64,000 nt of DNA from Chitinophaga pinensis (GCA_945901065.1 CAMDKI010000004.1:103247-167246), one strand, 5' to 3'; counted from the first letter of the stretch, positions 1 through 64,000 are shown. The notes: generated from the sequence alone by a model not told the origin. Program-made: numbers and translations.

Positions 1-193
1 CATCAATGCTTTGAAACGTTATTTTTACTTTGCTTTTGTAGCCGTTGCCAAGTATCATGGCCATATACAGCATCCTGTCTCTGTATTTTCGGTCGGCCTC
101 GGTAAGCAGTACATCAGTTGGGTTTAATGAAACAATGCCGGGCAACTGTTCCTTAGGCACTTTAGGTGTATTGGGTTGCAACGTAGTTTCCAT
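1..193 (-). CDS. small hypothetical protein, N-terminal part only (gene continues past the window start)
   Basis: My translation of the minus strand from the ATG at 193..191 gives METTLQPNTPKVPKEQLPGIVSLNPTDVLLTEADRKYRDRMLYMAMILGNGYKSKVKITFQSID, open to position 1. It shares the core LGN-x-YK-x-KV-x-I-x-F with the neighbouring 95-aa ORF. It is absent from the ORF track because the window edge truncates it. Confidence 0.45.
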   Translation of the reverse strand, partial: METTLQPNTPKVPKEQLPGIVSLNPTDVLLTEADRKYRDRMLYMAMILGNGYKSKVKITFQSID

Positions 194-327
194 TGGCTAG
201 CGGGTTTTTAGGTTAACGACCATGAGCTTTCCGATTGCAATAAATGCAGGCTAATGAAATATACGTAATAATATTAGAAATATGAAATTTATCTAACAAA
301 AAATAAGGAAAGCTGTTACGAAGATGA

Positions 328-615
328 TTAACAAATAACTTTCATTATACTACAAATAGGAATAAGCAAACCGCCCTTAAGCACTACGTTTTTATCGGTG
401 GTGGCCCAAATGGTAGTAGTAACCACATTAAGCCCCGCTAAGGATTCGAATACGATTTGCACTTTGTTTTTATAAGCATTGCCCAATACCATTCCGCGGA
501 ACAAGTCTTGTTGCCTCTGCTGTTGAGCGGTTATATCTGGTAGTACCTCTGAGCATTTAAATTGTAGGTTATTAATGCTCTCTTTCTCAATCACGTTCAG
601 TTTTACCCGTTCCAT
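328..615 (-). CDS. small hypothetical protein (95 aa), paralog of the flanking small ORFs
   Basis: Track ORF 328..615. LFRGMVLGNAYKNKVQIVFES aligns with MLYMAMILGNGYKSKVKITFQS of the ORF at 1..193. The C-terminal pattern (VVLKGGLLIPICSIMKV) resembles VVLQDGTFIDIEAIKNI of ORF 733..1017. No named family recognised. Confidence 0.5.
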   Translation of the reverse strand: MERVKLNVIEKESINNLQFKCSEVLPDITAQQQRQQDLFRGMVLGNAYKNKVQIVFESLAGLNVVTTTIWATTDKNVVLKGGLLIPICSIMKVIC

Positions 616-732
616 AAGCTATAGTTGTTTGGTTATTGGATACGTTAATAAACAAACTAAGTTTCGCCACATCTGTTTTGCTTACGGATGTGGCTGACAA
701 TTAGCTATTTAGATTACGTTGGGTAAAGATGC

Positions 733-1017
733 CTATACGATATCGATGTTCTTTATGGCTTCAATGTCAATAAAAGTTCCATCTTGCAGCACCACCATTT
801 TTGGTGTTGATAGCGAAACCAATGCTTTAATGCGTTTCACACCATCAGGTGTTTCGTGGTCTATAATCACCTGCTTTTGAAATAAACGGCAAAGTAGGGC
901 CGCTTGTTGTAGTTTAATGAATTTTTGATGTTCGGGGCAAGAATTGATTTTTTCTTTGCACGCTTTCAATTGTTGGTTAACCTTTGAGCGAAGATTATCG
1001 GCTGTAGAAACTTGCAT
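733..1017 (-). CDS. small hypothetical protein (94 aa), distant paralog of 328..615
   Basis: Track ORF 733..1344 trimmed to Met110 (start codon at 1017..1015, computed from track coordinates). The upstream 109 codons run antisense through the well-supported CoA-binding gene. The retained part is MQVSTADNLRSKVNQQLKACKEKINSCPEHQKF...VVLQDGTFIDIEAIKNIDIV. Confidence 0.4.
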   Translation of the reverse strand: MQVSTADNLRSKVNQQLKACKEKINSCPEHQKFIKLQQAALLCRLFQKQVIIDHETPDGVKRIKALVSLSTPKMVVLQDGTFIDIEAIKNIDIV

Positions 1018-1122
1018 TTTAATGAGATTGGTTACCCATTTATACCTCACAATAAATTTTTTGTTTCGTTTTGTAGCTTTTTTATACAAACTTTTGTAGC
1101 GGCTAACCTGTTTGCAGAATAT

Positions 1123-1500
1123 ATGACTAAGGAAACCAACAAAACTACCCTCGTAATTGGGGCTACCACCAAACCTGATAGATATGGCAACATAGCCATA
1201 AAACGTTTGCGCGCTCATGGGCACCATGTTTTGGCCATCGGGGTTGATGAAGGTACAGTGGCCGATGTGCCTATTGGTAACGAAAAATTGCCTTTTGAGG
1301 CTGTTGATACCGTTACGTTGTATGTGCGGCCGGCCATTCAGCACGAGAGCTACGAAGACTATATTTTAGGTCTTAAACCCAAACGGGTAATATTTAACCC
1401 TGGCACCGAAAACCCTGCATTTGAAGATAGGTTGCAAAAGGCAGGTATAGAACCCATTGAGGCATGCACGCTGGTAATGCTATCGACAGGTCAATACTGA
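1123..1500 (+). CDS. CoA-binding protein (YccU/YneT-like, CoA_binding_2 type)
   Basis: Track ORF 1012..1500 trimmed to the ATG at 1123 (MTKETNKTTLVIGATTKPDRYGNIAIKRLRAHGHHVLAIG...). The TLVIGAT..P.RYG motif, the ~125-aa length and RVIFNPGTEN are typical of the small CoA-binding family. Confidence 0.8.
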   Translation: MTKETNKTTLVIGATTKPDRYGNIAIKRLRAHGHHVLAIGVDEGTVADVPIGNEKLPFEAVDTVTLYVRPAIQHESYEDYILGLKPKRVIFNPGTENPAFEDRLQKAGIEPIEACTLVMLSTGQY

Positions 1501-1520
1501 TTTGTAAACGTTGATAAACG

Positions 1521-1553
1521 AGGAAGGGCCGCAATTTGCGGCCCTTCCTTTTT
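1521..1553. terminator. intrinsic terminator hairpin between convergent genes
   Basis: Perfect 12-bp stem AGGAAGGGCCGC / GCGGCCCTTCCT (1521..1532 and 1538..1549) with loop AATTT, followed by TTTT. It lies between the stop of the CoA-binding gene (1500) and the stop of sppA (1569). Confidence 0.65.
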
Positions 1554-1568
1554 GCGTTGTATTGAGTA

Positions 1569-3344
1569 TTAATACACTTCCATCATAAATGGCATGCGCA
1601 TTTGTACGCCTGTAGGTACGTTTTTCAATTCTTGCATTTTTACCCACATAGGGTAGTATTGGCCCAGTTGCATTTTCATGAAGCGAGCCTCTACCTCATC
1701 ACCACCTTCGCTAAATAGCTTGGCTAGTGGGTCTTTTTGTTTAGGGTAGTCAACTACTCGGTAGTTTTTCAATCCTGCTTTAGTTTTTGCAATATCCAGT
1801 GCCACATCCATGCCACCCAATACATCCACCAGACCATTTTCTAGCGCTTGCACGCCAGTCCATATACGACCTTGTCCAACACTATCCACATAATCAACGG
1901 TCATGCCACGGCCTTCAGCTACCCTGCGCTTAAACTTCAAGTAAATAGTATCAACACCCACTTGAAGGATAGAGAATTCCTCGGCGGTTAAAGATCGGGT
2001 TATGGTTCCGAAATCGGAGTATTGACCTACTTTCACGGTATCAAAGGTGATGCCCATTTTATTGTTGAAAAAGCCACCCATATCGGGCAATAAGCCAAAT
2101 ACACCAATAGAACCGGTAATGGTGTTAGGTTCGGCTACAATAGTATCGGCAAAGCAAGCAATATAGTAACCACCCGAAGCGGCCACATCGCCCATGGATA
2201 CTATTACTGGTATGCCTTTGGCTTTTACCAAGTTTATTTCACGAAGCATAATTTCAGATGCCAAGGCACTGCCGCCACCTGAGTTTACACGGATTACTAG
2301 TGCTTTGATTTTGTCGTCTTCGCGTATTTCTTGCAACGCCTTTCTAAACCTTGCCGAGCCTATGTTATCTTCATCGCCATCGCCATCCACTATATTGCCT
2401 TCGGCATACAATACCGCGATTTTATCACTGTCGAAATCGGTCTTTTTGCCCGGACTATTATCGTATGTGCCTAACGAAACAAACTCGAGATCTTTGGCAT
2501 TGTCTTTTCCTGTTTTCTCTGCAAGTTTGGCTTGTATTTGGTCGAAATAAAGTAGCTCATCTACTAGCTTGTATTTTACCGCATCTTCAGGCTGACGGAT
2601 GGCTAGGTTGAAAACAATACTATCTAAAGCTTTGTAATCTAATTTACGCGAAGCGGCAATTTCCGAAATAAAGTGCCCATATACATCGGTAAGATATTCG
2701 GTAACCTGCTTGCGGTTGGGCTCTGACATGCGGTCGTATCGGAAAGGCTCGGTAGCACTCTTAAACTGGCCAGCATAGAAAACCTGTGCTTTGATTTCGA
2801 GCCTATCCAACATGTTCTTAAAGAAGGTGAGCTGCGCGCTAAAACCCTTTAGCTCCAAGTAACCAACTGGATTAATGTACACTTCATCGGCCACCGAAGC
2901 AAGGTAGTAGGCTTTTTGGGTTACTACTTCGCCGTATGCCAATACAAATTTGCCCGACTCTTTGAACTTTACCAATTCGTTGCGAATGGCTTCGATAGTA
3001 GCTAGACCATTGGGCATCATTCCAAGCTCTAGGTATATGCCTTTAATGTTGTCGTCTTCGGCAGCCTTGCGGATGTTTTTGATAATGTCGTTTAAGCCAA
3101 GATTATTTTCGGCCTCCATGGAGGCGAAGTCGAAGTTTGCAAAAATATCCTTACTGGTGCGTTCTTTAATTTCGTACGATAAATCTAAGTGCAAAACAGA
3201 GTTGGCTTTAACGGCTGCAACCTTAGGGTCTTTTAAACCAGACACTAAGCCAATGACGATAAAAAAGAACAGGAGTATTGCAAAAACAAAGGAAAGTAGC
3301 GACCCGATGAGGGATGCGAATACTAAACGAAAGAAATTACCCAT
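1569..3344 (-). CDS. sppA: signal peptide peptidase SppA, 67K type
   Basis: 591 aa with an N-terminal TM segment and two ClpP/crotonase-like halves. VIRVNSGGGSALASEIM and GDVAASGGYYIA motifs are characteristic of SppA. Confidence 0.9.
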   Translation of the reverse strand: MGNFFRLVFASLIGSLLSFVFAILLFFFIVIGLVSGLKDPKVAAVKANSVLHLDLSYEIKERTSKDIFANFDFASMEAENNLGLNDIIKNIRKAAEDDNIKGIYLELGMMPNGLATIEAIRNELVKFKESGKFVLAYGEVVTQKAYYLASVADEVYINPVGYLELKGFSAQLTFFKNMLDRLEIKAQVFYAGQFKSATEPFRYDRMSEPNRKQVTEYLTDVYGHFISEIAASRKLDYKALDSIVFNLAIRQPEDAVKYKLVDELLYFDQIQAKLAEKTGKDNAKDLEFVSLGTYDNSPGKKTDFDSDKIAVLYAEGNIVDGDGDEDNIGSARFRKALQEIREDDKIKALVIRVNSGGGSALASEIMLREINLVKAKGIPVIVSMGDVAASGGYYIACFADTIVAEPNTITGSIGVFGLLPDMGGFFNNKMGITFDTVKVGQYSDFGTITRSLTAEEFSILQVGVDTIYLKFKRRVAEGRGMTVDYVDSVGQGRIWTGVQALENGLVDVLGGMDVALDIAKTKAGLKNYRVVDYPKQKDPLAKLFSEGGDEVEARFMKMQLGQYYPMWVKMQELKNVPTGVQMRMPFMMEVY

Positions 3345-3437
3345 AATGGTTGTTGATAATTAAAAGATGATCATTCGGATTGACGATTTCAAAAATAATA
3401 CATTTGGGAGCAACTTTGATTGTAATTGGTCTATGCT

Positions 3438-3935
3438 ATGATGAGATACGTCTATTTACTTTGCGGCAGTAACATGGGAAACCGCCAAGAATACCTTAGT
3501 AAGGCCATTAATTTCATACATGAGCGCATTGGCGATGTCGAAAAAGTATCGGCAATGTACGAATCGGATGCTTGGGGAGAAGAAGAACAAGATGACTTTT
3601 TGAACCAAGCCGTAATTGTGAAGAGCAGCATACAGCCTGAAGCACTTTTGGCAGAGTTGAAAAAGATTGAAGCCATGCTTGGCCGCACCGAAAGCTTTAG
3701 ATGGGGACCCCGAACTATTGATATTGATATACTGCTGGTTGACTCACTTGTTTATTTTACCGACCACCTGCAAATACCACATGCCAGCTTAGAGCAACGC
3801 AAATTTGCCTTAACACCTTTGGCCGAAATAGCACCTGATTTGGTTCATCCGGTTAGTGGTTATACCATGGCCGAATTACTAGAGCTTTGCTCAGATGAGG
3901 GCTCAGTGCGCCTCAAAACAAACCATGCTGCATAA
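3438..3935 (+). CDS. folK: 2-amino-4-hydroxy-6-hydroxymethyldihydropteridine diphosphokinase
   Basis: YLLCGSNMGNR...SAMYESDAWGEEEQDDFLNQAV...LGRTESFRWGPRTIDIDILL matches the HPPK signature. The track ORF starts at a TTG (3426); I prefer the first ATG at 3438, but the start is uncertain. Confidence 0.88.
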   Translation: MMRYVYLLCGSNMGNRQEYLSKAINFIHERIGDVEKVSAMYESDAWGEEEQDDFLNQAVIVKSSIQPEALLAELKKIEAMLGRTESFRWGPRTIDIDILLVDSLVYFTDHLQIPHASLEQRKFALTPLAEIAPDLVHPVSGYTMAELLELCSDEGSVRLKTNHAA

Positions 3936-4533
3936 GGTAATATCTGTTGAGGGTAACATTGGTGCTGGCAAAACCACGCTGGCCACCCTGATAGCAGCAG
4001 CTACTGGCAGAAAGCTGGTGTTAGAGCAGTTTGAACAGAATCCTTTTCTGGCAGACTTTTACGCAGAACCCAATAAGTATGCGTTCCATACCGAGCTGTA
4101 CTTTTTAGCTAAGCGCTACGAGCAGTGGCGCCAATTGGCCGATGAGCCAATAGTATCCGACTACTCGCTGGCCAAATCACTTTATTTTGCTGAAGTAACT
4201 TTAAAGGGCGCTGAATTGGAGGTTTTTAAGAGTATTTATAAGGGATTAATGGAAACCGCACATAAGCCAGACCTTATTATATATTTGGACCGTAGCACGG
4301 AGCAACTTAACGCACATATTTTGCAGCGTGGCCGAAAATACGAGCAAGCTATACCAGCTGCTTATCTGAAGCAAATACAGGATAATTACCTATGGCACCT
4401 AGGCTTGCTAGCTAACCAACCTATTGTGCTTATTGATGCACGAGAAAAGGACTTTAGGGAAGGCTCAGCTGATTTGCATTGGGTGCTAGGGCTCATTGAT
4501 AAGCCTTACCCAGTTGGGGTTACTAAACTGTAA
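3925..4533 (+). CDS. deoxynucleoside kinase family protein
   Basis: Trimmed to the ATG at 3925 (MLHKVISVEGNIGAGKTTLATLIA...). It has a P-loop followed by the LEQFEQNPFLADFY and ELYFLAKRY motifs typical of the dNK/dCK/dGK family. It overlaps the folK 3' end by 11 nt, so the two are probably co-transcribed. Confidence 0.85.
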   Translation: MLHKVISVEGNIGAGKTTLATLIAAATGRKLVLEQFEQNPFLADFYAEPNKYAFHTELYFLAKRYEQWRQLADEPIVSDYSLAKSLYFAEVTLKGAELEVFKSIYKGLMETAHKPDLIIYLDRSTEQLNAHILQRGRKYEQAIPAAYLKQIQDNYLWHLGLLANQPIVLIDAREKDFREGSADLHWVLGLIDKPYPVGVTKL

Positions 4534-4561
4534 TGGAATAGCTTCTCATAACTTAACCTTC

Positions 4562-7183
4562 TTACCCCAACTTAGCCAAACTCTCTTCCAAAGCTTTCAC
4601 TTTAGCTTGTCCGTCGGCTAGCTTTTTACGTTCCGCCTCAACTACTGCTGTAGGAGCGCTGCTTACAAAACGCTCGTTGCTCAATTTACCCTCAACGGAA
4701 CGGATAAAACCCTTAGTATATTCCAACTCTTGTAGCATTTTGGCCCGCTCTTCTTCAGCATCCACTTCTACGCCTGTTGATACAAAGAAACGATCGCTGC
4801 CGGCCATAAAGGCTTGGGCATTGTCAATGTCTTTCTCGGTATACTCAAATACGCCCAGTTTGGCTAATTTGATTATTTGCGGGCGGTATAGCTCGTAAAG
4901 CTCCGTGTTGGCAACTTGACCGTATAGGTCAACAGTGTCCTTTGGCTTCACCTGTTGTTGGTTTCTGATGTCGCGCACGCCGCTTATCATTTCTTTAACC
5001 AACTCAAAGTTGCTCAATAGGGTTTCGTCAACTTCACCAGCCTTTGGCCATTGCGCAACAATTAGGCTATCCTTGGCTTCTCTTGTACCAATGTGTTGCC
5101 AAATATGCTCCGAAATGAAGGGCGTAAATGGGTGCAACAACCTCAACAAATCTTCCAATATCAAGGTTGTTTGCTCCAGGGTATAGGCATCAATTGGGTG
5201 CTGGTACTCTGGTTTTATCATCTCCAAGTACCATGAGCAAAATTCATCCCAAACCAAATTATAAACCGTTAATAATGCTTCGCTTAGGCGATATTGTTCA
5301 AAGCTTTGGTCAATCTGCAAAATGGCCATGTTCAAGCGTTGGCTCATCCATTGAATAGAAGCTTCGTTTTCTTCATTTTTGCCTGGGGTAACTTCCCATC
5401 CTTGTATCAATCGGAAGGCATTCCAAAGCTTATTTGCAAAATTTCGGCCTTGCTCACAAAGCTTATCATCAAACAAAACATCGTTGCCACTTGGTGCACT
5501 AATAAGGATACCCACACGCATGCCATCGGCACCGTATTGCTCTATTAAGGTTAGTGGGTCAGGCGAGTTACCGAGTTGCTTGCTCATTTTACGGCCCTGC
5601 TTATCGCGAACCATGCCCGTAAAATATACATCGTTAAAAGGCTTTTCATCCTTAAACTCGTAACCAGCAATAACCATACGCGCAACCCAGAAGAATATAA
5701 TATCCCATCCGGTAACCAATACATTAGTAGGGTAGTAGTAGTCTACTTCTTCGGGGCCTTCAAAGCCATCAAACACCGAAATAGGCCACAACCAGCTACT
5801 GAACCAAGTATCCAACACGTCCTCGTCTTGGCGCAGATCTGCTGCGGTTACTTTGGTTAAGCCGAACTGCTCCTTAGCCAATTCAATCGCTTCTTCAATG
5901 GTTTCTGCCACTACAAACCTACCATCGCTTAAATAGAACGCCGGTATACGCTGGCCCCACCACAATTGGCGCGAAATAGGCCAGTTGCGGATGTTTTCCA
6001 TCCAGTGCTTATACAAGTTCTTAAAGCTGTCGGGGTGGAAATGGATATTGTCGTTCATTACGTTTTCCAAGGCTGGTTTCACCAACTCTTGCATATCAAC
6101 AAACCACTGCAAGCTCAATCGGGGCTCAACCACCGTATCGGGGTTACGTTCGCTGTAGCCTACTTTGTTTACTATTTCTTCGGTTTTAATAAGCAATCCA
6201 GCGGCTTCAAGGTCGGCCACAATTTGTTTGCGAGCAGCAAATCGGTCTTGACCAATGTATAGCTCACCTGCTTCACTTATCGTTCCGTCAGGGTTCATGA
6301 TATCAATGGTTTCTAGGCCATGCTTTTTGCCTAACTCATAGTCATTTATATCGTGCGCTGGGGTTACCTTTAAGGCACCGGTACCAAACTCACGCTCTAC
6401 ATACTCATCTACTATTAGTGGCACGTGGCGGTTTACCAATGGCACTATAACCTTGCGGTTGTGCAATACGGTGTATCGCTCATCTTCTGGGTGCACGCAC
6501 ACGGCAGTATCGCCTAGCAAGGTTTCGGGGCGAGTAGTGGCAATGGTTATAAAATCTTCAGTGCCCTCTATTACATACTTTATATAGTATAGTTTGGCCT
6601 GCTTGTTCTCTTTATATATTACCTCCTCATTGCTGAGGGTAGTTTGGGCGCGAGGGTCCCAGTTTACCATCTTCAAATCGCGATAGATGTAACCCTTGTT
6701 ATAGAGGTCAACAAACACTTTAACTACTGCAGCATAAAGCTTTGGCTCCATGGTAAAGCGGGTACGCTCCCAATCGCAACTGGCACCCAGTTTTTTCAAC
6801 TGTTCTAGGATAATACCACCGTACTTATCCTTCCATTCATAGGCGTGCACCATGAATGCATCGCGGCCTATATCGCTTTTCTTAATACCTTGCTCGCGCA
6901 GTAGGTTTACCACTTTGGCCTCAGTAGCTATGCTAGCATGGTCGGTGCCGGGCACCCAACAGGCATTAAAGCCCATCATGCGCGCACGACGGATGAGGAT
7001 ATCTTGAATGGTATTGTTGAGCATGTGGCCCATGTGCAACACACCCGTAACATTCGGTGGCGGAATGACGATAGTGAATGGTTCGCGTTCATCGGGCACG
7101 GAGCGGAAAAATCCTTGCTCCATCCAATGTTGATACCATCTGTCTTCTACCTCTTTAGGGTTATAGGTTTTTGCAATTTCCAT
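4562..7183 (-). CDS. valS: valine--tRNA ligase
   Basis: 873 aa, with the PPPNVTGVLHMGH (HIGH) and KMSKQLGN (KMSKS) class I motifs and a C-terminal coiled coil ending KALEESLAKLG. Confidence 0.97.
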   Translation of the reverse strand: MEIAKTYNPKEVEDRWYQHWMEQGFFRSVPDEREPFTIVIPPPNVTGVLHMGHMLNNTIQDILIRRARMMGFNACWVPGTDHASIATEAKVVNLLREQGIKKSDIGRDAFMVHAYEWKDKYGGIILEQLKKLGASCDWERTRFTMEPKLYAAVVKVFVDLYNKGYIYRDLKMVNWDPRAQTTLSNEEVIYKENKQAKLYYIKYVIEGTEDFITIATTRPETLLGDTAVCVHPEDERYTVLHNRKVIVPLVNRHVPLIVDEYVEREFGTGALKVTPAHDINDYELGKKHGLETIDIMNPDGTISEAGELYIGQDRFAARKQIVADLEAAGLLIKTEEIVNKVGYSERNPDTVVEPRLSLQWFVDMQELVKPALENVMNDNIHFHPDSFKNLYKHWMENIRNWPISRQLWWGQRIPAFYLSDGRFVVAETIEEAIELAKEQFGLTKVTAADLRQDEDVLDTWFSSWLWPISVFDGFEGPEEVDYYYPTNVLVTGWDIIFFWVARMVIAGYEFKDEKPFNDVYFTGMVRDKQGRKMSKQLGNSPDPLTLIEQYGADGMRVGILISAPSGNDVLFDDKLCEQGRNFANKLWNAFRLIQGWEVTPGKNEENEASIQWMSQRLNMAILQIDQSFEQYRLSEALLTVYNLVWDEFCSWYLEMIKPEYQHPIDAYTLEQTTLILEDLLRLLHPFTPFISEHIWQHIGTREAKDSLIVAQWPKAGEVDETLLSNFELVKEMISGVRDIRNQQQVKPKDTVDLYGQVANTELYELYRPQIIKLAKLGVFEYTEKDIDNAQAFMAGSDRFFVSTGVEVDAEEERAKMLQELEYTKGFIRSVEGKLSNERFVSSAPTAVVEAERKKLADGQAKVKALEESLAKLG

Positions 7184-7190
7184 AGTGGTG

Positions 7191-7198
7191 CAAAGATA
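7191..7198 (-). promoter_or_regulatory. candidate Bacteroidota -7 promoter box (TATCTTTG) for valS
   Basis: The minus strand reads TATCTTTG, a perfect match to TAnnTTTG, ending 7 nt before the valS ATG. This implies a very short or absent leader. No well-spaced -33 TTG is evident. Confidence 0.4.
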
Positions 7199-7203
7199 AT
7201 GAT

Positions 7204-7405
7204 AGTATCAAGTAGTGAGTATCAAGTATCAAGTATTTTACGATTTACGAGGTACGATTTACGATTGAAAGGCAAATTGAAATAAAAATTAACTACAATA
7301 GTCCCTCCTCACCCAAGGCGAGACAAGCTGTAAATCGTACTTCGTACTCAATTTTAGCGAAAGACATGATGTACTTGATACTTGATACTCACTACTTGCT
7401 ACTAA
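7204..7405. repeat. ~200-bp imperfect long inverted repeat built from heptamer arrays
   Basis: Left arm 7204..7266 is nine in-phase 7-mers (AGTATCA AGTAGTG AGTATCA AGTATCA AGTATTT TACGATT TACGAGG TACGATT TACGATT). Right arm 7330..7350 (GTAAATC GTACTTC GTACTCA) plus 7371..7405 (GTACTTG ATACTTG ATACTCA CTACTTG CTACTAA). Positions 7204..7235 and 7372..7403 are reverse complements with 1 mismatch in 32 nt. The centre carries a degenerate CTCACCCAAGGCGAGACAAGC element. Confidence 0.85.
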
Positions 7406-7464
7406 TCTAGCACAAAGCCCTCTTCATCTAAATAAGTTGGTCAATTGCCCAATTAGCTATATTC

Positions 7465-8166
7465 TTGCTTCGTTCAATAATCAAACCGTTTACCGTGGCA
7501 CAACCAATAATCCGGATTAACAACTTAAATAAGTCCTACCAAATGGGGCACAATAGCTTGCATGTGCTGAAGGGTGTAAATATGCAGGTTAACGAGGGTG
7601 AGATGGTATCCATCATGGGTTCGTCGGGCTCGGGCAAATCAACGCTATTGAACATATTGGGCATATTGGACCAATACGACTCTGGTGAATACTATTTGGG
7701 CGAGTATTTGGTTAAGAACTTATCGCAAGCCAAAGCGGCCAAATACCGCAGCATGCTGGTGGGGTTTGTTTTCCAATCGTTTAACTTGTTGAGTTTTAAA
7801 ACGGCTGCCGAAAACGTTGCCTTGCCGCTATACTACCAAAATGTAAGCCGTAAGCAACGCGACAAAATGGCGTTGGAATATTTGGAGAAAGTAGGCCTGC
7901 GCAATTGGGCCAACCATCTGCCTACAGAAATGAGCGGTGGCCAGCAACAGCGCGTAGCTATTGCCCGAGCCTTGATTAGCAATCCGAAAGTGATATTGGC
8001 CGATGAGCCAACAGGTGCATTGGATACCCAGACCAGCTACGAGGTAATGGAGCTTTTTAAAGCCTTACACCAAGAAGGGAAAACCATCGTAATTGTTACC
8101 CACGAAAACGACATAGCCGCCCTTACCGAAAGGGTTATCAGGCTCAAGGATGGGCAGATTGTTTAA
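7465..8166 (+). CDS. ABC transporter ATP-binding protein (LolD/MacB-type ATPase), no adjacent permease
   Basis: Walker [10 protein letters not shown], signature [15 protein letters not shown]-like ([15 protein letters not shown]), Walker [13 protein letters not shown]-loop VTHE. There is no in-frame ATG near the 5' end; the start is TTG 7465 (track) or GTG 7495. Confidence 0.9.
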
Positions 8167-8167
8167 A

Positions 8168-8283
8168 GTCCACGGTCAACGGACCACTGTCCACAGTTAA
8201 CAGAAAGTATTTTGTCCATACTTAATAAGACATTGCCTTAAAGCTTAATTTTTGCTGTGGACTGTCGACAGTTGACTGTGGAC
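8168..8283. repeat. inverted pair of GTCCACA-type heptamer arrays
   Basis: 8168..8202 reads GTCCACG GTCAACG GACCACT GTCCACA GTTAACA. 8255..8283 reads CTGTGGA CTGTCGA CAGTTGA CTGTGGA CC, roughly its reverse complement (about 24 of 29 by eye). The left array starts 2 nt after the ABC gene's TAA (8164..8166). Confidence 0.8.
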
Positions 8284-8423
8284 CATAAAAAAGAACGAGT
8301 GTTAGTAAGGGTTTGAGTGGTTCTAGTTATCAGTAGGGTTAATTTGGGGGTAAACAAATTATTAATTTTCAGCTACTTGGCTTAAATTTAGGAGCCCAAT
8401 TAATAACCAACCTGCTACCCCCA

Positions 8424-11400
8424 ATGCGAAATTACCTGCTCTTACTTTCACTCGCTACTTTGTGTTTCCTTACAGGATTGTTTTATGCTCAGGGTTTGTC
8501 ATTGCCTATAGTCTCAGATAAACAAACCGAAACGGACAATAAGGATAGGGCCGCCGTAAATAACGTTTACGAAAGCAATGAGACAGACCCTATGCTGCCA
8601 GTGCATGATACTATGGCTGGGGTTACTTGGTCGGCGAATATGGCACCTCAGTATTTTGTGGAGAATTTAGGGCAATTTAATGACCGGTACGAGGGTGCTG
8701 GCAGCGATATACGATTTGCCATTGATGGTGGCGGCACCCAAATTTTTTTTAAGCCAAATGGGGTAGATTATTTTTTTGTAGAGCGAGTTAAAAACCCTGA
8801 CAGAAAAAAGGGAGATATGACAAAACCAAAAAAGGTAAGTAACAGCGACCTTTTTGGTTTTGTGTGGCAAGGTGCAAACCCAGCTGCCGAAATAGTAGGC
8901 AAAGACTTGGGGATGGCATACTACACTTATGCTATGCCAAAGAGACAAAATCCTATCAATCCTACTTTTGATAATGTAAGGGGTTTTGGTAAAATAACTT
9001 ACGAAGGGATATATGAAGGTATTGATGTAGAGTATACCATGCATCCTGAGGGTGGCATGAAGTACTCGTTGGTAGTGAAGCCAGGTGCTGATATTAGCCA
9101 AGTTAAAATGGCTTATCCTGCCGACCGGATGCTAAAGATTGATGAGTCGGGCAAGTTGCTGATAAGTACTTTGTATGGCGATATTGTAGAGCATGCACCA
9201 GTTACTTTTTACAATGGCAGCACCAAAGAACTAATAGCTTCAAAGTTTGTATTGCAAGGCAATGTAGTTTCGTTTGAATTGGAAGATTATGACCATTCTA
9301 GAGGCATCGTTATCGACCCTTGGGTACAAAGCCCTACTTTAACTAGCTCGAATTGTATTTGGGAGTGCGAGAGGGATGCTGCGGGTAACGTTTATGTTAT
9401 TGGTGGCGATGCCCCTATGAAGTTACTGAAATACAATGCTACGGGTACTTTGCTATGGACTTACGTTACGCCTTGGGACGCAACCCCTTCTGCTCCTGGC
9501 GAATCGGATGGTGATTGGCTGGGTAGCTTAGCAACCGATAGAAACGGCAACAGCTATATTACTCGGGGTTCTCTGGCAGCTATCCAAAAAATTAACACGG
9601 CGGGTGCTTTACAATGGAGTGTTGCTGGAACGTTGTTTAGCTCTGATGAGTATTGGACCATAGCCTTCAATTGCGACCAAACGAAGTTGGTTGTGGGTGG
9701 TACGCAGGGTGTTGGGCTCAATATTAAAGGGGCTCTTTTTGATATTAATGCCAGTAATGGTGCTATCATAAGCTATGTAATTGTTGGCACCAACAGGCCA
9801 TCTATTTTGCCGGGTGTGTTTAACGATGCTATGGAGGTTCGCTCCATTAGTTCCTCTCGCAACGGGCGGTATTTTTTTATGACTCTTGACTCGGTAGGTT
9901 CTGTAAATCAGAACTTTAGCGTTTGCAACAATCAGCCGTTATTTAACGAAAGCCACGGATATAAGCTTGGTTACAAATCAGAAGAGTATCGCCCCAGCAC
10001 TGGCAACGGTCCTAATTGTGCCATTAAGGCCAACGACAAATTTGTATACACCCATGGGGGCAATATTGTGCACAAAAGAGATTTAAACACAGGTGTTATT
10101 TTGGCTTCTGCAGCCATACCCGGCGGTATAAGCACCGTGCAATTTGGTTTTAGCCAACCAGGCAACAATGGCATTGATATTGATACTTGTGGGAACGTGT
10201 ATGTAGGCTCTGCGGATAGGGTTATAAAATATGATGCCAATTTGAACGTAATTTCTTCGGTAAATTTGCCGTTTCGTGCATTTGACGTGGCGGTTACCAC
10301 GGGCGGCGAAATTATTGTTTGTGGTGGAACGGGCACCTCATCAAGCACTACCCGCACGGGCTATGTGCAAGTATTAAACATGAATGCTTGCCCACAGTTT
10401 ACGCTAATTTGCTGCGATGCTACTATCTGCCCTGCTGGCCCAATTTGCGACATTGCCCCACCAATTACGCTCAACGCAGTAACCCCTGGTGGGGTGTGGA
10501 GTGGCCCGGGCATTACCAATACCACCACTGGCCAGTTCACCCCATCTGCAGCAGGCCCTGGAGTGCATCGCATTATATACACCCTTCCTTGCGGTCTTGA
10601 TTCAACTTTTATAACCGTTAATGCTTGCGCCAACCTAACGGTTTGTGTGCAGCCCAACGGAGACTACACCGTTTCAAATGGCACTGGTCCATACACTTGG
10701 CAGCGTGGAACACCATTTCAAAATTGCACAGGTTGCCCGCTAGGCAACTGTATTCCATTTATTTGTGCCGGTTTTGCTGACACCACTTGGACCACTTTTT
10801 CTACTAATACCACCGTTACGCCGCCGGGTACTTTTCCTATAAGAGTTACCGATGCAGCAGGCAACCGATTACGCATAACCAGTGCAGCCGGTATACCGCC
10901 CTGCACCACCTGCCCCAACATTACTACCACTATTACCAGCCAAACCAATATATCTTGCTCCCAGCCTACTGGCAGCGCCACGGTAAGCGCCAATGGCGGC
11001 ACAGCACCATACACTTACAATTGGCAGCCGGGCAACTTGAACGGTGCTGGGCAAACGGGCCTTGGGGCGGGTGCATACACCGTAATAGCTACCGATGCGG
11101 CAAGTTGTAAGGATACGCTAATAGTTACCATAACCAGTAGTGGCTCTATACCGAGTGTAACAGTTGCCACCACGCCTACTACTTGTGCCTTGGCCAATGG
11201 CTCAGCTACCGCAAACGTTACGGGTGGAACAGCACCATTTACCTATGCTTGGAGCCCCGGCGGTGGAAGCACCCAAACCATAACCAACCGAGCTTCGGGT
11301 ACATATACCGTTACGGTTACTGGTGTGGGTGGTTGCACGGCAACCGCACAGGGTACTATTGCCACATCTAGCGGCTTTACTACTGCGGTTACTACTACGC

Positions 11401-14240
11401 CATCAACTTGTACTGCTAATAATGGCACGGCTACGGCTATTAATACTGGTGGTACTAGTCCGTTTACCTATAGTTGGTCTCCGAGTGGTGGTAGTGCGGC
11501 TACCGCCAACAACTTGGCCCCAGGCCCATACACAGTGCAGGTAAACGATGGGAATGGATGCACAGCAACGGCTTCGGGCACAGTTACACAATCATCGGGT
11601 ACTTTGGCATTGAGCCTTACCAACCCCGTGAACCCTACTTGTGCTGGCAATAATGGCAGTATTACAGCTGGGTTGAGCGGCGGCACCGCGCCTTACACCG
11701 TAACCATTGATACAGGCGGCACCCCAATTGTGGTAAATGTGCCTTTTGCCATTAGCCAAACCATAAGCAACCTACCAGATGGCACCGTGAATGTTACGGT
11801 GGTTGATGCTCAAGGTTGCCAAGTGAGCAATTCGGCAACGTTGGCAGCACCTAACTGTTGCACGTTTACTGTATCAGCAGCACTTACGCAACCTACTTGT
11901 GGGCAAAGCAACGGTAGTATAGTGCTTACCGCTGCCAACGGCTCGGGTAACTACACCTACGCTTGGGCCAATGGCTCGGGCGCAGGCACCACAGCGAGCG
12001 GCATTGGTGCTGGCACTTATAGCGTAACCATTACCGATAATGGATTTGCGAACTGCTTTAAGGATACCACCTTTACCTTAAACTCAAACAGTAACTTAAG
12101 CCTTAGCCTTACCAACCCAGTAAACCCTACTTGTGCAGGGAATGACGGTAGCATAACTGCAACGCTCAGTGGCGGCACGGCCCCTTACACTGTAACTATT
12201 GACACCGGCGGTGCACCAATTGTGGTGAATGTGCCATTTGCCATTAGCCAAACCATAACCAACCTACCGGATGGCACAGTCAACGTAAGTGTGGTGGATG
12301 CGCAAGGTTGCCAAGCGAGCAATTCTGCCACGTTGGTTGCGCCAAACTGTTGCACGTTTACAGTATCGGCTGCACTTACCCAACCTACTTGTGCGCAGAG
12401 CAATGGTAGTATTGTTATTACACCGGCTAATGGTTCGGGCAACTACACTTATGTTTGGGCTAATGGTTCGGGTACCGGTAACACTGCCAATAACATTGGT
12501 GCGGGTGTTTACAATGTTACCATTACCGACAATGGCGTGGCCAACTGCTTTATTGATACTACATTTACCCTTACTTCAAACAGTTCATTGGCAATAAGCC
12601 TTACCAATCCTGTGAACCCAACTTGTGCGGGCAATGATGGTAGCTTAACTGTTGGGCTAAGTGGAGGCACTGCACCATACACCGTAACTATTGACACCGG
12701 AGGTACGCCATTTGTAATTAATGTACCTGTTGCTATATCGCAAACCCTTACCAACTTACCTGCAGGTACAGTGAACGTAACAGTAGCTGATGCTCAAGGT
12801 TGCCAAGCAAATAATACCGTAACATTAACTGCTCCAGCCAATTGCTGCTCTTTTAATATTTTGGCTGCTATTACCCAGCCAGCATGCGGGTTGAGTGATG
12901 GTAGCATAGTTATTACTCCGGCAAACGGCTCAGGGAACTATACTTACACTTGGGCCAATGGCTCAGGAACAGGCACAACGGCCAACAACCTAGCCGCTGG
13001 CAACTTTGCGGTAACCATTACCGACAATGGTTTTGCCAATTGCTTTATCGATACCTCATTTGCTTTAATCAATGCAAATGCACCAGCGATTGGGCTGGTC
13101 TCGCAAACCAATGTGGCATGCGCTGGAGATGCAACGGGTGCTATTACCGTCCAGGTTTCGGGTGGCACGGCGCCTTTTACAGTACTATGGAGCAATGGCG
13201 ATACCACGCTTGCCGTAAACGGTTTGGCCGATGGCGCTTATACGGTTTCGGTTACCGATGCCAATAGTTGTGCCTCAAATGCAACTTTTACCATTGCCGC
13301 GGGCACTGTGCTAGTATTGCAAACTATCATGACACCTATTGATTGCAACAACCCTAACGGCGGTAGCGCTGGTGTGGCCGTTACGGGTGGCACAGCACCA
13401 TACACCTATCTATGGAGCAATGCAGCTACTGCATCAACCCTAACGAATGTTACCGTTGGAACTTATACCGTGACTGTTACCGATGCGCAAGGGTGCGTGG
13501 CAGTTGATTCAGTTACTGTTACCGGCGACAGCATAGCTTCGTTTAGTCTTGGCCCTGATTTAACTATTTGTTTTGGCGATTCGTTAGTGTTAGGAACTGG
13601 CTTGGTTGGCACCGTATGGTCCACGGGCGATACGAGCGATTATTTGCTGGTAACTGATGCAGGGGTTTATATCGGAAGTATCTCCAATGGCAATTGCGCG
13701 AATAGTGACACCGTGAGTGTTTCAGTGGAGCAAATACCAAACGTTCCGCAATTGAATGTAAATGATACTATTGTTTGCGCAAGTGAAACCGTAATATTGC
13801 GGGTAGGCGATGAGGGTTATCTCTATGTTTGGTCAACGGGCGATACCGCGAGTCAAATTGTGGTGGATACACCAGGTATCTACATCGTTTCAGCCATAAA
13901 TGACTGTGGCGAAGTAAGCGCTGAGGCGTTGGTTACCGATGAAAACTGCGCTTGCCGCCTTTATTTGCCCAATGCTTTTTCTCCAAATGCCGATGGTGCG
14001 AACGATGTATTTAAAGCGTATAGCGTTTGTACTTACATTGAGGAATTTAACTTAACCGTCTTTGATAGATGGGGTGGGGTGGTATACAAATCGAACGACT
14101 TTATGGAGGTTTGGAACGGCACAAGTAAAGGCAAGGCATGCATACCGGGCGTATATGTTTATAGTTTGAGTTACCTTTCTCGCGAGAATGGTGTGCGCCA
14201 AATATATAGGCAGAAGGGCAGTGTTACTCTGTTGAGGTAG
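8424..14240 (+). CDS. giant cell-surface adhesin-like protein with beta-propeller (SBBP-type) repeats, SprB-type repeats and a T9SS type B (gliding-motility-associated) C-terminal sorting domain
   Basis: 1938 aa. It has a signal peptide (LLLLSLATLCFLTGLFYAQG) and SBBP-like motifs (DAAGNVYVIGG, DRNGNSYITRG, DTCGNVYVGSAD). Many ~75-aa units carry C-x-G/N-x-NGSATV-x-x-x-GGTAPYTY-x-W (SprB repeat pattern). The C-terminus YLPNAFSPNADGANDVFKAY...FDRWGGVVYKS...WNGT...GVYVYSL is the type B sorting-domain pattern. Confidence 0.9.
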   Translation: MRNYLLLLSLATLCFLTGLFYAQGLSLPIVSDKQTETDNKDRAAVNNVYESNETDPMLPVHDTMAGVTWSANMAPQYFVENLGQFNDRYEGAGSDIRFAIDGGGTQIFFKPNGVDYFFVERVKNPDRKKGDMTKPKKVSNSDLFGFVWQGANPAAEIVGKDLGMAYYTYAMPKRQNPINPTFDNVRGFGKITYEGIYEGIDVEYTMHPEGGMKYSLVVKPGADISQVKMAYPADRMLKIDESGKLLISTLYGDIVEHAPVTFYNGSTKELIASKFVLQGNVVSFELEDYDHSRGIVIDPWVQSPTLTSSNCIWECERDAAGNVYVIGGDAPMKLLKYNATGTLLWTYVTPWDATPSAPGESDGDWLGSLATDRNGNSYITRGSLAAIQKINTAGALQWSVAGTLFSSDEYWTIAFNCDQTKLVVGGTQGVGLNIKGALFDINASNGAIISYVIVGTNRPSILPGVFNDAMEVRSISSSRNGRYFFMTLDSVGSVNQNFSVCNNQPLFNESHGYKLGYKSEEYRPSTGNGPNCAIKANDKFVYTHGGNIVHKRDLNTGVILASAAIPGGISTVQFGFSQPGNNGIDIDTCGNVYVGSADRVIKYDANLNVISSVNLPFRAFDVAVTTGGEIIVCGGTGTSSSTTRTGYVQVLNMNACPQFTLICCDATICPAGPICDIAPPITLNAVTPGGVWSGPGITNTTTGQFTPSAAGPGVHRIIYTLPCGLDSTFITVNACANLTVCVQPNGDYTVSNGTGPYTWQRGTPFQNCTGCPLGNCIPFICAGFADTTWTTFSTNTTVTPPGTFPIRVTDAAGNRLRITSAAGIPPCTTCPNITTTITSQTNISCSQPTGSATVSANGGTAPYTYNWQPGNLNGAGQTGLGAGAYTVIATDAASCKDTLIVTITSSGSIPSVTVATTPTTCALANGSATANVTGGTAPFTYAWSPGGGSTQTITNRASGTYTVTVTGVGGCTATAQGTIATSSGFTTAVTTTPSTCTANNGTATAINTGGTSPFTYSWSPSGGSAATANNLAPGPYTVQVNDGNGCTATASGTVTQSSGTLALSLTNPVNPTCAGNNGSITAGLSGGTAPYTVTIDTGGTPIVVNVPFAISQTISNLPDGTVNVTVVDAQGCQVSNSATLAAPNCCTFTVSAALTQPTCGQSNGSIVLTAANGSGNYTYAWANGSGAGTTASGIGAGTYSVTITDNGFANCFKDTTFTLNSNSNLSLSLTNPVNPTCAGNDGSITATLSGGTAPYTVTIDTGGAPIVVNVPFAISQTITNLPDGTVNVSVVDAQGCQASNSATLVAPNCCTFTVSAALTQPTCAQSNGSIVITPANGSGNYTYVWANGSGTGNTANNIGAGVYNVTITDNGVANCFIDTTFTLTSNSSLAISLTNPVNPTCAGNDGSLTVGLSGGTAPYTVTIDTGGTPFVINVPVAISQTLTNLPAGTVNVTVADAQGCQANNTVTLTAPANCCSFNILAAITQPACGLSDGSIVITPANGSGNYTYTWANGSGTGTTANNLAAGNFAVTITDNGFANCFIDTSFALINANAPAIGLVSQTNVACAGDATGAITVQVSGGTAPFTVLWSNGDTTLAVNGLADGAYTVSVTDANSCASNATFTIAAGTVLVLQTIMTPIDCNNPNGGSAGVAVTGGTAPYTYLWSNAATASTLTNVTVGTYTVTVTDAQGCVAVDSVTVTGDSIASFSLGPDLTICFGDSLVLGTGLVGTVWSTGDTSDYLLVTDAGVYIGSISNGNCANSDTVSVSVEQIPNVPQLNVNDTIVCASETVILRVGDEGYLYVWSTGDTASQIVVDTPGIYIVSAINDCGEVSAEALVTDENCACRLYLPNAFSPNADGANDVFKAYSVCTYIEEFNLTVFDRWGGVVYKSNDFMEVWNGTSKGKACIPGVYVYSLSYLSRENGVRQIYRQKGSVTLLR
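11605..13080 (+). repeat. three tandem 492-nt (164-aa) near-identical repeat units inside the adhesin gene
   Basis: The LTNPVNPTCAGN(N/D)GS anchors start at nt 11617, 12109 and 12600/12601. Each unit reads LSLTNPVNPTCAGNDGSITA.LSGGTAPYTVTIDTGG.P.V.NVP.AISQT..NLP.GTVNV.V.DAQGCQ..N..TL.AP.CC.F...AA.TQP.C..S.GSIV.T.ANGSGNYTY.WANGSG.G.TA....AG...VTITDNG.ANCF.DT.F.L. Unit boundaries are arbitrary. Confidence 0.85.
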
Positions 14241-14392
14241 TTGTTAGTTAAGTACAATAAATATATAGTGTGCTTTGTGGCATAAACATTGGGCAATGTG
14301 GCAGTTCACGTGGCTATTGTTGTGCATTTACGCTACATTTTCTTATTATTGAGAGCTCATTTATTACCAGTACATAAAATCCCCAACAAGAA

Positions 14393-16192
14393 ATGGCTAA
14401 GCAGTATATCAGCATGCGCAATTTGCGCTTTTTGCTGTTTGATGTATTCAACGGTTTGGAACTTACTAAACTTGATTATTACAAAGACCACAACCAAGAT
14501 ACTTACGACATGACGCTGGATACGGCGAAGCAAATCAGCGATTCGCTTTTGTATCCGCTTTATGAAGAAATGGACCATAAGAAGCCAAAGTACGAAGACG
14601 GTACTATTAAAGTGCACCCTAAAGTGCGCGAGATAATGGAAACCTTTGGAGAAGGTGGATGGATAAATGCTCCAAAAGAGTTTGAGAAAGGTGGGCAGCA
14701 AATGCCCTATTTGCTGTTCAACCTGTCGGCCATGGTTTTCCATGCGGCCAATACTGCGGCAGTTGCGTTCCCTTACCTAACCGCAGGTGCTGCGAACTTG
14801 ATTGATAGCTTTGGCAGTAAAGAGCTTAAAGAAACCTATTTGGCTCACATGTGGGCAGGCAAATGGCAAGGTACTATGGCTCTAACCGAGCCACAAGCAG
14901 GTAGCTCGCTTACCGACATTACCAGCAGTGCAACCCCAACAGAGCATGGCTATTACAAAATAAAAGGCCAAAAAATATACATTTCTGGTGGCGACCACGA
15001 TGGAGTTGACAATATAGTTCACCTATACCTGGCTAAAATTGATGGTGCACCGGCCGGTACTAAGGGTATTTCGTTGTTTGTAGTACCTAAGTTCCGTCCT
15101 GAAAACGGAGGGTTGGTATTCAACAACGTTACCACTGCGGGTGCTTATGGCAAAATGGGCATTAAAGGAGCTCCAATAGCGCACATCATGGCAGGCGAGC
15201 AAGGCGATTGCCACGGCTACTTAGTAGGCGAGCCTCACAAGGGTTTGAGCTACATGTTCCGGATGATGAACGAAGCTCGTATTGGCGTTGGTCAGATATC
15301 AGCAGGCTTGGCTTCGGCGGCTTACTACGCATCATTGCAATATGCCAACGAGCGCCCCCAAGGCCGCCCGGTAAGTAACAAAGATGTTAATTTGCCGCAA
15401 TCCCTTATCATCAATCATGCCGATGTAAAGCGCATGTTGCTGTTGCAAAAGGCTGTAGTGGAAGGTTCTATTGCTCTTATTGCACAATGCTCGCTTTGGG
15501 CCGATATTGCTGAGCGCACCACTGGTGAAGAAGCAGAGAATGCTCACTTGCTATTGGAATTATTGACCCCTATTTGCAAAAGCTACCCTGCCGAAATGGG
15601 CATGTTGTCTATCAGCAATGGCTTGCAAGTATTGGGTGGAGCTGGTTTCTGCGATGATTTTCCATTACAGCAGCATTACCGCGATACACGCATCAACCCC
15701 ATATACGAAGGCACCACTGCCATTCACGGCATGGACTTGCTAGGCCGTAAAGTGCCTATGAAGGGTGGCAAAGCCGTAATGATTTTCAATGCCTTGGTAA
15801 ATGAGACCATTTTGGAGGCACAGTCGTTTGATTCCACTAAACCTTATGCCGATAAATTGGCCAAAACCCAAGAGAAGTTGGTGCAAATAACCATGCACTT
15901 GCTTAATGTGGCGCAAACCGAAACTCCTGAAGTGTTCTTGCGCGATGCAACCTTGTACCTAGAGTACTTCGGCCACTTTACCATTTCTTGGTTGTGGTTG
16001 AAAATGAGCGTGGCATCGGCAAAAGCTTTGGCCGAAAACCCGCAGGGCGAAGAGAAAAACTTCCACACGAGCAAGTTGCACACCCTGCGCTACTACTTTG
16101 AGTATGAGCTACCTAAAACCAAAGGCATACATGAGCGCTTAATGAGCGCCGACCAATTGACACTGGAAGTGGCGGCTGAGGAGATTGTGTAA
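14393..16192 (+). CDS. acyl-CoA dehydrogenase family protein (long, ~600-aa type)
   Basis: GTMALTEPQAGSSLTDI (substrate/FAD region), YISGGDHD, a NEARIGVG-type middle region and IYEGTTAIHGMDLLGRK (conserved C-terminal ACAD motif), plus an extra C-terminal helical extension. Confidence 0.9.
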   Translation: MAKQYISMRNLRFLLFDVFNGLELTKLDYYKDHNQDTYDMTLDTAKQISDSLLYPLYEEMDHKKPKYEDGTIKVHPKVREIMETFGEGGWINAPKEFEKGGQQMPYLLFNLSAMVFHAANTAAVAFPYLTAGAANLIDSFGSKELKETYLAHMWAGKWQGTMALTEPQAGSSLTDITSSATPTEHGYYKIKGQKIYISGGDHDGVDNIVHLYLAKIDGAPAGTKGISLFVVPKFRPENGGLVFNNVTTAGAYGKMGIKGAPIAHIMAGEQGDCHGYLVGEPHKGLSYMFRMMNEARIGVGQISAGLASAAYYASLQYANERPQGRPVSNKDVNLPQSLIINHADVKRMLLLQKAVVEGSIALIAQCSLWADIAERTTGEEAENAHLLLELLTPICKSYPAEMGMLSISNGLQVLGGAGFCDDFPLQQHYRDTRINPIYEGTTAIHGMDLLGRKVPMKGGKAVMIFNALVNETILEAQSFDSTKPYADKLAKTQEKLVQITMHLLNVAQTETPEVFLRDATLYLEYFGHFTISWLWLKMSVASAKALAENPQGEEKNFHTSKLHTLRYYFEYELPKTKGIHERLMSADQLTLEVAAEEIV

Positions 16193-16300
16193 AGGTTATT
16201 CCATGGCCTCAACGGTAATCGTTAACCATAACTTTACATCTGGCAGCCACAATTATATAGCAATTAATGTTAAATATGCACAACAACTAAAGCCTAATTT

Positions 16301-17302
16301 ATGCGCATGTTTGCTACTATCGCTTTGCTTTTAGGGACTTATGGTTTATTCGCCCAAGATAACAGTGTTACCACTGTTTCTATTTTGGGTTGCCATAGCC
16401 AAGATACCCCTGCGCCTACCATTCCATATTTAGTGAATACACTAAAACCCGATTATTGCGTTTGGGTAGGCGACAATGTATATGCTGATACCGATGATAA
16501 CCCGCAATATATACAAGACCAATTAAACCTGCTGGCTGCTAAGCCTGGCTTTAACCAGCTTAAAACGCAAAGCAAGTTTTTTGTAACTTGGGATGACCAT
16601 GATTATGGCAAAAACAACTACGGTAAGCGCTACAAGCTAAAAGAAGAAAGTAAACAAATACACCGCAAGTTTTGGATGCTGGAAAACGAGATACCAGCCA
16701 ATCATGATGGGATTTACTATTCGAAAATTGAAGTGCAGCCTAATGGCAAAAAGGTGCAGTTTATTATGCTGGATGGCCGTTTCAATAGAGATAGACCCAT
16801 TAAGCCAAACGGCGATGCATTTGGCAAAAACCAGTGGAAGTGGCTCGAAGCACAATTGCAGCAACCTGCCGATGTGCGGTTTTTGGTAAACGGCTATCAG
16901 ATATTACTTGAGAAACCCACCGAATGGGAGGCGCTCATTAAAATTGGGAAATCGCGTAAAAAGCTTATTGACCTGCTTAAAAAGTATAAAGTGAACAACG
17001 CCCTTTTTATCACTGGCGATCAACACTATGTAGAAATATTAGAGAGCGATAAAAAGCTGGGCTATCATACTTACGAAATTATGTCGGCAGGTATAAACAC
17101 AACTGAAGAGCCTGGTCATCCCGTAAACCGCGTGGCAGGTCCAGACTTAACAACACATGATGCTACCATCATCGAAATACATTGGCAAGCGGCTCCATAT
17201 CTGCAAGTAAAGACCTATAATGTGGAAACAGGCCAAGTAAATATCGATTATCGTATTGAATTGGGAGACATTGGTTGTAAAAGCGATTGCGATCAAAAAT
17301 AA
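16301..17302 (+). CDS. PhoD-like metallophosphatase (alkaline phosphatase D family), paralog 1
   Basis: Signal peptide, then VWVGDNVYADT, VTWDDHDYGKNN and FITGDQHY metallophosphatase motifs. Roughly two-thirds identical by eye to the 20766..21764 product. Confidence 0.8.
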   Translation: MRMFATIALLLGTYGLFAQDNSVTTVSILGCHSQDTPAPTIPYLVNTLKPDYCVWVGDNVYADTDDNPQYIQDQLNLLAAKPGFNQLKTQSKFFVTWDDHDYGKNNYGKRYKLKEESKQIHRKFWMLENEIPANHDGIYYSKIEVQPNGKKVQFIMLDGRFNRDRPIKPNGDAFGKNQWKWLEAQLQQPADVRFLVNGYQILLEKPTEWEALIKIGKSRKKLIDLLKKYKVNNALFITGDQHYVEILESDKKLGYHTYEIMSAGINTTEEPGHPVNRVAGPDLTTHDATIIEIHWQAAPYLQVKTYNVETGQVNIDYRIELGDIGCKSDCDQK

Positions 17303-17383
17303 ATAAGCCTTACCGCTTTAAATGTAAGTTCATAGTTGCTATTATGGGCTCTTATTTTGTTATTTAGCCTTCTACAGATAGTT

Positions 17384-18523
17384 ATGCACCTAGCCTTGGC
17401 TTTATTGAGTTTTCTGTTCTTCGCATCTAACCTTTGTGCTCAGGATAGTTACCTATTTATCGGTAGCTACACGAGCAATAAAGATGGCACCCCAACTGGA
17501 AGCAAAGGAGTTTATACCTATCGTTTCCACTCCGATACTGGAAAGTTGGATTCTATTGGTGTAGTTGATGCGGAAAGTCCTTCTTTTATCGCCGTTTCGG
17601 CCAACAATGATTACCTATATGCTGGCACCGATACCCGAACCAAAGGGGAGGGGAGTGTAAGTGCATTTGATATCAACAAATCAACGGGTAAGCTAACTTT
17701 TATCAACAAGCAACCTAGTGGTGGCAGCAATCCACTATATGTGGAAGTAGCGCCTAACAATACGCTGTTGTTAGCCGCAAATTATGGTAGTGGTAGCTTT
17801 TCCATGTTTAAATTGATGCCTGACGGTAGTATTTCCGAAAGAATGGGAGGGCAGCAATATAAAGGCAGCAGTATAAACCCCGAGAGGCAAGAGCAATCGC
17901 ACCCGCACATGGCTACCATTGTGCCCTACTCGCCGTTTATTATTGTTACCGATTTGGGAACAGATAAGGTGATGGTGTATTTTTCATTTAGCCAAAGTGG
18001 ACTTCAATTAAAAACCACTATTGATACTACTGGCGGGGCTATTATCGCTGGCAGTGGCCCAAGGCATATTGTGGTCGATCCAAAAGGCAAATATGCTTAT
18101 TTGTTGGAAGAGTTGAGCGGCACTATTGCGGTGTTTTCTTTTAATGTTGGCGATATGGCGCTGGTTGAGAGAGTAGCCATGCACCCTGAAAGCGTGCAAG
18201 GTCCTTTCAGTGGAGCCGACATCCATTTTTCGCCAGATGGAAATTACTTGTATGCTTCCAATAGAGGCAATGAAAACAACATCGTTATTTATAAGGTAAA
18301 CAAACGGTCCGGCAAGCTTGGGTTGGTTGGCTATCAATCAACTTTGGGCAGTACCCCCCGCAACTTCACCATCGACCCTACAGGCAACTATTTGCTGGTA
18401 GCCAACCAAAGCACCGGCAATGTGGTGGTGTTTAAACGGGACAATAAATCAGGGCTGCTTACCCCAACAGGCGAGACGATCAACGTGCCTCAGCCTTCAT
18501 GCTTAAAAATGATTTGGAAATGA
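17384..18523 (+). CDS. lactonase family protein (7-bladed beta-propeller, 6-phosphogluconolactonase-like)
   Basis: Trimmed from the TTG at 17336 to the ATG at 17384 (MHLALALLSFLFFASNLCAQDSYLFIGSYT...). Repeated blade motifs SPSFIAVS, NPLYVEVAP, GPRHIVVDP and TPRNFTIDPTGNYLLVANQ. Confidence 0.8.
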   Translation: MHLALALLSFLFFASNLCAQDSYLFIGSYTSNKDGTPTGSKGVYTYRFHSDTGKLDSIGVVDAESPSFIAVSANNDYLYAGTDTRTKGEGSVSAFDINKSTGKLTFINKQPSGGSNPLYVEVAPNNTLLLAANYGSGSFSMFKLMPDGSISERMGGQQYKGSSINPERQEQSHPHMATIVPYSPFIIVTDLGTDKVMVYFSFSQSGLQLKTTIDTTGGAIIAGSGPRHIVVDPKGKYAYLLEELSGTIAVFSFNVGDMALVERVAMHPESVQGPFSGADIHFSPDGNYLYASNRGNENNIVIYKVNKRSGKLGLVGYQSTLGSTPRNFTIDPTGNYLLVANQSTGNVVVFKRDNKSGLLTPTGETINVPQPSCLKMIWK

Positions 18524-19659
18524 GGTTGATACTGTACTTCTGTTTGTGTTTGATGGGCAGTAGTTTGGCCGCCCAGACTTGGGTGGATACCCTTGACCTA
18601 TACGCCCGAAACGAATATCGCCCTGCCGATAAGTATGCTTGGAACTGGATGAACGCTGCCTTGCTAAGCGTAATGGTGAACCGCTATGACCGTGGTACCG
18701 CTGCCGAAAAGCCCATATACCTAGCTTATGTAAAAGCAGCGATGGATAACTCTTATGGCAAGGCCAATGGCAAAACGCCTAATGCAGTAGCTTCAGGGCT
18801 GGGCATGGCGTTTTTGTATCGGGCAACCAAAGAGGAAAAGTACTTGAACAAGGCTTTGGATATTTATGCCGATTACCTCAAAATAAAGCGCACTCCCAAC
18901 GGAGGGGTGTCGCACTTGAAGCTGTTTTATGAATTGTGGGACGATACCATGTTTATGATAGGTGAGTATTTGATGCAGATGTACTTGGCTACTGGCGATG
19001 AGAAATATCTGGATGAGTTTATGAGCCAGTTCCGCATTCATCGCGAGGAGTTGCGCGATACCACCACCAACCTGTGGGTGCATGGCTGGGATGCCGATAG
19101 CAAAACGCACATTACCTTCTGTAGCCAAAACAAATGGCAAAACCACCCCGACCGCCGCAGCAAAGAGTTTTGGGGCCGAGGTAATGGCTGGATAGTTGTT
19201 ACGCTTAGCGATGCCCTACAGATAGTGCCAAAAGATCATAAATACTGGCCTGAGTTTGCTGGCTACCTTAAAGAAATGATATCGGGGCTGCCTGCTCTGC
19301 AAGACAGCACTACCGGGCATTGGTACCAGTTACCCCTGCGCAAAGGCGAAGAGGGAAACTACCTAGAAAGCTCTTGTACCGCTATGTTTGCCTACGGTAT
19401 ATTGACCGCGCAAAAGCTGGGAATTGTGACTGGTGCGGAGTTTACCCAAGCCGTGGAGAGAGCCTACCAAGGTTTGCCCGAGTACAGCTTGGTGCCCGTA
19501 AGCGGTGGTTACCTCACCACCCAAAATGTATGCAAAGGCACCTGCATTGGCGACAGCCAATACTACTACGCCCGCAAATCGCAGCAGGGCAAACCCTATG
19601 CGGTGGGGATGTTTATGCAGTTTGGGTTGGCGTATGAGCGTGGGCAGGTGTTGAGGTAG
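18520..19659 (+). CDS. glycoside hydrolase family 88/105 protein (unsaturated rhamnogalacturonyl/glucuronyl hydrolase-like)
   Basis: Trimmed to the ATG at 18520, which overlaps the lactonase TGA (ATGA). It has a signal peptide, an (alpha/alpha)6-type pattern WNWMNAALL, LWDDTMFM, LWVHGWD and FWGRGNGW typical of the YteR/UGL families. Confidence 0.8.
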   Translation: MRLILYFCLCLMGSSLAAQTWVDTLDLYARNEYRPADKYAWNWMNAALLSVMVNRYDRGTAAEKPIYLAYVKAAMDNSYGKANGKTPNAVASGLGMAFLYRATKEEKYLNKALDIYADYLKIKRTPNGGVSHLKLFYELWDDTMFMIGEYLMQMYLATGDEKYLDEFMSQFRIHREELRDTTTNLWVHGWDADSKTHITFCSQNKWQNHPDRRSKEFWGRGNGWIVVTLSDALQIVPKDHKYWPEFAGYLKEMISGLPALQDSTTGHWYQLPLRKGEEGNYLESSCTAMFAYGILTAQKLGIVTGAEFTQAVERAYQGLPEYSLVPVSGGYLTTQNVCKGTCIGDSQYYYARKSQQGKPYAVGMFMQFGLAYERGQVLR

Positions 19660-19698
19660 TATTCATGCAACTAAACAAATCTTCCTATCTTTATACAA

Positions 19699-20004
19699 AT
19701 GGACTGTCCACCTAACATACCAGTGTTTCACAGGCGCATCTTTTGGGATGTTGATTTTGATACTTTGGATTATGATAAAAAGGCCAACTTTGTTATTGAG
19801 CGGGTATTTGAGCGGGGCGATGTGCCCGATATACGCAACTGCAGGCGCTACTATGGTGACGAGAAAATCCGTGAAGCTCTTACCAATGCCAAATGGCTCT
19901 CATTGCGCACCATCTACTTATCCTGTGCCGTATTGAGCAATGACCTAACCGACTACCGATGTTACATTACAGCACAATCGAACCCCGAACACTGGAGATA
20001 TTGA
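19699..20004 (+). CDS. small hypothetical protein in the antitoxin position upstream of an AbiEii-like gene
   Basis: 101 aa (…RRIFWDVDFDTLDYDKKANFVIERVFERGDVPDIRNCRRYYGDEKIREAL…). Its 3' end overlaps the next gene by 46 nt. It is not a recognisable AbiEi (too short, and I see no wHTH-plus-C-terminal-domain layout). Confidence 0.5.
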   Translation: MDCPPNIPVFHRRIFWDVDFDTLDYDKKANFVIERVFERGDVPDIRNCRRYYGDEKIREALTNAKWLSLRTIYLSCAVLSNDLTDYRCYITAQSNPEHWRY

Positions 20005-20582
20005 AAAAGTTGATGGCTATACCCGAGCTGGAGAACTTTTACTTGGTTGGAGGCACTGCCCTATCGTTATATTACGGACATCGGCTTTCTATCGATTTGG
20101 ATTTGTTCAGCACTAAAGATTTTCAACCAGAAGAGCTTGCCAAAATATTGGAAACTCGTTTTTCAGGTTTTGCATACACTATATCAGATAAAGTTGGCAT
20201 ATTTGGCTTTATTGAGGATGTGAAGGTTGATTTTGTAAAGCATCATTATTTTGAAACGATTAGCCCAGCATCAGTTTTTGATGGCATAAGGCTGCACAGT
20301 GTAAATGATATTGCTGCAATGAAGATTGCCGCTATTTTAAAACGGGGGGTAAAAAAAGACTTTTGGGACATAGCTGAAATCTTGCAACATATTAGTTTAT
20401 CTACGATTATTGACCTTTATCATCAAAAGTACCCTAGCCAACAACTGCTTATTTCCATTCCTCAAGCGTTAACATACTTTGATGATGCTGAAGAAAGTGC
20501 AATGCCAGTAAGCCTAAAATCGCAAGAGTGGGAAGGTATTAAACAAATAATCAAAGAAAGCGTGAAAGAATACTTGCAATAA
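19959..20582 (+). CDS. nucleotidyltransferase AbiEii/AbiGii toxin family protein
   Basis: 207 aa. FYLVGGTALSLYYGHRLSIDLDLF is the typical N-terminal nucleotidyltransferase motif (GG-x-A + H-R-x-S-x-D-x-D) of the DUF1814/AbiEii family. Confidence 0.75.
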   Translation: MLHYSTIEPRTLEILKKLMAIPELENFYLVGGTALSLYYGHRLSIDLDLFSTKDFQPEELAKILETRFSGFAYTISDKVGIFGFIEDVKVDFVKHHYFETISPASVFDGIRLHSVNDIAAMKIAAILKRGVKKDFWDIAEILQHISLSTIIDLYHQKYPSQQLLISIPQALTYFDDAEESAMPVSLKSQEWEGIKQIIKESVKEYLQ

Positions 20583-20589
20583 ATGGATA

Positions 20590-20688
20590 TACTACTACGC
20601 CCGCAAATCGCAGTAGGGCAAACCCTATGCAGTGGGTATGTTTATGCAGTTTGGGTTGGCGTATGAGCCTGGGCAGGGGTTGAGGTAG
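20590..20688 (+). pseudogene. displaced, decaying copy of the last 99 nt of the GH105 gene
   Basis: 20590..20688 matches 19561..19659 with 5 mismatches in 99 nt. One of them turns codon CAG into TAG (…AAA TCG CAG TAG…), so this copy cannot encode the C-terminus. Confidence 0.85.
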
Positions 20689-20765
20689 AATGTTAACTTA
20701 AATTTTACGACATAAAATTTCGTTAGCTGTTGAATAATGGGTAATTATACCTATTCAAGTATTTA

Positions 20766-21764
20766 ATGTACCAACCTATGCGTGCCGTTCTTCTAAGTAT
20801 TGCTTGCTTGCTGGCTTTAGCTACCCAAGCCCAGAATGATTCCATTACCACTATAGCCTTACTGGGCTGCCACCGGCAAGATTTGCCAGCGCCAACCATA
20901 CCTTATTTGGCCAATACCATTAAGCCTAATTACAGTGTGTGGGTGGGCGATAACGTATATGCCGATACCGAAACCGACCCGCAACACATACAGCGCCAGC
21001 TAGAAGTGCTGCTCAACAAAGAGGGCTTTAAGCAACTGCGGGAAATTTCGAAGTTTATGGTTACCTGGGACGACCACGACTATGGCCTCAACGATGCCGG
21101 TAAAGAATACATCTACAAAGAAGAAAGTAAGCAGATACACCGCAAGTTTTGGCAACTGGAAAACGAGATAAGCACCGACCAAGACGGTATTTATTACGCA
21201 AAACTGGAAAAACAGCCTAATGGCAAGGTAGTGCAGTTTATTATGTTAGACGGCCGATCGAACCGCGAGAATCCGTTGAAACCCTTGAGCGATGCCTTCG
21301 GAGAGAACCAATGGAAGTTTATTGAGGAACAACTCAAGAAGCCTGCCGATGTGCGGTTTATCGTAAACGGATACCAAATGTTGCTGAAACGTCCTACTCG
21401 ATGGGAGGCGCTCATAAAGCTGGGTCGCAGCCGCAAACGCTTATTGAATATTATTAAAGAAACAAACGCCCAAAATACACTCTTCATTACTGGCGACCAA
21501 CATTATGTTGAAGTGCTTAAAAGCCCTTGGAATGTTGGCTATCGCACTTTTGAGATAATGGCTGCTGGTATAAACAATACCGAACGCCCTGGCTTTGCCC
21601 GAAATCGGGTTTCAGGGCCAGATGTTACCGTGCATTCAGCACCGGTTATTGAAGTACACTGGGCTGCCGACCCTTACATCGTTTTCAAAAACTATGATGT
21701 AGAAGCCAAGCGTGTAAACTCGGAGTATAAGTTTATGCTCAGCGATATTAAATGGAGAAAGTAG
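20766..21764 (+). CDS. PhoD-like metallophosphatase (alkaline phosphatase D family), paralog 2
   Basis: Signal peptide (LLSIACLLALATQAQ), then VWVGDNVYADT, VTWDDHDYGLND and FITGDQHY. It is collinear with the 16301..17302 product over the full length. Confidence 0.8.
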   Translation: MYQPMRAVLLSIACLLALATQAQNDSITTIALLGCHRQDLPAPTIPYLANTIKPNYSVWVGDNVYADTETDPQHIQRQLEVLLNKEGFKQLREISKFMVTWDDHDYGLNDAGKEYIYKEESKQIHRKFWQLENEISTDQDGIYYAKLEKQPNGKVVQFIMLDGRSNRENPLKPLSDAFGENQWKFIEEQLKKPADVRFIVNGYQMLLKRPTRWEALIKLGRSRKRLLNIIKETNAQNTLFITGDQHYVEVLKSPWNVGYRTFEIMAAGINNTERPGFARNRVSGPDVTVHSAPVIEVHWAADPYIVFKNYDVEAKRVNSEYKFMLSDIKWRK

Positions 21765-21777
21765 TAAATCTTATCGC

Positions 21778-22245
21778 CTATTTCAAATTCTTCGAATAAA
21801 AGGGCAAAGGCAGCAATTCTTTAATGGAGCCAATAGCATAAACCGTTTCATCACCGCCTTTAAGCAGCACACGTATCGGGTTTTCTTGTCGGCTTTCTTG
21901 CTCCAAAAGAGCTTGGCGGCACATACCGCAAGGGGCAGCGGCTTCGGTGCCAACGCTCACGGCTATTGCATTTACCGTTTTACCTGGATGGTTTATTGCA
22001 AAGTTGGCTAAGGCCGTGCGCTCGGCACAAAGACCTAATGGAAAAGAGGCGTTCTCTTGGTTGCTGCCCTCTACTATGGTGCCATCATTAAGCAACAAGG
22101 CAGCCCCAACGGGGTAGTGGCTGTATGGCGAATGCGAGTGGCGCATGGCTCCTCGGCTGCGTTGCAATAACTCAGCATCGGCAGGCACCAACTCATTGTT
22201 GTGCTCATAAACGGTTATATAGGTGGTGTGTTCTATTTGCTTCAT
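21778..22245 (-). CDS. cdd: cytidine deaminase
   Basis: SHSPYSHYPVGAALLLNDG, CAERTAL and PCGMCRQAL zinc-binding motifs (C-A-E and P-C-x-x-C). Confidence 0.9.
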   Translation of the reverse strand: MKQIEHTTYITVYEHNNELVPADAELLQRSRGAMRHSHSPYSHYPVGAALLLNDGTIVEGSNQENASFPLGLCAERTALANFAINHPGKTVNAIAVSVGTEAAAPCGMCRQALLEQESRQENPIRVLLKGGDETVYAIGSIKELLPLPFYSKNLK

Positions 22246-22368
22246 GGTGGCGAATATTATTTATCGGTTATTAGTTATTGGTGGGTAAGAATCGTCGGTG
22301 TTCAAAAAAATATCCGAACCACAAGCAATCAACCAATAACCAGTAAAACCAATAACCTAAATTAAAAG

Positions 22369-22376
22369 TAGCTTTG
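22369..22376 (+). promoter_or_regulatory. candidate -7 promoter box (TAGCTTTG)
   Basis: Perfect TAnnTTTG match 21 nt upstream of the ATG at 22398. No clear -33 TTG. Confidence 0.35.
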
Positions 22377-22397
22377 TTGCAACTAAGATTAAAGTTA

Positions 22398-23747
22398 ATG
22401 AAAAGCATCTTGATTTTAGGTGGCGGCAAAAGCTGCACCGTATTGATAGAATACTTATCCAGCCATGCCGCTGAAGATGGTTACCATATTGTAATAGCAG
22501 ATGCCGATGCAGATAGCGTGCGCGATAAGGTAGGTATGTTGCCAGCCGTTGCAGTTGTGGAGTTTACTCTTGAGGATACTCTAACGCTGGAAAACTTGGT
22601 TCGCGAAGCGACCATAGTAGTATCGATGCTACCGGCTCATTTACATATACCCGTTGCACACGAATGCCTTAAACAGCGCCGCAACATGGTTACGGCCAGC
22701 TACGTAAGCCCCGAAATGGAGCAACTGCATCAAGCCGCCCAAGAGCGTGGCCTGCTTTTCTTGAATGAAATGGGCGTTGACCCGGGCATAGACCACATGA
22801 GTGCCATGCGTGTAATTGAACGCATTAAATCAGAAGGTGGCATTATGACGGGCTTCGAGAGCTTTACAGGCGGATTGATTGCCCCTGAATGCGAACATGA
22901 CAACCCTTGGCGCTACAAGTTTACTTGGAACCCCAGAAACGTAGTATTGGCAGGTCAAGGCACAGCCAAGTTTGTACAAATGGGCAAATACAAATACATC
23001 CCTTACCATCGTTTATTCCGTCGTACCGAGATTATCAATATACCCGGTTGGGGCACTTTTGAGGGCTACGGCAACCGCGATAGTTTAAAGTACCGAAGCA
23101 GCTACGGCCTGCAAGATATACCTACCATGTACCGCGGCACGCTGCGTAGGCCGGGATTTTGCCGCACGTGGGATGCATTTGTACTGCTGGGTGCTACCGA
23201 CGATAGCTATATTATGGAAGGCTCTGAAAACATGACCAAACGCGACTTCATCAACTCGTTCATGTCCTATAACCTGCACGATAGTGTGGAGCTGAAACTG
23301 GCGCACTACTTAAACCTTGATTTGGATAGCGAGGAAATGTACAAGCTTAAGTGGCTGGGCATATTCGATAACGTGCCCGTAGGCCTCAAAAAGCCGAGCA
23401 CCCCGGCCCAAATGCTTCAAAAAATATTGGAGGATAAATGGAGCCTGCAACCCGACGATAAGGATATGCTGGTAATGTGGCACCGGTTTAACTTTACCCT
23501 CCGTGGCGAGCAAAAGGAAATACATGCCAGCATGGTTTCTATTGGCCAAGATGCCTTGCATACTGCTATGGCCAAAACAGTAGGCTTGCCCGTGGCCATC
23601 GCCGTGCGCAAGATACTAAAAGGCGAAATTGCCCTCACGGGCGTGCATATTCCCACCCTGGCCGCCATATATAATCCCGTGCTCGATGAATTGGAAACCC
23701 AGGGCATCGTGTTTGAGGAAAGGGAAGTGGAGCCTAGCTTTTATTGA
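22398..23747 (+). CDS. saccharopine dehydrogenase family protein
   Basis: Trimmed to the ATG at 22398 (MKSILILGGGKSC…). TASYVSPEM, FLNEMGVDPGIDHMSAM and NPWRYKFTWNPRNVV are typical of the Sacchrp_dh N- and C-terminal domains. Confidence 0.85.
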   Translation: MKSILILGGGKSCTVLIEYLSSHAAEDGYHIVIADADADSVRDKVGMLPAVAVVEFTLEDTLTLENLVREATIVVSMLPAHLHIPVAHECLKQRRNMVTASYVSPEMEQLHQAAQERGLLFLNEMGVDPGIDHMSAMRVIERIKSEGGIMTGFESFTGGLIAPECEHDNPWRYKFTWNPRNVVLAGQGTAKFVQMGKYKYIPYHRLFRRTEIINIPGWGTFEGYGNRDSLKYRSSYGLQDIPTMYRGTLRRPGFCRTWDAFVLLGATDDSYIMEGSENMTKRDFINSFMSYNLHDSVELKLAHYLNLDLDSEEMYKLKWLGIFDNVPVGLKKPSTPAQMLQKILEDKWSLQPDDKDMLVMWHRFNFTLRGEQKEIHASMVSIGQDALHTAMAKTVGLPVAIAVRKILKGEIALTGVHIPTLAAIYNPVLDELETQGIVFEEREVEPSFY

Positions 23748-23771
23748 GGGTTTATTATTAGTTGATTTGTT

Positions 23772-23796
23772 ATTAACTTGCCTCGCCTTGGGCGAA
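23772..23796 (-). repeat. inverted copy of the CTCGCC-CAA-GGCGAG / GCAAGCTAAT element
   Basis: The reverse complement of 23772..23806 reads CCAATCAACC TTCGCCCAAGGCGAGGCAAGTTAAT. The core differs at 1-2 positions from the groES-upstream unit. Confidence 0.75.
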
Positions 23797-23906
23797 GGTT
23801 GATTGGAAAGGCCAAAGGCCATTTTAAGCTCCTCCCCATTTTAGGGGGAGGTTGGGAGGGGGTAATGGTCGGGCGCTACATTTGCCTTTCTATTATTACC
23901 CTTGCC

Positions 23907-23955
23907 GCGATGGATTTTTAATCCGTCGCAATTGAGCAGCGGATTTGCAATCCGC
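23907..23955. repeat. pair of GGATT-N-AATCC hairpins
   Basis: GCGATGGATTTTTAATCCGTCGC (23907..23929) and GCGGATTTGCAATCCGC (23939..23955), separated by AATTGAGCA. The layout matches the pairs at 30441-30489, 42205-42252 and 45738-45783. Confidence 0.8.
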
Positions 23956-24051
23956 ACGCAATAAGGTTGCACAACATTTTTTTTTCAAAACTTCCCACTC
24001 CACTTTATGGAATAACCCCACCTACCGCATCTCATAGAAAAACACAGAACT

Positions 24052-25632
24052 ATGAGACGTTTCCTAACCCTTTTTGCCCTCTTGCTTTTTATTGCTTCCG
24101 CAACCTTTGCTAAAAGCGCAACTACCAAAGTTGATGCCGTAACCGTTTATCGCCAAAATGCCCGCATTATGCAAAGCGGCTATGTGGATATACCCGTGGG
24201 CACTACCGAAATTGTGATTGACAACCTGAGCGCGGCTATAATTTTGCCTAGTGTGCAGGTAGAACTGAGCGGCGGCGCAACTATCTTGTCCGTTACCAGC
24301 CGCGTTAATTACACCAAACCCATACTCGACCCTAAGCCGTTGCTTAAAATGAACGATACCATTGCTTCGTTTAACGAAAAATTGGAGTGGATTGAAAACC
24401 AACGGCAAGTATATACTGCCGAGGAGGGACTGATAAACGAAAAACAGAAAATGGTGGGCACCATTACGGGGCTTACGGTGGAGGAGTTGCAGAAACTATC
24501 GGACTTATACCGCAACCGTTTAATGGAGATAAGGGAAAAACTGTTCGACCTGAGAAAACAAACCAAAGACCTGACCGATAAGCGCGCCGAAGTGCAGACC
24601 CGCATAAATGAATACAGCAACCCAAGCTTTAAACCAACGGGCGAGATAGTGCTAATGGTTACGGCCAAAGTAGCTACCCGCAGCAAAGTGAGCTGCAACT
24701 ACTTGGTAAACCAAGCCGGCTGGACACCCATTTATGACCTACGCTCCAGTGGCTTTGAGAAGCCACTAACCTTAAACACTTACGGACAAGTGTACCAAAG
24801 TACTGGCTTGGATTGGAAGGACGTAAAACTAACCGTAAGCACCGGCAACCCGAGCCAAAATAATAGCCGCCCTATACTTGTACCGCTATATGTAGACTTC
24901 TACTCACCAATGGTGCATAATTATGTAAATGATGCTTCGGTGGTGAATAGTGCGCTTTATAGAAATAAGGAGAGTTTAAGCATCGACGACGAAGTGAAAT
25001 ACACCGTAACGGAAGTAGAAACCCAGCTGACGGTTGAGTACGACATCGACCTTGACCAAACCATACCGAGCGATGGTAAAACCTACCAAGTGCCGCTTAA
25101 GGAATACGAGATACCTGCCACCTATGTGCACCACACCGTGCCAAGCATGGATAAAGGGGCCTTCTTGCTGGCTAAAGTGCCAAACTGGGGCCAGTACAAT
25201 ATTATCTCGGGCGTAATGAACTTGTTTTTTGATGGGCGTTACATTGGTCAATCGAACATTAACACACAAGTTACCGCCGATACGTTGCTGCTATCGTTGG
25301 GCAGGGACGAGAGAGTAACCGTGCAGCGCAACCCAATAGTGGACAAAGAATCGCATAGTTTCTTGGGTGGCACGCGCAAAGAAAAACGCACCTACGAGAT
25401 AAGTGTGCGCAACAACAAGAGCAAAGCCATAACGCTCGAAATTTTGGACCACATACCAGTATCGAAACAACAAGACATTAAAGTGCTGTTGCTCGATCAA
25501 GGTGGCGCCGAATACACAGAAGCGATAGGGAAGCTGTTATGGACCATCCAATTGAATCCGGGTGAAACTAAAAAAGTGAGCTTTAGTTTTGAGGTAAGTT
25601 TCCCGAAAGACAAACCGGTGTCTGGCTTTTAA
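24052..25632 (+). CDS. DUF4139/DUF4140-type (MuiA-like) exported protein
   Basis: 526 aa with a signal peptide. The N-terminal V-x-VYR-x-x-A-x-I…V-x-I-x-NL…PSVQV pattern is followed by a central coiled coil (KLSDLYRNRLMEIREKLFDLRKQTKDLTDKRAEVQ) and a long beta-rich C-terminal half. This is the usual layout of that family. Confidence 0.65.
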   Translation: MRRFLTLFALLLFIASATFAKSATTKVDAVTVYRQNARIMQSGYVDIPVGTTEIVIDNLSAAIILPSVQVELSGGATILSVTSRVNYTKPILDPKPLLKMNDTIASFNEKLEWIENQRQVYTAEEGLINEKQKMVGTITGLTVEELQKLSDLYRNRLMEIREKLFDLRKQTKDLTDKRAEVQTRINEYSNPSFKPTGEIVLMVTAKVATRSKVSCNYLVNQAGWTPIYDLRSSGFEKPLTLNTYGQVYQSTGLDWKDVKLTVSTGNPSQNNSRPILVPLYVDFYSPMVHNYVNDASVVNSALYRNKESLSIDDEVKYTVTEVETQLTVEYDIDLDQTIPSDGKTYQVPLKEYEIPATYVHHTVPSMDKGAFLLAKVPNWGQYNIISGVMNLFFDGRYIGQSNINTQVTADTLLLSLGRDERVTVQRNPIVDKESHSFLGGTRKEKRTYEISVRNNKSKAITLEILDHIPVSKQQDIKVLLLDQGGAEYTEAIGKLLWTIQLNPGETKKVSFSFEVSFPKDKPVSGF

Positions 25633-25658
25633 CCATCGTAAAACCGATTGTTAACGTT

Positions 25659-25688
25659 AAGGGCGGGCAGCGATGCTCGCCCTTTTTT
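25659..25688 (+). terminator. intrinsic terminator
   Basis: AAGGGCGGGCAGCGATGCTCGCCCTTTTTT: a GC stem (GGGCG.GC / GC.CGCCC) followed by a T6 run, 27 nt after the stop at 25632. Confidence 0.65.
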
Positions 25689-25861
25689 ATGTTGGTATGC
25701 GGCTGGGTCACATATTGTGCGCATTGAAAAAAAATACAAAATGCAATCGCTACATTATCAGACTGGTATAATCTAAATGGAAAGTTTAGGGATAGAATTT
25801 GCTAAAATAATTTGCAATATTTTAAATCGGTTTTTAACTTGTGTATACAAAAACTACCGAT

Positions 25862-26446
25862 ATGGATTTTATCCCACAACCAACCTTTTTAGCTGCCCTT
25901 AAAGAAGTTTTGAAAACCGATGTAGCGGCCATTGCCCTTAATGTTGAGGACTTGTTTTACCTAGCCAACGACCTTTGCCCCCAAGCCCAACGCATACGCT
26001 ATGGCGCTTACCTAAGGTTTATTGATTCGTTAGATAAATACGGCGAACCAACGGTGCCACACGAGCAAGCTGATTTGTTGCTGGCTATACGCGATAGCAT
26101 TAAAGCCGAACAGGGTAAGCAGCGCATGGTTATGCTCAAAAGCATTATGCTCGGAGAGAAAGATTGGAGGCGTTTTGTGTGGCTGTTGCAATGGCAAGAA
26201 AAGCAGGAGCGCCAAAAAAACGCGGAAGCCAAGCAACAGGCCAAAGAGCAAAGGGAACGCGATGCGGCTGCTGAAACAGTAGCCAAGTTAGCCACCCCAG
26301 CGGAAGCAGAATCAGCTAAAGCTGCTTCAGCCGACATTGTACTGCCGCAAGCTATCACAAACCAGCAAACTAATGAGGTTGAGCAGCAGCAGTCAATCAG
26401 CGCTATGTACTACGCTACTAAGCAACCACTTGCCAAAGCAGGATGA
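25862..26446 (+). CDS. hypothetical protein with charged, low-complexity C-terminal half
   Basis: Track ORF 25841 (GTG)..26446; the first ATG is at 25862. It contains GEKDWRRFVWLLQWQEK followed by a QQAKEQRERDAAAE-rich tail. No family assigned. Confidence 0.5.
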   Translation: MDFIPQPTFLAALKEVLKTDVAAIALNVEDLFYLANDLCPQAQRIRYGAYLRFIDSLDKYGEPTVPHEQADLLLAIRDSIKAEQGKQRMVMLKSIMLGEKDWRRFVWLLQWQEKQERQKNAEAKQQAKEQRERDAAAETVAKLATPAEAESAKAASADIVLPQAITNQQTNEVEQQQSISAMYYATKQPLAKAG

Positions 26447-26506
26447 TGTGCCTATTTGATAATGTGCTGATGTGCTGATGTACCGATTTACCGATGAACT
26501 GATGTG
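26443..26506. repeat. eight in-phase degenerate octamers (CTGATGTG type)
   Basis: ATGATGTG CCTATTTG ATAATGTG CTGATGTG CTGATGTA CCGATTTA CCGATGAA CTGATGTG. The array begins on the TGA stop codon (26444..26446). Confidence 0.8.
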
Positions 26507-26717
26507 AGGCATTAGCGAAGGTCACTATTATCTTTTGGTAACTTTTTTCTAACGGTGCAGAGCTGGTAAGTTTTAATACACGGAAGAGGAAATTCAGGGT
26601 AAGGGTGAAATGCTAGTGTATAACTTCTGCTTATTGGTGCGTTAAGGCTGAAGCATATCCATCAAGAATAACGGGCATTAAACTAAAAAATATTACCTTT
26701 AGTAAATAAATGCTTAT

Positions 26718-27563
26718 ATGCTTACCAAACTATACGCTAGCTGCCTTGGTGCTTTGGTTTTATTGCTATTATTAGGTGCTACCACGTTTAAAATGTCTGT
26801 TAACGACCGCGAGAAAGATAACCTTCGCGGACCAGTGAAGACTGTTACGGAAAAAGAATACCGGCCTGTATTAGTAAACGGAAAAATTGAAAAAGGCAAC
26901 CTGTTATTCACTAATATTTCTAGTTATACTGTCGACGGCCGCTTGATTAAGAAGAGTTTTCAATCGCAGGATGGCGAGCTAATTCAATTGGATACCTTTA
27001 TTTACAATAACCAAAAACAGCTTATTAGGTCTGACCATACCAGCTCTCTTAAGCAACATAAGTGGATAACTTATAGATACGTTGAGGATAGCCTGTTGGT
27101 TCGTAGTACCCATGAATACGCCAATGGCAGAAAAATGGACAAAATTCAACTTTTCAATGCAGAAGGCTATCTAGTAGCATTTTATGAAGTGCATCCTTGG
27201 AAACCCGATGCCAAATCAAATAAGGAATATTACCGGTACGATAGCCATGGCCGAAAAACGGAAACCCATATCGATTATTTCGATAAAGGCACCATCAAGA
27301 TATTCTATGAATATGATGCCAATGGAAATTTAACGGATGAACGTGAATTTTTTAGTGATAGCGGTCCTGGGCGTTTCAGGAAAAGTGAGTATAATGAACA
27401 CAACCATGTAGTAAAACATGTAGTAACACAGGACGGTAATATTTTAACCACCGAAATTACCTCTTACGGCACATATGATGCCAAGGGTAACTACTTGCAA
27501 TACAGCATGTTTGTTGACGGCATGCCCTATACCATTCGGGACCGAGTAATTAGTTATTATTAG
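26718..27563 (+). CDS. hypothetical exported protein with YD/RHS-like short repeats
   Basis: 281 aa with an N-terminal hydrophobic signal. It has an LRGPVKTVTEKEY motif and repeated Y-x-YD-x-x-G-x-x pattern (YYRYDSHGRKTE, FYEYDANGNLTDE). Confidence 0.55.
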   Translation: MLTKLYASCLGALVLLLLLGATTFKMSVNDREKDNLRGPVKTVTEKEYRPVLVNGKIEKGNLLFTNISSYTVDGRLIKKSFQSQDGELIQLDTFIYNNQKQLIRSDHTSSLKQHKWITYRYVEDSLLVRSTHEYANGRKMDKIQLFNAEGYLVAFYEVHPWKPDAKSNKEYYRYDSHGRKTETHIDYFDKGTIKIFYEYDANGNLTDEREFFSDSGPGRFRKSEYNEHNHVVKHVVTQDGNILTTEITSYGTYDAKGNYLQYSMFVDGMPYTIRDRVISYY

Positions 27564-27691
27564 ATAGATGCAGCCGTTTTCCCAGTTTTTAAGGTAGGTA
27601 AGGTTTGGCAATAATAGCTATTTTAAACTAGCACGAAAGTCACTATTGTGTGCTGGTAACTTTCGGGGTGGTCAGTATAGGTTACCCCGTA

Positions 27692-28900
27692 TCAGTGGCT
27701 AACCAACATGTTTTCTATCACCTCATAGGCTGATTCGCAAGCGCCATGCACGGTTGCTTGGTTATCAATGGAAAGGGCTTCTCCTGCAAAAAACACCTTA
27801 TTTAGCAATGGTTTCTTTACCTCTGCTACAATATCGTACTGGCTTCCATCAAATGAGTACGAATATGCCCCTTGAATGTAAGGCTCTGCCGACCAATTTT
27901 GAATAACGTGCTTTACGTAATTTTTAGATGCCTTACCCTCAAATATTTCATCTAGCTCGGCTATAAACTTGTTAATAATCTCGGCCTTGGTTTTCAATTG
28001 GGCATATGGGGTGGCTTTATCGTTAATGGCAAAAAGTGCCAGAATATGTTTAGTAGCGTCTTTGCCGAATGCTGCATCGTAAATAAATTTTTCATCGTCT
28101 CTCATCGCTTGTATGACAGTACCAAAACCCAACATATCAGGATAGAACCTTTCTTTAAATTCAACGAAAATCTTAATGCCATCGCCCATGTAAATGCGGT
28201 TTATAGCTTTGGTTTTGCTAGCCGGCAACATTGGCTGGAAATCAATCAGCTGGCTCTGAAGGATTTTTATGGGAGCGGTTACCAGCACCTTATCTGCTTG
28301 ATACGTTTCGTCATTTGCGGTTTTCAGCACCACCCGCTCACCACTATAATCAATCTCCACAATGGGCTTATTGTAAACAATCTTGCTTTGTACATGTGGC
28401 AAAATGTATTGCTCAAAGTAGCTGTGCCAAGTGATGTTTTTAAATTTCCACTCGCTATAAAAATGGCTTATGTAGTTGTGTGCATGCAGTTTGCCATTGT
28501 TCCATGACTTTACACTTTGCGGGTTGTAAACAACGATGTCTATGTTGGCCTTTTCATCCGGATTGTTGATGATGTCTGCCAAAATAGAAGGGTCGACATG
28601 TATCCATTCTGCCCCGGTATCAATGGGGAAGTCGGCAAAGCCATCAACCCTTTTTACCCTACCCCCAAATACAGGTGCCGCTTCAATAATCTCAAACTCC
28701 ACTCCATATCTTGATAATAGGTAGCCAGCCGCTAAGCCAGCCGCCCCAGCGCCCACAATAATTACTTTGCCCGAAAAATTGGTTTTAAACTTCGGGAAAA
28801 TAGAGTCATCCTTACCGCACGACTCTAGCAAAATCGCGGAAAGAAATGGAAAACCAATGCCCAACGCTAAGGCTTTTGAGATAAAATCCTTCCTAGTCAT
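27692..28900 (-). CDS. flavin-dependent amine oxidase family protein (NAD(P)/FAD-binding), probable Tat/Sec-exported
   Basis: VIIVGAGAAGLAAGYLLSRYGVEFEIIEAAPVFGGRV is the dinucleotide-binding GxGxxG + E…GGR motif. The C-terminal FFAGEA motif is typical of the amino_oxidase family. The N-terminus MTRKDFISKALALGIGFPFL resembles an export signal. Confidence 0.85.
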   Translation of the reverse strand: MTRKDFISKALALGIGFPFLSAILLESCGKDDSIFPKFKTNFSGKVIIVGAGAAGLAAGYLLSRYGVEFEIIEAAPVFGGRVKRVDGFADFPIDTGAEWIHVDPSILADIINNPDEKANIDIVVYNPQSVKSWNNGKLHAHNYISHFYSEWKFKNITWHSYFEQYILPHVQSKIVYNKPIVEIDYSGERVVLKTANDETYQADKVLVTAPIKILQSQLIDFQPMLPASKTKAINRIYMGDGIKIFVEFKERFYPDMLGFGTVIQAMRDDEKFIYDAAFGKDATKHILALFAINDKATPYAQLKTKAEIINKFIAELDEIFEGKASKNYVKHVIQNWSAEPYIQGAYSYSFDGSQYDIVAEVKKPLLNKVFFAGEALSIDNQATVHGACESAYEVIENMLVSH

Positions 28901-29477
28901 GCCTTTCGTTTTTGTATTTTAAGTGAATAAGAATACCTGTTGATAAACCGATGAAAGCCGTGTTGACGGCATCGAAACGCAGTTGCCTGCCGTAGTATGC
29001 CTTAAAATAGAAACCAAACGCTTTGCGCGGGGCCACGCCAAAGCCCAAACTAATGTTCGGTACGAAACTGTGCAACTGCTTGTAGCTGTATTCAATTTCG
29101 CCTGTACCCAGGTTTAGTATGCCATCTTCCTTCTTGAAAGTGAGCAAGTATCCAGTTCCTAACGCTGCCAAAAGGAAAAACCGCTTATCGCGTTTCTGCC
29201 ACTGGTATAATACTTCGGGGTTAAAGAGCACATTATGTGATACCCTTGGCTGGTGGTAATAGCCTACCTGCGGCAGCAACTGTAAGCTATGCGTTTTGAT
29301 TCGTTGATTGGCTGAGGTTTTTTCCCAAGTCTTTAAGGTAAAGGCATAACCCACCGTGCCACCAACGTTAGTAAAATATGGGCCGAAGTACCCTACCTGC
29401 AGCGTATTAGGTGCTTTTTGAGCAAAAAGGTTGCCACTAAGCAACAAGGTAATGATAAGCCCCAATAGTGTTTTCAT
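28893..29477 (-). CDS. hypothetical outer-membrane beta-barrel-like protein
   Basis: 194 aa with a signal peptide (LLGLIITLLLSGNLFAQ) and alternating aromatic/Gly-rich beta-strand pattern. Its stop overlaps the amine oxidase start by 8 nt, so they form an operon. Confidence 0.55.
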   Translation of the reverse strand: MKTLLGLIITLLLSGNLFAQKAPNTLQVGYFGPYFTNVGGTVGYAFTLKTWEKTSANQRIKTHSLQLLPQVGYYHQPRVSHNVLFNPEVLYQWQKRDKRFFLLAALGTGYLLTFKKEDGILNLGTGEIEYSYKQLHSFVPNISLGFGVAPRKAFGFYFKAYYGRQLRFDAVNTAFIGLSTGILIHLKYKNERHD

Positions 29478-29640
29478 CGGTTGTTTTTTGATGATGCTTT
29501 AGCCCATAACGTTATTAATCATTAATCAAGTATGGCTGCAGCTTCCGTACTTTGCACAAAATGGGTTGCTGATGTTTGATATAACGATGGGGTAAAGATA
29601 AACAGCCTAGATTATTGGCCATTTGATTTATGTCACAAAA

Positions 29641-30216
29641 TCATTTGGCCCGCAGGCGACTGAGCGTTTCGCGAGAAATACCTAAAAAGGAAGCGATATA
29701 GGTTAATGGCACGCGCTTGAAAACATTGGGTTCTTGCGCCAATAAGGCAGTGTACCGCTCCCGTGCCGACCGCAAGTGAGTATAGAACAGCTTATCTTCC
29801 AGATACAGGCAGTACTCGCCAATAACTTGGTTAATGAAATTGGAAATCTCGATATTCTCAGCCATGAGCGGCTTGATGCCGTTTACGTTGAACGATAACA
29901 GGGTGCTATCTTCCAGCAGTTCAATCGTTTCCCTCGATGGCAGGTTGTTGTAGTTTCGCAACGACCCTACCATTTCGTTTTCAAAAGCAAACCAACTGTT
30001 TATCTCTGTGCCGTTGTGTAGGTAATAGCTACGGGCCGCACCCTTGACCAATAGGTAGGCATATCCGCTGGTCTGGTTCGTTTTTATCAGTTCATGTTTT
30101 TTAGGATAGTGCAATACTTTCACATTAGGCGTTAGCAGCCCAATTGCCGTTTCAGTCAATTTGGGCCTATACCTTTCGAAGAAAGCATCCATAATGTCTG
30201 CACTATCCACTAACAT
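29641..30216 (-). CDS. Crp/Fnr family transcriptional regulator
   Basis: A cNMP-binding-like beta-roll (YLLVKGAARSYYL..GTEINSWFAFENEMV) and a C-terminal HTH (VPLTYIASFLGISRETLSRLR). Track ORF 29641..30345 trimmed to the ATG at 30216; the ATG at 30192 is an alternative. Confidence 0.8.
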   Translation of the reverse strand: MLVDSADIMDAFFERYRPKLTETAIGLLTPNVKVLHYPKKHELIKTNQTSGYAYLLVKGAARSYYLHNGTEINSWFAFENEMVGSLRNYNNLPSRETIELLEDSTLLSFNVNGIKPLMAENIEISNFINQVIGEYCLYLEDKLFYTHLRSARERYTALLAQEPNVFKRVPLTYIASFLGISRETLSRLRAK

Positions 30217-30359
30217 GATTTTAGGGTTGCTTATAATGTAATAGCTTCGCCTCTGTAAAGTTATTGCATTAATATGAAGTGGAGGACTTGAGATGATGTT
30301 GAGAAGCCTTTGCCTGTTTTGCAAGTCTATGCTTCGGCTGGGCATTGAACATGCCCCTT

Positions 30360-30489
30360 CGGATTTTCAATCCAAATGATGGAGCTACGGATTCGTAATT
30401 CGTTTAATTGCGGGCACATATTTCACTACTGGTGTTGCGGGCGGATTACAAATCCGCAGCTCGGTTGCGTCGGATTATAAATCCGACGC
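30360..30489. repeat. four GGATT-N-AATCC-type hairpins (two degenerate, two intact)
   Basis: CGGATTTTCAATCCA (30360..30374, degenerate), ACGGATTCGTAATTCGT (30387..30403, degenerate), GCGGATTACAAATCCGC (30441..30457) and GCGTCGGATTATAAATCCGACGC (30467..30489, 10-bp stem). Confidence 0.8.
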
Positions 30490-30521
30490 GGCAGGGTTTT
30501 GCAATATAAATGCAACCACCT

Positions 30522-31259
30522 CTAAAAACTCACCGACAACGAGCCACCCAACCCTTGGCTACGGAAGGGGTGTAAACGAAGTTGGGCCTTATCGCCTACA
30601 TTAAAATCGAGCAAACTGGTTATTCCTTTGGCGTTGCGCCTATTGGTTCGGGCGGCTATTATGGGTGCATCTATCATCGACCATAGCCAAGTACCATATA
30701 CCGAAATCATGCCTACCGTAAACTGCGCATTGGCACCACGGTTGTATCCGCCATAATCGTAGCATTGGTATATCCCGTTGGCATCGTAGTAGCAACTGGT
30801 TTCGTAATAGTCGTAGCCGCCGCGGTAGCTAGTGGCCGCGGTAATAATACCGCCCATCCACAAGGCGCTCATGGCAGCACCTTTGCCATATTGGCGGTTG
30901 TAGTACTGTCCTCCGCCGGGTACTATAAACGAGAATAACCAAGCTAAGCCTGGCGAACGGTAGGCGCTGCCTACCAATTGGCGGCGGCCATTATAGGAAG
31001 TGCCTGGCACTTGATTCATTTGCAGCGGGCTAACCACTTCGGTAGTGCCATTCTCAAACTGGATAATAAATACCTTGCCACGCTCAACGCGGTAAACAGG
31101 GCCTTCGAGGTTGTCGTGGCGCTTGTAAACCACCTCGGTGGTAGTTATTTCCTGCACCTTGGCTTTTACTTCGGTGCCGTCTTTTAAAACGATATTGTCT
31201 TGTGCGCTTGCAAACCAGCAAACGAAAACAAGTGCGAATGCGATAGCGAAGGTTTTCAT
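30522..31259 (-). CDS. hypothetical exported/membrane protein
   Basis: Trimmed to the ATG at 31259 (MKTFAIAFALVFVCWFASAQ). It has an N-terminal beta-rich domain (IVLKDGTEVKAKVQEITTTEVVYKR), then a hydrophobic segment with an FIVPGGGQYYN motif and a Tyr/Gly-rich tail. Confidence 0.55.
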   Translation of the reverse strand: MKTFAIAFALVFVCWFASAQDNIVLKDGTEVKAKVQEITTTEVVYKRHDNLEGPVYRVERGKVFIIQFENGTTEVVSPLQMNQVPGTSYNGRRQLVGSAYRSPGLAWLFSFIVPGGGQYYNRQYGKGAAMSALWMGGIITAATSYRGGYDYYETSCYYDANGIYQCYDYGGYNRGANAQFTVGMISVYGTWLWSMIDAPIIAARTNRRNAKGITSLLDFNVGDKAQLRLHPFRSQGLGGSLSVSF

Positions 31260-31378
31260 AATAGCGGAGGTTGAGTGTGCCATTTAACGATAAAAAGGCG
31301 TAATTATTGTTGATTTACGAACTAATTGATTAGGTCAATTCTATAATTCTATAAATTCTGATTCGGAAGGTAGCCCAC

Positions 31379-32383
31379 TCAGTTCATCAACTTAAACACC
31401 AACTCCCGCAGCAAATCGCCTTCGTTGCCCGTAAAGTCAACGCCTTTGCTTTTAAGGTCGTATTCGTGCATCAAGGCCACGCTTTTTTCGGCATCGGCTT
31501 GGGTGTAATATTTGCCGTAGGTGCGCATGTTTTGCACCGCACCCCAATACGTTCCCAACGATTTCATTAGCTCGTTGTCGTTTTGGTTTTTGTAATGGAA
31601 GTAAGCATATGCCTTGCTATAAAAGCTATACAAAAAAGCAATAACCATAATAGGGTGGTGCTCTTTAGGGTTGTTGCCAAAGTATGTGGCAATCTTTTGT
31701 GCCTTGCCTTGGTCTTTCTTCACCAAGGCATCGGTAAGCTCAAATACGTTGTAGTCTTTGCTTATGCCGATGTACTTTTCAATATCGGCGCTGTTTATGG
31801 GGCGGCCGGGTTGGGCATTAATGGCCAGTTTATCAAGCTGGTTTTCAATCTTGCTCAGGTCATTGCCTAGGTATTCCACTAAAAGGTTGGCGGCGTGCGG
31901 GTCAAGGCGTAGGCCAATGGCTTGTGCTTTGGCATCTACAAACTTCGGTAGCTGAATGTCCTTAAGCTTCTCGGAGTTCATAAACACCCCGTTCTTCTCT
32001 ACCGATTTCTGTGCCTTAGTGCCTTTACGGAACTTCTTATACTTGTAGCAGATAACAAAAATGGTGCTCGGCATCGGCTTGTCAAAGTAGCTATCCAGCT
32101 TGTCCAGGTAGTCGTAGTTCTGGGCTTCTTTCAAAATCACCACTTGCTTTTCGCTCATCATGGGGTAGCGGCGCACAATGTCCATCAAGGTTTGGTGGTT
32201 CACATCGCGGCCATATACGATAGTTTGGTTGAAGCTTTTCTCCGCTTCACCCAGCGCGTGTTCCTCAATAAAATCGCTCACCTTATCAATAAAATAAGGT
32301 TCTTCGCCTTGCAGGAAGTAAATGGGCGCAAAGGTGCGCGCCTTAAGGTCTTTAATAATGTCGCTATATTCCAACGATGGCAT
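31379..32383 (-). CDS. holA: DNA polymerase III subunit delta
   Basis: 334 aa. APIYFLQGEEPYFIDKVSDFIE at the N-terminus, the length and the helical C-terminal domain fit HolA. Confidence 0.85.
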   Translation of the reverse strand: MPSLEYSDIIKDLKARTFAPIYFLQGEEPYFIDKVSDFIEEHALGEAEKSFNQTIVYGRDVNHQTLMDIVRRYPMMSEKQVVILKEAQNYDYLDKLDSYFDKPMPSTIFVICYKYKKFRKGTKAQKSVEKNGVFMNSEKLKDIQLPKFVDAKAQAIGLRLDPHAANLLVEYLGNDLSKIENQLDKLAINAQPGRPINSADIEKYIGISKDYNVFELTDALVKKDQGKAQKIATYFGNNPKEHHPIMVIAFLYSFYSKAYAYFHYKNQNDNELMKSLGTYWGAVQNMRTYGKYYTQADAEKSVALMHEYDLKSKGVDFTGNEGDLLRELVFKLMN

Positions 32384-32401
32384 GTGGCAAAGATACTAAT
32401 A

Positions 32402-32739
32402 GCTTGCCTCGTTTCAAACGAGGGACCACAGTCCACCGTCCATGGTCGACAGAAAAAAGAATGCAAGTTGGATAGAGATTAAAAATTCAAAATTTAAAAT
32501 TCAAAATTAGGAATGAGCGTAGGTTATACCGCCGTTCAAAAACTTTTAACTTACTTTGTTTCTGTCAGTGACTAGTGAATAGTAACTAGCGACTAGATAT
32601 AAAAAAGACTCATTAAACATTTAAGCGCAGTGCTGATTTTTTTCGCTTCGAAATACACCTCCCTAACCCTCCTTCCTAGGAGGGAAGTGTTGTTGGGTAT
32701 TTTAAAGTCTTGATACTTGATACTCAATACTCAATACTG
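32402..32739. repeat. cluster of four different heptamer arrays plus two hairpin elements in one divergent intergenic region
   Basis: GCTTGCCTCGTTTCAAACGAGG hairpin (32402..32423). Four arrays: 32424..32451 (GACCACA GTCCACC GTCCATG GTCGACA), 32483..32510 (AAATTCA AAATTTA AAATTCA AAATTAG), 32566..32600 (CAGTGAC TAGTGAA TAGTAAC TAGCGAC TAGATAT) and 32709..32739 (CTTGATA CTTGATA CTCAATA CTCAATA CTG). Palindrome CCCTCCTTCCTAGGAGGGAAG around 32668..32690. Confidence 0.85.
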
Positions 32740-32744
32740 AAAAA

Positions 32745-34157
32745 ATGAAACTAGAAGGTAAAATAGGATTGGCAGGCGGTGTGGCCTTGGTAGTTGGCGG
32801 GGTAATAGGTATGGGTGTGTATGCCCTCATACCCAACATAGCTGCCAACGCGGGTTATGCCAGTTGGCTATCTATTAGCATTGCCTTGGCCATATCTGTA
32901 TTGGGTGTGTTGCCCGTAATACAGATAAGCAGTGCCTTGCCCGTGGCAGGTGGTGGCTATTTATGGTGCAGCCGCATGTTACACCCATTGGCTGGGGTAT
33001 TGGTTTCTTTTTGGGCAGTGTTGGGCGGTGGCAGTTCCGTTTGTTTGGTGGCTTATGCCTTGGCCGAGTTGTTATTGCCCTCGGCGGCACCTTACTTGCC
33101 CGGTACTTGGAGTCCCCATTTGTTTGCGGCGCTTATTATAGGAGGCTTTTATGTATTCTACCTTACTGGGCTGCGGCTGCTTACCAGTGTGCAGATATTG
33201 ATGAGCGTGCAGTTATTGATTTCGTTGGCTATATATGCTTTTGCGGTGGGTTTTACCGAAGGGGTGGAGTTCCATTTTGAATTACCGCACACCAGCACTT
33301 TTACTAAGTCCATCATATTGGCATTTAACGTTTGCTTGGGTTTCCAGATAATTGCAGAGCTAGGGGAGGAGATGAAAGATCCGAAACGCAACATTCCGCT
33401 TTCGCTATTAATTGGTGGGGCTTGCATTCTAGTGTCTTACATTGCCGTTACGATGACTTACATCGGCATTGTAGGAATCGATAATCTTGAAAGCTACGCC
33501 ACGTTAGAATCGCCATTAATAACCAGTTCGGAGGCTATATTGCCGGCCTTTTGGGTAAAATTTATTGAGTTGGGTGCCATTTTTGCCGCGCTTACCTCTT
33601 TCAATGCAGGTGCTATCGCTTTGCCAAGGGAGATATTCTCTATGGCGCGAGATAAGACTTTGCCATCATATTTCGGTAAGGTAAGCGCTCGCACCCAATC
33701 GCCTAACTGGGCGGTTACGCTGTTTTTCGCGTTTGTTATCGCAAGCCTATTTCTTGGCCATTACTTTGATACTGCTGGCATTCTCGATGACTATTTTTCG
33801 GGCAATAAGATTGATTATTACGCATTGATGGCCGTTTGCGGTATCATGCTACTAACTGTGTTTATTAGCATAGCAGTGTTGCGTTTGCCTAAAATGTATC
33901 CAGCCCAATATAAGGCATCCTATTTCCGCATGAGGCCTTGGGTGTTGAAAATAGTGGCCTGGTTTAGCATCCTTACCTCGGGTGGTTTTATAATATTGGT
34001 TAGTATGGAGGCTAAAATAGTTGGACTTATTTACTTGATTTTCACAGCTGTTATCATCGGGTATTTCTTGTATCGCAAGAACTATCTGGCCAAACAAGGC
34101 GTGGCTATAGGCACCTATCATGATATATTAAGTGGGCACGAAGAGTCTGAAGATTAG
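32745..34157 (+). CDS. APC family amino acid permease
   Basis: 470 aa with ~12 predicted TM segments. The N-terminal GVALVVGGVIGMGVYALIP and mid-protein AELGEEMKDPKRNIP motifs are typical of the AA_permease_2/APC superfamily. Confidence 0.85.
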   Translation: MKLEGKIGLAGGVALVVGGVIGMGVYALIPNIAANAGYASWLSISIALAISVLGVLPVIQISSALPVAGGGYLWCSRMLHPLAGVLVSFWAVLGGGSSVCLVAYALAELLLPSAAPYLPGTWSPHLFAALIIGGFYVFYLTGLRLLTSVQILMSVQLLISLAIYAFAVGFTEGVEFHFELPHTSTFTKSIILAFNVCLGFQIIAELGEEMKDPKRNIPLSLLIGGACILVSYIAVTMTYIGIVGIDNLESYATLESPLITSSEAILPAFWVKFIELGAIFAALTSFNAGAIALPREIFSMARDKTLPSYFGKVSARTQSPNWAVTLFFAFVIASLFLGHYFDTAGILDDYFSGNKIDYYALMAVCGIMLLTVFISIAVLRLPKMYPAQYKASYFRMRPWVLKIVAWFSILTSGGFIILVSMEAKIVGLIYLIFTAVIIGYFLYRKNYLAKQGVAIGTYHDILSGHEESED

Positions 34158-34180
34158 TGCATCATAATGTTTAACAGTAC

Positions 34181-34302
34181 GCCCCAAGGGGGCACAACAA
34201 TACTAGCGTCGGGCACCGCCCGACGTACGCATTGGGTTTCCGGAAATGCAATTTGTATATAGGGCGATGCCCTATTCTATTAGTATCTGACCCCTTTGGG
34301 GT
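34181..34302. repeat. series of five short GC-rich palindromes/hairpins between convergent genes
   Basis: GCCCCAAGGGGGC (34181..34193), CGTCGGGCACCGCCCGACG (34207..34225), TTTCCGGAAA (34237..34246), ATAGGGCGATGCCCTAT (34259..34275) and ACCCCTTTGGGGT (34290..34302). Confidence 0.75.
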
Positions 34303-34333
34303 GAAGAACGTATTGAGGAATAAAGCCAACCAA

Positions 34334-34789
34334 TCACTCTGGCTTAAAACCAACATCATCCAACCACGGACCGCCTTCGGCAGCAGCAACGGCCAGTTGG
34401 TCGCAGCGCTCATTTTCGGGGTGGTCGTTATGACCCTTTATCCATCTAAACTCAACCTTGAATTTTTTGGCAACGGCCAAGTATCGGCGCCAAAGGTCCT
34501 CGTTTTTTTTGCCCACAAAGCCTTTTTTTACCCAGCCAAACACCCAACCCTTACTCACAGAATCGACCACATACTTGCTATCCGAAAATACCCTTACCGT
34601 TAATCCTTCGCGAGTAAGTGCTTCAAGGCCTTTTATCACGGCCATCAATTCCATGCGGTTGTTAGTGGTGTGTTTGTATCCTTCGGCAAGCTCTTTTTCG
34701 TGGCCTTTATACCGCAATATAGTGCCATAGCCACCCCTACCAGGGTTGCCTTTTGCCGCGCCATCTGTATACATTTCCACTAAATCCAT
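34334..34789 (-). CDS. rnhA: ribonuclease HI
   Basis: MYTDGAAKGNPGRGGYG…TTNNRMELMAVIKGLEAL…VFSDSKYV…KGHNDHPENERCDQLA carries the D-E-D-D catalytic pattern of RNase H1. Confidence 0.93.
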   Translation of the reverse strand: MDLVEMYTDGAAKGNPGRGGYGTILRYKGHEKELAEGYKHTTNNRMELMAVIKGLEALTREGLTVRVFSDSKYVVDSVSKGWVFGWVKKGFVGKKNEDLWRRYLAVAKKFKVEFRWIKGHNDHPENERCDQLAVAAAEGGPWLDDVGFKPE

Positions 34790-34887
34790 GTTGCAAAGGT
34801 AAGGGGTTTATCAGCATTTTCCTGACCCATCGATTCAATTGTTGGGACGTTTACCTATTGTCATTTGAATGTTTAATAGCTATATTC

Positions 34888-35478
34888 ATGGCTATGAAAA
34901 GTATCTGTGTGTTTTGCGCCTCAAGCCTTGGGGAGCGGGAGGATTACCGGCAAGCAGCCGAAGCGGTGGGCAGTATATTAGCCCGCAACAATGTTAGATT
35001 GATATATGGCGGTGCCAAGGTGGGCCTTATGGGTGCCGTGGCCGATGCTGCGCTAAAAAGCGGCGGTAAAGTAACTGGTGTACTGCCTCATTTTTTGGCA
35101 GGCAAAGAGATAGCCCATACCAATTTGAGTGAATTAATTTTGGTAGAGAGCATGCACGAGCGTAAGCAGCAAATGTCGCAAATGGCCGATGGCTTTATTG
35201 CCTTGCCCGGCGGTTTTGGTACGTTGGAAGAACTGTTTGAAATCATTACTTGGGGCCAATTGGGCCTGCATCACAAACCAGTATTAGTGCTCAACATCAA
35301 TGGCTATTACGACCACTTGATAAAACTCCTCGACCACATGGCCGCTGAAGGTTTACTGAAAGAGCGCCACCGCCGAATGATGTTATTTACCGATAGGGTA
35401 GAAGATGCCTTAAACGAAATGCTGCACTACAGCCCGCCGGTGATTAATCCGCTCATTGATAAACACAGTAAGACATGA
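34888..35478 (+). CDS. LOG family protein (TIGR00730-type Rossmann fold; cytokinin riboside 5'-monophosphate phosphoribohydrolase-like)
   Basis: Trimmed to the ATG at 34888 (MAMKSICVFCASS…). IYGGAKVGLMGAVADAA and LPGGFGTLEELFE (PGGxGTxxE) are the family signatures. Confidence 0.88.
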   Translation: MAMKSICVFCASSLGEREDYRQAAEAVGSILARNNVRLIYGGAKVGLMGAVADAALKSGGKVTGVLPHFLAGKEIAHTNLSELILVESMHERKQQMSQMADGFIALPGGFGTLEELFEIITWGQLGLHHKPVLVLNINGYYDHLIKLLDHMAAEGLLKERHRRMMLFTDRVEDALNEMLHYSPPVINPLIDKHSKT

Positions 35479-35516
35479 AATAGGAAATGAAAAATAAGAA
35501 ACAATAAATAAGAAAC
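35475..35516. repeat. six in-phase degenerate heptamers (AAGAAAC type) starting on the stop codon
   Basis: ATGAAAT AGGAAAT GAAAAAT AAGAAAC AATAAAT AAGAAAC. The TGA stop of the LOG gene is at 35476..35478. Confidence 0.75.
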
Positions 35517-35690
35517 ACTTAGTATATAGTGCTTCCCTCCTAAAAAGGAGGGGCAGGGGTGGTGTAATTCGTCGAGTTGAACATGAGATTGCCAATAGTA
35601 ACATTGCGAGTGAATAGCATCAACTCGCAATTGTAGTACGCCAATCATAAACCAGCTTTAATTAGACAATTTCCTACCTGTAGCAAGCAA

Positions 35691-35762
35691 CACCTCCTCA
35701 TCCCTTCCTTCGACCTCGTTTAAAACGAGGCTCAGGACAGGCTCTTTTTAGGAGGGAAAATG
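35691..35762. repeat. partial copy of the 43070..43220 element (47-nt shared core with CTCGTTT-N-AAACGAG hairpin)
   Basis: 35702..35748 (CCCTTCCTTCGACCTCGTTTAAAACGAGGCTCAGGACAGGCTCTTTT) versus 43081..43127 (CCCTTCCTTCGATCTCGTTTGAAACGAGACTCAGGACAGGCTCTTTT). There are 3 differences: one in the loop and two forming a compensatory T-A to C-G stem pair. Confidence 0.85.
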
Positions 35763-35785
35763 TTATGTCCAAATTGCAATAAGAT

Positions 35786-36979
35786 TTAAACTAACTTCTC
35801 AAGCGCAGCTTTAATCCTCGCACAAGCTTCAACCAACTGTTTATCGCTAGCGGCGTAGCTGATGCGCACACACTCCGGTGAGCCGAAAGCAGCACCTGAT
35901 ACCAGGGCCACGTGAGCCTCGGCAAGTAGGTACAACGACAAATCGTCGGCATCTTTCAATACTTCGCCATTGTAGGTCTTACCAAAATAAGCACTCACAT
36001 CAGGGAACAAATAGAAAGCGCCCGGAGGGGTATTGGTTTTTAGGCCTGGTATTTCGCTCAATAAGGCAATTACCATATCGCGGCGGCGGTGAAATTGGTC
36101 GCGCATATCATAGCTAGGCTGCATGTCGCCATTCAGTGCCGCTTCAGCTGCCTTTTGGGCAATGCTGCAGGTAGCGCTGGTAAACTGACCCTGTAGTTTG
36201 TCGCAAGCCTTGGCAATCCATAGCGGAGCACCAATGTAGCCCACGCGCCAGCCGGTCATGGCAAAGCCTTTGGCAAAACCGTTTACGGTAATGGTTTGGT
36301 TGTAAATTTCAGGAAACTGGGCAATGCTCTCATGCTTGCCATCAAAGTTGATGTATTCATAAATCTCATCCGACACCACATATATTTCTGGGTGTTTGGC
36401 CAATACCTTTGCCAAGCCAGCTAACTCTTCTTTGGTATATACCGAGCCAGAAGGGTTGCAGGGCGAGCTAAACATTACCATACGGGTTTTAGGCGTAATA
36501 GCTGCCTCTAGTTGCTCCGCGGTTATTTTAAAGTCTTGGTCAATGGTGGTGAAAATGTTTACCATTTTGCCCTCGGCCAACTCTACCATAGCGGCATAGC
36601 TCACCCAATATGGTGCCGGAACAATTACTTCTTCACCAGGGTTTACCAGGCAAAGCACCACGTTAATGAGACTTTGTTTGGCGCCAGTAGAAACTACTAT
36701 TTGCTCAGGAGTATAATCCAACCCATTATCACGTTTAAACTTGGCTTGTATAGCCTTGCGTAGCTCAATGGTGCCCGGCACGGCAGTATAAAAGGTAAAG
36801 CCTTCGTCTATGGCTTTTTTGGCCGCTTCGCAAATATGTTTTGGGGTTACAAAGTCAGGTTCGCCAAGGCTAAGACTAATAATATCATGGCCTTGGGCTT
36901 TCAATTCGCGACCCAATTGGGCCATTTTAATGGTAGCTGACTCGTGTAAGTTGGCAATCCTGTCTGATAAATGGGGCAT
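35786..36979 (-). CDS. pyridoxal phosphate-dependent aminotransferase (aspartate aminotransferase class I/II)
   Basis: Trimmed to the ATG at 36979 (MPHLSDRIANLHESATIKM…). LSLGEPDF, NPSGSVY and the GFAKGFAMTGWRVGY (SxSKxxxMxGxRxGY-like lysine motif) fit the AspC/AAT family. Confidence 0.9.
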   Translation of the reverse strand: MPHLSDRIANLHESATIKMAQLGRELKAQGHDIISLSLGEPDFVTPKHICEAAKKAIDEGFTFYTAVPGTIELRKAIQAKFKRDNGLDYTPEQIVVSTGAKQSLINVVLCLVNPGEEVIVPAPYWVSYAAMVELAEGKMVNIFTTIDQDFKITAEQLEAAITPKTRMVMFSSPCNPSGSVYTKEELAGLAKVLAKHPEIYVVSDEIYEYINFDGKHESIAQFPEIYNQTITVNGFAKGFAMTGWRVGYIGAPLWIAKACDKLQGQFTSATCSIAQKAAEAALNGDMQPSYDMRDQFHRRRDMVIALLSEIPGLKTNTPPGAFYLFPDVSAYFGKTYNGEVLKDADDLSLYLLAEAHVALVSGAAFGSPECVRISYAASDKQLVEACARIKAALEKLV

Positions 36980-37114
36980 ACCGCTGTTTTTTTGTTCGAA
37001 ATTAGGGATTGCGGCGCATAAAACACTTATTATTTTTGAAGTTGTGATATTCTCGCCATTGGGTGTTAATTTTATCCAGTTGCAATTGCCGAATTTTTGA
37101 AAATACAACCCCTA

Positions 37115-38383
37115 ATGACCCGTAAAAACAAGCTCATTACTGGAGCTGCCGTGTTGGTAGCAATTGCCGCGGTTTATATATTCTATCCATCATCAGGCTT
37201 AGATACCGAGCTAGATGGTCTTCGTATTGAAGAAGAAATGCAGAAACAGGCCGAGTTTTTGTATGGCATTCCGAAAGGAGAATACAACACCATACAAGAT
37301 AAGGTAAAGCCGAACCAGAATTTGGCGAGTTTACTCTCGGCCCACGACATAAACCCGGGTAATATTGTAACCCTTTCAACCAAGTACGAAAACGTATTCG
37401 ATACCCGGTCTATGAAATTTGATAGGCCTTATACCATCATGGTTCGCGAATCGGATACCATGAAATCGGCGGCATATTTAATTTACGAGAAATCGAACAT
37501 TGAGTTTATAGTTTACGATTTAGAGCACGACACCGTATATAAAGGCAAGAAAGAAGTAAGCGTTCAGCGCAAGCATTTTGCCGGCACCATTACTTCCAAC
37601 TTGTCGGAAACCTTGCAAGATGCTGGGGTTGATGTGGCATTGGCATACAGCATGGCCAGTATTTACGATTGTACTATTGATTTTTATAAGTTGCAGCAAA
37701 ACGATTTTTTTAAAGTGATTTACATTGAGAAAATGGTAGAGGGCAAATATGTGGGCATTGATAAAATCGAAGCGATTGAGTTTACGCACAACAGTAAGCC
37801 GTTTTATGCTTTCTACTTTGAGCAAGACGAGGTGGGCAATTATTTTGACGAGAAAGCGCAAAACATGCGCAAGGCTTTTCTTAAAGCCCCTTTGAAATAC
37901 GGTTACCGCATCAGTTCTAAATACAATAAAAATCGCTTGCACCCTGTGTTGAAGGTTAATCGCCCACACTTGGGTACCGATTATGCCGCAGCGCATGGCA
38001 CCCCCATAATTACCGTGGGCGACGGCGTGGTATTAGAGGCCAGTTTTACCAAAGGCAACGGCAACTATGTAAAAATAAAGCACAATGGTACTTTTACCAC
38101 CCAATACTTGCACATGAGCAAGTTTGCATCGGGCATAAAGCCAGGCAAGCGCGTAAGCCAAGGCGATGTAATTGGTTATGTAGGTAGCACTGGTTTGGCA
38201 ACTGGCCCACACGTTTGTTTCCGTTTTTGGAAAAACGGTGTGCAGGTCGATCCGTTTAAGGTAATGCCACCGCCAGCCGAACCAGTTGCCAAAAAGAATA
38301 TGGAGCGTTTTAATAAACGCGTTGCCGTTTTGAAAAAAGAGCTTGAAGGTATTGGTAAAGAGCTGACAGCAAGCCTAAAGTAG
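37115..38383 (+). CDS. M23 family metallopeptidase
   Basis: Trimmed to the ATG at 37115. An N-terminal TM anchor is followed by HLGTDYAAAHGTPIITVGDG, YVKIKHNG, and GYVGSTGLATGPHVCF (HxxxD and HxH metal-binding motifs of LytM/M23). Confidence 0.88.
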   Translation: MTRKNKLITGAAVLVAIAAVYIFYPSSGLDTELDGLRIEEEMQKQAEFLYGIPKGEYNTIQDKVKPNQNLASLLSAHDINPGNIVTLSTKYENVFDTRSMKFDRPYTIMVRESDTMKSAAYLIYEKSNIEFIVYDLEHDTVYKGKKEVSVQRKHFAGTITSNLSETLQDAGVDVALAYSMASIYDCTIDFYKLQQNDFFKVIYIEKMVEGKYVGIDKIEAIEFTHNSKPFYAFYFEQDEVGNYFDEKAQNMRKAFLKAPLKYGYRISSKYNKNRLHPVLKVNRPHLGTDYAAAHGTPIITVGDGVVLEASFTKGNGNYVKIKHNGTFTTQYLHMSKFASGIKPGKRVSQGDVIGYVGSTGLATGPHVCFRFWKNGVQVDPFKVMPPPAEPVAKKNMERFNKRVAVLKKELEGIGKELTASLK

Positions 38384-38488
38384 TTTGTGCGGTTAGCTAC
38401 CGGTTTTTATAAAGTGCGCAATATGTAAAGTTACTTTTACGTTCTAGTTAAATAGCGTAGCTTTAGATTACCAACTATCAATACTGTT

Positions 38489-38929
38489 ATGAAAATTCCT
38501 GCCCCGATTTTCATACTACTTAGCGTTTTTTTGCTGAGCATGTGTGCATGCAACAAGTACGATGAAGGCCCTGCCTTTTCATTGCGAACCAAGACTTTTA
38601 GAGCTACCGATAATTGGATTGTGACCGATGCCCAGCGAAATGGATTGGATGTAACCTCCAGCGTGCGAATGAACGTGAACTTGCGCGCTGATGGCACCAT
38701 GGTATATACCGATACTATTGCAGTTGCCGCAGGCGACTCAATATCAAACCGCCAAGGGGTTTGGGAGTTTGACCGCGATGCTGAGAACCTCTTGATTGTG
38801 TTTACCGACCCAGGTGGCGGCAATGTATCAGCCAGAATTTGGTATATTTTGCGCTTATCGGTGGGTCAACTGTGGGTTACAGAAAGTGTTGGCGAAAACT
38901 TGTATCGCTACGAATTTGAACCTAAATAA
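38489..38929 (+). CDS. hypothetical lipoprotein
   Basis: 146 aa. The signal peptide has Cys residues at the lipobox position (FLLSMCACNKYD). No family recognised. Confidence 0.55.
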   Translation: MKIPAPIFILLSVFLLSMCACNKYDEGPAFSLRTKTFRATDNWIVTDAQRNGLDVTSSVRMNVNLRADGTMVYTDTIAVAAGDSISNRQGVWEFDRDAENLLIVFTDPGGGNVSARIWYILRLSVGQLWVTESVGENLYRYEFEPK

Positions 38930-39732
38930 TGCTTACACCATTAAAGTCTTTCTTGCTACTAGCGTTTATTGCCTCGAGTTTGCAATGTATGCCGGTATTC
39001 GGTCAAATTGTTACCGACGATATTGCGGTTCCGCCACCAAGTAATATACCTGCCAAAAAGAATCGCAACAACGACAGACCTACCAAGCAATTGTTTTTGC
39101 TGCTCAATGCCGGTTTAGCTTCTCCGCTAGGTATTTTCGGTTCTACCAATATTCTAGAGGAAGATGCTGTTTTTGCCAAAACAGGCATAAACCTCAGCCT
39201 TAATGTTGGCCGAACCTTTAACCGTTATGTGGGGCTTACTGCTACAGGCGGGCTTATAGTGCAAACCAATAAAATGGCCCAGATTGTAGACAACTACAAT
39301 CGCTATGGCCCACCTGGCTCATATATATTGGCATACGACTACCCAGGTATGCGGTTTTATTATTTGGCAGGCGGCTTGTTGGTTACAGTGCCGGCTACTA
39401 ATCGGTTTTCTATTGATGTAAAGCTGCAAGGTGGCATGGCGCTGGGTGTAGATAGGGAGCTAACGCTGCAGATTGATAACGGACTTGGCACCATAATAGA
39501 AAAGTATGGCAAAGCCAGCGACATCGCTTTTCTGCCCGATTTGGGCTTAAACTTTAGGTTGTTGGTTACCGACAACTTTACTATGAATTTCTTTACCGAT
39601 TTTGTAATGGCCAACTTCAAATTTAAGGACGTAACCTACTACGAAAACGGCGTACCACTGGCTACCTACGACTACGACCTGCCCATGCGCAACCTCAATG
39701 TAGGCATAGGAGCGGGGTGGAGTTTTAAGTAG
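38929..39732 (+). CDS. hypothetical outer-membrane beta-barrel-like protein
   Basis: 267 aa. The start ATG overlaps the upstream TAA (TAATG). It has a signal peptide (LLLAFIASSLQCMPVFGQ), alternating beta-strand pattern and a C-terminal aromatic residue (…GAGWSFK). Confidence 0.55.
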   Translation: MLTPLKSFLLLAFIASSLQCMPVFGQIVTDDIAVPPPSNIPAKKNRNNDRPTKQLFLLLNAGLASPLGIFGSTNILEEDAVFAKTGINLSLNVGRTFNRYVGLTATGGLIVQTNKMAQIVDNYNRYGPPGSYILAYDYPGMRFYYLAGGLLVTVPATNRFSIDVKLQGGMALGVDRELTLQIDNGLGTIIEKYGKASDIAFLPDLGLNFRLLVTDNFTMNFFTDFVMANFKFKDVTYYENGVPLATYDYDLPMRNLNVGIGAGWSFK

Positions 39733-39772
39733 TCCACAGTCCACAGTCCACAGTCCACAGTCCACAGTCGAT
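39731..39772. repeat. AGTCCAC heptamer x5 (+1 degenerate) starting on the stop codon
   Basis: AGTCCAC AGTCCAC AGTCCAC AGTCCAC AGTCCAC AGTCGAT. The TAG stop of the upstream gene is at 39730..39732. Confidence 0.9.
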
Positions 39773-39812
39773 GGCGAGTAGCTTATAGCATATGGTTCGT
39801 TGTACCCCAAAA

Positions 39813-39900
39813 ACCCTCGCCCAAGGCGAGGCAAGCTAATACCCCTCGCCCAAGGCGAGGCAAGCTAATAACCCTCGCCCAAGGCGAGGCAAGCTAATAA
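39813..39900 (+). repeat. three tandem 28-30-nt units ACCCTCGCCCAAGGCGAGGCAAGCTAATA, each a 7-bp stem hairpin
   Basis: Units at 39813..39840, 39841..39870 and 39871..39900. Each has the stem CCTCGCC/GGCGAGG with a CAA loop. There are no unique spacers between units. Confidence 0.9.
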
Positions 39901-39925
39901 CCAATCAACCAATCAACCAATCAAC
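39901..39925. repeat. CCAATCAA octamer x3
   Basis: CCAATCAA CCAATCAA CCAATCAA C, directly following the third 30-nt unit. Confidence 0.85.
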
Positions 39926-39972
39926 TGCCACCTTTACAGCCCGGAACTGCAATTTTGGCGCATTATGCCAGT

Positions 39973-39988
39973 TGGCACAACTAATGCT
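39973..39988 (+). promoter_or_regulatory. sigma-54-like -24/-12 motif upstream of groES (speculative)
   Basis: TGGCAC AACTA ATGCT. GG and GC have the canonical 12-nt register of TGGCAC-N5-TTGC, and the -12 element ends 42 nt before the groES ATG. A TACCTTTA (near TAnnTTTG) box also lies at about 39999..40006. Confidence 0.25.
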
Positions 39989-40029
39989 ATAGGCAAAGTA
40001 CCTTTAAAACGATAAAAACATAAAACAAT

Positions 40030-40305
40030 ATGGCTGTTAACATTAAACCCCTTGCAGACCGCGTGCTGGTGAAAGCCGACGCCGCCGAAGAAACCACCAA
40101 GAGTGGCCTATTTATACCCGATACGGCTAAAGAAAAGCCAATGCGTGGCGTAATAGTAGCCGTAGGTGCGGGCAAAAAAGACGAACCAATGACCGTGAAA
40201 GTGGGCGACAAAGTATTGTATGGCAAATATGCTGGCACTGAGTTGACCGTAGAAGGAGAGGAGTTCTTGATTATGCGCGAAAGCGACATCTTCGCCATCC
40301 TTTAA
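40030..40305 (+). CDS. groES: co-chaperone GroES
   Basis: 91 aa: [48 protein letters not shown]…, the canonical Cpn10. Confidence 0.97.
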
Positions 40306-40308
40306 TTT

Positions 40309-40343
40309 GGTTACGGGTTCCGAGTTACGGGTTGCGAGTTTGC
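40309..40343. repeat. five in-phase degenerate heptamers (GGTTACG type)
   Basis: GGTTACG GGTTCCG AGTTACG GGTTGCG AGTTTGC, starting 4 nt after the groES TAA (40303..40305). Confidence 0.8.
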
Positions 40344-40362
40344 AATAAACCAACGACCAGTA

Positions 40363-40390
40363 ACCCTCGCCCAAGGCGAGGCAAGCTAAT

Positions 40391-40392
<2 letters not shown>
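40363..40392 (+). repeat. fourth copy of the ACCCTCGCCCAAGGCGAGGCAAGCTAATAA unit (groES-groEL spacer)
   Basis: Identical to the 39871..39900 unit by eye. Confidence 0.9.
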
Positions 40393-42097
<1,705 letters not shown>

Positions 42098-42135
42098 GCT
42101 ACATCGTCCGGCTTTAAAGCCTGATAATCATTTTA

Positions 42136-42177
42136 ACGCCCCCATTTCTTTTAGTAGAGATGGGGGCGTTTTTTTTG
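42136..42177 (+). terminator. intrinsic terminator of groESL
   Basis: Stem ACGCCCCCAT (42136..42145) / ATGGGGGCGT (42160..42169), followed by a T8 run. Confidence 0.85.
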
Positions 42178-42194
42178 GGTTTGGGACCCCTGCC

Positions 42195-42285
42195 CACCCT
42201 GCCCATTCGGATTTGTAATCCGAATGTACTGAGCACCGGATTTGCAATCCGGCACATACTATGTAAACGAACCTCACACGCACAC
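42195..42285 (+). repeat. ~90-nt double GGATT-hairpin element
   Basis: GCCCATTCGGATTTGTAATCCGAATGTACTGAGCACCGGATTTGCAATCCGGCACATACTATGTAAACGAACCTC. It is collinear with a degenerate copy at 45641..45725 (GCCCATTCGGGTTTATAATTTGAGTGTAAGAGCACCTGATTTGTAATTCGGCACTTACTTCGTAAATCAACCTC). Confidence 0.85.
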
Positions 42286-42392
42286 TCCCGTTGCTTGTTG
42301 TAACTAACATTTGGCAAGGGTAGCGGCATATTCATTGGCAACAATTGATTAATTTTAGGTGTTATTCTTCGTAAAGTTTTCAATTGCTGGGT

Positions 42393-42914
42393 ATGTTTAA
42401 ATCTTTTTTGCCGCTGCTGTTTGTGGGTATCATGTTAACGGCTTTCGTGGCTCCTGTGCCAGTTACCGATAGTGTTATCGAGATTCTTCAAGGTTCTAAA
42501 AAGGTGTTTAACTTTTCTGCAGGGCTAAAGTCTGCCGAATTGGTAACAATGTTGGAGGGTAAAGGTCCGTATACTATTTTTGCGCCGCTCAATACCGCTT
42601 TTGCCAAGTTACCCGCGGGTAGCCTTGAGAACTTGTTTAAACCCGAAAACAAAACTACGCTCACCAGCCTGCTCAACTACCATATAGTGCCCTTGCAACT
42701 CACCAAAGCCGACTTGGTTGCAGGGATAAACCAAGGCAATGGAAAAATGATACTCAAAACCATGTTGGGCAAAACCTTAACGGCTACCTTGGCCGATGGC
42801 AAATTGCAATTGACCGATGCACAGGGCACTATAGCCTACATTACCTATGCCGACAAATTGGGCACCAACGGTGTGGTGCACTTTATTGATGGCGTGCTTA
42901 TGCCGGCCAAATAA
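42393..42914 (+). CDS. fasciclin domain-containing protein
   Basis: Trimmed to the ATG at 42393. After the signal peptide come YTIFAPLNTAFAKLP, LLNYHIVP and NGVVHFIDGVLMP, the FAS1 H1/YH/H2 motifs. Confidence 0.85.
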   Translation: MFKSFLPLLFVGIMLTAFVAPVPVTDSVIEILQGSKKVFNFSAGLKSAELVTMLEGKGPYTIFAPLNTAFAKLPAGSLENLFKPENKTTLTSLLNYHIVPLQLTKADLVAGINQGNGKMILKTMLGKTLTATLADGKLQLTDAQGTIAYITYADKLGTNGVVHFIDGVLMPAK

Positions 42915-42932
42915 ACATATATCTGCTTGATC

Positions 42933-42994
42933 CACGCAATCGGATTTCTAAATCCGCCCTTTCAAATTCCCAAATCCAAATACTAGATTGCGTG
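42933..42994. repeat. 9-bp inverted repeat (CACGCAATC/GATTGCGTG) enclosing a CGGATTTCTAAATCCG hairpin
   Basis: Arms at 42933..42941 and 42986..42994, with the internal hairpin at 42941..42956. Confidence 0.7.
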
Positions 42995-43069
42995 ATGTAG
43001 CATCTGGCAAATACCAGGTAAACGAACTACTTGTTAATGCTTGTAAAGAGTGTCCCCTGCCCGCACTAA

Positions 43070-43220
43070 CCACCCCCAACCCCTTCCTTCGATCTCGTTT
43101 GAAACGAGACTCAGGACAGGCTCTTTTGCATCCGCTCAAAAAGGCCATTCGAAGCCTGCCTGCGGCAGGCAGGCTTCGCCGAGCCAGTGCAGCGCTGGCA
43201 AAAGGAGGGGTTGGGGGTGG
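43070..43220. mobile_element. 151-bp MITE-like non-coding element with perfect 15-bp terminal inverted repeats
   Basis: CCACCCCCAACCCCT (43070..43084) and AGGGGTTGGGGGTGG (43206..43220) are exact reverse complements. Inside are the hairpin TCTCGTTTGAAACGAGA (43093..43109) and the 27-nt palindrome GAAGCCTGCCTGCGGCAGGCAGGCTTC (43151..43177). There is no coding capacity, and the track ORFs across it read both strands of the palindrome. Confidence 0.6.
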
Positions 43221-43233
43221 TTGCACATAATTC

Positions 43234-43270
43234 AAAAAAAAACACCCCGCTTCAATAAAGAAACGGGGTG
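43234..43270 (-). terminator. intrinsic terminator of the M43 protease gene
   Basis: The minus strand reads CACCCCG-TTTCTTTATTGAAG-CGGGGTG followed by T9 (the plus-strand A-run at 43234..43242). It lies 29 nt after the stop at 43299. Confidence 0.75.
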
Positions 43271-43298
43271 CTCGGGTATGGTTTAATGGAGGCGGGTG

Positions 43299-45260
43299 TT
43301 ATTTCGCAATCATTACTTTCTGCACTTGTTTTACTTGGTTGTTGTTTTTGATGGCTACAAAATAGAAGCCATTTTCTAAGGCGCTAAGGTCGATGCCAGT
43401 GTTAAACTCGGCTTCAACGCTACCTAGCGCTTGCGCAAATACTACACGGCCAGCAATGTCATAAACCTGTACGTTGGCATTTTCCATGCTTTCGGTAGTA
43501 AAGATGCTGATGTTCAATTTGCCATTGCTTGGGTTAGGTGCCAAGGTTAGGTCGAAAACCGAAGGCTTGTCATTAGCCAAATCCAAATCGGCAGCATCAG
43601 TTGCGTCATCGGCACCAACCCTAAAGTTGGTAGCGCTAATGCTTGCAGTTAGTGTATAGCAATTGCTAGCATTAAATGCACCACCACTGCCCAATACGCG
43701 GATAGTATAGGTACCAACAGAGTTGGTGTTATAAGTAATCGTCTCGTTGGTAGTACCAGTGTTTTGAGAAATGGCAACTTGGTTACCTCTAGAGTTGTAC
43801 AACACTACATTGTAGTTGGCTGGCAAATTAGTCAAAGTTATTCTTATGCGGCGTTGGGTACTGGTGTTCGCAAACTTAAAGTAGTCATTATCGGTGCTAG
43901 TGCCAATTACTGCGGTGATGGCAGTGTTTACAGGGATGGTTTTAGCAGTCGAAATTGAATTGTTAGACTCATAAGCATCGGTGCAAGTAGCAGTAACTGC
44001 TAGGGTAGTAAAGCTGCCAGTGGTAGTATAGTTGCTACTGCCGCTGCTGCAAACGGTTTGCACTTGGTAGTTGTAAGTAGTATTATTTGCCAAGCCCGAT
44101 AGGGTAAAGCTAGTAGCACTGGTGCTTACAGTTGTGAAAGTGGCAGCCGCACTAGTTTTGTATTGTACATTGTAGCTAGTTGCACCGCTAGCTGCGCTCC
44201 AAGTAAGTGTTGCACCTGTGGTAGTAACATTGCCAGCACTTAGGCCAGTTGGGCTATTGCAAGCGGCGATATTTCCAGGTACACAACCCAATGAGTTAAG
44301 CAATGAAGCCCTAAAGCCACCTGTTGCAAACAATGCTTGCATGCGCGCTTTTTGACCTTCAGTAAACATAAACATACAGGCGTCATCGGTATAGTCCATG
44401 TAGTTCATGAACAAATCTCCGTTGGGGCCATTGCTGCACGATACCGTTGGGAACGAAGGGCAGCCATAATTTTCGTCGCCTTGGTTTGGCGTGTCGGTTA
44501 CGTTATCGCTACCAGTACAACCGGTGCCATCGTCGCCCCAAATGTGGTAAAGGTTTAGCCAGTGACCTACTTCGTGAGTTGCGGTGCGACCTTTGTTGAA
44601 AGGCGCTGCAGCAGTACCGATGGTACCAAAGGCGTTGTAGTTTACTACTACACCATCGGTAGCGGCGCTGCCACCAGGAAACTGCGCATAGCCCAAAATG
44701 CCACCGCTAATGTTACAAACCCAAAGGTTTAAGTACGAGCTGCTGGGCCAAGCATTAGAACCACCGTTGGCGCTTCTTTTAACATTATCGTTAGTAGAAA
44801 ATGAGGTGTTGGTTGTTAATTTGCGAACAATACCGTTAGAAGCATTGCCATTAGGGTCGCGCTGTGCGAGGCAAAACTGCACATCAACATTGGCTACTAA
44901 ACTTTGAAAAACTGAAGGAGTATTGGTCCAGTCGGCATTTAGCTTGGCAAAATCGGCATTCAAAACATTCATCTGCGACTGTATTTGGGCATCGCTGATG
45001 TTCTCGGTTGTGGTACGATATACTACATGCACTACTACTGGTATAGTTACCAACGCCCTACCGGTATTGCCTTGAGGGTTATTGGTAATCCAGTTCTGGG
45101 TAAATTGTTCAATGTTTTGGCGATTTTGCAACACGCTTGGGTCTTGCAATATCATGTTTTGCAAGTGCTCCATAGCACCACAATTGCGTTGGGCATTGGC
45201 TGGGGCAGCACTTACAAGCAATAGCAGTACTAGGCTGATTTTCAGTAATTGTTTTAACAT
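43299..45260 (-). CDS. secreted zinc metalloprotease (M43 pappalysin/cytophagalysin-like) with FN3, PPC-type and T9SS type A C-terminal domains
   Basis: After the signal peptide comes the metzincin motif HEVGHWLNLYH (HExxHxxxxxH) followed by DTPNQ. Then an FN3-like region (LSAGNVTTTGATLTWSAASGATSYNVQYK), a pre-peptidase C-terminal-like region (DAYESNNSISTAKTI…DNDYFKF…YTIRV) and the tail LAPNPSNGKLNISIF…GFYFVAIKN…QKVMIAK. Confidence 0.85.
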   Translation of the reverse strand: MLKQLLKISLVLLLLVSAAPANAQRNCGAMEHLQNMILQDPSVLQNRQNIEQFTQNWITNNPQGNTGRALVTIPVVVHVVYRTTTENISDAQIQSQMNVLNADFAKLNADWTNTPSVFQSLVANVDVQFCLAQRDPNGNASNGIVRKLTTNTSFSTNDNVKRSANGGSNAWPSSSYLNLWVCNISGGILGYAQFPGGSAATDGVVVNYNAFGTIGTAAAPFNKGRTATHEVGHWLNLYHIWGDDGTGCTGSDNVTDTPNQGDENYGCPSFPTVSCSNGPNGDLFMNYMDYTDDACMFMFTEGQKARMQALFATGGFRASLLNSLGCVPGNIAACNSPTGLSAGNVTTTGATLTWSAASGATSYNVQYKTSAAATFTTVSTSATSFTLSGLANNTTYNYQVQTVCSSGSSNYTTTGSFTTLAVTATCTDAYESNNSISTAKTIPVNTAITAVIGTSTDNDYFKFANTSTQRRIRITLTNLPANYNVVLYNSRGNQVAISQNTGTTNETITYNTNSVGTYTIRVLGSGGAFNASNCYTLTASISATNFRVGADDATDAADLDLANDKPSVFDLTLAPNPSNGKLNISIFTTESMENANVQVYDIAGRVVFAQALGSVEAEFNTGIDLSALENGFYFVAIKNNNQVKQVQKVMIAK

Positions 45261-45640
45261 TGTCGGATTTTAAATTGGGTATTGGGTTATCATTAAATTA
45301 AGCGTTCGAAAGTCAAATCAAACCAATTGGTCGATTAAAAGCAAATTCAACTTGGTTATTTCATTGCGTATTTTCAAATAGTTATTACAATTAGGCAATA
45401 AATTTTATATCCGTCTGAGCATCAGTGAGGTAGCGCTATATTTTGGAGTATTTTCTGACCAGTTTTTCCTTGCAACATTTACGAAGTAATGGTGTCCAAA
45501 AATGCAATTTGAAATTAAAGCGATCGCAAACAACATCATCATTATCCTGATTGATAACAATTGAACCCGCGCGATGGTTTTTGAAATGGGCTATACTTGT
45601 AAATTTGCATTGAAGTGAGAAGTACTCAATGCTACCTACC

Positions 45641-45783
45641 CCGCCCATTCGGGTTTATAATTTGAGTGTAAGAGCACCTGATTTGTAATTCGGCACTTAC
45701 TTCGTAAATCAACCTCCTATGCATGCCTTTGCTAATCAGCGGATTGCAAATCCGCTTCTCGGTAACGACGGATTGCAAATCCG
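45641..45783. repeat. degenerate double-hairpin element plus two intact GGATTGCAAATCC hairpins
   Basis: 45641..45725 is the degenerate homolog of 42195..42285. AGCGGATTGCAAATCCGCT lies at 45738..45756 and CGGATTGCAAATCCG at 45769..45783. Confidence 0.8.
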
Positions 45784-45797
45784 CCGTGGCGAAAATT

Positions 45798-45847
45798 AGT
45801 CTTGTGTCTTGTGTCTTGCCGGCCGGCAGGCAGGTTGTGTCTTGCGT
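45798..45847. repeat. GTCTTGT-type heptamers flanking a 12-nt palindrome, abutting the fabI stop codon
   Basis: AGTCTTG TGTCTTG TGTCTTG (45798..45818), the palindrome TGCCGGCCGGCA (45816..45827), then TGTCTTG CGTC up to the fabI stop (45848..45850). Confidence 0.7.
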
Positions 45848-46654
45848 CTATTCCAACCCATCCATCAATCGCTGGCTTACGCCAGTAGTGCTAAAGCCGC
45901 CGTCGTGGTATAGATTTTGCATGGTTACCATGCGGGTAAAGTCGCTGAACATAACCACTACAAAGTTGGCGCAGTCTTCGGCGCTGGCATTGCCCAGTGG
46001 CGATATTTTGTCGGCATAGGTAAAGAAACCATCAAAGCCCTTCACGCCCGAGCCAGCCGTGGTGTGTGTTGGCGATTGGGAGATGGTATTGATGCGTACT
46101 TTTTTCTCGAAGCCGTAGTGGTAGCCGTAACTGCGGGCAATACTTTCTAGTAAGGCTTTGGCATCAGCCATATCGTTATAGCCCGGGAAGGCGCGCTGTG
46201 CTGCTATGTAAGTAAGTGCCACTACCGAGGCCCATTCGTTCAAGGCATCGTTTTTGTGGCAAACCTGCAATACTTTATGAAACGATAGTGCCGAAATGTC
46301 CAACGTTTTTTGATAAAAGTCATAGTTAAGCTCGTGGTATTCTTTGCCCTTGCGCACATTTAGCGACATGCCGATAGAGTGCAGCACAAAATCGAGCTTG
46401 CCGCCCAATATTGTTATGCTTTGGGTTACAAGGTTCTCCAAATCCTCCATACTAGTGGCATCGGCAGCTATTACTTGGCTACCGGTAAGTTCGGCCAATT
46501 CGTTTATTTTGCCAAAGCGCAGGGCCACAGGCGCATTACTCAATACAAAGGTTGCGCCTTCTTCATGGGCCTTTAGCGCCACTTTCCAGGCAATAGAGTT
46601 CTCGTCTAACGCGCCGAAAATAATACCGCGCTTTCCTTTAAGTAAGTTATGCAT
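45848..46654 (-). CDS. fabI: enoyl-[acyl-carrier-protein] reductase (NADH), FabI
   Basis: Track ORF 45848..46726 trimmed to Met25 (MHNLLKGKRGIIFGALDENSIAWKVA…), start computed from track coordinates. The removed N-terminal extension is translation of a heptamer array. It has the Y-x6-K region (YIAAQRAFPGYNDMADAKALLES) and SPLGN typical of FabI. Confidence 0.9.
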   Translation of the reverse strand: MHNLLKGKRGIIFGALDENSIAWKVALKAHEEGATFVLSNAPVALRFGKINELAELTGSQVIAADATSMEDLENLVTQSITILGGKLDFVLHSIGMSLNVRKGKEYHELNYDFYQKTLDISALSFHKVLQVCHKNDALNEWASVVALTYIAAQRAFPGYNDMADAKALLESIARSYGYHYGFEKKVRINTISQSPTHTTAGSGVKGFDGFFTYADKISPLGNASAEDCANFVVVMFSDFTRMVTMQNLYHDGGFSTTGVSQRLMDGLE

Positions 46655-46668
46655 TGGTTTGTTTTTTA

Positions 46669-46808
46669 GGTCTACGGTCCATAGTCGATGGTCCATAGCT
46701 GCTGCACTTATATCTACAAAGAACACAAAGTTTTTTCAGAATGCGAATAGCGAATCATCCAATAATTATTTATCTATCATTGGCCATCGACCATGGACCA
46801 TGGTCCAT
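46669..46808. repeat. inverted pair of GGTCCAT-type heptamer arrays bracketing the SDR-fabI junction
   Basis: About 46669..46699 reads GGTCTAC GGTCCAT AGTCGAT GGTCCAT. About 46778..46808 reads CATTGGC CATCGAC CATGGAC CATGGTC CAT (complementary word). The right array ends 3-4 nt from the SDR stop (46812..46814). Coordinates here are +/-1. Confidence 0.75.
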
Positions 46809-46811
46809 TAA

Positions 46812-47525
46812 CTATCCTCTCAACCACAGAAAATCAGGTATGCTCTTAATTACTTGAGCTACCAACCACCAGCGGCGAGTAATATACGCTACCCGTTTCT
46901 TGTTGATTATGGCACTGTATATCTGTTTTGCGGCCTTATGGCTGGAGGCTACCCAAAACATGCCTTTGTTTTCTTGGGTCATGGGTGTGGCCACAAATCC
47001 TGGGCGAATATCGGTAATGGTAATGTTCGATTTTCTGCGGTTGCTACGCTGCTGTAAGCCCTCCATGTAGCTGCTTACATAGGCTTTGGTAGCAGAGTAA
47101 ACGGTGGCAATATGGGTGCCACGCACCGATGCCACTGACGAAATGCCGGCAATTTGCCCGCCGCCTTGCTGCTCAAAATATTTTACGGCCCAGTTTGCCA
47201 GCGCGGTAAAGCCTGCCATGTTTACCATAATTATTTGCTGCTCTAGCTCCCAAGAGGGTTTTGAGTCGCCAATACCTGCATTGAGCACCAGAATATCCAT
47301 GCCGCCCATTTCGTCGACCAGTTTGGCTAAGGTTTCGCGTGCGGCAGTTGGGTCGGCCACATCCATTTTGCTGATGTACGATTTATTGGGAAGCTCTTTT
47401 TGAAGCTTTTCTAAAAAGTCTAAGCGGCGAGCAGTTATTCCTACTTCATAACCGTTTTCAGAAAAAACTTTTGCCAGATCATATCCGATTCCTGAGGACG
47501 CACCTACAATTATTACCTTCTTCAT
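46812..47525 (-). CDS. SDR family oxidoreductase
   Basis: Trimmed to the ATG at 47525 (MKKVIIVGASSGIGYDLAK…). It has the TGxxxGIG-type motif, NAGI, and the YSATKAYV (YxxxK) catalytic motif. Confidence 0.85.
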   Translation of the reverse strand: MKKVIIVGASSGIGYDLAKVFSENGYEVGITARRLDFLEKLQKELPNKSYISKMDVADPTAARETLAKLVDEMGGMDILVLNAGIGDSKPSWELEQQIIMVNMAGFTALANWAVKYFEQQGGGQIAGISSVASVRGTHIATVYSATKAYVSSYMEGLQQRSNRRKSNITITDIRPGFVATPMTQENKGMFWVASSHKAAKQIYSAIINKKRVAYITRRWWLVAQVIKSIPDFLWLRG

Positions 47526-47865
47526 TGCAGAAAAATACAAAATTCAATTAGAAGAATTTAATCGACCAAGAATTATGTTTCTAGATTTGTCATTTTAAGT
47601 TTTTTTATACTGTCAAATTATTGACTGGCAAACGTTTGTAAGTTAAAGGGGAAAATTTTACTTCAGTAATCCAGAAAAAGAATTGACAAAATTGAAAGTA
47701 GAACTTACATTACCCAACAGATAATTCTGGAGAAAAAGGTAAGGGGTTGGCTTGCAATGTAATATATTTCATTGTACCTTCATCGTCCTTCCTCCTGACC
47801 AGAGGAATTTTATAATGCCAGAATGCGATTGAAAGCAAACTAATTTAATAATAAACCAAACACTA

Positions 47866-50800
47866 ATGAAACTTAACCGTCTGCTATTGGCAGCGTGTCT
47901 ACTGACATGTTGTTTATTTTCATGGCGCGAGGCAAGGGCCTCTCACGCCGCTGGAGCTGACCTAACCTACACTTGTTTAGGTAACAACCAATACCAAATT
48001 ACGCTCACGTTCTATCGCGATTGTAGTGGTATTGCAGCACCTGCAACAGCCGCAGTATCTGTTCTCAATGGTTGTACCAACACTACCACAAACATTACCC
48101 TACAACAGCAGGGCTTTGTTGAGGTAACTCAATTGTGCCCTTCACAAATTGGCAATAGCTCTTGTAACGGAGGCAACCTACCCGGTATACAGCAGTATAC
48201 ATACACCGGTACGTTTACTTTCCCAGCGAGTTGTACCAATTTTACGTTGAGGTATGATTTGAATGCCAGGAACGCGGCAGTGACTAACCTACAGAACCCC
48301 GGTTCGGTAGATTTGTACGTTGAAGCTACTTTGCGCGGCATTACACCAAACATCTGCAACAACTCGTCTATTTTCACCTCTTTGCCCGTGCCATTTGTGT
48401 GCGTGGGCAACCAGTTTTTTTATAACCATGGTGCTATTGACGTGGATGGTGACTCATTGGTTTATACCTTGATTCAGCCATTGCAAGATCCTGGTACTGT
48501 GGTGCCTTGGGCAGCGGGCTATAGTGTAGCAAATCCGATGGCCACAACTAGCGGATTTTCTTTTAGCAATTCTACCGGTCAAATGTCAGGTACCCCAAGC
48601 ATTGCTCAAAACGCAGCTATTGCGGTTCGTGTTGATGAGTACCGTAACGGCGTGTTGATTGGTTCTACCATTCGCGATATGCAGTTTATTGCTGTAGCTT
48701 GTCCTAACAACACTTTGCCAATCGCATCGGGTGTTAACGGCAGCACGGATTACAGTATAAACGTTTGTGCTGGTAGCAACTTCTGTTTCGACATTTTCAC
48801 GACAGACGTTGACGCGAACCAAACAACCACCATTACCTGGAACTCAGGTATTAACGGTGCAACTTTTACTTCTAGCGCAGGCAATAACCAAACAGGTACT
48901 TTCTGCTGGACTCCAAGTATTAGCCAAGTGCGCACCGCACCTTACATTTTTACTGTTACGGTGCAAGATAATGCCTGCCCAAGTGTAGGTAACCAAGTAT
49001 ACTCTTACTCGGTATTTGTAGGTGGTTTGGATGTTGACCTAGGACCCGATTTGAATCTTTGTGCTACATCTGCTACTTTGAGCCCGCTGGTTACCAATGG
49101 CACTGGTGTGTATACTTATGCTTGGAGCAATGGCTCTACCGACTCAACTTTGGTAGTTACACAATCGGGCTCTTACTCAGTTACTATAACTGATGGAACT
49201 GGCTGCAGTGGAAGCAACCAAATTAATGTAAACCTTAACCCGAACGGCAACCGCAACCTTATTTCGTTTAACGATACCACTGTTTGCCCAGGTGTAGCTG
49301 TTACGTTTGATGCAGGAACAGGCTTTAGCACTTATTTGTGGAGCACTGGTGCTACAACTCAAGTTATTACCACGTCTACTCCAGGAGTGATTACTGTAGA
49401 AGCTGCTGATGCTCTTGGCTGTACTTCTCGTGATACGGTTACTTTACTTAACAGTAATAATGCAACCGTAAGCCTTGGCAATGATACTGCATTGTGCAGT
49501 GGTGGTTCATATACCTTCTTTGCTAGTCCATCTAACTTTGCATCTTATTTGTGGAGCGACGGCAGCACATCGCCATCGCTTACTGTAAACACTACTGGCG
49601 TATACTCGGTAACTGTTACTACTGCGGCAGGTTGCACCGCTTCTGATACTGCTCGCTACACTGCGTTTTCGTTGCCATCGGTGACCCTTGGTCCTGATGT
49701 GCGTACTTGTAATAGCTCTGTTACATTGCAATTGCGTCGTGCTGGTACATTTGAGTATGTATGGAGCACTGGTAGCACTTTGCCATCTATTTCGGTAACA
49801 CAATCAGGTTGGTATGGTCTTACTTTGACCGAAATTACCAGCCGTTGTGCGGCTTACGATAGCATTTACGTGAGCGTAAGTGCCTTGCCGGGCATCAACC
49901 TAATACCCGACACGTTGGTTACCGCTTGTGGTGGGATAGTGCCTGGCACCAATGGTGTAGCACTTAATGCTGTTCCGGGTTTAGGTTCTTACCTATGGAG
50001 CAATGGTGCTACTACTGCTAGCACTACTGTTTTCCAAAACGGATTGTACACCTTGACCGTAACAGATAGTATTGGCTGCACCAAAACCGATTCCATTTCG
50101 GTTGTTGCCAGTTCTGCTATTACTATTACAGACGTGAGCACCAGCCCATGCGCGCCTTCATCAGCTACTATTGATATAACTGTTGCTGGTGGTTTGGCTC
50201 CATTTACCTTTAGCTGGAGCGGCCCAAGTGGTTTCACCGCCTCAAGCGAAGACCTTTCAGGCTTGAACATTGGTACATACGAAGTAGTAGTAACCGATGC
50301 TGCGGGTTGTACAGGCAGCCACGTGGTTACGCTTGCTTTGCCTTCAATTACTATTGATGCGGGACCAGATACGGTGAACATTTGCTTAGGTGATAGCACC
50401 ACACTTTCTGCAACTGGTGCCTCTTTCTATGACTGGAACGGTGGTAGCTTGGTAAATGCTAGCGGTTCCTCTGTTTCGGTTAGTCCTACTCAAACTACTA
50501 CATATACGGTAGTTGGTCAGCAACCAGGCCAAGAGCTTGCAGCTAACGGAGATTTTGAATTGGGCAACACTGGTTTTGTTACTAACTACCAATATACTAC
50601 TACCAATTTAATACCTGAAGGTACTTATGCCGTCGTAACTAACCCAACTCCTTTGCACCCAGCCTTCCTTGGTAGCGACCACACAACTGGTAGCACCAAC
50701 TTTATGGCTATCAATGGCTCTGTTAACCCTGGTTTCAGGGTATGGTGCCAAACCGTATCGGTTATCCCGAACACGGACTATAACTTCTCTACTTGGATCA

Positions 50801-53670
50801 GTACCTTGGTGGTAAGCAGCCCTGCTGAATTGGAATTCTCTATTGATGGACAATTGTTGGGCACACCTATTACTGCACCAAACGCACTGAACACTTGGAC
50901 CCAGTTCTTCGCAACTTGGAACTCTGGTTCTGCTACTACTGTAGAGATTTGTATTGTAAACGCTAATACTGCTGCGGGTGGCAACGACTTTGGTTTGGAT
51001 GATATCTCATTCACTCCAGTATGTACCGGTACCGACCAAGTAACCGTGGTAGTAAATGCACCACCAACCGTTAACCTAGGTGCTGATGATAGCTTGTGTA
51101 TCGGTTCGAGCACTTTGCTTGATGCTGGTCAAGGTTTTGGCAGCTACTTGTGGAGCGATGGCTCAACTGGCCAGACTTTATTAGTATCGGCCGCTGGTAC
51201 TTACAGCGTAACAGTAACTGATGCCAATGGTTGCACCAACAGCGATACCATTGCATTAGCTCCTAAACTATGTTGTTTCCCTGCCAACTTTGGCAATATT
51301 TTCACTTTGATTGATGCTACCAATAGCAGCATTAGCTCTGATGAGATTTGGAACGGTAAGTATTATGTAACCGTTGACATGACGGTAAGTAATGGTGCTA
51401 CACTTGATCTTACTAACGTTGATGTGGTATTCTTGTCTGGTACAGGTATTACCTTCACTGACGGTAGCCAAGTACGTGCAAACAACTCTGTGTTCCGTAC
51501 TTGCGAACTAGACCAGTATTGGGATGGATTTGCTTTCTTGGACAGCAGCAACGGTACTTTCAACGAATCGTTGGTGAAGAATGCCGAAATTGGTTTGAAC
51601 ATTGAAACTAGCAGCAAGCTTAACGTAACCAACAGCGAGTTCTACAACAACGCAACTGGTATCCGTTTCGATGGTGCCAGCAACTTTGACGGTGGTATTA
51701 CTGGCAACACTTTTGTAAGCAACGAAGATCGTCCGGAATACTTGGATGCCGCTGGCGCCGTAGTAACCGATTTCTTTGGTGTGAAAGTGTTCAACTCTCA
51801 ATTGAGCGGTATTATCTCTCAAAACGACTTTGTAAACAGCGTAGCCAATGGCACTGTAAACAACTTGTACTTTGGTGTGTATGTAAATACTTCATCAGTA
51901 ACCGTTAGCGGCAACAAATTCACGAACATGTACCGTGCATTTGACCTAACAGGCAATGGTGGTTCGGTAACTTTCGAAAACAACACAGCCGAGTTTACCC
52001 GTCGCTCTTACTTCGATGTTTATCCTATTCGTATTACTGATGTAAACAGCAGCCCAATTTTGGTTGAAGGTAACACAGTAACTTATAGCAGCTTGGCGCA
52101 AAACAACAACAACCAAGTAGCTGTTTATATAGACAACGTTCGCAACTTGGTAATCTCTAACAACACACTTACCGGTTTTGCCACTGGTGTTCGTTTGGGT
52201 GGAGCTTCACGTAACATTGACGTATTGGGTAACACTATTAGCGATGCAGACCGTTTCGGTGTGTACGTTATCGGTGGTCAAAACTACGATATCGAAGAGA
52301 ACATCATTAGCAACATTGGTGTAAGTGGTATCTTCTTGAGCAACGTTCTCACGCAAGCTCGTGTAACTGCCAACCAAATTGAGATTGGTGCTTACAACAA
52401 TACTTTCGGTATCCGTTATGTAGTTACTACTGGCACGGTTACTGCCGCTTCGGTAGTATTTGCTGACAACTGCATAAGAAATAGCTTTACCGCTATACAA
52501 GTGCAGAGCAATGTTGCGAACACTGTTCCTACCATTAGCAACAACTACTTGTACAACTACCAAGGCCATGGCCTATGGAGCGTTGGCTTTACTGGTAGCG
52601 TTGGTACTTGTGCCAACTACCCTGCAGGTGCTGGTCGTAACTCATTTATCAGCAACAACTTGGCACCATTTGGCACTGCATTGGATGTGCGCAGCGACAA
52701 TGCTACTTTGCAAATGCAAGGCAACTCGGCCAACTTGGTTATCAATTTCCCTAACGTGTTGGTAAACACAAGCTGTAACACTACAAGTAACACTGCTTGC
52801 GGCAACCAAATTGGCAACAACGAAGGTGGTGGCCGTGGTGCAGGTTTATTGACCCAATTGTTGTTGTTCCAACAAATGATTGAAAGCACCTACCCAATGA
52901 CCTTGAACTTTGATGAGTATGTTTTGAAAGGTTCTTACATGACCGACATTGAGGCCGTAACTGCCGAAAACCGTATGGAGTATGTATTGAGCATGATTGA
53001 CATCTTGTCAGAGAATGGTAACACTGCCGAAATGGATGTGCTGTACACTGCTATAAACAATAGCAATATACTTACCACCAACGAGCTTGCTTGGGTAGCT
53101 TACCACTACAATGTGTTGGTAGGTAACTACACTGCCGCTGCCAATGCTTTGGTGGCTTACCAAGCTCAAACACCTGATCAGGCTGATTTGAAATCTATCG
53201 AAACCATCCGTACTCAGTTATTGGTTGATGGCCGTACTAGCTTGCAATTGACCGCTAACGAGATTACCATCTTGAAAGGTATTGATGACAACCGTCGCAC
53301 CAATGCTGCTATTGCCCGTGACTTGGTTCACACTGGTATCAGCAATCACGACTACTTCTTCGAAAGCTTGAAAGTGGAGCCTGCTGACAATAGCATTATT
53401 GATGCTTCGGATCTTACTGGCGACTTTGTGAATGTTTATCCTAACCCTACTAACGGTGATGTTACTATTGAGTACAACACTACTGAGGCTTCAGAAGACG
53501 TTTCAATTCGTATTGTTGATGTATTGGGTCAAGTGATTTACGAAACTCCGGTTACGTTTACCAATGGAACACTACACTTGAATATGAACAACTATGCTAA
53601 CGGCGCTTACTTTATCACCGTTACTGGTGCTAAGAAAGTGTTGGCTAACACTAAGTTGATTAAGTTCTAA
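47866..53670 (+). CDS. giant cell-surface protein: N-terminal adhesin-type domain, Ig-like LGPD/SprB-like repeats, CBM-like jelly-roll, parallel beta-helix repeats, helical region, T9SS type A C-terminal domain
   Basis: 1934 aa. Signal peptide, then SHAAGADLTYTCLGNNQYQITLTFYRDCSGI. About 7 units follow of the type LG.D…C…..TL.A..GF.SYLWS.GST…..V…G.Y.V.V.D..GC….D.I.V. The ANGDFELGNTGF…GNDFGLDDISF module is CBM-like. Repeated N-x-x-x-G-I/V turns (NNATGIRFDG, GNTFVSN, NNTLTGFATGVRLGG, GNTISDADRFGVYV) suggest PbH1 beta-helix. The tail is VNVYPNPTNGDVTIEY…GAYFITVTG…TKLIKF. Confidence 0.9.
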   Translation: MKLNRLLLAACLLTCCLFSWREARASHAAGADLTYTCLGNNQYQITLTFYRDCSGIAAPATAAVSVLNGCTNTTTNITLQQQGFVEVTQLCPSQIGNSSCNGGNLPGIQQYTYTGTFTFPASCTNFTLRYDLNARNAAVTNLQNPGSVDLYVEATLRGITPNICNNSSIFTSLPVPFVCVGNQFFYNHGAIDVDGDSLVYTLIQPLQDPGTVVPWAAGYSVANPMATTSGFSFSNSTGQMSGTPSIAQNAAIAVRVDEYRNGVLIGSTIRDMQFIAVACPNNTLPIASGVNGSTDYSINVCAGSNFCFDIFTTDVDANQTTTITWNSGINGATFTSSAGNNQTGTFCWTPSISQVRTAPYIFTVTVQDNACPSVGNQVYSYSVFVGGLDVDLGPDLNLCATSATLSPLVTNGTGVYTYAWSNGSTDSTLVVTQSGSYSVTITDGTGCSGSNQINVNLNPNGNRNLISFNDTTVCPGVAVTFDAGTGFSTYLWSTGATTQVITTSTPGVITVEAADALGCTSRDTVTLLNSNNATVSLGNDTALCSGGSYTFFASPSNFASYLWSDGSTSPSLTVNTTGVYSVTVTTAAGCTASDTARYTAFSLPSVTLGPDVRTCNSSVTLQLRRAGTFEYVWSTGSTLPSISVTQSGWYGLTLTEITSRCAAYDSIYVSVSALPGINLIPDTLVTACGGIVPGTNGVALNAVPGLGSYLWSNGATTASTTVFQNGLYTLTVTDSIGCTKTDSISVVASSAITITDVSTSPCAPSSATIDITVAGGLAPFTFSWSGPSGFTASSEDLSGLNIGTYEVVVTDAAGCTGSHVVTLALPSITIDAGPDTVNICLGDSTTLSATGASFYDWNGGSLVNASGSSVSVSPTQTTTYTVVGQQPGQELAANGDFELGNTGFVTNYQYTTTNLIPEGTYAVVTNPTPLHPAFLGSDHTTGSTNFMAINGSVNPGFRVWCQTVSVIPNTDYNFSTWISTLVVSSPAELEFSIDGQLLGTPITAPNALNTWTQFFATWNSGSATTVEICIVNANTAAGGNDFGLDDISFTPVCTGTDQVTVVVNAPPTVNLGADDSLCIGSSTLLDAGQGFGSYLWSDGSTGQTLLVSAAGTYSVTVTDANGCTNSDTIALAPKLCCFPANFGNIFTLIDATNSSISSDEIWNGKYYVTVDMTVSNGATLDLTNVDVVFLSGTGITFTDGSQVRANNSVFRTCELDQYWDGFAFLDSSNGTFNESLVKNAEIGLNIETSSKLNVTNSEFYNNATGIRFDGASNFDGGITGNTFVSNEDRPEYLDAAGAVVTDFFGVKVFNSQLSGIISQNDFVNSVANGTVNNLYFGVYVNTSSVTVSGNKFTNMYRAFDLTGNGGSVTFENNTAEFTRRSYFDVYPIRITDVNSSPILVEGNTVTYSSLAQNNNNQVAVYIDNVRNLVISNNTLTGFATGVRLGGASRNIDVLGNTISDADRFGVYVIGGQNYDIEENIISNIGVSGIFLSNVLTQARVTANQIEIGAYNNTFGIRYVVTTGTVTAASVVFADNCIRNSFTAIQVQSNVANTVPTISNNYLYNYQGHGLWSVGFTGSVGTCANYPAGAGRNSFISNNLAPFGTALDVRSDNATLQMQGNSANLVINFPNVLVNTSCNTTSNTACGNQIGNNEGGGRGAGLLTQLLLFQQMIESTYPMTLNFDEYVLKGSYMTDIEAVTAENRMEYVLSMIDILSENGNTAEMDVLYTAINNSNILTTNELAWVAYHYNVLVGNYTAAANALVAYQAQTPDQADLKSIETIRTQLLVDGRTSLQLTANEITILKGIDDNRRTNAAIARDLVHTGISNHDYFFESLKVEPADNSIIDASDLTGDFVNVYPNPTNGDVTIEYNTTEASEDVSIRIVDVLGQVIYETPVTFTNGTLHLNMNNYANGAYFITVTGAKKVLANTKLIKF

Positions 53671-53696
53671 TAGTTTGGGGGCTCGCCCCGATTCAA

Positions 53697-53739
53697 TAAA
53701 AATCCCCCTTCGGCAAATGCTGGAGGGGGATTTTTTTTG
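53697..53739. terminator. bidirectional intrinsic terminator between convergent genes
   Basis: AAAAATCCCCCT-TCGGCAAATGCTGG-AGGGGGATTTTTTTT: a 9-12-bp stem flanked by an A-run upstream and a T8 run downstream. It lies between the stops at 53670 (+) and 53784 (-). Confidence 0.8.
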
Positions 53740-53783
53740 AGGAGAATCGGACTGGGAAAAATCGTTAAGATTTAAAGTGAGGA

Positions 53784-54629
53784 TTACATCAACGTAGCGT
53801 GCAGCATGCGGTCTTTGCCTTGCATATCTTGCACAATGGCTATTTGATATTCAACAGAAAGAAACAATTGGCCCGTCTCGCTGGCATAACTTGGGTTCAG
53901 TTCCAAGAAAACATGTTTGGGTTTGTGCTTGCCAGCGTAGGCGGCCAGCTTTTTGTAAAAGATAAGCACATCGTTGCCCTCCGGAAATAGTGCAATACCC
54001 GGTTCGTGCAGCAGCACTTGGTTGGTCATTTGGGTCTTTTCATCCTGCGCAATGTAGGGCGGGTTACTAATCAGTACATGTGGCTGCACCAATTGCGGCC
54101 AAGTACTTTCATCCAAGAAATCGTGTTGGGCAAAACCAATCTGAGTGCCTAGCTCAGTAGCATTCCATTTGGCAACCGCAAGCGCCGCACCCGAAACATC
54201 AATGGCATTTACGGTCCAGTTGCGTCGGGCATGTTTTATGCTTATGGGTATGCAGCCGCTGCCCGTACCCACATCAAGCACCGCAATTTTAGCATCTTTA
54301 GGTACCGATTGCAGCACTAATGCTACTAGCTCCTCGGTTTCGGGTCGGGGTATCAGCACTTCGGGGCCTACCCTAAATTGATGGCCATAAAAATGGGCAA
54401 CCTCGGTTACGTATTGCAAGGGTTCACCTTTGACCAATCTGGCTAATTGTGTATTCAGCAGCAGTTGTTCGTTATCGGCAAGTGGCTTGGGCAGCCTCAG
54501 TTGGTAAGTAACTTTGTTAAGCTTCAAGGTATCTTCTAGCAACCATTGTATTAAATTGGAGGCCTCTCGTTCTTCGTATATACCGGTAAGTTGTTTTCGG
54601 GCATCTAGCCACCACTGTTGCAACGTCAT
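53784..54629 (-). CDS. prmC: peptide chain release factor N(5)-glutamine methyltransferase
   Basis: Trimmed to the ATG at 54629 (MTLQQWWLDARKQL…). It has EPLQYV, LDVGTGSGCI (SAM-binding) and the NPPY motif (LISNPPYI). Confidence 0.85.
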   Translation of the reverse strand: MTLQQWWLDARKQLTGIYEEREASNLIQWLLEDTLKLNKVTYQLRLPKPLADNEQLLLNTQLARLVKGEPLQYVTEVAHFYGHQFRVGPEVLIPRPETEELVALVLQSVPKDAKIAVLDVGTGSGCIPISIKHARRNWTVNAIDVSGAALAVAKWNATELGTQIGFAQHDFLDESTWPQLVQPHVLISNPPYIAQDEKTQMTNQVLLHEPGIALFPEGNDVLIFYKKLAAYAGKHKPKHVFLELNPSYASETGQLFLSVEYQIAIVQDMQGKDRMLHATLM

Positions 54630-54811
54630 GCAAACAAAGGTAATGGAAAAACCATGCAGGCAATAGCGATTGGGGAAATTGCTGTTGCTGATATTAATCA
54701 ATAGTATTTTTTATTAAATCTCCATTATTGCCCTATTCTGCCATAACTTACCCGAGACCGTGCCAATAAATTCTAAACTTTCCGCTATATTTATTGTAAA
54801 GCCCGCTATAC

Positions 54812-56632
54812 ATGAACCACTATAGGAACATGAACCTTGCACTGCTCGCTAAGCTAGATGCATTAGACCAAGCACCTGCAATACTCACCAAATTGCAAGG
54901 CGCATACAAGCAAATATCATACTCCGAACTGAAGGATATAGCTTTTTCGCTAGCAAACGGGTTGGTGCAAGAGGGGCTAATGCACCACGATAGGATTGCT
55001 ATTATCTCTAGCACCCGCGCTGAATGGGTTTATGCCGATTTGGGAGGTCTGCTGGCCGGTGCCATTATATCGGCAGTGTACCCCACTACCCTGGAAGAAG
55101 AAACGGCTTATATACTGAACGACCTAGAAGCCAAATTTGTGTTTGCCGAAGACAAAACCCAGGTAAACAAACTACGGCTGATGCAAAACGAGGTGCCAAG
55201 CGTGCACAGGGTTTATGTGTTTAATGCTGCAGGGGTTGAATTAGATGAATGGGTTAGGCCCCTCTCAGAACTGATGAACGTGGGCAAAGAGTGGAAGGGT
55301 AATGAAGCCAAACTAAGGGCCATAAGCAACAGCATTAGCGGAAGCGATATACTCACCATTATATACACCAGCGGCACTACTGGCTCGCCAAAAGGAGTAG
55401 TGCTCACGCACGAAAACTATTTGGTAACGATTGAAAACTTGTTTGTGCACAGCCCTAAGGCATTTTTGAACGTTAACCGAAACCTGAGTTTTTTGCCCTT
55501 GGCCCATGCCTTGGAACGTATTGGCGGATACTATTTGCTGCTTTATGCGGGCAAAACCATAGCCTATGCCGAAAGCATGGACACTATTATTGCTAACATT
55601 GCCGAAGTGAAACCTGAGTTTATTGCAGGGGTGCCTAGGGTTTATGAGAAAATGTATGCCCGGGTGCGCCAGAACCTGCAAGCGTCGTCGTGGCTAAAGA
55701 AACAGATTTTTTATTGGGCACTCGGCGTGGGCAAAGAAGCAGCCAGTTACAAAATAGCACAGTTGCCATTGCCAGCGTGGCTGGGTGTAAAGCACCAGTT
55801 GGCCGATAAGTTGGTGTATAGCACGGTGAAAAAACGCTTTGGGGGTAAGTTGCAGTTTATGGTATCGGGCGGTGCGCCGCTAAACCCAGAGATTGCCCGT
55901 TTTTTTCACCATCTTGATTTGTTGATTTTAGAAGGGTGGGGGGCTACTGAGGGCACCGCACCATATACCGTAAACCGACCTGAGGAGTACCGCTTTGGCA
56001 CCGTGGGCAAAGCTATACCCGGTGTGGATATACGAATGGCCAATGATGGTGAGCTTGAAGTAAAGGGAGACAATATTTTTCGTGAATACTATAACAAACC
56101 CGATGCTACCGTTGAGTCGTTTACGCCCGATGGCTATTTTAAAACTGGCGATATTGGCACCATTGACCCAGACGGGTGGGTAACCATTACCGACCGCAAA
56201 AAGCAACTCATTATTACCGCTGGGGGCAAAAACGTAGCACCTGCCGCTATACAGCGCCTGCTCGTAATCGGAAAGTTGATTGATGCCGTACACATTATTG
56301 GCGACAACCAGAAATATATTGCCGCTTTGGTAACGTTGGATAGCGATGCGTTGGCTAAATTTGCTCGAGAAGAGGGCATAAAAACCAAAGGGCATGCAGA
56401 GCTAACGAGGCACGAAAAAGTGATAGCAAAAATTGCCGCCGATGTAGAGGCGGCCAATGAGAAATTGGCCAGCTACATGAAAGTAAAGAAGTTTAAAATA
56501 TTGCCTACTAGCTTTACCGTAGAAACGGGTGAACTTACGCCAACGCTAAAGATTAAGAATAAGGTGGTAAACCAAAAGTATGCTGCCGAGATAGCAAGTT
56601 TGTATGAAAAAGAACCGATTAATGAATATTAA
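54812..56632 (+). CDS. long-chain fatty acid--CoA ligase (AMP-dependent synthetase/ligase)
   Basis: IIYTSGTTGSPKGVVLTHENY (AMP-binding signature), EGWGATE, FKTGDIG and ITDRKKQLIITAGGKNVAP. Confidence 0.88.
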   Translation: MNHYRNMNLALLAKLDALDQAPAILTKLQGAYKQISYSELKDIAFSLANGLVQEGLMHHDRIAIISSTRAEWVYADLGGLLAGAIISAVYPTTLEEETAYILNDLEAKFVFAEDKTQVNKLRLMQNEVPSVHRVYVFNAAGVELDEWVRPLSELMNVGKEWKGNEAKLRAISNSISGSDILTIIYTSGTTGSPKGVVLTHENYLVTIENLFVHSPKAFLNVNRNLSFLPLAHALERIGGYYLLLYAGKTIAYAESMDTIIANIAEVKPEFIAGVPRVYEKMYARVRQNLQASSWLKKQIFYWALGVGKEAASYKIAQLPLPAWLGVKHQLADKLVYSTVKKRFGGKLQFMVSGGAPLNPEIARFFHHLDLLILEGWGATEGTAPYTVNRPEEYRFGTVGKAIPGVDIRMANDGELEVKGDNIFREYYNKPDATVESFTPDGYFKTGDIGTIDPDGWVTITDRKKQLIITAGGKNVAPAAIQRLLVIGKLIDAVHIIGDNQKYIAALVTLDSDALAKFAREEGIKTKGHAELTRHEKVIAKIAADVEAANEKLASYMKVKKFKILPTSFTVETGELTPTLKIKNKVVNQKYAAEIASLYEKEPINEY

Positions 56633-57812
56633 TAACCGAAATGCTTTTTGGGTAATAACCATTATCACTGCTGTTTTTATCAGTGCCTGCGGCAGTGTTA
56701 AGCCGTATTTTGATGATGAGTACAAAGGTTGGCAAAGCATGGCGCAGCCAGCAGAGAAGCCGGCTTATACGTTTTTCCTTATTGGCGATGCAGGCAAGCC
56801 TAACCTTGAAATACAAGAACCTAGCCTTAAACTATTAAATACCCAACTGAAACAGGCCGATGAAAATAGCATGGTTATCTTTTTGGGAGATAACATTTAC
56901 GAAGAAGGCATGCCGGCGCTCAACCATGAAAACAGGGCTGTATCGGAAGCAAGAATTTACGAGTCGGTGAAGGCAGTAGAAGGCTTTGCAGGTTCGGTGC
57001 TGTTTATACCCGGCAACCACGATTGGTATGCCGCCAACGATAGCCTTACAGATGGGCCCCAGTACGAACGCGAATATTTGTATGAAAAATTGGGCAGCGA
57101 AAATGTTTTCTTACCTAAAGATGGCAAACCCGGGCCTGCCGTTTTGCAGGTTGACGATGAGGTAGTATTAGTTGTGCTCGACTCGTACCGCTGGGTGCGC
57201 GACCTGCCCGACCCAAAAGCCAAGAAAAAGAACCCCGATATGGCAGAGCCTACCTTTCAGCAAGAGCTAAAGGAGGTGCTAAAGGCACACGAGGGCAAAC
57301 GCATAGTAATGGTTATGCACCATCCACTGTATACCAATGGCAGCCACGGGGGCTATTCGTCTTTTACCGACCATATGTTTCCGTTGCGGTTGATCAATAA
57401 AAAGATATGGTTTCCATTGCCTGTTTTAGGCTCTATTTTGCCTTTCGCCCGCAAGTTCGGCGGCGTTATAGAAGATACCCCCCATAAGCGCTACAAGCAA
57501 TACCGCAATGTGGTACTCGATGCCAGCAAGGATAGTAAGGACCTCGTTTTTGCAGCTGGCCACGAACATAGTCTTCAGCTTTTCCAGAAACATAGCAAGC
57601 ACTTTGTAGTAAGCGGGGCAGGTAGCAAAAGCTCGTGGGTGCACAAAGGCAAAGGCGCGGCGTTTAGTCACATCAGCAAAGGCTTCTCCAAGCTCGATAT
57701 TTATGAAAATGGCGAAATGTGGATTACCTACATTGAGCCTGTAGCCGACGGAAGCGAGGGTACGGTAGTGTTCAGGTGGAAACTGGCTGGCCCCGCTGCC
57801 ACTAACCCGTAA
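56604..57812 (+). CDS. metallophosphoesterase (calcineurin-like), probable lipoprotein
   Basis: Lipoprotein-type signal (ITAVFISACGS), FFLIGDAGKP, FLGDNIYEEG, IPGNHDW and AGHEHS motifs. The start may be ATG 56604 or ATG 56622; either overlaps the upstream gene's 3' end. Confidence 0.75.
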   Translation: MKKNRLMNINNRNAFWVITIITAVFISACGSVKPYFDDEYKGWQSMAQPAEKPAYTFFLIGDAGKPNLEIQEPSLKLLNTQLKQADENSMVIFLGDNIYEEGMPALNHENRAVSEARIYESVKAVEGFAGSVLFIPGNHDWYAANDSLTDGPQYEREYLYEKLGSENVFLPKDGKPGPAVLQVDDEVVLVVLDSYRWVRDLPDPKAKKKNPDMAEPTFQQELKEVLKAHEGKRIVMVMHHPLYTNGSHGGYSSFTDHMFPLRLINKKIWFPLPVLGSILPFARKFGGVIEDTPHKRYKQYRNVVLDASKDSKDLVFAAGHEHSLQLFQKHSKHFVVSGAGSKSSWVHKGKGAAFSHISKGFSKLDIYENGEMWITYIEPVADGSEGTVVFRWKLAGPAATNP

Positions 57813-57816
57813 TTGC

Positions 57817-58893
57817 ATGGCAACGCCAAAGCGCCGCATAGCGTTCGCAATGCTATTACTGCTCTTGGTAGCGGTATTGGCCGAGGTTGCCATGCGCATC
57901 GTGTTTGCCGTGCAAGGATATACGGTTGGTAGTTTGGCTCCCAATTGGTTTCCGCAGGTATCCGAAAAACAGCCACCAACATTGGTAAACAGTTATTATA
58001 CCGATGGTACGGCTTTGTTCAGGGCCGATAGAACGTTTTGGCACAAAGAAGGCATTGCCGTCAACACACTTGGTTTTTTGGGTCCTGAATGGGTTCAAGA
58101 AGCCAATACCAAAACCAAACTGTTTCTTATTGGCGATTCGTTTGTTTGGGGCGCGGGTGCCGAGCCGTTATCCAACAGTTTCGCTTCGCAGCTGCCTTTG
58201 AAGGGCCCATACCAGATATTCAACTCTGGCATACCAGGTGCCGACCCAGCCCAGTATGAGCTGGTTGCCAAGCGCTTTGTACCTTTGTTGCAACCCAACT
58301 TTGTTATCGTGTTTGTGTATTTGGGCAACGATGTAATGACTGAAGAAAGAACACCTTTACCTAACAAATCATTGTTTTATCCTACCAATTTAGGTTGGTT
58401 TCCGGGTTATTATCAAGGTAGGTATTTTAACAATCTAGAGGAGTCATACCAGTATTATTTAAGCCAGTATTCATCAAATACTTTGGCAGCCAAAATAGCT
58501 TGCAAAACAGCGGTGGGCACAGCCATATGCGCACTGCCAAAGCGAATAGAGGAAAAGAGTTCTAGGTCAACTCAGTTAAAGTCATCGATTACTAATAAGC
58601 ATCTAAAGGAAATTGTTGCCTTGGGCGGCTCAATCAAAAGCCAATTTATCATAGTTCCGATACCTTACAGTGGGACCGATTTTGAAGATGCCTATTTCGA
58701 AAACGCCCCAAGGTATTTGCTTAGCAAGTATGAACACGTATTTTCGGGATTAACCGATTACATATCAATAGCCCCCCTAAAACCAGAGCATTTTCATGCA
58801 TTGCCCAATGGGCACCTCAACAACCAAGGGCACCAAGTAATGACTGATTTTTTAACTGAAATAGTTGCCGGTAAAAACGCATTACAACCATAA
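57817..58893 (+). CDS. SGNH/GDSL-type hydrolase family protein, membrane-anchored
   Basis: N-terminal TM (IAFAMLLLLLVAVLAEVAM), block I LFLIGDSFVWGAG (GDS), block III YLGNDV and a C-terminal H (…LPNGHLNNQGH…). Assignment is from motifs only. Confidence 0.6.
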   Translation: MATPKRRIAFAMLLLLLVAVLAEVAMRIVFAVQGYTVGSLAPNWFPQVSEKQPPTLVNSYYTDGTALFRADRTFWHKEGIAVNTLGFLGPEWVQEANTKTKLFLIGDSFVWGAGAEPLSNSFASQLPLKGPYQIFNSGIPGADPAQYELVAKRFVPLLQPNFVIVFVYLGNDVMTEERTPLPNKSLFYPTNLGWFPGYYQGRYFNNLEESYQYYLSQYSSNTLAAKIACKTAVGTAICALPKRIEEKSSRSTQLKSSITNKHLKEIVALGGSIKSQFIIVPIPYSGTDFEDAYFENAPRYLLSKYEHVFSGLTDYISIAPLKPEHFHALPNGHLNNQGHQVMTDFLTEIVAGKNALQP

Positions 58894-58936
58894 CTATTTC
58901 AAACAATTATACAATATTGTTTATTTTGTAGTCGCA

Positions 58937-61900
58937 ATGATGATTCGGTCCGTTTTTCGCGATATTGAGGAGGAGGAGGATATAAACATCTACCGCCTGC
59001 TGCTGCTTTTAGGTGGTATTGGCAAAGCACTGTTTGGCCTTGTTTTTGAATTCGATGGGCAACTTGATGTTGTATTTTTATTCGGGCGTTATGCCATTTC
59101 ACTACTCTGCTTTATCAGTTTTGGCCTCACTTTTGCACCATGGCTAAGCTCCTATTTAAAAAAGACCATTTCCGAGGTGGTTCTTTACTTATTCATGCTA
59201 CACGGTGTTTGTATCTCCTATTTTAGCCACTTTCCTTTTCACCACTATATAACTTTAATGGTTATTGTGGTGGCTATTTCCATGGTGTTTCGCAGTCGGT
59301 TTAAGCTTTTTGTTTTTCTGCTAACATTTGGTTTGGCCTACAGTATTGGCAACTATATAGAGTCTCAACCCAACGATGTAATGTTGAGCAACATTATAAA
59401 CAATATTTTTATTTGTATTGTGCTGTTTGCCATAAACTATTTTCGCATTAGGGCTCAGCGGGGCATGGCATCGGGAGCTCTTTTTTTGCATACAATGCTC
59501 GATCAAACAAACGATACCATTTTTCTTGCCGAGATAAACGGAACCATTTTGGATGGGAATAGGAACATGGTTGATATGTTTGATATTCCAGCAGGGGAAA
59601 GTATAACGGGTAAAACGGTGAACGAGTTTCTGGTTTTTCCGGCAAACAAAGATAAACGCCGGCAAATTGTAGAGCATGTAAAGCTCGGTAAAAATTGGCA
59701 CGAGGAAATGCAATGCCTTACTTTGCGTGGCAAGCAGTTTTGGGGCGAGATATTCATCAGTGAGGTATTTAACAACAGAAAACCCTTTTTGCTGATTAGA
59801 GTAAAAGACATTAGCATACAAAAGGAAACGGAACTGCAATTGCACAAAAGCAAGGAGCGTTATCGATTGGCATTAGAAGGCGCAAATGATGGTATTTGGG
59901 ATTGGGACCTAAAAACGGGTGAGCTATATTACTCGGCTAGGTACAAGAGCATGCTTGGCCTCGAAGAGCATGAGTTTGAACATACCATTGCCGCTTGGGA
60001 AGAGCGGTTACACAAAGCTGATTATACAGCTGCAAAAAAGTCCATCTCTGATTATTTGGATGGCATTACGAAACAGTATATAGCCGAGTTTAGGATAAAG
60101 CATAAAGACGGCCATTACATTTGGATGCTAGAGCGCGGCAAAGCTATATTTGACGAAGAGGGCAACGCTGTGAGGATGTTGGGCTCAAGCACCGATATAA
60201 CTGAGCGCAAAAAAACGGATGAGTTGCTGAAGCAGGTAATGGATAGCTCGCCAAACGCCATTATTGCTTACAAAGCGGTGTATAACAATAAGCAGGAAAT
60301 TGTTGATTTAGAATGCATACATGCCAATAAGGTAGCTGAGAACATTATTGAGCAAAATAGGATATTGATAGGAGATAGATTGGTAGAAAAGATTCCGAGC
60401 GTATTAAAGGGCGGTTTTTTTGAAAAAATGGTGAACGTAGTGCACACAGGCGCCTCACTGACAGAAGAGGTAAACTTTGTGCTACATGGGCGCACCCATT
60501 TTCTGCGCATTGTTTGTGTTCGGTTTGGGGTAGATGGTTGTGCGGTAACCTATGACGATATAACGCAGCAACGTGAGGCCGACTTAGAATTGTTGAAGCT
60601 ATCATTGGTGGCCAGCAAAACCGATAACGGTGTAATTATTACTGACTCACAGTCGCGTATTGAGTGGGTAAATGAGGGCTTTACGCGCACTACTGGCTAC
60701 ACTTTGCCAGAGGTAGTAGGCATGAAACCTGGCAGGCTATTGCAAGGCCCAGGTACTGATTTACTAACTTTAAAGCGCATTAGCGATAAGTTAAAAATAA
60801 AGGAATCGTTTACCGAAGAGTTATTGAACTATCATAAAGATGGACACTCGTATTGGTTGCAATTGAACGTGACCCCTATATTGAACGAAGCCGGCGAAAT
60901 AGAAAAGTATATAGCAATTGAAAGTGATATAACTTCACGTAAAAAAGCCGAAACCGAAATAAAACTAGCCAAAGAGGAAGCCGAAGCAGGGGCCAGGGCA
61001 AAGTCAGAGTTTTTGGCCACCATGAGCCATGAAATACGAACCCCCATGAACGCCGTAGTGGGCATGACAGGTTTGTTGTTAGAGTCGGAGCTGGATGATG
61101 CACAGCGCGACTATGTGGAAACCATAAGAACCAGTGGCGATAACTTACTTGACATTATAAACGATATACTCGACTACTCAAAGATTGACTCGGGCTACAT
61201 GGAGTTGGAGCGCCATCCGTTTAATCTAGTTGATAACATTGAAGATGTGTTTGAGTTATTGAGCCATCGGGCGTTTGAAAAAGGTTTGGAATTGGTGTAT
61301 TATTTGGAGCCAGAGGTGCCGGTAGATATTTTAGGAGACTCAACCAGATTGCGCCAAATACTAGTAAACCTGATAAACAACGCCATAAAGTTTACCGAAA
61401 AGGGCGAAATACTGGTTTCGGTGCGTAACCTTACCCAAGTAAATAACAAACAAACGCTAGAGTTTACTGTTCGCGATTCGGGTATAGGTATACCTCCTGA
61501 AAAGTTATCTAAACTGTTTCGCTCTTTCTCGCAAGTTGATTCGTCAACCACCCGTAAATATGGCGGCACCGGCCTTGGGCTAGCCATAAGCAAAAAGCTG
61601 GTAGAGCTTATGGGCGGCACTATAAGGGTAGAGAGTAAAGTTGGACTTGGTTCAAGTTTTATATTCACAACGGATGTTGAAGCGAATAAGGATGAGGAGG
61701 TGCTTCGTAAAATTGAGCTCGCCAAAGACTTGGTAGGTAAGTTTGTGGTACTAATTGACGGTAACCGAACTAATTTAAAAATACAACAACTCCAATTTAG
61801 AAAATGGGGCGTTGAGACCGCAGCATACGAGAACCCTGCCGACGCGCTTCAATTCATATTCAACTCTATTCGACGACCAAATATGGTAATTGTGGACATG

Positions 61901-62548
61901 AATATGCTCGAACTGGAAGATAGCAACTTTTCAAACCTTTTGAAGGAGCGATATAGCAAAACCGAAATGCCAGTGGTTATTTTTACTGCATTTGGCACAA
62001 TGCCGAGCGCCCAGCAGCGCCAGTTGTATTCGGCTTTTATAACCAAACCAGCTAGGCAGTCGCAATTGTATTATACCGTAAGCAGGTTGCTCAGCTACCA
62101 AACGCGGCATAAGGATGGGAATAACGACACTGAAGTGCTGCAGGCGTCGTTTAAAAAAGATATAAGCATCCTGGTGGCCGAAGACAACCTGATAAACCAA
62201 AAAGTGGTCAGGGGTATTTTAACGAACATTGGTTTTCAGCTTGAGATAGCCAATAACGGCAAAGAGGTGCTTGAAATTATTGCCGAGCGAACTTTTGATC
62301 TAATATTTATGGATATGCAAATGCCCGAAATGGATGGGGTAGTGGCAACCAAAGAGTTAAGGAGGATGAAATTGCAAACACAGCCAATAATAGTGGCTAT
62401 GACCGCAAATGCCATGAGCGAATCTAGGGAAATTTGCCTAGCAGCCGGTATGGATGATTATATTGCAAAGCCTGTAAAAATAAACGACATTAGGGCTATT
62501 ATAGGCAAGTGGTTTCCGGTAGAAATGGAGAAAGCTGAGGTGGGTTGA
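58937..62548 (+). CDS. hybrid sensor histidine kinase/response regulator with multi-TM N-terminus, ~4 PAS domains, HisKA, HATPase_c and two receiver domains
   Basis: Track ORF from TTG 58865 trimmed to the ATG at 58937. About 6 TM helices are followed by PAS-like units (DGIWDWDLKTGELYYS; NGVIITDSQSRIEWVNEGFTRTTGY). H-box FLATMSHEIRTPMNAV, N/G boxes INNAIKFT and DSGIGI…GGTGLGLAI, and receivers with …VIVDMNM… and ILVAEDNLINQ…DLIFMDMQMPEMDG. Confidence 0.9.
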   Translation: MMIRSVFRDIEEEEDINIYRLLLLLGGIGKALFGLVFEFDGQLDVVFLFGRYAISLLCFISFGLTFAPWLSSYLKKTISEVVLYLFMLHGVCISYFSHFPFHHYITLMVIVVAISMVFRSRFKLFVFLLTFGLAYSIGNYIESQPNDVMLSNIINNIFICIVLFAINYFRIRAQRGMASGALFLHTMLDQTNDTIFLAEINGTILDGNRNMVDMFDIPAGESITGKTVNEFLVFPANKDKRRQIVEHVKLGKNWHEEMQCLTLRGKQFWGEIFISEVFNNRKPFLLIRVKDISIQKETELQLHKSKERYRLALEGANDGIWDWDLKTGELYYSARYKSMLGLEEHEFEHTIAAWEERLHKADYTAAKKSISDYLDGITKQYIAEFRIKHKDGHYIWMLERGKAIFDEEGNAVRMLGSSTDITERKKTDELLKQVMDSSPNAIIAYKAVYNNKQEIVDLECIHANKVAENIIEQNRILIGDRLVEKIPSVLKGGFFEKMVNVVHTGASLTEEVNFVLHGRTHFLRIVCVRFGVDGCAVTYDDITQQREADLELLKLSLVASKTDNGVIITDSQSRIEWVNEGFTRTTGYTLPEVVGMKPGRLLQGPGTDLLTLKRISDKLKIKESFTEELLNYHKDGHSYWLQLNVTPILNEAGEIEKYIAIESDITSRKKAETEIKLAKEEAEAGARAKSEFLATMSHEIRTPMNAVVGMTGLLLESELDDAQRDYVETIRTSGDNLLDIINDILDYSKIDSGYMELERHPFNLVDNIEDVFELLSHRAFEKGLELVYYLEPEVPVDILGDSTRLRQILVNLINNAIKFTEKGEILVSVRNLTQVNNKQTLEFTVRDSGIGIPPEKLSKLFRSFSQVDSSTTRKYGGTGLGLAISKKLVELMGGTIRVESKVGLGSSFIFTTDVEANKDEEVLRKIELAKDLVGKFVVLIDGNRTNLKIQQLQFRKWGVETAAYENPADALQFIFNSIRRPNMVIVDMNMLELEDSNFSNLLKERYSKTEMPVVIFTAFGTMPSAQQRQLYSAFITKPARQSQLYYTVSRLLSYQTRHKDGNNDTEVLQASFKKDISILVAEDNLINQKVVRGILTNIGFQLEIANNGKEVLEIIAERTFDLIFMDMQMPEMDGVVATKELRRMKLQTQPIIVAMTANAMSESREICLAAGMDDYIAKPVKINDIRAIIGKWFPVEMEKAEVG

Positions 62549-62661
62549 GATAATAAGATAAAAAGAGTTTGCATTAGTAGCCGTTTGTGCATTCAACTGA
62601 TATTTTAAGAGGTGATAATTTACTAATTTCGCATTGAGTTTAAATAAGAGTGTAGCGCGGC

Positions 62662-64000
62662 ATGTTGTTCAATCAAACCTTTAGGAATCTAGGCCGTACC
62701 AGGGAAATTATCCAGGTACTAATAAAGTATGGGTTTGAGGACGTTATTACCAACTCAACGCTCCGCAATTTTGTGCCCGAAAGTGGTCGAGTAACTTGGG
62801 TAAGGCAAGAAAGGCCCGTATTTGAGTACACCCGCTGGGAGCGCATACGCATGGTGGTGGAGGAATTAGGCCCTACCTTTGTGAAACTTGCCCAAATACT
62901 AAGTAACCGCCCTGACTTGTTGCCAGAACCCCTCATAAAGGAGTTTGAAAAATTACAAGACAAGGTTCCACCGTTTTCATACGCCAAAGCAAAACAAATA
63001 GTTGAGAGCGAAACCGGCAAACGCCTGGATGAAATGTTCGACTATTTTAGCGAAAAACCGCTGGCATCTGCGTCTATAGGGCAGGTGCATAGGGCCAAGC
63101 TAAAAGATGGTACCGAAGTAGTAGTAAAAGTACAGCGCCCCGATGTTAAGGAAACGGTTGAGCGAGATTTAGCTATTTTGAAAGAAGCTGTTTCGCGTGC
63201 AGATAGGTACTTGAAACGTCAAGGATTATTGAATGCCGAAGATGTGGTGCGCGCCTTTGACCGTTCCATGACCAAGGAACTGGATTATCGCAATGAAGCG
63301 CGCAATATTGAGCGTTTCCGTAACATGTACAAGGATTACGACACCTTTTACATTCCTAAAGTATACAGAGAGTTTTCAACTGAGCGTATTCTTATTATTG
63401 AGTATGTTTCGGGTTGCAAAATATCCGATGTAGCACAACTCAAGGCTTGGGGGTTGAACCCTAAGAAGGTAGTGGAAAACGGTATGCACATATACCTGAC
63501 CATGATATTTGAGTTTGGCCATTTCCATGCCGACCCACACCCGGGCAACGTATTGGTAGACCGAAAAGGGATTATCAATTTGCTCGACTTTGGTATGGTG
63601 GGTAGGCTCGAAACGCAAGAGAAGTATGCTTTTGCTGGTATTTTCATCTGCATGGCTAGGCAAGATGCCAAGGGCATGGCTGCCAACATGCGCAAGTTGG
63701 CTATAGAAGATAATATAAGCGATATGCGGGCCTTCACCAACGATCTTTCGGAGCTAATCGAAGATTACTCAACATTGGATGTTAGTGAAAGCAGTATGGC
63801 CGATATGACCGCTGCACTGCAAAAAATAATGTTCGATTATGAGATGAAAGTGCCAGGTAGCATTTTTCTCATTTTCAGGGCATTGGCCATATTAGAAGGG
63901 ATTGGCAAAACCATGCACCCCGACTTCAAGACGTATGAGTTTATGAAGCCTTACGGTGCCCGGTTGGTAAAAGAGCGCCTAAAACCGGAGAATATATTAG
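62662..64000 (+). CDS. ABC1/UbiB kinase family protein, 3'-truncated by the window end
   Basis: My translation from the ATG at 62662 gives MLFNQTFRNLGRTREIIQVLIKYGFEDV…ELGPTFVKLAQILSNRPDLLPEPLIKEFEKLQDKVPPF…ASASIGQVHRAKLKDGTEVVVKVQRP…FHADPHPGN. It stays open to position 64000. It is not in the ORF track because it lacks a stop in the window. Confidence 0.85.
   Translation, partial: MLFNQTFRNLGRTREIIQVLIKYGFEDVITNSTLRNFVPESGRVTWVRQERPVFEYTRWERIRMVVEELGPTFVKLAQILSNRPDLLPEPLIKEFEKLQDKVPPFSYAKAKQIVESETGKRLDEMFDYFSEKPLASASIGQVHRAKLKDGTEVVVKVQRPDVKETVERDLAILKEAVSRADRYLKRQGLLNAEDVVRAFDRSMTKELDYRNEARNIERFRNMYKDYDTFYIPKVYREFSTERILIIEYVSGCKISDVAQLKAWGLNPKKVVENGMHIYLTMIFEFGHFHADPHPGNVLVDRKGIINLLDFGMVGRLETQEKYAFAGIFICMARQDAKGMAANMRKLAIEDNISDMRAFTNDLSELIEDYSTLDVSESSMADMTAALQKIMFDYEMKVPGSIFLIFRALAILEGIGKTMHPDFKTYEFMKPYGARLVKERLKPENIL

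Follow-up and report, generated by a model that had tools for sequence, protein, structure and literature searches.

Genomic Setting

The palindromic element described here lies in a 64,000-nt stretch of DNA (the window) from an uncultured freshwater Bacteroidota bacterium. It occupies the gap where two convergent genes meet with their 3' ends, immediately past the terminator of an M43/T9SS peptidase gene; on the other side, a small hairpin that follows a fasciclin gene precedes it. A first-pass annotation, made from the sequence, had taken a 151-bp segment of this gap for a MITE-like element moved by a transposase through perfect 15-bp terminal inverted repeats (TIRs), and had seen no transposase in the window. 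An ORF scan of the 64 kb agrees with the latter, since neither a transposase nor a recombinase was detected; no transposase adjoins any copy of the repeats, and no Y1_Tnp domain occurs among the scanned ORFs of the window and the copy neighborhoods. The components of the element and of its surroundings are as follows.

43039-43228, no strand: 190-nt block, the extent of the replacement relative to L026, L027 and L012, which have a conserved unrelated 57-nt block here
43068-43222, no strand: composite palindromic element (the 151 bp plus 2 nt per side), with an outer stem of 17+2 bp and several interior hairpins
43068-43087, + strand: left C-rich arm AACCACCCCCAACCCCTTCC, the 5' arm of an 'extended' unit, also at L012 12959, L017 9973 and L006 2530
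43088-43123, + strand: 36-nt core cassette TTCGATCTCGTTTGAAACGAGACTCAGGACAGGCTC, an 8-bp hairpin (43093-43109) plus a 14-nt tail
43124-43149, + strand: alpha-type extension TTTTGCATCCGCTCAAAAAGGCCATT, common to the core-bearing units of L005 and L009
43150-43178, no strand: central palindrome CGAAGCCTGCCTGC-G-GCAGGCAGGCTTCG
43179-43203, - strand: beta-type extension, reverse strand TTTTGCCAGCGCTGCACTGGCTCGG, without core; small hairpin GCCAG...CTGGC at 43183-43199; homologous to L012 12976-13000 and L006 2545-2570
43204-43222, - strand: right arm, minus strand AACCACCCCCAACCCCTCC, the reverse complement of the left arm minus an extra T
43223-43230, - strand: GCACATAA (TTATGTGC on the minus strand), which adjoins the arm also in L012, L017 and L039
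43240-43273, - strand: intrinsic terminator of the peptidase gene; the composite starts about 10-20 nt further on

Architecture of the Composite Element

The exact 15-bp inverted repeat CCACCCCCAACCCCT is present as had been claimed, at 43070-43084 (+) and 43206-43220 (-), and has no other mismatch-free match in the window. Its true length is 17 bp (AACCACCCCCAACCCCT, 43068-84 and 43206-22), followed by a 1-nt bulge and two more pairs, and the arm unit reaches outward through GCACATAA. The element is an imperfect palindrome of about 115 nt, composed of two inverted C-rich arm units around a central 14-bp palindrome. An alignment of the left half to the reverse-complemented right half leaves one gap of 36 nt, which corresponds to the core, a hairpin cassette present in only one arm of the composite. 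A part of the central palindrome (CCTGCCTGC/GGCAGGCAGG) is a separate module that also occurs in the window at 45822-45840 and in L005. The two strong internal palindromes of the first-pass annotation were recovered, the second being GAAGCCTGCCTGCGGCAGGCAGGCTTC at 43151-43177. The predicted fold of the element closes with a stem of about 21 bp and its folding energy is far below that of shuffled controls for each strand as well as for folding as DNA (z = -8.3 to -9.3).

The Core Cassette and Its Copies

The 47 nt at 43081-43127 recur at 35702-35748 with exactly the three differences described before (T>C, a loop G>A and A>G); a repeat finder gives a longer match of 60 nt with 85% identity (35689-35748 and 43068-43127). 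The core tail CTCAGGACAGGCTC is found in the window only in these two cores (0.11 expected by chance), and three matches to the hairpin motif (32407, 35714 and 43093) stand against 0.16 expected. The third hairpin had been assigned to the same type; the hairpin exists, but it is flanked by ...GCAAGCTAT and belongs to another module family, as a stem variant of the CCCTCGCCCAAGGCGAGGCAAGCTAATAA module.

Eleven full copies of the core were found in the window and in public data (about 137 kb examined), all within a single Chitinophagales/Sphingobacteriales lineage, and no further full copy occurred in about 197 kb examined later. A genome scan returned six matches in two genomes among 185,579 species representatives, and JGI metagenomes gave two. 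The further copies that the annotation anticipated in the genome and its relatives exist for the core, in related genomes, but the scans found no second copy of the 151-nt composite; the remaining core matches belong to other architectures, either short units of about 77-88 nt or extended units. Copy number is low, all 11 copies are intergenic and the genes flanking them are unrelated housekeeping genes. The copies share a mean identity of 96%, with an almost invariant 14-nt tail, and those at window position 43088, L003 and L009 are identical; orthologous genes differ by about 3-10%. The position of the core is constant in 11/11 copies: after CCCCTTCC, before TTTT, in one orientation and inside a C-rich/G-rich hairpin shell. 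Positions 43094 and 43114, both within the core, are the break points of two independent Logan contigs, as would be the case with an exact repeat elsewhere in that genome.

Filled and Bare Shells

Related modules of the window, with and without the core, are listed below.

35691-35767, + strand: short 'filled' unit, shell CACCTCCTCATCCCTTCC, core at 35709-35744, then TTTTTAGGAGGGAAAATGTTATG; about 20 nt 3' of an aminotransferase stop codon
35524-35571, - strand: bare shell hairpin, + strand CTTCCCTCC-TAAAAA-GGAGGGGCAGGGGTGGTGT
32649-32692, + strand: second bare shell CGAAATACACCTCCCTAACCCTCCTTCCTAGGAGGGAAGTGTTG
32404-32430, - strand: the 'third hairpin' CCTCGTTTCAAACGAGG (32407-32423), of the other module family, CCCTCG..CGAGGCAAGCTAT

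The C-rich/G-rich arms also close bare hairpins (35535-35553 and 32667-32684 in the window, 145-163 in L006) and units with other fillings. The hairpin at 35535-35553 is bare in the window and carries a 37-nt core insert between identical flanks at the orthologous site of L007, a relative of about 92% identity; presence or absence of the core at orthologous shells was observed between genomes about 92-94% identical. Bare shells at various loci and in various species share the junction CC|TTT. The shell arms of L007 have diverged yet are still complementary (CTTTCTCT/AGAGAAAG vs CCTTCC/GGAGGG). In a more distant genome, the shell encloses a 25-nt filler (TTCGACAAGGGCTCAGGACGAGCTC) and lacks the 17-nt hairpin; this shell-plus-filler arrangement is an older form, with one more level of nesting. 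Short units are commonly bracketed by TA...TA. Most of them are found 20-60 nt 3' of a stop codon, and the majority point the same way with respect to the gene upstream. Of the nine short and extended units, seven are located 17-60 nt past a stop codon, and the transcript of the gene concerned contains their reverse complement. Other hairpin modules also vary among relatives, including a 29-nt module (CGCCCAAGGCG; 3, 5 and 0 copies) and a 22-nt GGATTT hairpin that occurs as an indel.

Comparison with Related Genomes

The composite is absent from the orthologous site of three relatives (L026, L027 and L012). As these relatives have a conserved 57 nt where the window has 190 nt, the difference represents a replacement and not a clean insertion, and the clean empty sites that a transposon would leave were not found. 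Target-site duplications are likewise missing: the flanks are ...GCACT and GCACATAA. The right flank, which reads TTATGTGC on the reverse strand next to the arm, accompanies the arm at L012, L017 and L039, and a relative has it beside this arm at a different locus; it is therefore a part of the unit or a shared or recurrent junction motif. A fourth relative, L017, has the same arm and flank as the window and a different interior beside the arm, with the core on the opposite arm before the contig ends 14 nt in; the terminator-side arm of the window is without core. Two assemblies from read sets of the window strain enter the element from both sides in the orientation of the window and are not broken at the repeat boundary. 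The presence of the element in some close relatives and its absence from others indicates that it is, now or recently, mobile or unstable.

Nature of the Element

The 151-nt segment is probably a composite of lineage-specific nested extragenic palindromic repeats, REP/BIME- or SDR-like, and not a TIR-defined MITE; nothing shows that a transposase moves the 151-nt element by its "terminal" repeats. A classical MITE would be a non-autonomous transposon of 151 bp, bound at its 15-bp TIRs by a DDE transposase encoded elsewhere and inserted as a unit with target duplication. This is very unlikely here, even though the perfect inverted repeats (15-17 bp, 121 nt apart), a size and a strong hairpin fold typical of Correia/NEMIS, RUP and ERIC, the absence of the element from the orthologous site of three relatives and the TA...TA that often brackets short units all agree with it. 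The composite has no target-site duplication, no second 151-nt copy among the 185,579 species representatives or the JGI metagenomes and no transposase in the window or adjoining any copy; the site of the relatives shows a 57-nt to 190-nt replacement, the core is polymorphic independently of the composite, and L017 combines the same arm and flank with another interior. The 15-bp repeats do not act as the termini of a transposable unit: bare hairpins and units with other fillings are closed by arms of this kind, and the 36-nt core is the separable part. What stands of the MITE-like interpretation is a repeated, hairpin-rich non-coding element with copies in relatives and a presence/absence pattern; the TIR-defined transposable unit does not. 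A phase-variable segment flipped by a site-specific recombinase at the 15-17-bp inverted repeats, as in the invertible promoters of Bacteroidota, is hardly credible: about 120 bp do lie between the repeats, and L017, with arm and flank followed by the core while the window has its core at the opposite end, shows what inversion would give, but a core in the other arm explains this pattern equally well. Moreover, only one orientation is seen in both assemblies of the window strain, which are unbroken at the repeat boundary, the 64-kb window encodes no recombinase, the element is placed between two convergent 3' ends, and a scan with the sigma-70 consensus, which does not cover Bacteroidota promoters, found no promoter-like site inside it.

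It was also considered that the hairpins are under selection as RNA structure, in a structured RNA or a cis-acting 3'-UTR element (an mRNA stabilizer, a processing site or an atypical terminator). The very stable predicted fold (z -8 to -9), the transcribed position of seven of the nine short or extended units past stop codons, the nearly invariant core tail, the complementary arms kept by the divergent L007 shell and one compensatory pair favor this explanation, which on balance is rather unlikely. The compensatory pair had been taken as a sign that the stem is maintained, by selection on structure or by palindrome-templated repair; across the 11 copies, however, the hairpin stem shows one compensatory change vs two disruptive, uncompensated ones, the outcome that the annotation itself had named as speaking against its claim, and a result as good is reached by 80 of 500 shuffles. 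The covariation of the core hairpin is not significant. The hairpin of the other module family has exactly the sequence of the C-G version of the core hairpin, so that the pair is explained equally well by palindrome-templated repair or by an exchange between the families. Furthermore, both strands of the element fold equally well, Rfam gave no match at the gathering threshold nor at E<=1, and the 151-nt element lies past the canonical terminator of the peptidase gene and, on the opposite side, after the small hairpin of the fasciclin gene. Unit conservation at one orthologous locus is no higher than that of most flanks, and presence/absence between genomes with 97.6% identical flanking genes speaks against an essential role. 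Purifying selection on a function, instead of mobility or conversion, could nevertheless account for the similarity of the core across species, and a 3'-UTR role would likewise agree with the placement of most short units past stop codons and with their prevailing orientation.

Possible Origin and Movement of the Modules

In the nested-repeat interpretation, the hairpin modules would be selfish or near-neutral DNA with fast turnover, spread or homogenized through single-stranded or cruciform DNA intermediates. One candidate route would involve a trans-acting enzyme that recognizes hairpins, for instance of the Y1/HUH RAYT- or IS200-like type; enzymes of this type insert at a fixed sequence and in a fixed orientation without target duplication. 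The other would be template switching or gene conversion between dispersed copies with common short arms. Short microhomologies (AAG, ATC and TATGTGC) may then be the sites of rearrangements such as replacement, arm flipping and cassette loss.

A tentative extension, which we regard as possible and not as likely, is that the 36-37-nt cassette (the 8-bp hairpin plus CTCAGGACAGGCTC) is an ultra-small mobile element, driven by a putative hairpin-specific Y1/HUH-like enzyme into the slot CCCCT(T)CC^TTTT, site- and orientation-specifically and without target duplication, with the shells as a dedicated landing pad. If so, the filled and empty orthologous shells of the 92-94% identical genomes would be snapshots of ongoing insertion or excision, and the cassette would be a Bacteroidota counterpart of cyanobacterial SDRs or single REPs. 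An AAG microhomology is present at both junctions of the 37-nt indel; as this also fits slippage deletion, bare shells may derive by hairpin-promoted slippage, and shell plus core could then be the mobile unit.

If the nested-repeat interpretation is true, uncultured freshwater Chitinophagales have their own REP/BIME-like system of nested hairpins, in which one cassette enters and leaves a fixed slot. It would provide a compact natural system to study how tiny palindromic repeats can be mobile with neither terminal repeats nor target duplications, which is still an open question for SDRs and many REP families. In practical terms, the hairpin modules break short-read assemblies, as in the two contigs that end in the core, and also mark the recombination boundaries that separate segments of mosaic genomes. 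As a lesson for annotation, hairpins enclosed by a perfect inverted repeat do not suffice to call a MITE.

Comparison with Known Repeat Systems

REPs inserted within other palindromes and mosaic intergenic regions have been reported (PMC3733652, section 7; for REPs inside other palindromes also PMC3116915). The REP/BIME and REPIN-RAYT systems of Enterobacteria and Pseudomonas resemble the element in consisting of short extragenic palindromes, of which inverted doublets form a long hairpin (the REPIN architecture), in their mosaics with other modules, their preference for gaps between convergent genes, their lineage-restricted vertical persistence and their within-genome homogeneity. The 36-nt core with its 8-bp hairpin, in 11 copies, is a short (20-40 nt) extragenic palindrome as REPs are, and the halves of the composite are inverted copies of the arm unit closed by the stem of about 21 bp, as in a REPIN. 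Unlike these systems, the element occurs in the phylum Bacteroidota, with few copies per genome among the sequences examined, nests its cassette in a shell at a fixed slot and has no RAYT among the scanned ORFs. In the inspected alignments, neither the GTAG/CGTC tag that defines REPs (PMC3733652) nor its complement was found in the core or beside the hairpin of the element, and the shells do not have a constant CTAC, as TGC, CAA and TAA also occur in its place. The lack of the tags of known REP superfamilies and a copy number that is low for a REP family count against a REP-type assignment.

Correia/NEMIS, ERIC and RUP elements, classed as MITEs (PMC3733652), share with the composite a size of 100-160 bp, terminal inverted repeats and a hairpin that spans the whole element. 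The present element differs from them in that target-site duplications are lacking, the composite is unique, the arms occur alone as simple hairpins and no cognate IS is known. Long and short forms of Correia/NEMIS, ERIC and RUP differ by a discrete internal block, and such forms are a further likeness. Invertons of Bacteroidota are similar in that short inverted repeats bracket a segment of about 120 bp, with a relative apparently in the opposite arrangement; unlike them, the element is situated between 3' ends, has no invertase within 64 kb and no sigma-70-type promoter (a consensus that does not cover Bacteroidota promoters), and shows no mixed orientation in assemblies. The SDRs of heterocyst-forming cyanobacteria, reportedly described by Elhai et al. 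in 2008 (Genome Res 18:1484) as repeats of <40 nt nested in other repeats and present or absent between close genomes, are alike in being very small nested units with such presence/absence; they differ in sequence and phylum, and the cassette described here includes an 8-bp hairpin of its own and prefers one single host hairpin.

Genomic setting and anatomy of the 151-nt element

The window lies on a 722-kb contig of a Bacteroidota MAG (ENA ERZ27280281 k141_568765; 45% G+C) encoding many T9SS-tailed proteins; in annotations its close relatives appear as MAGs of Sphingobacteriales or Chitinophagales. The 151-nt element (43070-43220) is located directly beyond the canonical terminator of a peptidase gene (43273-43240), between two convergent genes.

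Genes flanking the 151-nt element
Stop at 42914, + strand: fasciclin gene, on one side of the element
Stop at 43299, - strand: M43/T9SS peptidase gene, on the other side

The exact inverted repeats reported in the first-pass annotation were recovered (CCACCCCCAACCCCT at 43070-43084, exact complement at 43206-43220), with no further exact copy in the 64 kb; their true length is 17 bp (AACCACCCCCAACCCCT), plus two pairs past a one-base bulge. The element folds far more strongly than shuffled controls (z = -8.3 to -9.3 for DNA and for both RNA strands). Its left half (43066-43164) aligns well to the reverse complement of the right half (43165-43224), and the match spans the arm (the C-rich unit that forms the outer stem), TTTTGC... 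and the sequence up to CGAAGCCTGCCTGC, with one 36-nt gap that is exactly the core cassette (43088-43123). Two inverted "extended" units thus build up the element, an imperfect palindrome of ~115 nt, and the "perfect TIRs" are two arm copies and not transposase-substrate ends. The two units meet in a central 14-bp palindrome, a separate module also found at window 45822-45840 and in the relative segment L005. In agreement with the earlier annotation, no transposase was present among the 43 larger ORFs scanned in the window, nor any recombinase.

The cassette is confined to one arm. The core-bearing half continues into an alpha-type extension, as in the relative segments L005 and L009, and the core-less half into a beta-type extension, as in L012 (JAIXOI MAG) and L006, where it also occurs without the core; the halves are so of different subtypes. 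The claim that filled and empty arms within one element prove insertion is weakened, core-bearing arms being alpha-type and core-less arms beta-type. The 8 nt adjoining the right arm were ruled out as flank or target-site duplication (TSD) because TTATGTGC travels with the arm.

Core copies and hairpin shells

As described previously, 43081-43127 has a second copy at 35702-35748 that differs at three positions, and a repeat finder (D18) extends this 47-nt match to 60 nt at 85% identity. The tail CTCAGGACAGGCTC has only two sites in the window, one in each core copy (expected, 0.11). This second copy, a short filled unit (35691-35767), lies 20 nt past an aminotransferase stop codon; the aminotransferase gene and a LOG-family gene are convergent.

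When 185,579 species, each represented by a single genome, were scanned for the core pattern, six matches emerged: the Lake Loclat MAG bin-14753 had five and a Sphingobacteriales MAG the sixth. A JGI metagenome scan added two; the taxonomic range is narrow. Viral contigs scanned with the core, the core plus shell and the 17-nt arm yielded nothing or unrelated chance matches, plasmid BLAST with the element gave a single match by chance, and exact look-up of the GroES and fasciclin proteins for relatives returned the same genome alone.

A relaxed search of all fetched DNA brought the cores to 11 altogether, with 96% mean identity over 36 nt and three identical copies at unrelated loci in different species; their neighbors are unrelated housekeeping genes. 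The cassette occupies a fixed slot in a fixed orientation: all 11 lie in one direction within a C-rich...G-rich hairpin shell, preceded by CCCCTTCC and followed by TTT. Shells fall into two subfamilies. One is the short unit, (C)GAAYTA-CACCTCCCCTACCCCTTCC-[core]-TTTYTAGGAGGGAAGTRYTATG, some 77-88 nt long; the other is the "extended" unit starting with YGTGCWAACCACCCCCAACCCCTYCC. Bare shells leave a clean 37-column gap in the short-unit alignment.

Bare shells (core absent)
Window 35535-35553
Window 32667-32684
L006 145-163

Seven of nine short units are situated 17-60 nt behind stop codons, in one orientation, a bias that may reflect a 3'-UTR function. Special conservation of the unit was rejected: between L004 and L006 the flanks are as conserved as the unit, save for one variable 45-nt patch. 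The 5' arm of the shell (ACACCTCC...; e.g., window 35691-35700) resembles the anti-Shine-Dalgarno end of 16S rRNA, and the 3' arm (e.g., 35750-35767) carries an SD-like AGGAGG with an ATG about 8 nt further on. A mini-ORF at this end was rejected: reading frames that open at the ATG lack conservation and frequently end within 1-2 codons, so the AGGAGG...ATG likeness looks coincidental.

Filled and empty sites in related genomes

Presence and absence of the cassette was observed at orthologous shells. The Loclat MAG segment L007 is a ~92-96% identical ortholog of window 34650-42034; at the bare hairpin 35535-35553 its hairpin bears a 37-nt core insert with otherwise collinear flanks, and the counterpart of the filled unit 35691-35767 is a divergent shell whose small filling differs. 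The outgroups L012 and L025 have a 23S_rRNA_IVP gene and no shells at the site of the 37-nt indel and do not fix its polarity; bare shells may be targets or else deletion derivatives. In a more distant MAG (L020, about 80% nucleotide identity) the same shell encloses 25 nt of filler, TTCGACAAGGGCTCAGGACGAGCTC, with the 17-nt hairpin missing; the combination of shell and filler is therefore the older design, within which the hairpin forms an additional level of nesting. The 23S_rRNA_IVP genes (PF05635; L012 21486-21842, L025 10762-11118) are small islands absent from the window. Inverted low-complexity 'word' repeats flank them, and they occupy the interval from the aminotransferase to the LOG gene, where shell hairpins stand in the window and L007.

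At the site of the 151-nt element, the JGI segments L026 and L027 as well as L012 lack it and carry a conserved 57-nt block in place of 190 nt of the window (43039-43228), a replacement without duplication at the orthologous site. L026 is devoid of the element despite its adjoining peptidase gene being 97.6% identical to that of the window; its fasciclin gene is 92.9% identical, the values for L012 being 90.4% (peptidase) and 96.9% (fasciclin). Identity is mosaic on the two sides of the spacer (window 42393-45260), a pattern suggesting that close lineages have recombined homologously at a breakpoint within this repeat-rich stretch.

L017 (SRR21941334 lineage) has the same terminator, TTATGTGC and arm, followed by a core where the corresponding window arm is core-less, and the contig ends there; either the interior is flipped or the core sits in the other arm. 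In L012, a beta-type unit that likewise has the TTATGTGC lead is found beyond the fasciclin gene, on its opposite side; L039 lacks the fasciclin gene, and its TTATGTGC joins GGATT-type hairpins directly. Two Logan contigs of the window's strain from another sample stop within the core, at 43094 and 43114, which fits an exact repeat elsewhere in that genome. In the groEL-fasciclin gap of L012, an island not found in the window (12750-15040; AbiJ gene and a 298-aa ORF) adjoins the beta-type arm unit.

Stem variation and the third hairpin

The compensatory T-A to C-G change which had been taken as a sign of a maintained stem is real: it is the one double change in the 8-bp stem among 11 cores, in the 35709 copy. 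As proof of selection it failed, since two uncompensated changes occur (L008b, L010) and the observed covariation is attained in 80 of 500 column shuffles. With the C-G form, the core hairpin becomes identical to that of a separate module, CCCTCGTTTSAAACGAGGCAAGCTAT (window 32404-32430; twice in L006), a stem variant of CCCTCGCCCAAGGCGAGGCAAGCTAATAA. The motif CCTCGTTTNAAACGAGG does occur three times in the window (0.16 expected), the third site (32407-32423) being part of that module and not of a core. Palindrome-templated repair, or an exchange among hairpin families, accounts for the compensatory pair just as well as selection.

Other repeats and features of the window

The intergenic DNA of this genome is dense with small repeat modules, including several hairpin families and heptamer arrays. 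Heptamer/octamer tandem arrays with the units (CCACAGT)n, AGTATCA, CCAATCAA and GTGTCTT occur at 39733-39767, 7203-7235/7372-7404, 39903-39927 and 45795-45847, with lengths that vary among relatives; compared with the ENA assembly of this contig (L001), the window has one additional unit in its CCACAGT array. The 29-nt hairpin module CCCTCGCCCAAGGCGAGGCAAGCTAATAA forms a three-copy tandem upstream of groES and dispersed singles; the spacer orthologous to the tandem holds five copies in L012 and none in L007. Copies of the 29-nt CGCCCAAGGCG module number 3, 5 and 0 in three relatives.

Dispersed hairpin modules of the window
39807-39902, 40357-40394, 7307-7329, 23769-23800: 29-nt module CCCTCGCCCAAGGCGAGGCAAGCTAATAA
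23912-23954, 30443-30485, 42209-42251, 45741-45783: GGATTTGCAATCCG-type hairpin doublets in spacers

A single CGGATTTCTAAATCCG (42940-42957, GGATTT hairpin) directly past the fasciclin gene is an ATC-bounded 22-nt indel, present in the window and L012 and absent from L026 and L027. Direct repeats of 103 nt (19560-19662 and 20589-20691, 94% identical) bracket an AbiEii toxin and DUF6922 gene pair (19699-20582), which has a GH88 gene on one side and, on the other, the second of two PhoD-like paralogs; it has the look of a toxin-antitoxin cassette that was inserted here. Two genes encode about 1,935 aa each: ORF 8424-14240, with three 492-nt tandem repeats (11613-13068; 65-83% identity), and ORF 47866-53670, whose product is a beta-helix/T9SS-tailed surface protein.

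Nature of the element

The 151-nt segment is probably a composite of nested extragenic palindromic repeats, with REP/BIME-mosaic- or SDR-like behavior. Its units would have been spread or homogenized through hairpin or single-stranded DNA intermediates; this would be the work either of a hairpin-specific enzyme acting in trans or of template switching and gene conversion among the dispersed copies. Rearrangements may have taken place at the microhomologies AAG (37-nt indel), ATC (22-nt indel) and TATGTGC (around the fasciclin segment). It is conceivable, though we hold it doubtful, that the 36-nt cassette is mobile in its own right, as an ultra-small, site-specific element for which a dedicated hairpin serves as landing pad.

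The mobile MITE of the first-pass annotation drew on the inverted repeats, which were found, as were further core copies and absence in relatives; with no TSD, no clean empty site in relatives and no other full-length copy of the composite in the scans, it is not a bona fide MITE, and a classical MITE is quite unlikely. A structured RNA or 3'-UTR element is slightly less improbable; against it stand the covariation, no better than in the shuffles, and Rfam, where the elements had no match at the gathering threshold nor at E<=1. An inverton would account for L017 by an interior flip, one of its two readings, but both Logan contigs are in the window orientation, against a population of mixed orientation, and we consider this very improbable.

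As a composite of nested palindromic repeats, the 151-nt segment works like REP/REPIN/BIME systems, MITEs with internal length variants and SDRs; both mosaic repeat regions and REPs situated within palindromes have been described (PMC3733652, section 7; PMC3116915). Lacking the tag, it falls outside the GTAG/CGTC REP superfamilies.

Follow-up and report, generated by a model that had tools for sequence, protein, structure and literature searches.

REP, BIME and REPIN elements of Enterobacteria and Pseudomonas are short (20-40 nt), GC-rich extragenic palindromes that lie between genes and inside operons, are dispersed to unrelated loci and can form stable stem-loops in mRNA. Pneumococcal BOX elements are modular intergenic repeats with stable RNA folds, in which one module is present in strain-variable tandem number. 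Strain-variable intergenic arrays of heptanucleotides are known in Cyanobacteria, Beggiatoaceae and some Bacteroidetes, and these arrays (the cyanobacterial STRR, and the TAACTGA arrays of all three groups) have periods of 7-8, often lie beside start or stop codons, differ between strains in length and presence, and bring several heptamer families together in one intergenic region (PMC4679880). As for chaperone operons, mapped transcription starts with a sigma-54-type -24/-12 motif precede groES-groEL, dnaK, grpE-dnaJ, htpG, lon and clpB in Flavobacterium psychrophilum (PMC9723704).

Here we describe a 29-nt hairpin unit that occurs in several copies at the groES-groEL operon within a 64-kb stretch of Chitinophaga pinensis DNA (hereafter, the window). 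The unit has the features just listed for REP-type and BOX elements, and the arrays in which it is embedded have those listed for the STRR and TAACTGA arrays. An earlier, sequence-only reading of the window suggested that the copies might have a role at this heat-shock operon or might reflect the local density of a REP-like family. The best explanation, which we regard as probable, is that we are dealing with a REP-like hairpin repeat, small and restricted to the lineage, that has been amplified in hypervariable simple-sequence arrays, and not with a part of groESL control.

Hairpin units and simple-sequence arrays in the window

The genes groES (Cpn10; 40030..40305, plus strand) and groEL (Cpn60; 40457..42097, plus strand) are separated by a 151-nt spacer, and the operon ends at a canonical intrinsic terminator (42135..42176, plus strand) with a 15-pair stem followed by a T run. 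This terminator shows that ordinary terminators are in use by the organism. Upstream of groES, the stop codon of the preceding gene is followed directly by 5.6 copies of the heptamer AGTCCAC (39731..39769, plus strand), and then by 42 nt, three hairpin units, 3.4 copies of the octamer AACCAATC (39899..39925, plus strand) in an array that embeds the units, the conserved promoter segment and groES. The tandem units thus stand 130-218 nt before the groES ATG, where they belong to the 3' region of the gene before it.

Tandem Repeats Finder resolved the units as 3.1 copies of a 29-nt period with 96% matches (39812..39902, plus strand; units at 39812-39840, 39841-39869 and 39870-39898), with the layout AACC-CTCGCC-CAA-GGCGAG-GCAAGCT-AAT and the consensus AACCCTCGCCCAAGGCGAGGCAAGCTAAT. 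Their hairpins lie at 39815-39831, 39844-39860 and 39873-39889. Each tandem unit is composed of a 22-nt core, CTCGCCCAAGGCGAGGCAAGCT (CTCGCC-CAA-GGCGAG-GCAAGCT), and one heptamer, AATAACC or AATACCC. The predicted fold of the unit has a 7-bp stem and a CAA triloop (-12.2 kcal/mol, z = -3.9). A fourth perfect copy (40362..40392, plus strand; hairpin 40365-40381) lies in the groES-groEL spacer, ends 64 nt before the groEL AUG, is likewise adjoined by an AACCAAT-type array, and equals the third upstream copy over 35 nt (40361-40395 = 39869-39903). Exact matches to the 26-mer CCTCGCCCAAGGCGAGGCAAGCTAAT start at 39815, 39844, 39873 and 40365, and a match with 2 mismatches is on the minus strand at 23772..23797, which gives 5 matches against 0.00 expected from 100 shuffles. 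The four GC-hairpin units at groES and groEL are therefore confirmed as real and non-random, and the sequence-only reading was right about the three head-to-tail copies before groES, the identical fourth copy between the two genes, and the GC-rich 7-bp stem and triloop of each.

Three diverged copies bring the total to seven in the 64 kb (4 perfect and 3 diverged), and every perfect copy is at groESL. The copy at 23772..23797, between the saccharopine dehydrogenase and DUF4139 genes, is decayed by its 2 mismatches and has GGTTGATT/TTATTAG arrays on both flanks. Another decayed copy, CTCACCCAAGGCGAGACAAGCT (7308..7329, plus strand), was also matched by the hairpin pattern search at 7307..7323 with 2 mismatches; flanked by the divergent valS and ABC-ATPase genes, it forms the centre of nested inverted heptamer arrays of the TTTACGA/TCGTAAA type. 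Both had already been reported in the earlier reading, which had also described AAT(A)AACC-type arrays following each copy; this held for the copies upstream of groES, in the spacer and at 23772, but not for the one at 7307. A variant absent from that reading, CCTCGTT-tga-AACGAGG-CAAGCTA (32400..32423, minus strand), sits between the holA and amino-acid permease genes, 17 nt upstream of the holA start. In this variant both loop-adjacent stem pairs are altered on both sides, from C-G to T-A, and the 7-bp stem is kept; the two double changes hint that the structure itself may matter.

All copies in the window are intergenic, and they occur in both orientations and both 5' and 3' of genes, promoter regions included. 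The perfect copies and the copy at 23772 have the core preceded by AACC and followed by AATAAC; the copies at 7308 and 32400 sit in heptamer arrays other than the AACCAAT type. Simple-sequence arrays are a general feature of the window, which is about 88% coding and about 12% non-coding: of 27 arrays with a period of 7, 8 or 14, 25 are intergenic. The heptamers and octamers include AGTATCA, TTTACGA, GTCCACN, AACCAAT, AGTGACT and ATTCAAA, and whole intergenic regions are built from such arrays (7204..7400, 8167..8285, 22255..22357, 32420..32740 and 40308..40416). Period-7/8 arrays often form inverted pairs, which would fold into long hairpins. The frequency of inverted pairs sets the window arrays apart from the STRR and TAACTGA arrays, and so does the hairpin unit, in which a 22-nt core is interleaved with heptamers to give a 29-nt composite period.

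The region at 40308..40416 (plus strand) is predicted to fold into a long imperfect hairpin whose 3' arm contains the unit; the arrays that build it are of the GGTTACGGG type (40310-40340) and the AACCAGTRACC type (40390-40417). The fold of the 150-nt spacer has a minimum free energy of -38 kcal/mol (z = -3.5). In the minimum free energy fold of the upstream region, an inverted repeat, GCTTATAGCAT/ATGCTATAGGC, brackets the array and the promoter; it was dismissed as chance and is not kept in L001, a relative described below.

Distribution among relatives and in other genomes

The groESL loci of relatives were gathered by exact-protein look-up of GroES and GroEL homologues, and one more (L001) came from a pattern scan of species-representative genomes. 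Ten loci were compared, the window included, with GroEL identities from 100% down to 86%. The unit was present at three of the ten. L004, with 99.9% DNA identity to the window, has three units upstream of groES and one in the spacer, as the window does, and L001, with about 89% DNA identity, has five upstream and none in the spacer. Two of the five L001 copies are mutated: copy 2 has two tail changes, and copy 4 has two non-compensatory stem changes. No unit was found upstream or in the spacer of L010 and L011 (93-96% DNA identity, GroEL about 100%; L011 covers the spacer only), L012 (GroEL 95%), L013/L014 (93%), L017 (92%), L015 (91%), L019 (87%) or L016 (86%).

Where the window has units, L010 and L011 have plain AACCAAT/GGTTATT arrays, and several of the more distant loci without the unit still have AACCAAT arrays at both sites. 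The neighbouring arrays vary as well. Compared with the window, L004 has one AGTCCAC unit fewer and L001 a much longer AGTCCAC array; the AACCAATC array is also longer in L001, and L010, L012 and L013 have it without hairpin units. The number of head-to-tail units thus ranges among close relatives from 3 (window and L004) to 5 (L001) and 0 (L010), which indicates gain, loss, expansion and contraction of the unit over the times that separate species and strains. Because both the window and the 89%-identical L001 have the array, either it has persisted at the groES site for some time or L010 has lost it. The earlier reading had pointed to the groESL upstream regions of related genomes as a check on a regulatory role, and in this comparison, whose outcome is decisive, the units were missing from most orthologous loci, even from the 93-96%-identical L010. 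As in simple-sequence (VNTR) loci, head-to-tail copies vary between relatives, and the arrays with periods that are not multiples of 3 are mostly non-coding.

At one of the compared loci, L017 (738..1033), groES is called as only 31 aa, with unrelated sequence before groEL; this is either a disrupted gene or a chimeric metagenome contig.

Away from these loci the unit is rare. An exact 21-mer was found in 3 of 185,579 species genomes (L001, L002 and L003), at one locus each, a count of exact matches outside which diverged copies fall. The match in L001 is at groES. L002 has a perfect core after an ABC-ATPase gene, and L003 has one 30 nt before an unannotated ORF. A 20-mer scan of JGI metagenomes returned 5 matches, one of which is a real family member (L008), with a perfect core between polysaccharide-synthesis and thioredoxin-like genes; the other four are unrelated sequences that share the 20-mer by chance. 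In L002, L003 and L008 the unit always lies within AACCAAT-type heptamer arrays, and the cores keep the AACC and AATAAC flanks, which were outside the search pattern. The identity of these three cores was not used as evidence of selection, because exact-match searches account for part of it and only the 7 nt outside the pattern count. The copies away from groESL are not associated with stress genes, their orientation and their placement with respect to genes follow no consistent pattern, and the window itself holds no classical heat-shock gene besides groESL.

One further observation concerns the array modules. Directly after the stop codon of the ABC-ATPase gene, GTCCACN arrays form an inverted pair in the window (8164..8281), and at the equivalent site of L002 (6757..6885), with flanks 92.5% identical, there are GGTTATT/AACCAAT arrays and a CCTCGCC unit. 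Between these conserved flanks, a whole array module has been replaced.

The groESL promoter and regulatory readings of the units

A sigma-54-type -24/-12 promoter, TTGGCACAACTAATGCTA, lies at 39972..39990 on the plus strand, about 85 nt downstream of the tandem array. Its -24 GG (39974-5) and -12 GC (39986-7) are at canonical sigma-54 spacing, and no other such match occurs in the window. The block TTGGCACAAC[T/A]AATGCTA stands 40-60 nt before the groES ATG in all loci compared and is invariant in a 7-sequence upstream alignment in which the surroundings diverge; the form in L019, TTGGCACGGAAAGTGCT, keeps TGGCAC-N5-GTGCT. The promoter is kept in 10/10 loci and the units in 3/10. A TGGCAC-N5-nTGC -24/-12 element directly upstream of groES-groEL is also the arrangement of the sigma-54 chaperone promoters of F. 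psychrophilum (motif SM4; PMC9723704), and here it is found in a Bacteroidota member without CIRCE, with a groES transcription start that is predicted from the sequence, at about 39999. The conserved promoter is likely the heat-shock control element of groESL. It adds comparative support for sigma-54-type promoters at groESL in this uncultured Chitinophagales clade.

The sequence-only reading had moved from the absence of CIRCE to a possible role for the hairpins, and the premise behind such a step is that a missing CIRCE implies an unknown regulator. CIRCE is indeed missing before groESL (TTAGCACTC-N9-GAGTGCTAA gave 0 matches with up to 3 mismatches), and the conserved -24/-12 promoter, as at the F. 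psychrophilum chaperone genes, accounts for its absence and answers that premise. A sigma-70 promoter scan of 39600..40500 gave no match. A Bacteroidetes sigma-A -7 box (TAnnTTTG), TACCTTTA, was noticed by eye at 40002 and rejected, being conserved in neither L001 nor L012. Recurring TGCCA and CTGCAA..TTG motifs precede the promoter in the window (39926..39990) and in L001, L010, L012, L013, L015, L016, L017 and L019, and these could be an activator site.

With a start near 39999, the three tandem units would fall outside the groES transcript, at about -99 to -186. Activator sites of sigma-54 promoters are usually inverted repeats about 80-200 bp upstream, and perfect 7-3-7 palindromes in tandem at this distance might accordingly be upstream sites for an enhancer-binding protein acting on the groESL promoter. 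We consider this very unlikely. The units are absent in L010, L012-L017 and L019, all of which keep the promoter, and the segment that is conserved beside the -24 element differs from the unit and is rich in TGCCA/CTGCAA. The fourth copy lies inside the operon and other copies are at unrelated genes. In L001, the one close relative among the species-representative genomes scanned, the exact 21-mer is restricted to groES, so the unit is not the shared operator of a regulon.

CIRCE/HrcA operators and ROSE/fourU thermometers resemble the unit as inverted repeats near a heat-shock operon, but the unit has no sequence match to them, is at the wrong position and is not conserved. The copies do adjoin a heat-shock operon that lacks CIRCE, which could suggest an RNA thermometer controlling the translation of groES or groEL. 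This reading has hardly any probability in view of the predicted folds. Unlike ROSE/fourU elements, the unit has a stem predicted to be far too stable to melt at growth temperatures, with a pair probability that is 0.99 at 42 C and does not fall below 0.97 at temperatures up to 70 C. From -20 to +6, the groEL region is predicted to be 0.85-0.87 unpaired across 20-50 C, independent of temperature, and the unit stem is not predicted to pair with the groEL start region. The spacer copy also stops well short of the groEL AUG, and the upstream copies precede the predicted transcription start.

A role at the RNA level is also unlikely. REP stem-loops act as RNA elements inside E. coli operons, for example at malE-malF, and the units could similarly shield the mRNA of the upstream gene at its 3' end, while a processing or stability barrier in the spacer could tune the groES:groEL ratio. 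The stem is very stable in each unit, transcription would necessarily include the spacer copy if groES and groEL form a single operon up to the 42135 terminator, and there is no plus-strand terminator between the upstream gene and the units. Predicted folds of the window, L001, L010, L013 and L015 share a long stem-loop immediately behind the groES stop codon despite differing sequences. However, the relatives make this stem-loop from GGTTATT/AATAACC arrays without the unit, so the unit itself is dispensable for it. Copies elsewhere are in both orientations and also in promoter regions, and copy 4 of L001 is decaying through its non-compensatory changes. On the favoured reading as a REP-like repeat, the units would affect expression only incidentally, the spacer copy by giving the groES-groEL transcript one more stem-loop, predicted to be very stable.

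The spacer is unusually long in this clade (105-151 nt in the window, L001, L010, L012, L013 and L015), and in most members it opens with a stem-loop directly after the groES stop. The window spacer differs in sequence from those of its relatives and keeps the hairpin potential. In L016 and L019 the groES-groEL spacers are short and unstructured.

Other readings of the hairpins were also considered. No intrinsic terminator was found at the units: 39600..40500 held no plus-strand match, and the CAAGCTAAT that follows the units has no T run. Terminator-like matches in this interval were on the minus strand alone and no commoner than in shuffles. A CRISPR array was rejected, as the units abut directly and have no spacers. 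Rfam gave no match in the whole window at the gathering score; at E<=1, a search of 39700..40470 gave two sub-threshold chance matches, both on the opposite strand. A role of the unit in groESL control, as suggested in the sequence-only reading, is not supported: the units are absent at most loci, the tandem copies lie upstream of the promoter, the stem is predicted not to melt below 70 C or to pair with the groEL start region, and the unit is no shared operator. For heat-shock biology the units are of little consequence, as dispensable passengers of an operon whose control follows the sigma-54 pattern reported for Bacteroidota.

Nature and spread of the repeat

The unit is strain-variable, embedded in simple-sequence arrays and not conserved with groESL. 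Like REP and REPIN elements, it is an extragenic palindrome of 20-40 nt, with a 7-bp stem and triloop within 29 nt. REP palindromes carry a GTAG or CGTC tag at one end (PMC3733652), and a check of the unit found no GTAG, CTAC, CGTC or GACG. The unit also differs from REPINs in that its copies are direct and head-to-tail and do not form inverted doublets, and in that no RAYT gene is among the window ORFs. It is further set apart from REP by its heptamer arrays and by its very few exact copies per genome. This rarity by exact match (one locus per genome in 3/185,579 genomes, and one JGI copy) is unlike a typical high-copy REP family, with its tens to hundreds of copies per genome, and counts against the assignment. 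So do the confinement of all perfect copies in the window to groESL, the sharing of the array with the 89%-identical L001, the stem preserved in the variant at 32400 and the lack of a mobilising enzyme among about 46 window ORFs. From BOX it differs in its unrelated sequence, its much smaller unit and its phylum. The unit behaves like REP and BOX elements, yet is outside the GTAG/CGTC REP superfamilies. Of the earlier suggestions, the local density of a REP-like family came closest to the evidence; it has to be qualified in that the family is low-copy by exact match and without REP tags, and in that three of the four local copies are a tandem amplification inside a simple-sequence array.

For this REP-like repeat, the three upstream copies probably arose by slippage or unequal recombination of the 29-nt unit, made up of the core and one heptamer. 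The spacer copy probably came from a homologous array 0.5 kb away, by gene conversion or by copying over a short range, because the identity with the third upstream copy over 35 nt includes array sequence. The core could disperse to new arrays through recombination among them or through a trans-acting enzyme.

The last possibility leads to a different account, in which the units are recognition hairpins of active single-strand transposition (RAYT or IS200/IS605-like) that insert after AACC in AATAACC arrays, with a spread that is enzymatic rather than recombinational. The perfect copies, in the window and in other genomes, and the copy at 23772 have identical junctions, AACC | core | AA(T/C)AA, and these recur at six independent sites in four genomes. 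Non-homologous loci have the core in perfectly conserved form, and a whole array module is swapped at an equivalent intergenic position between the window and L002. On the other side, a Pfam search of about 46 window ORFs found no transposase or RAYT, Y1/HUH types included. There is no GTAG/CGTC tag (PMC3733652) and no inverted doublet, the copy number is very low by exact match, and exact-match ascertainment explains part of the apparent conservation of the core. We hold this account of active transposition to be improbable.

As an equally speculative extension, to which we give little credence, the 22-nt hairpin core may be the recognition structure of an undescribed mobilisation or recombination system of uncultured Chitinophagales that inserts specifically after AACC in AATAACC-type heptamer arrays. 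Paired inverted arrays, whether they contain the hairpin or not, would then replace one another as cassettes at fixed positions between genes. If true, cassettes after stop codons or in the groES-groEL spacer might act as transcript-end or insulator modules, and simple-sequence arrays and REP-like hairpins would be joined in one system.

Taken as a REP-like repeat in variable arrays, the locus is a clean case of a hairpin repeat amplified within heptamer arrays, with 0, 3 and 5 copies among near relatives, and the copy number could serve as a strain marker. Because the intergenic regions are rich in repeats, many similar suspicious hairpins near an interesting gene are to be expected in this lineage.

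Other repeats were noticed in the window. A second hairpin family, CGGATT-N3-4-AATCCG, has 10 copies, among them four pairs exactly 29 nt apart with related linkers (23911/23940, 30442/30471, 42208/42237 and 45740/45769) and further copies such as those at 30360 and 42941; by its layout this is a putative REP-like two-hairpin element. A palindromic element of about 180 nt (~43047..43228), ccacccccaacccc ... CTCGTTTGAAACGAG-ACTCAGGACAGGCTC ... ggggttgggggtgg, has a partial copy at 35700..35750, and L010 and L001 lack it in the orthologous intergenic region. A MITE-type insertion is suggested, with an inner hairpin similar to the variant unit at 32400.

Among the coding sequences, a DUF6922 gene is followed by an overlapping AbiEii nucleotidyltransferase toxin gene (19699..20582), a pair of the type IV toxin-antitoxin-like kind. 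The window encodes type IX secretion domains, and a 1,938-aa SprB-repeat/CHU_C protein, predicted to be secreted via the type IX system, contains a coding tandem repeat of 492 nt (11613..13061, 2.9 copies, 75% matches).
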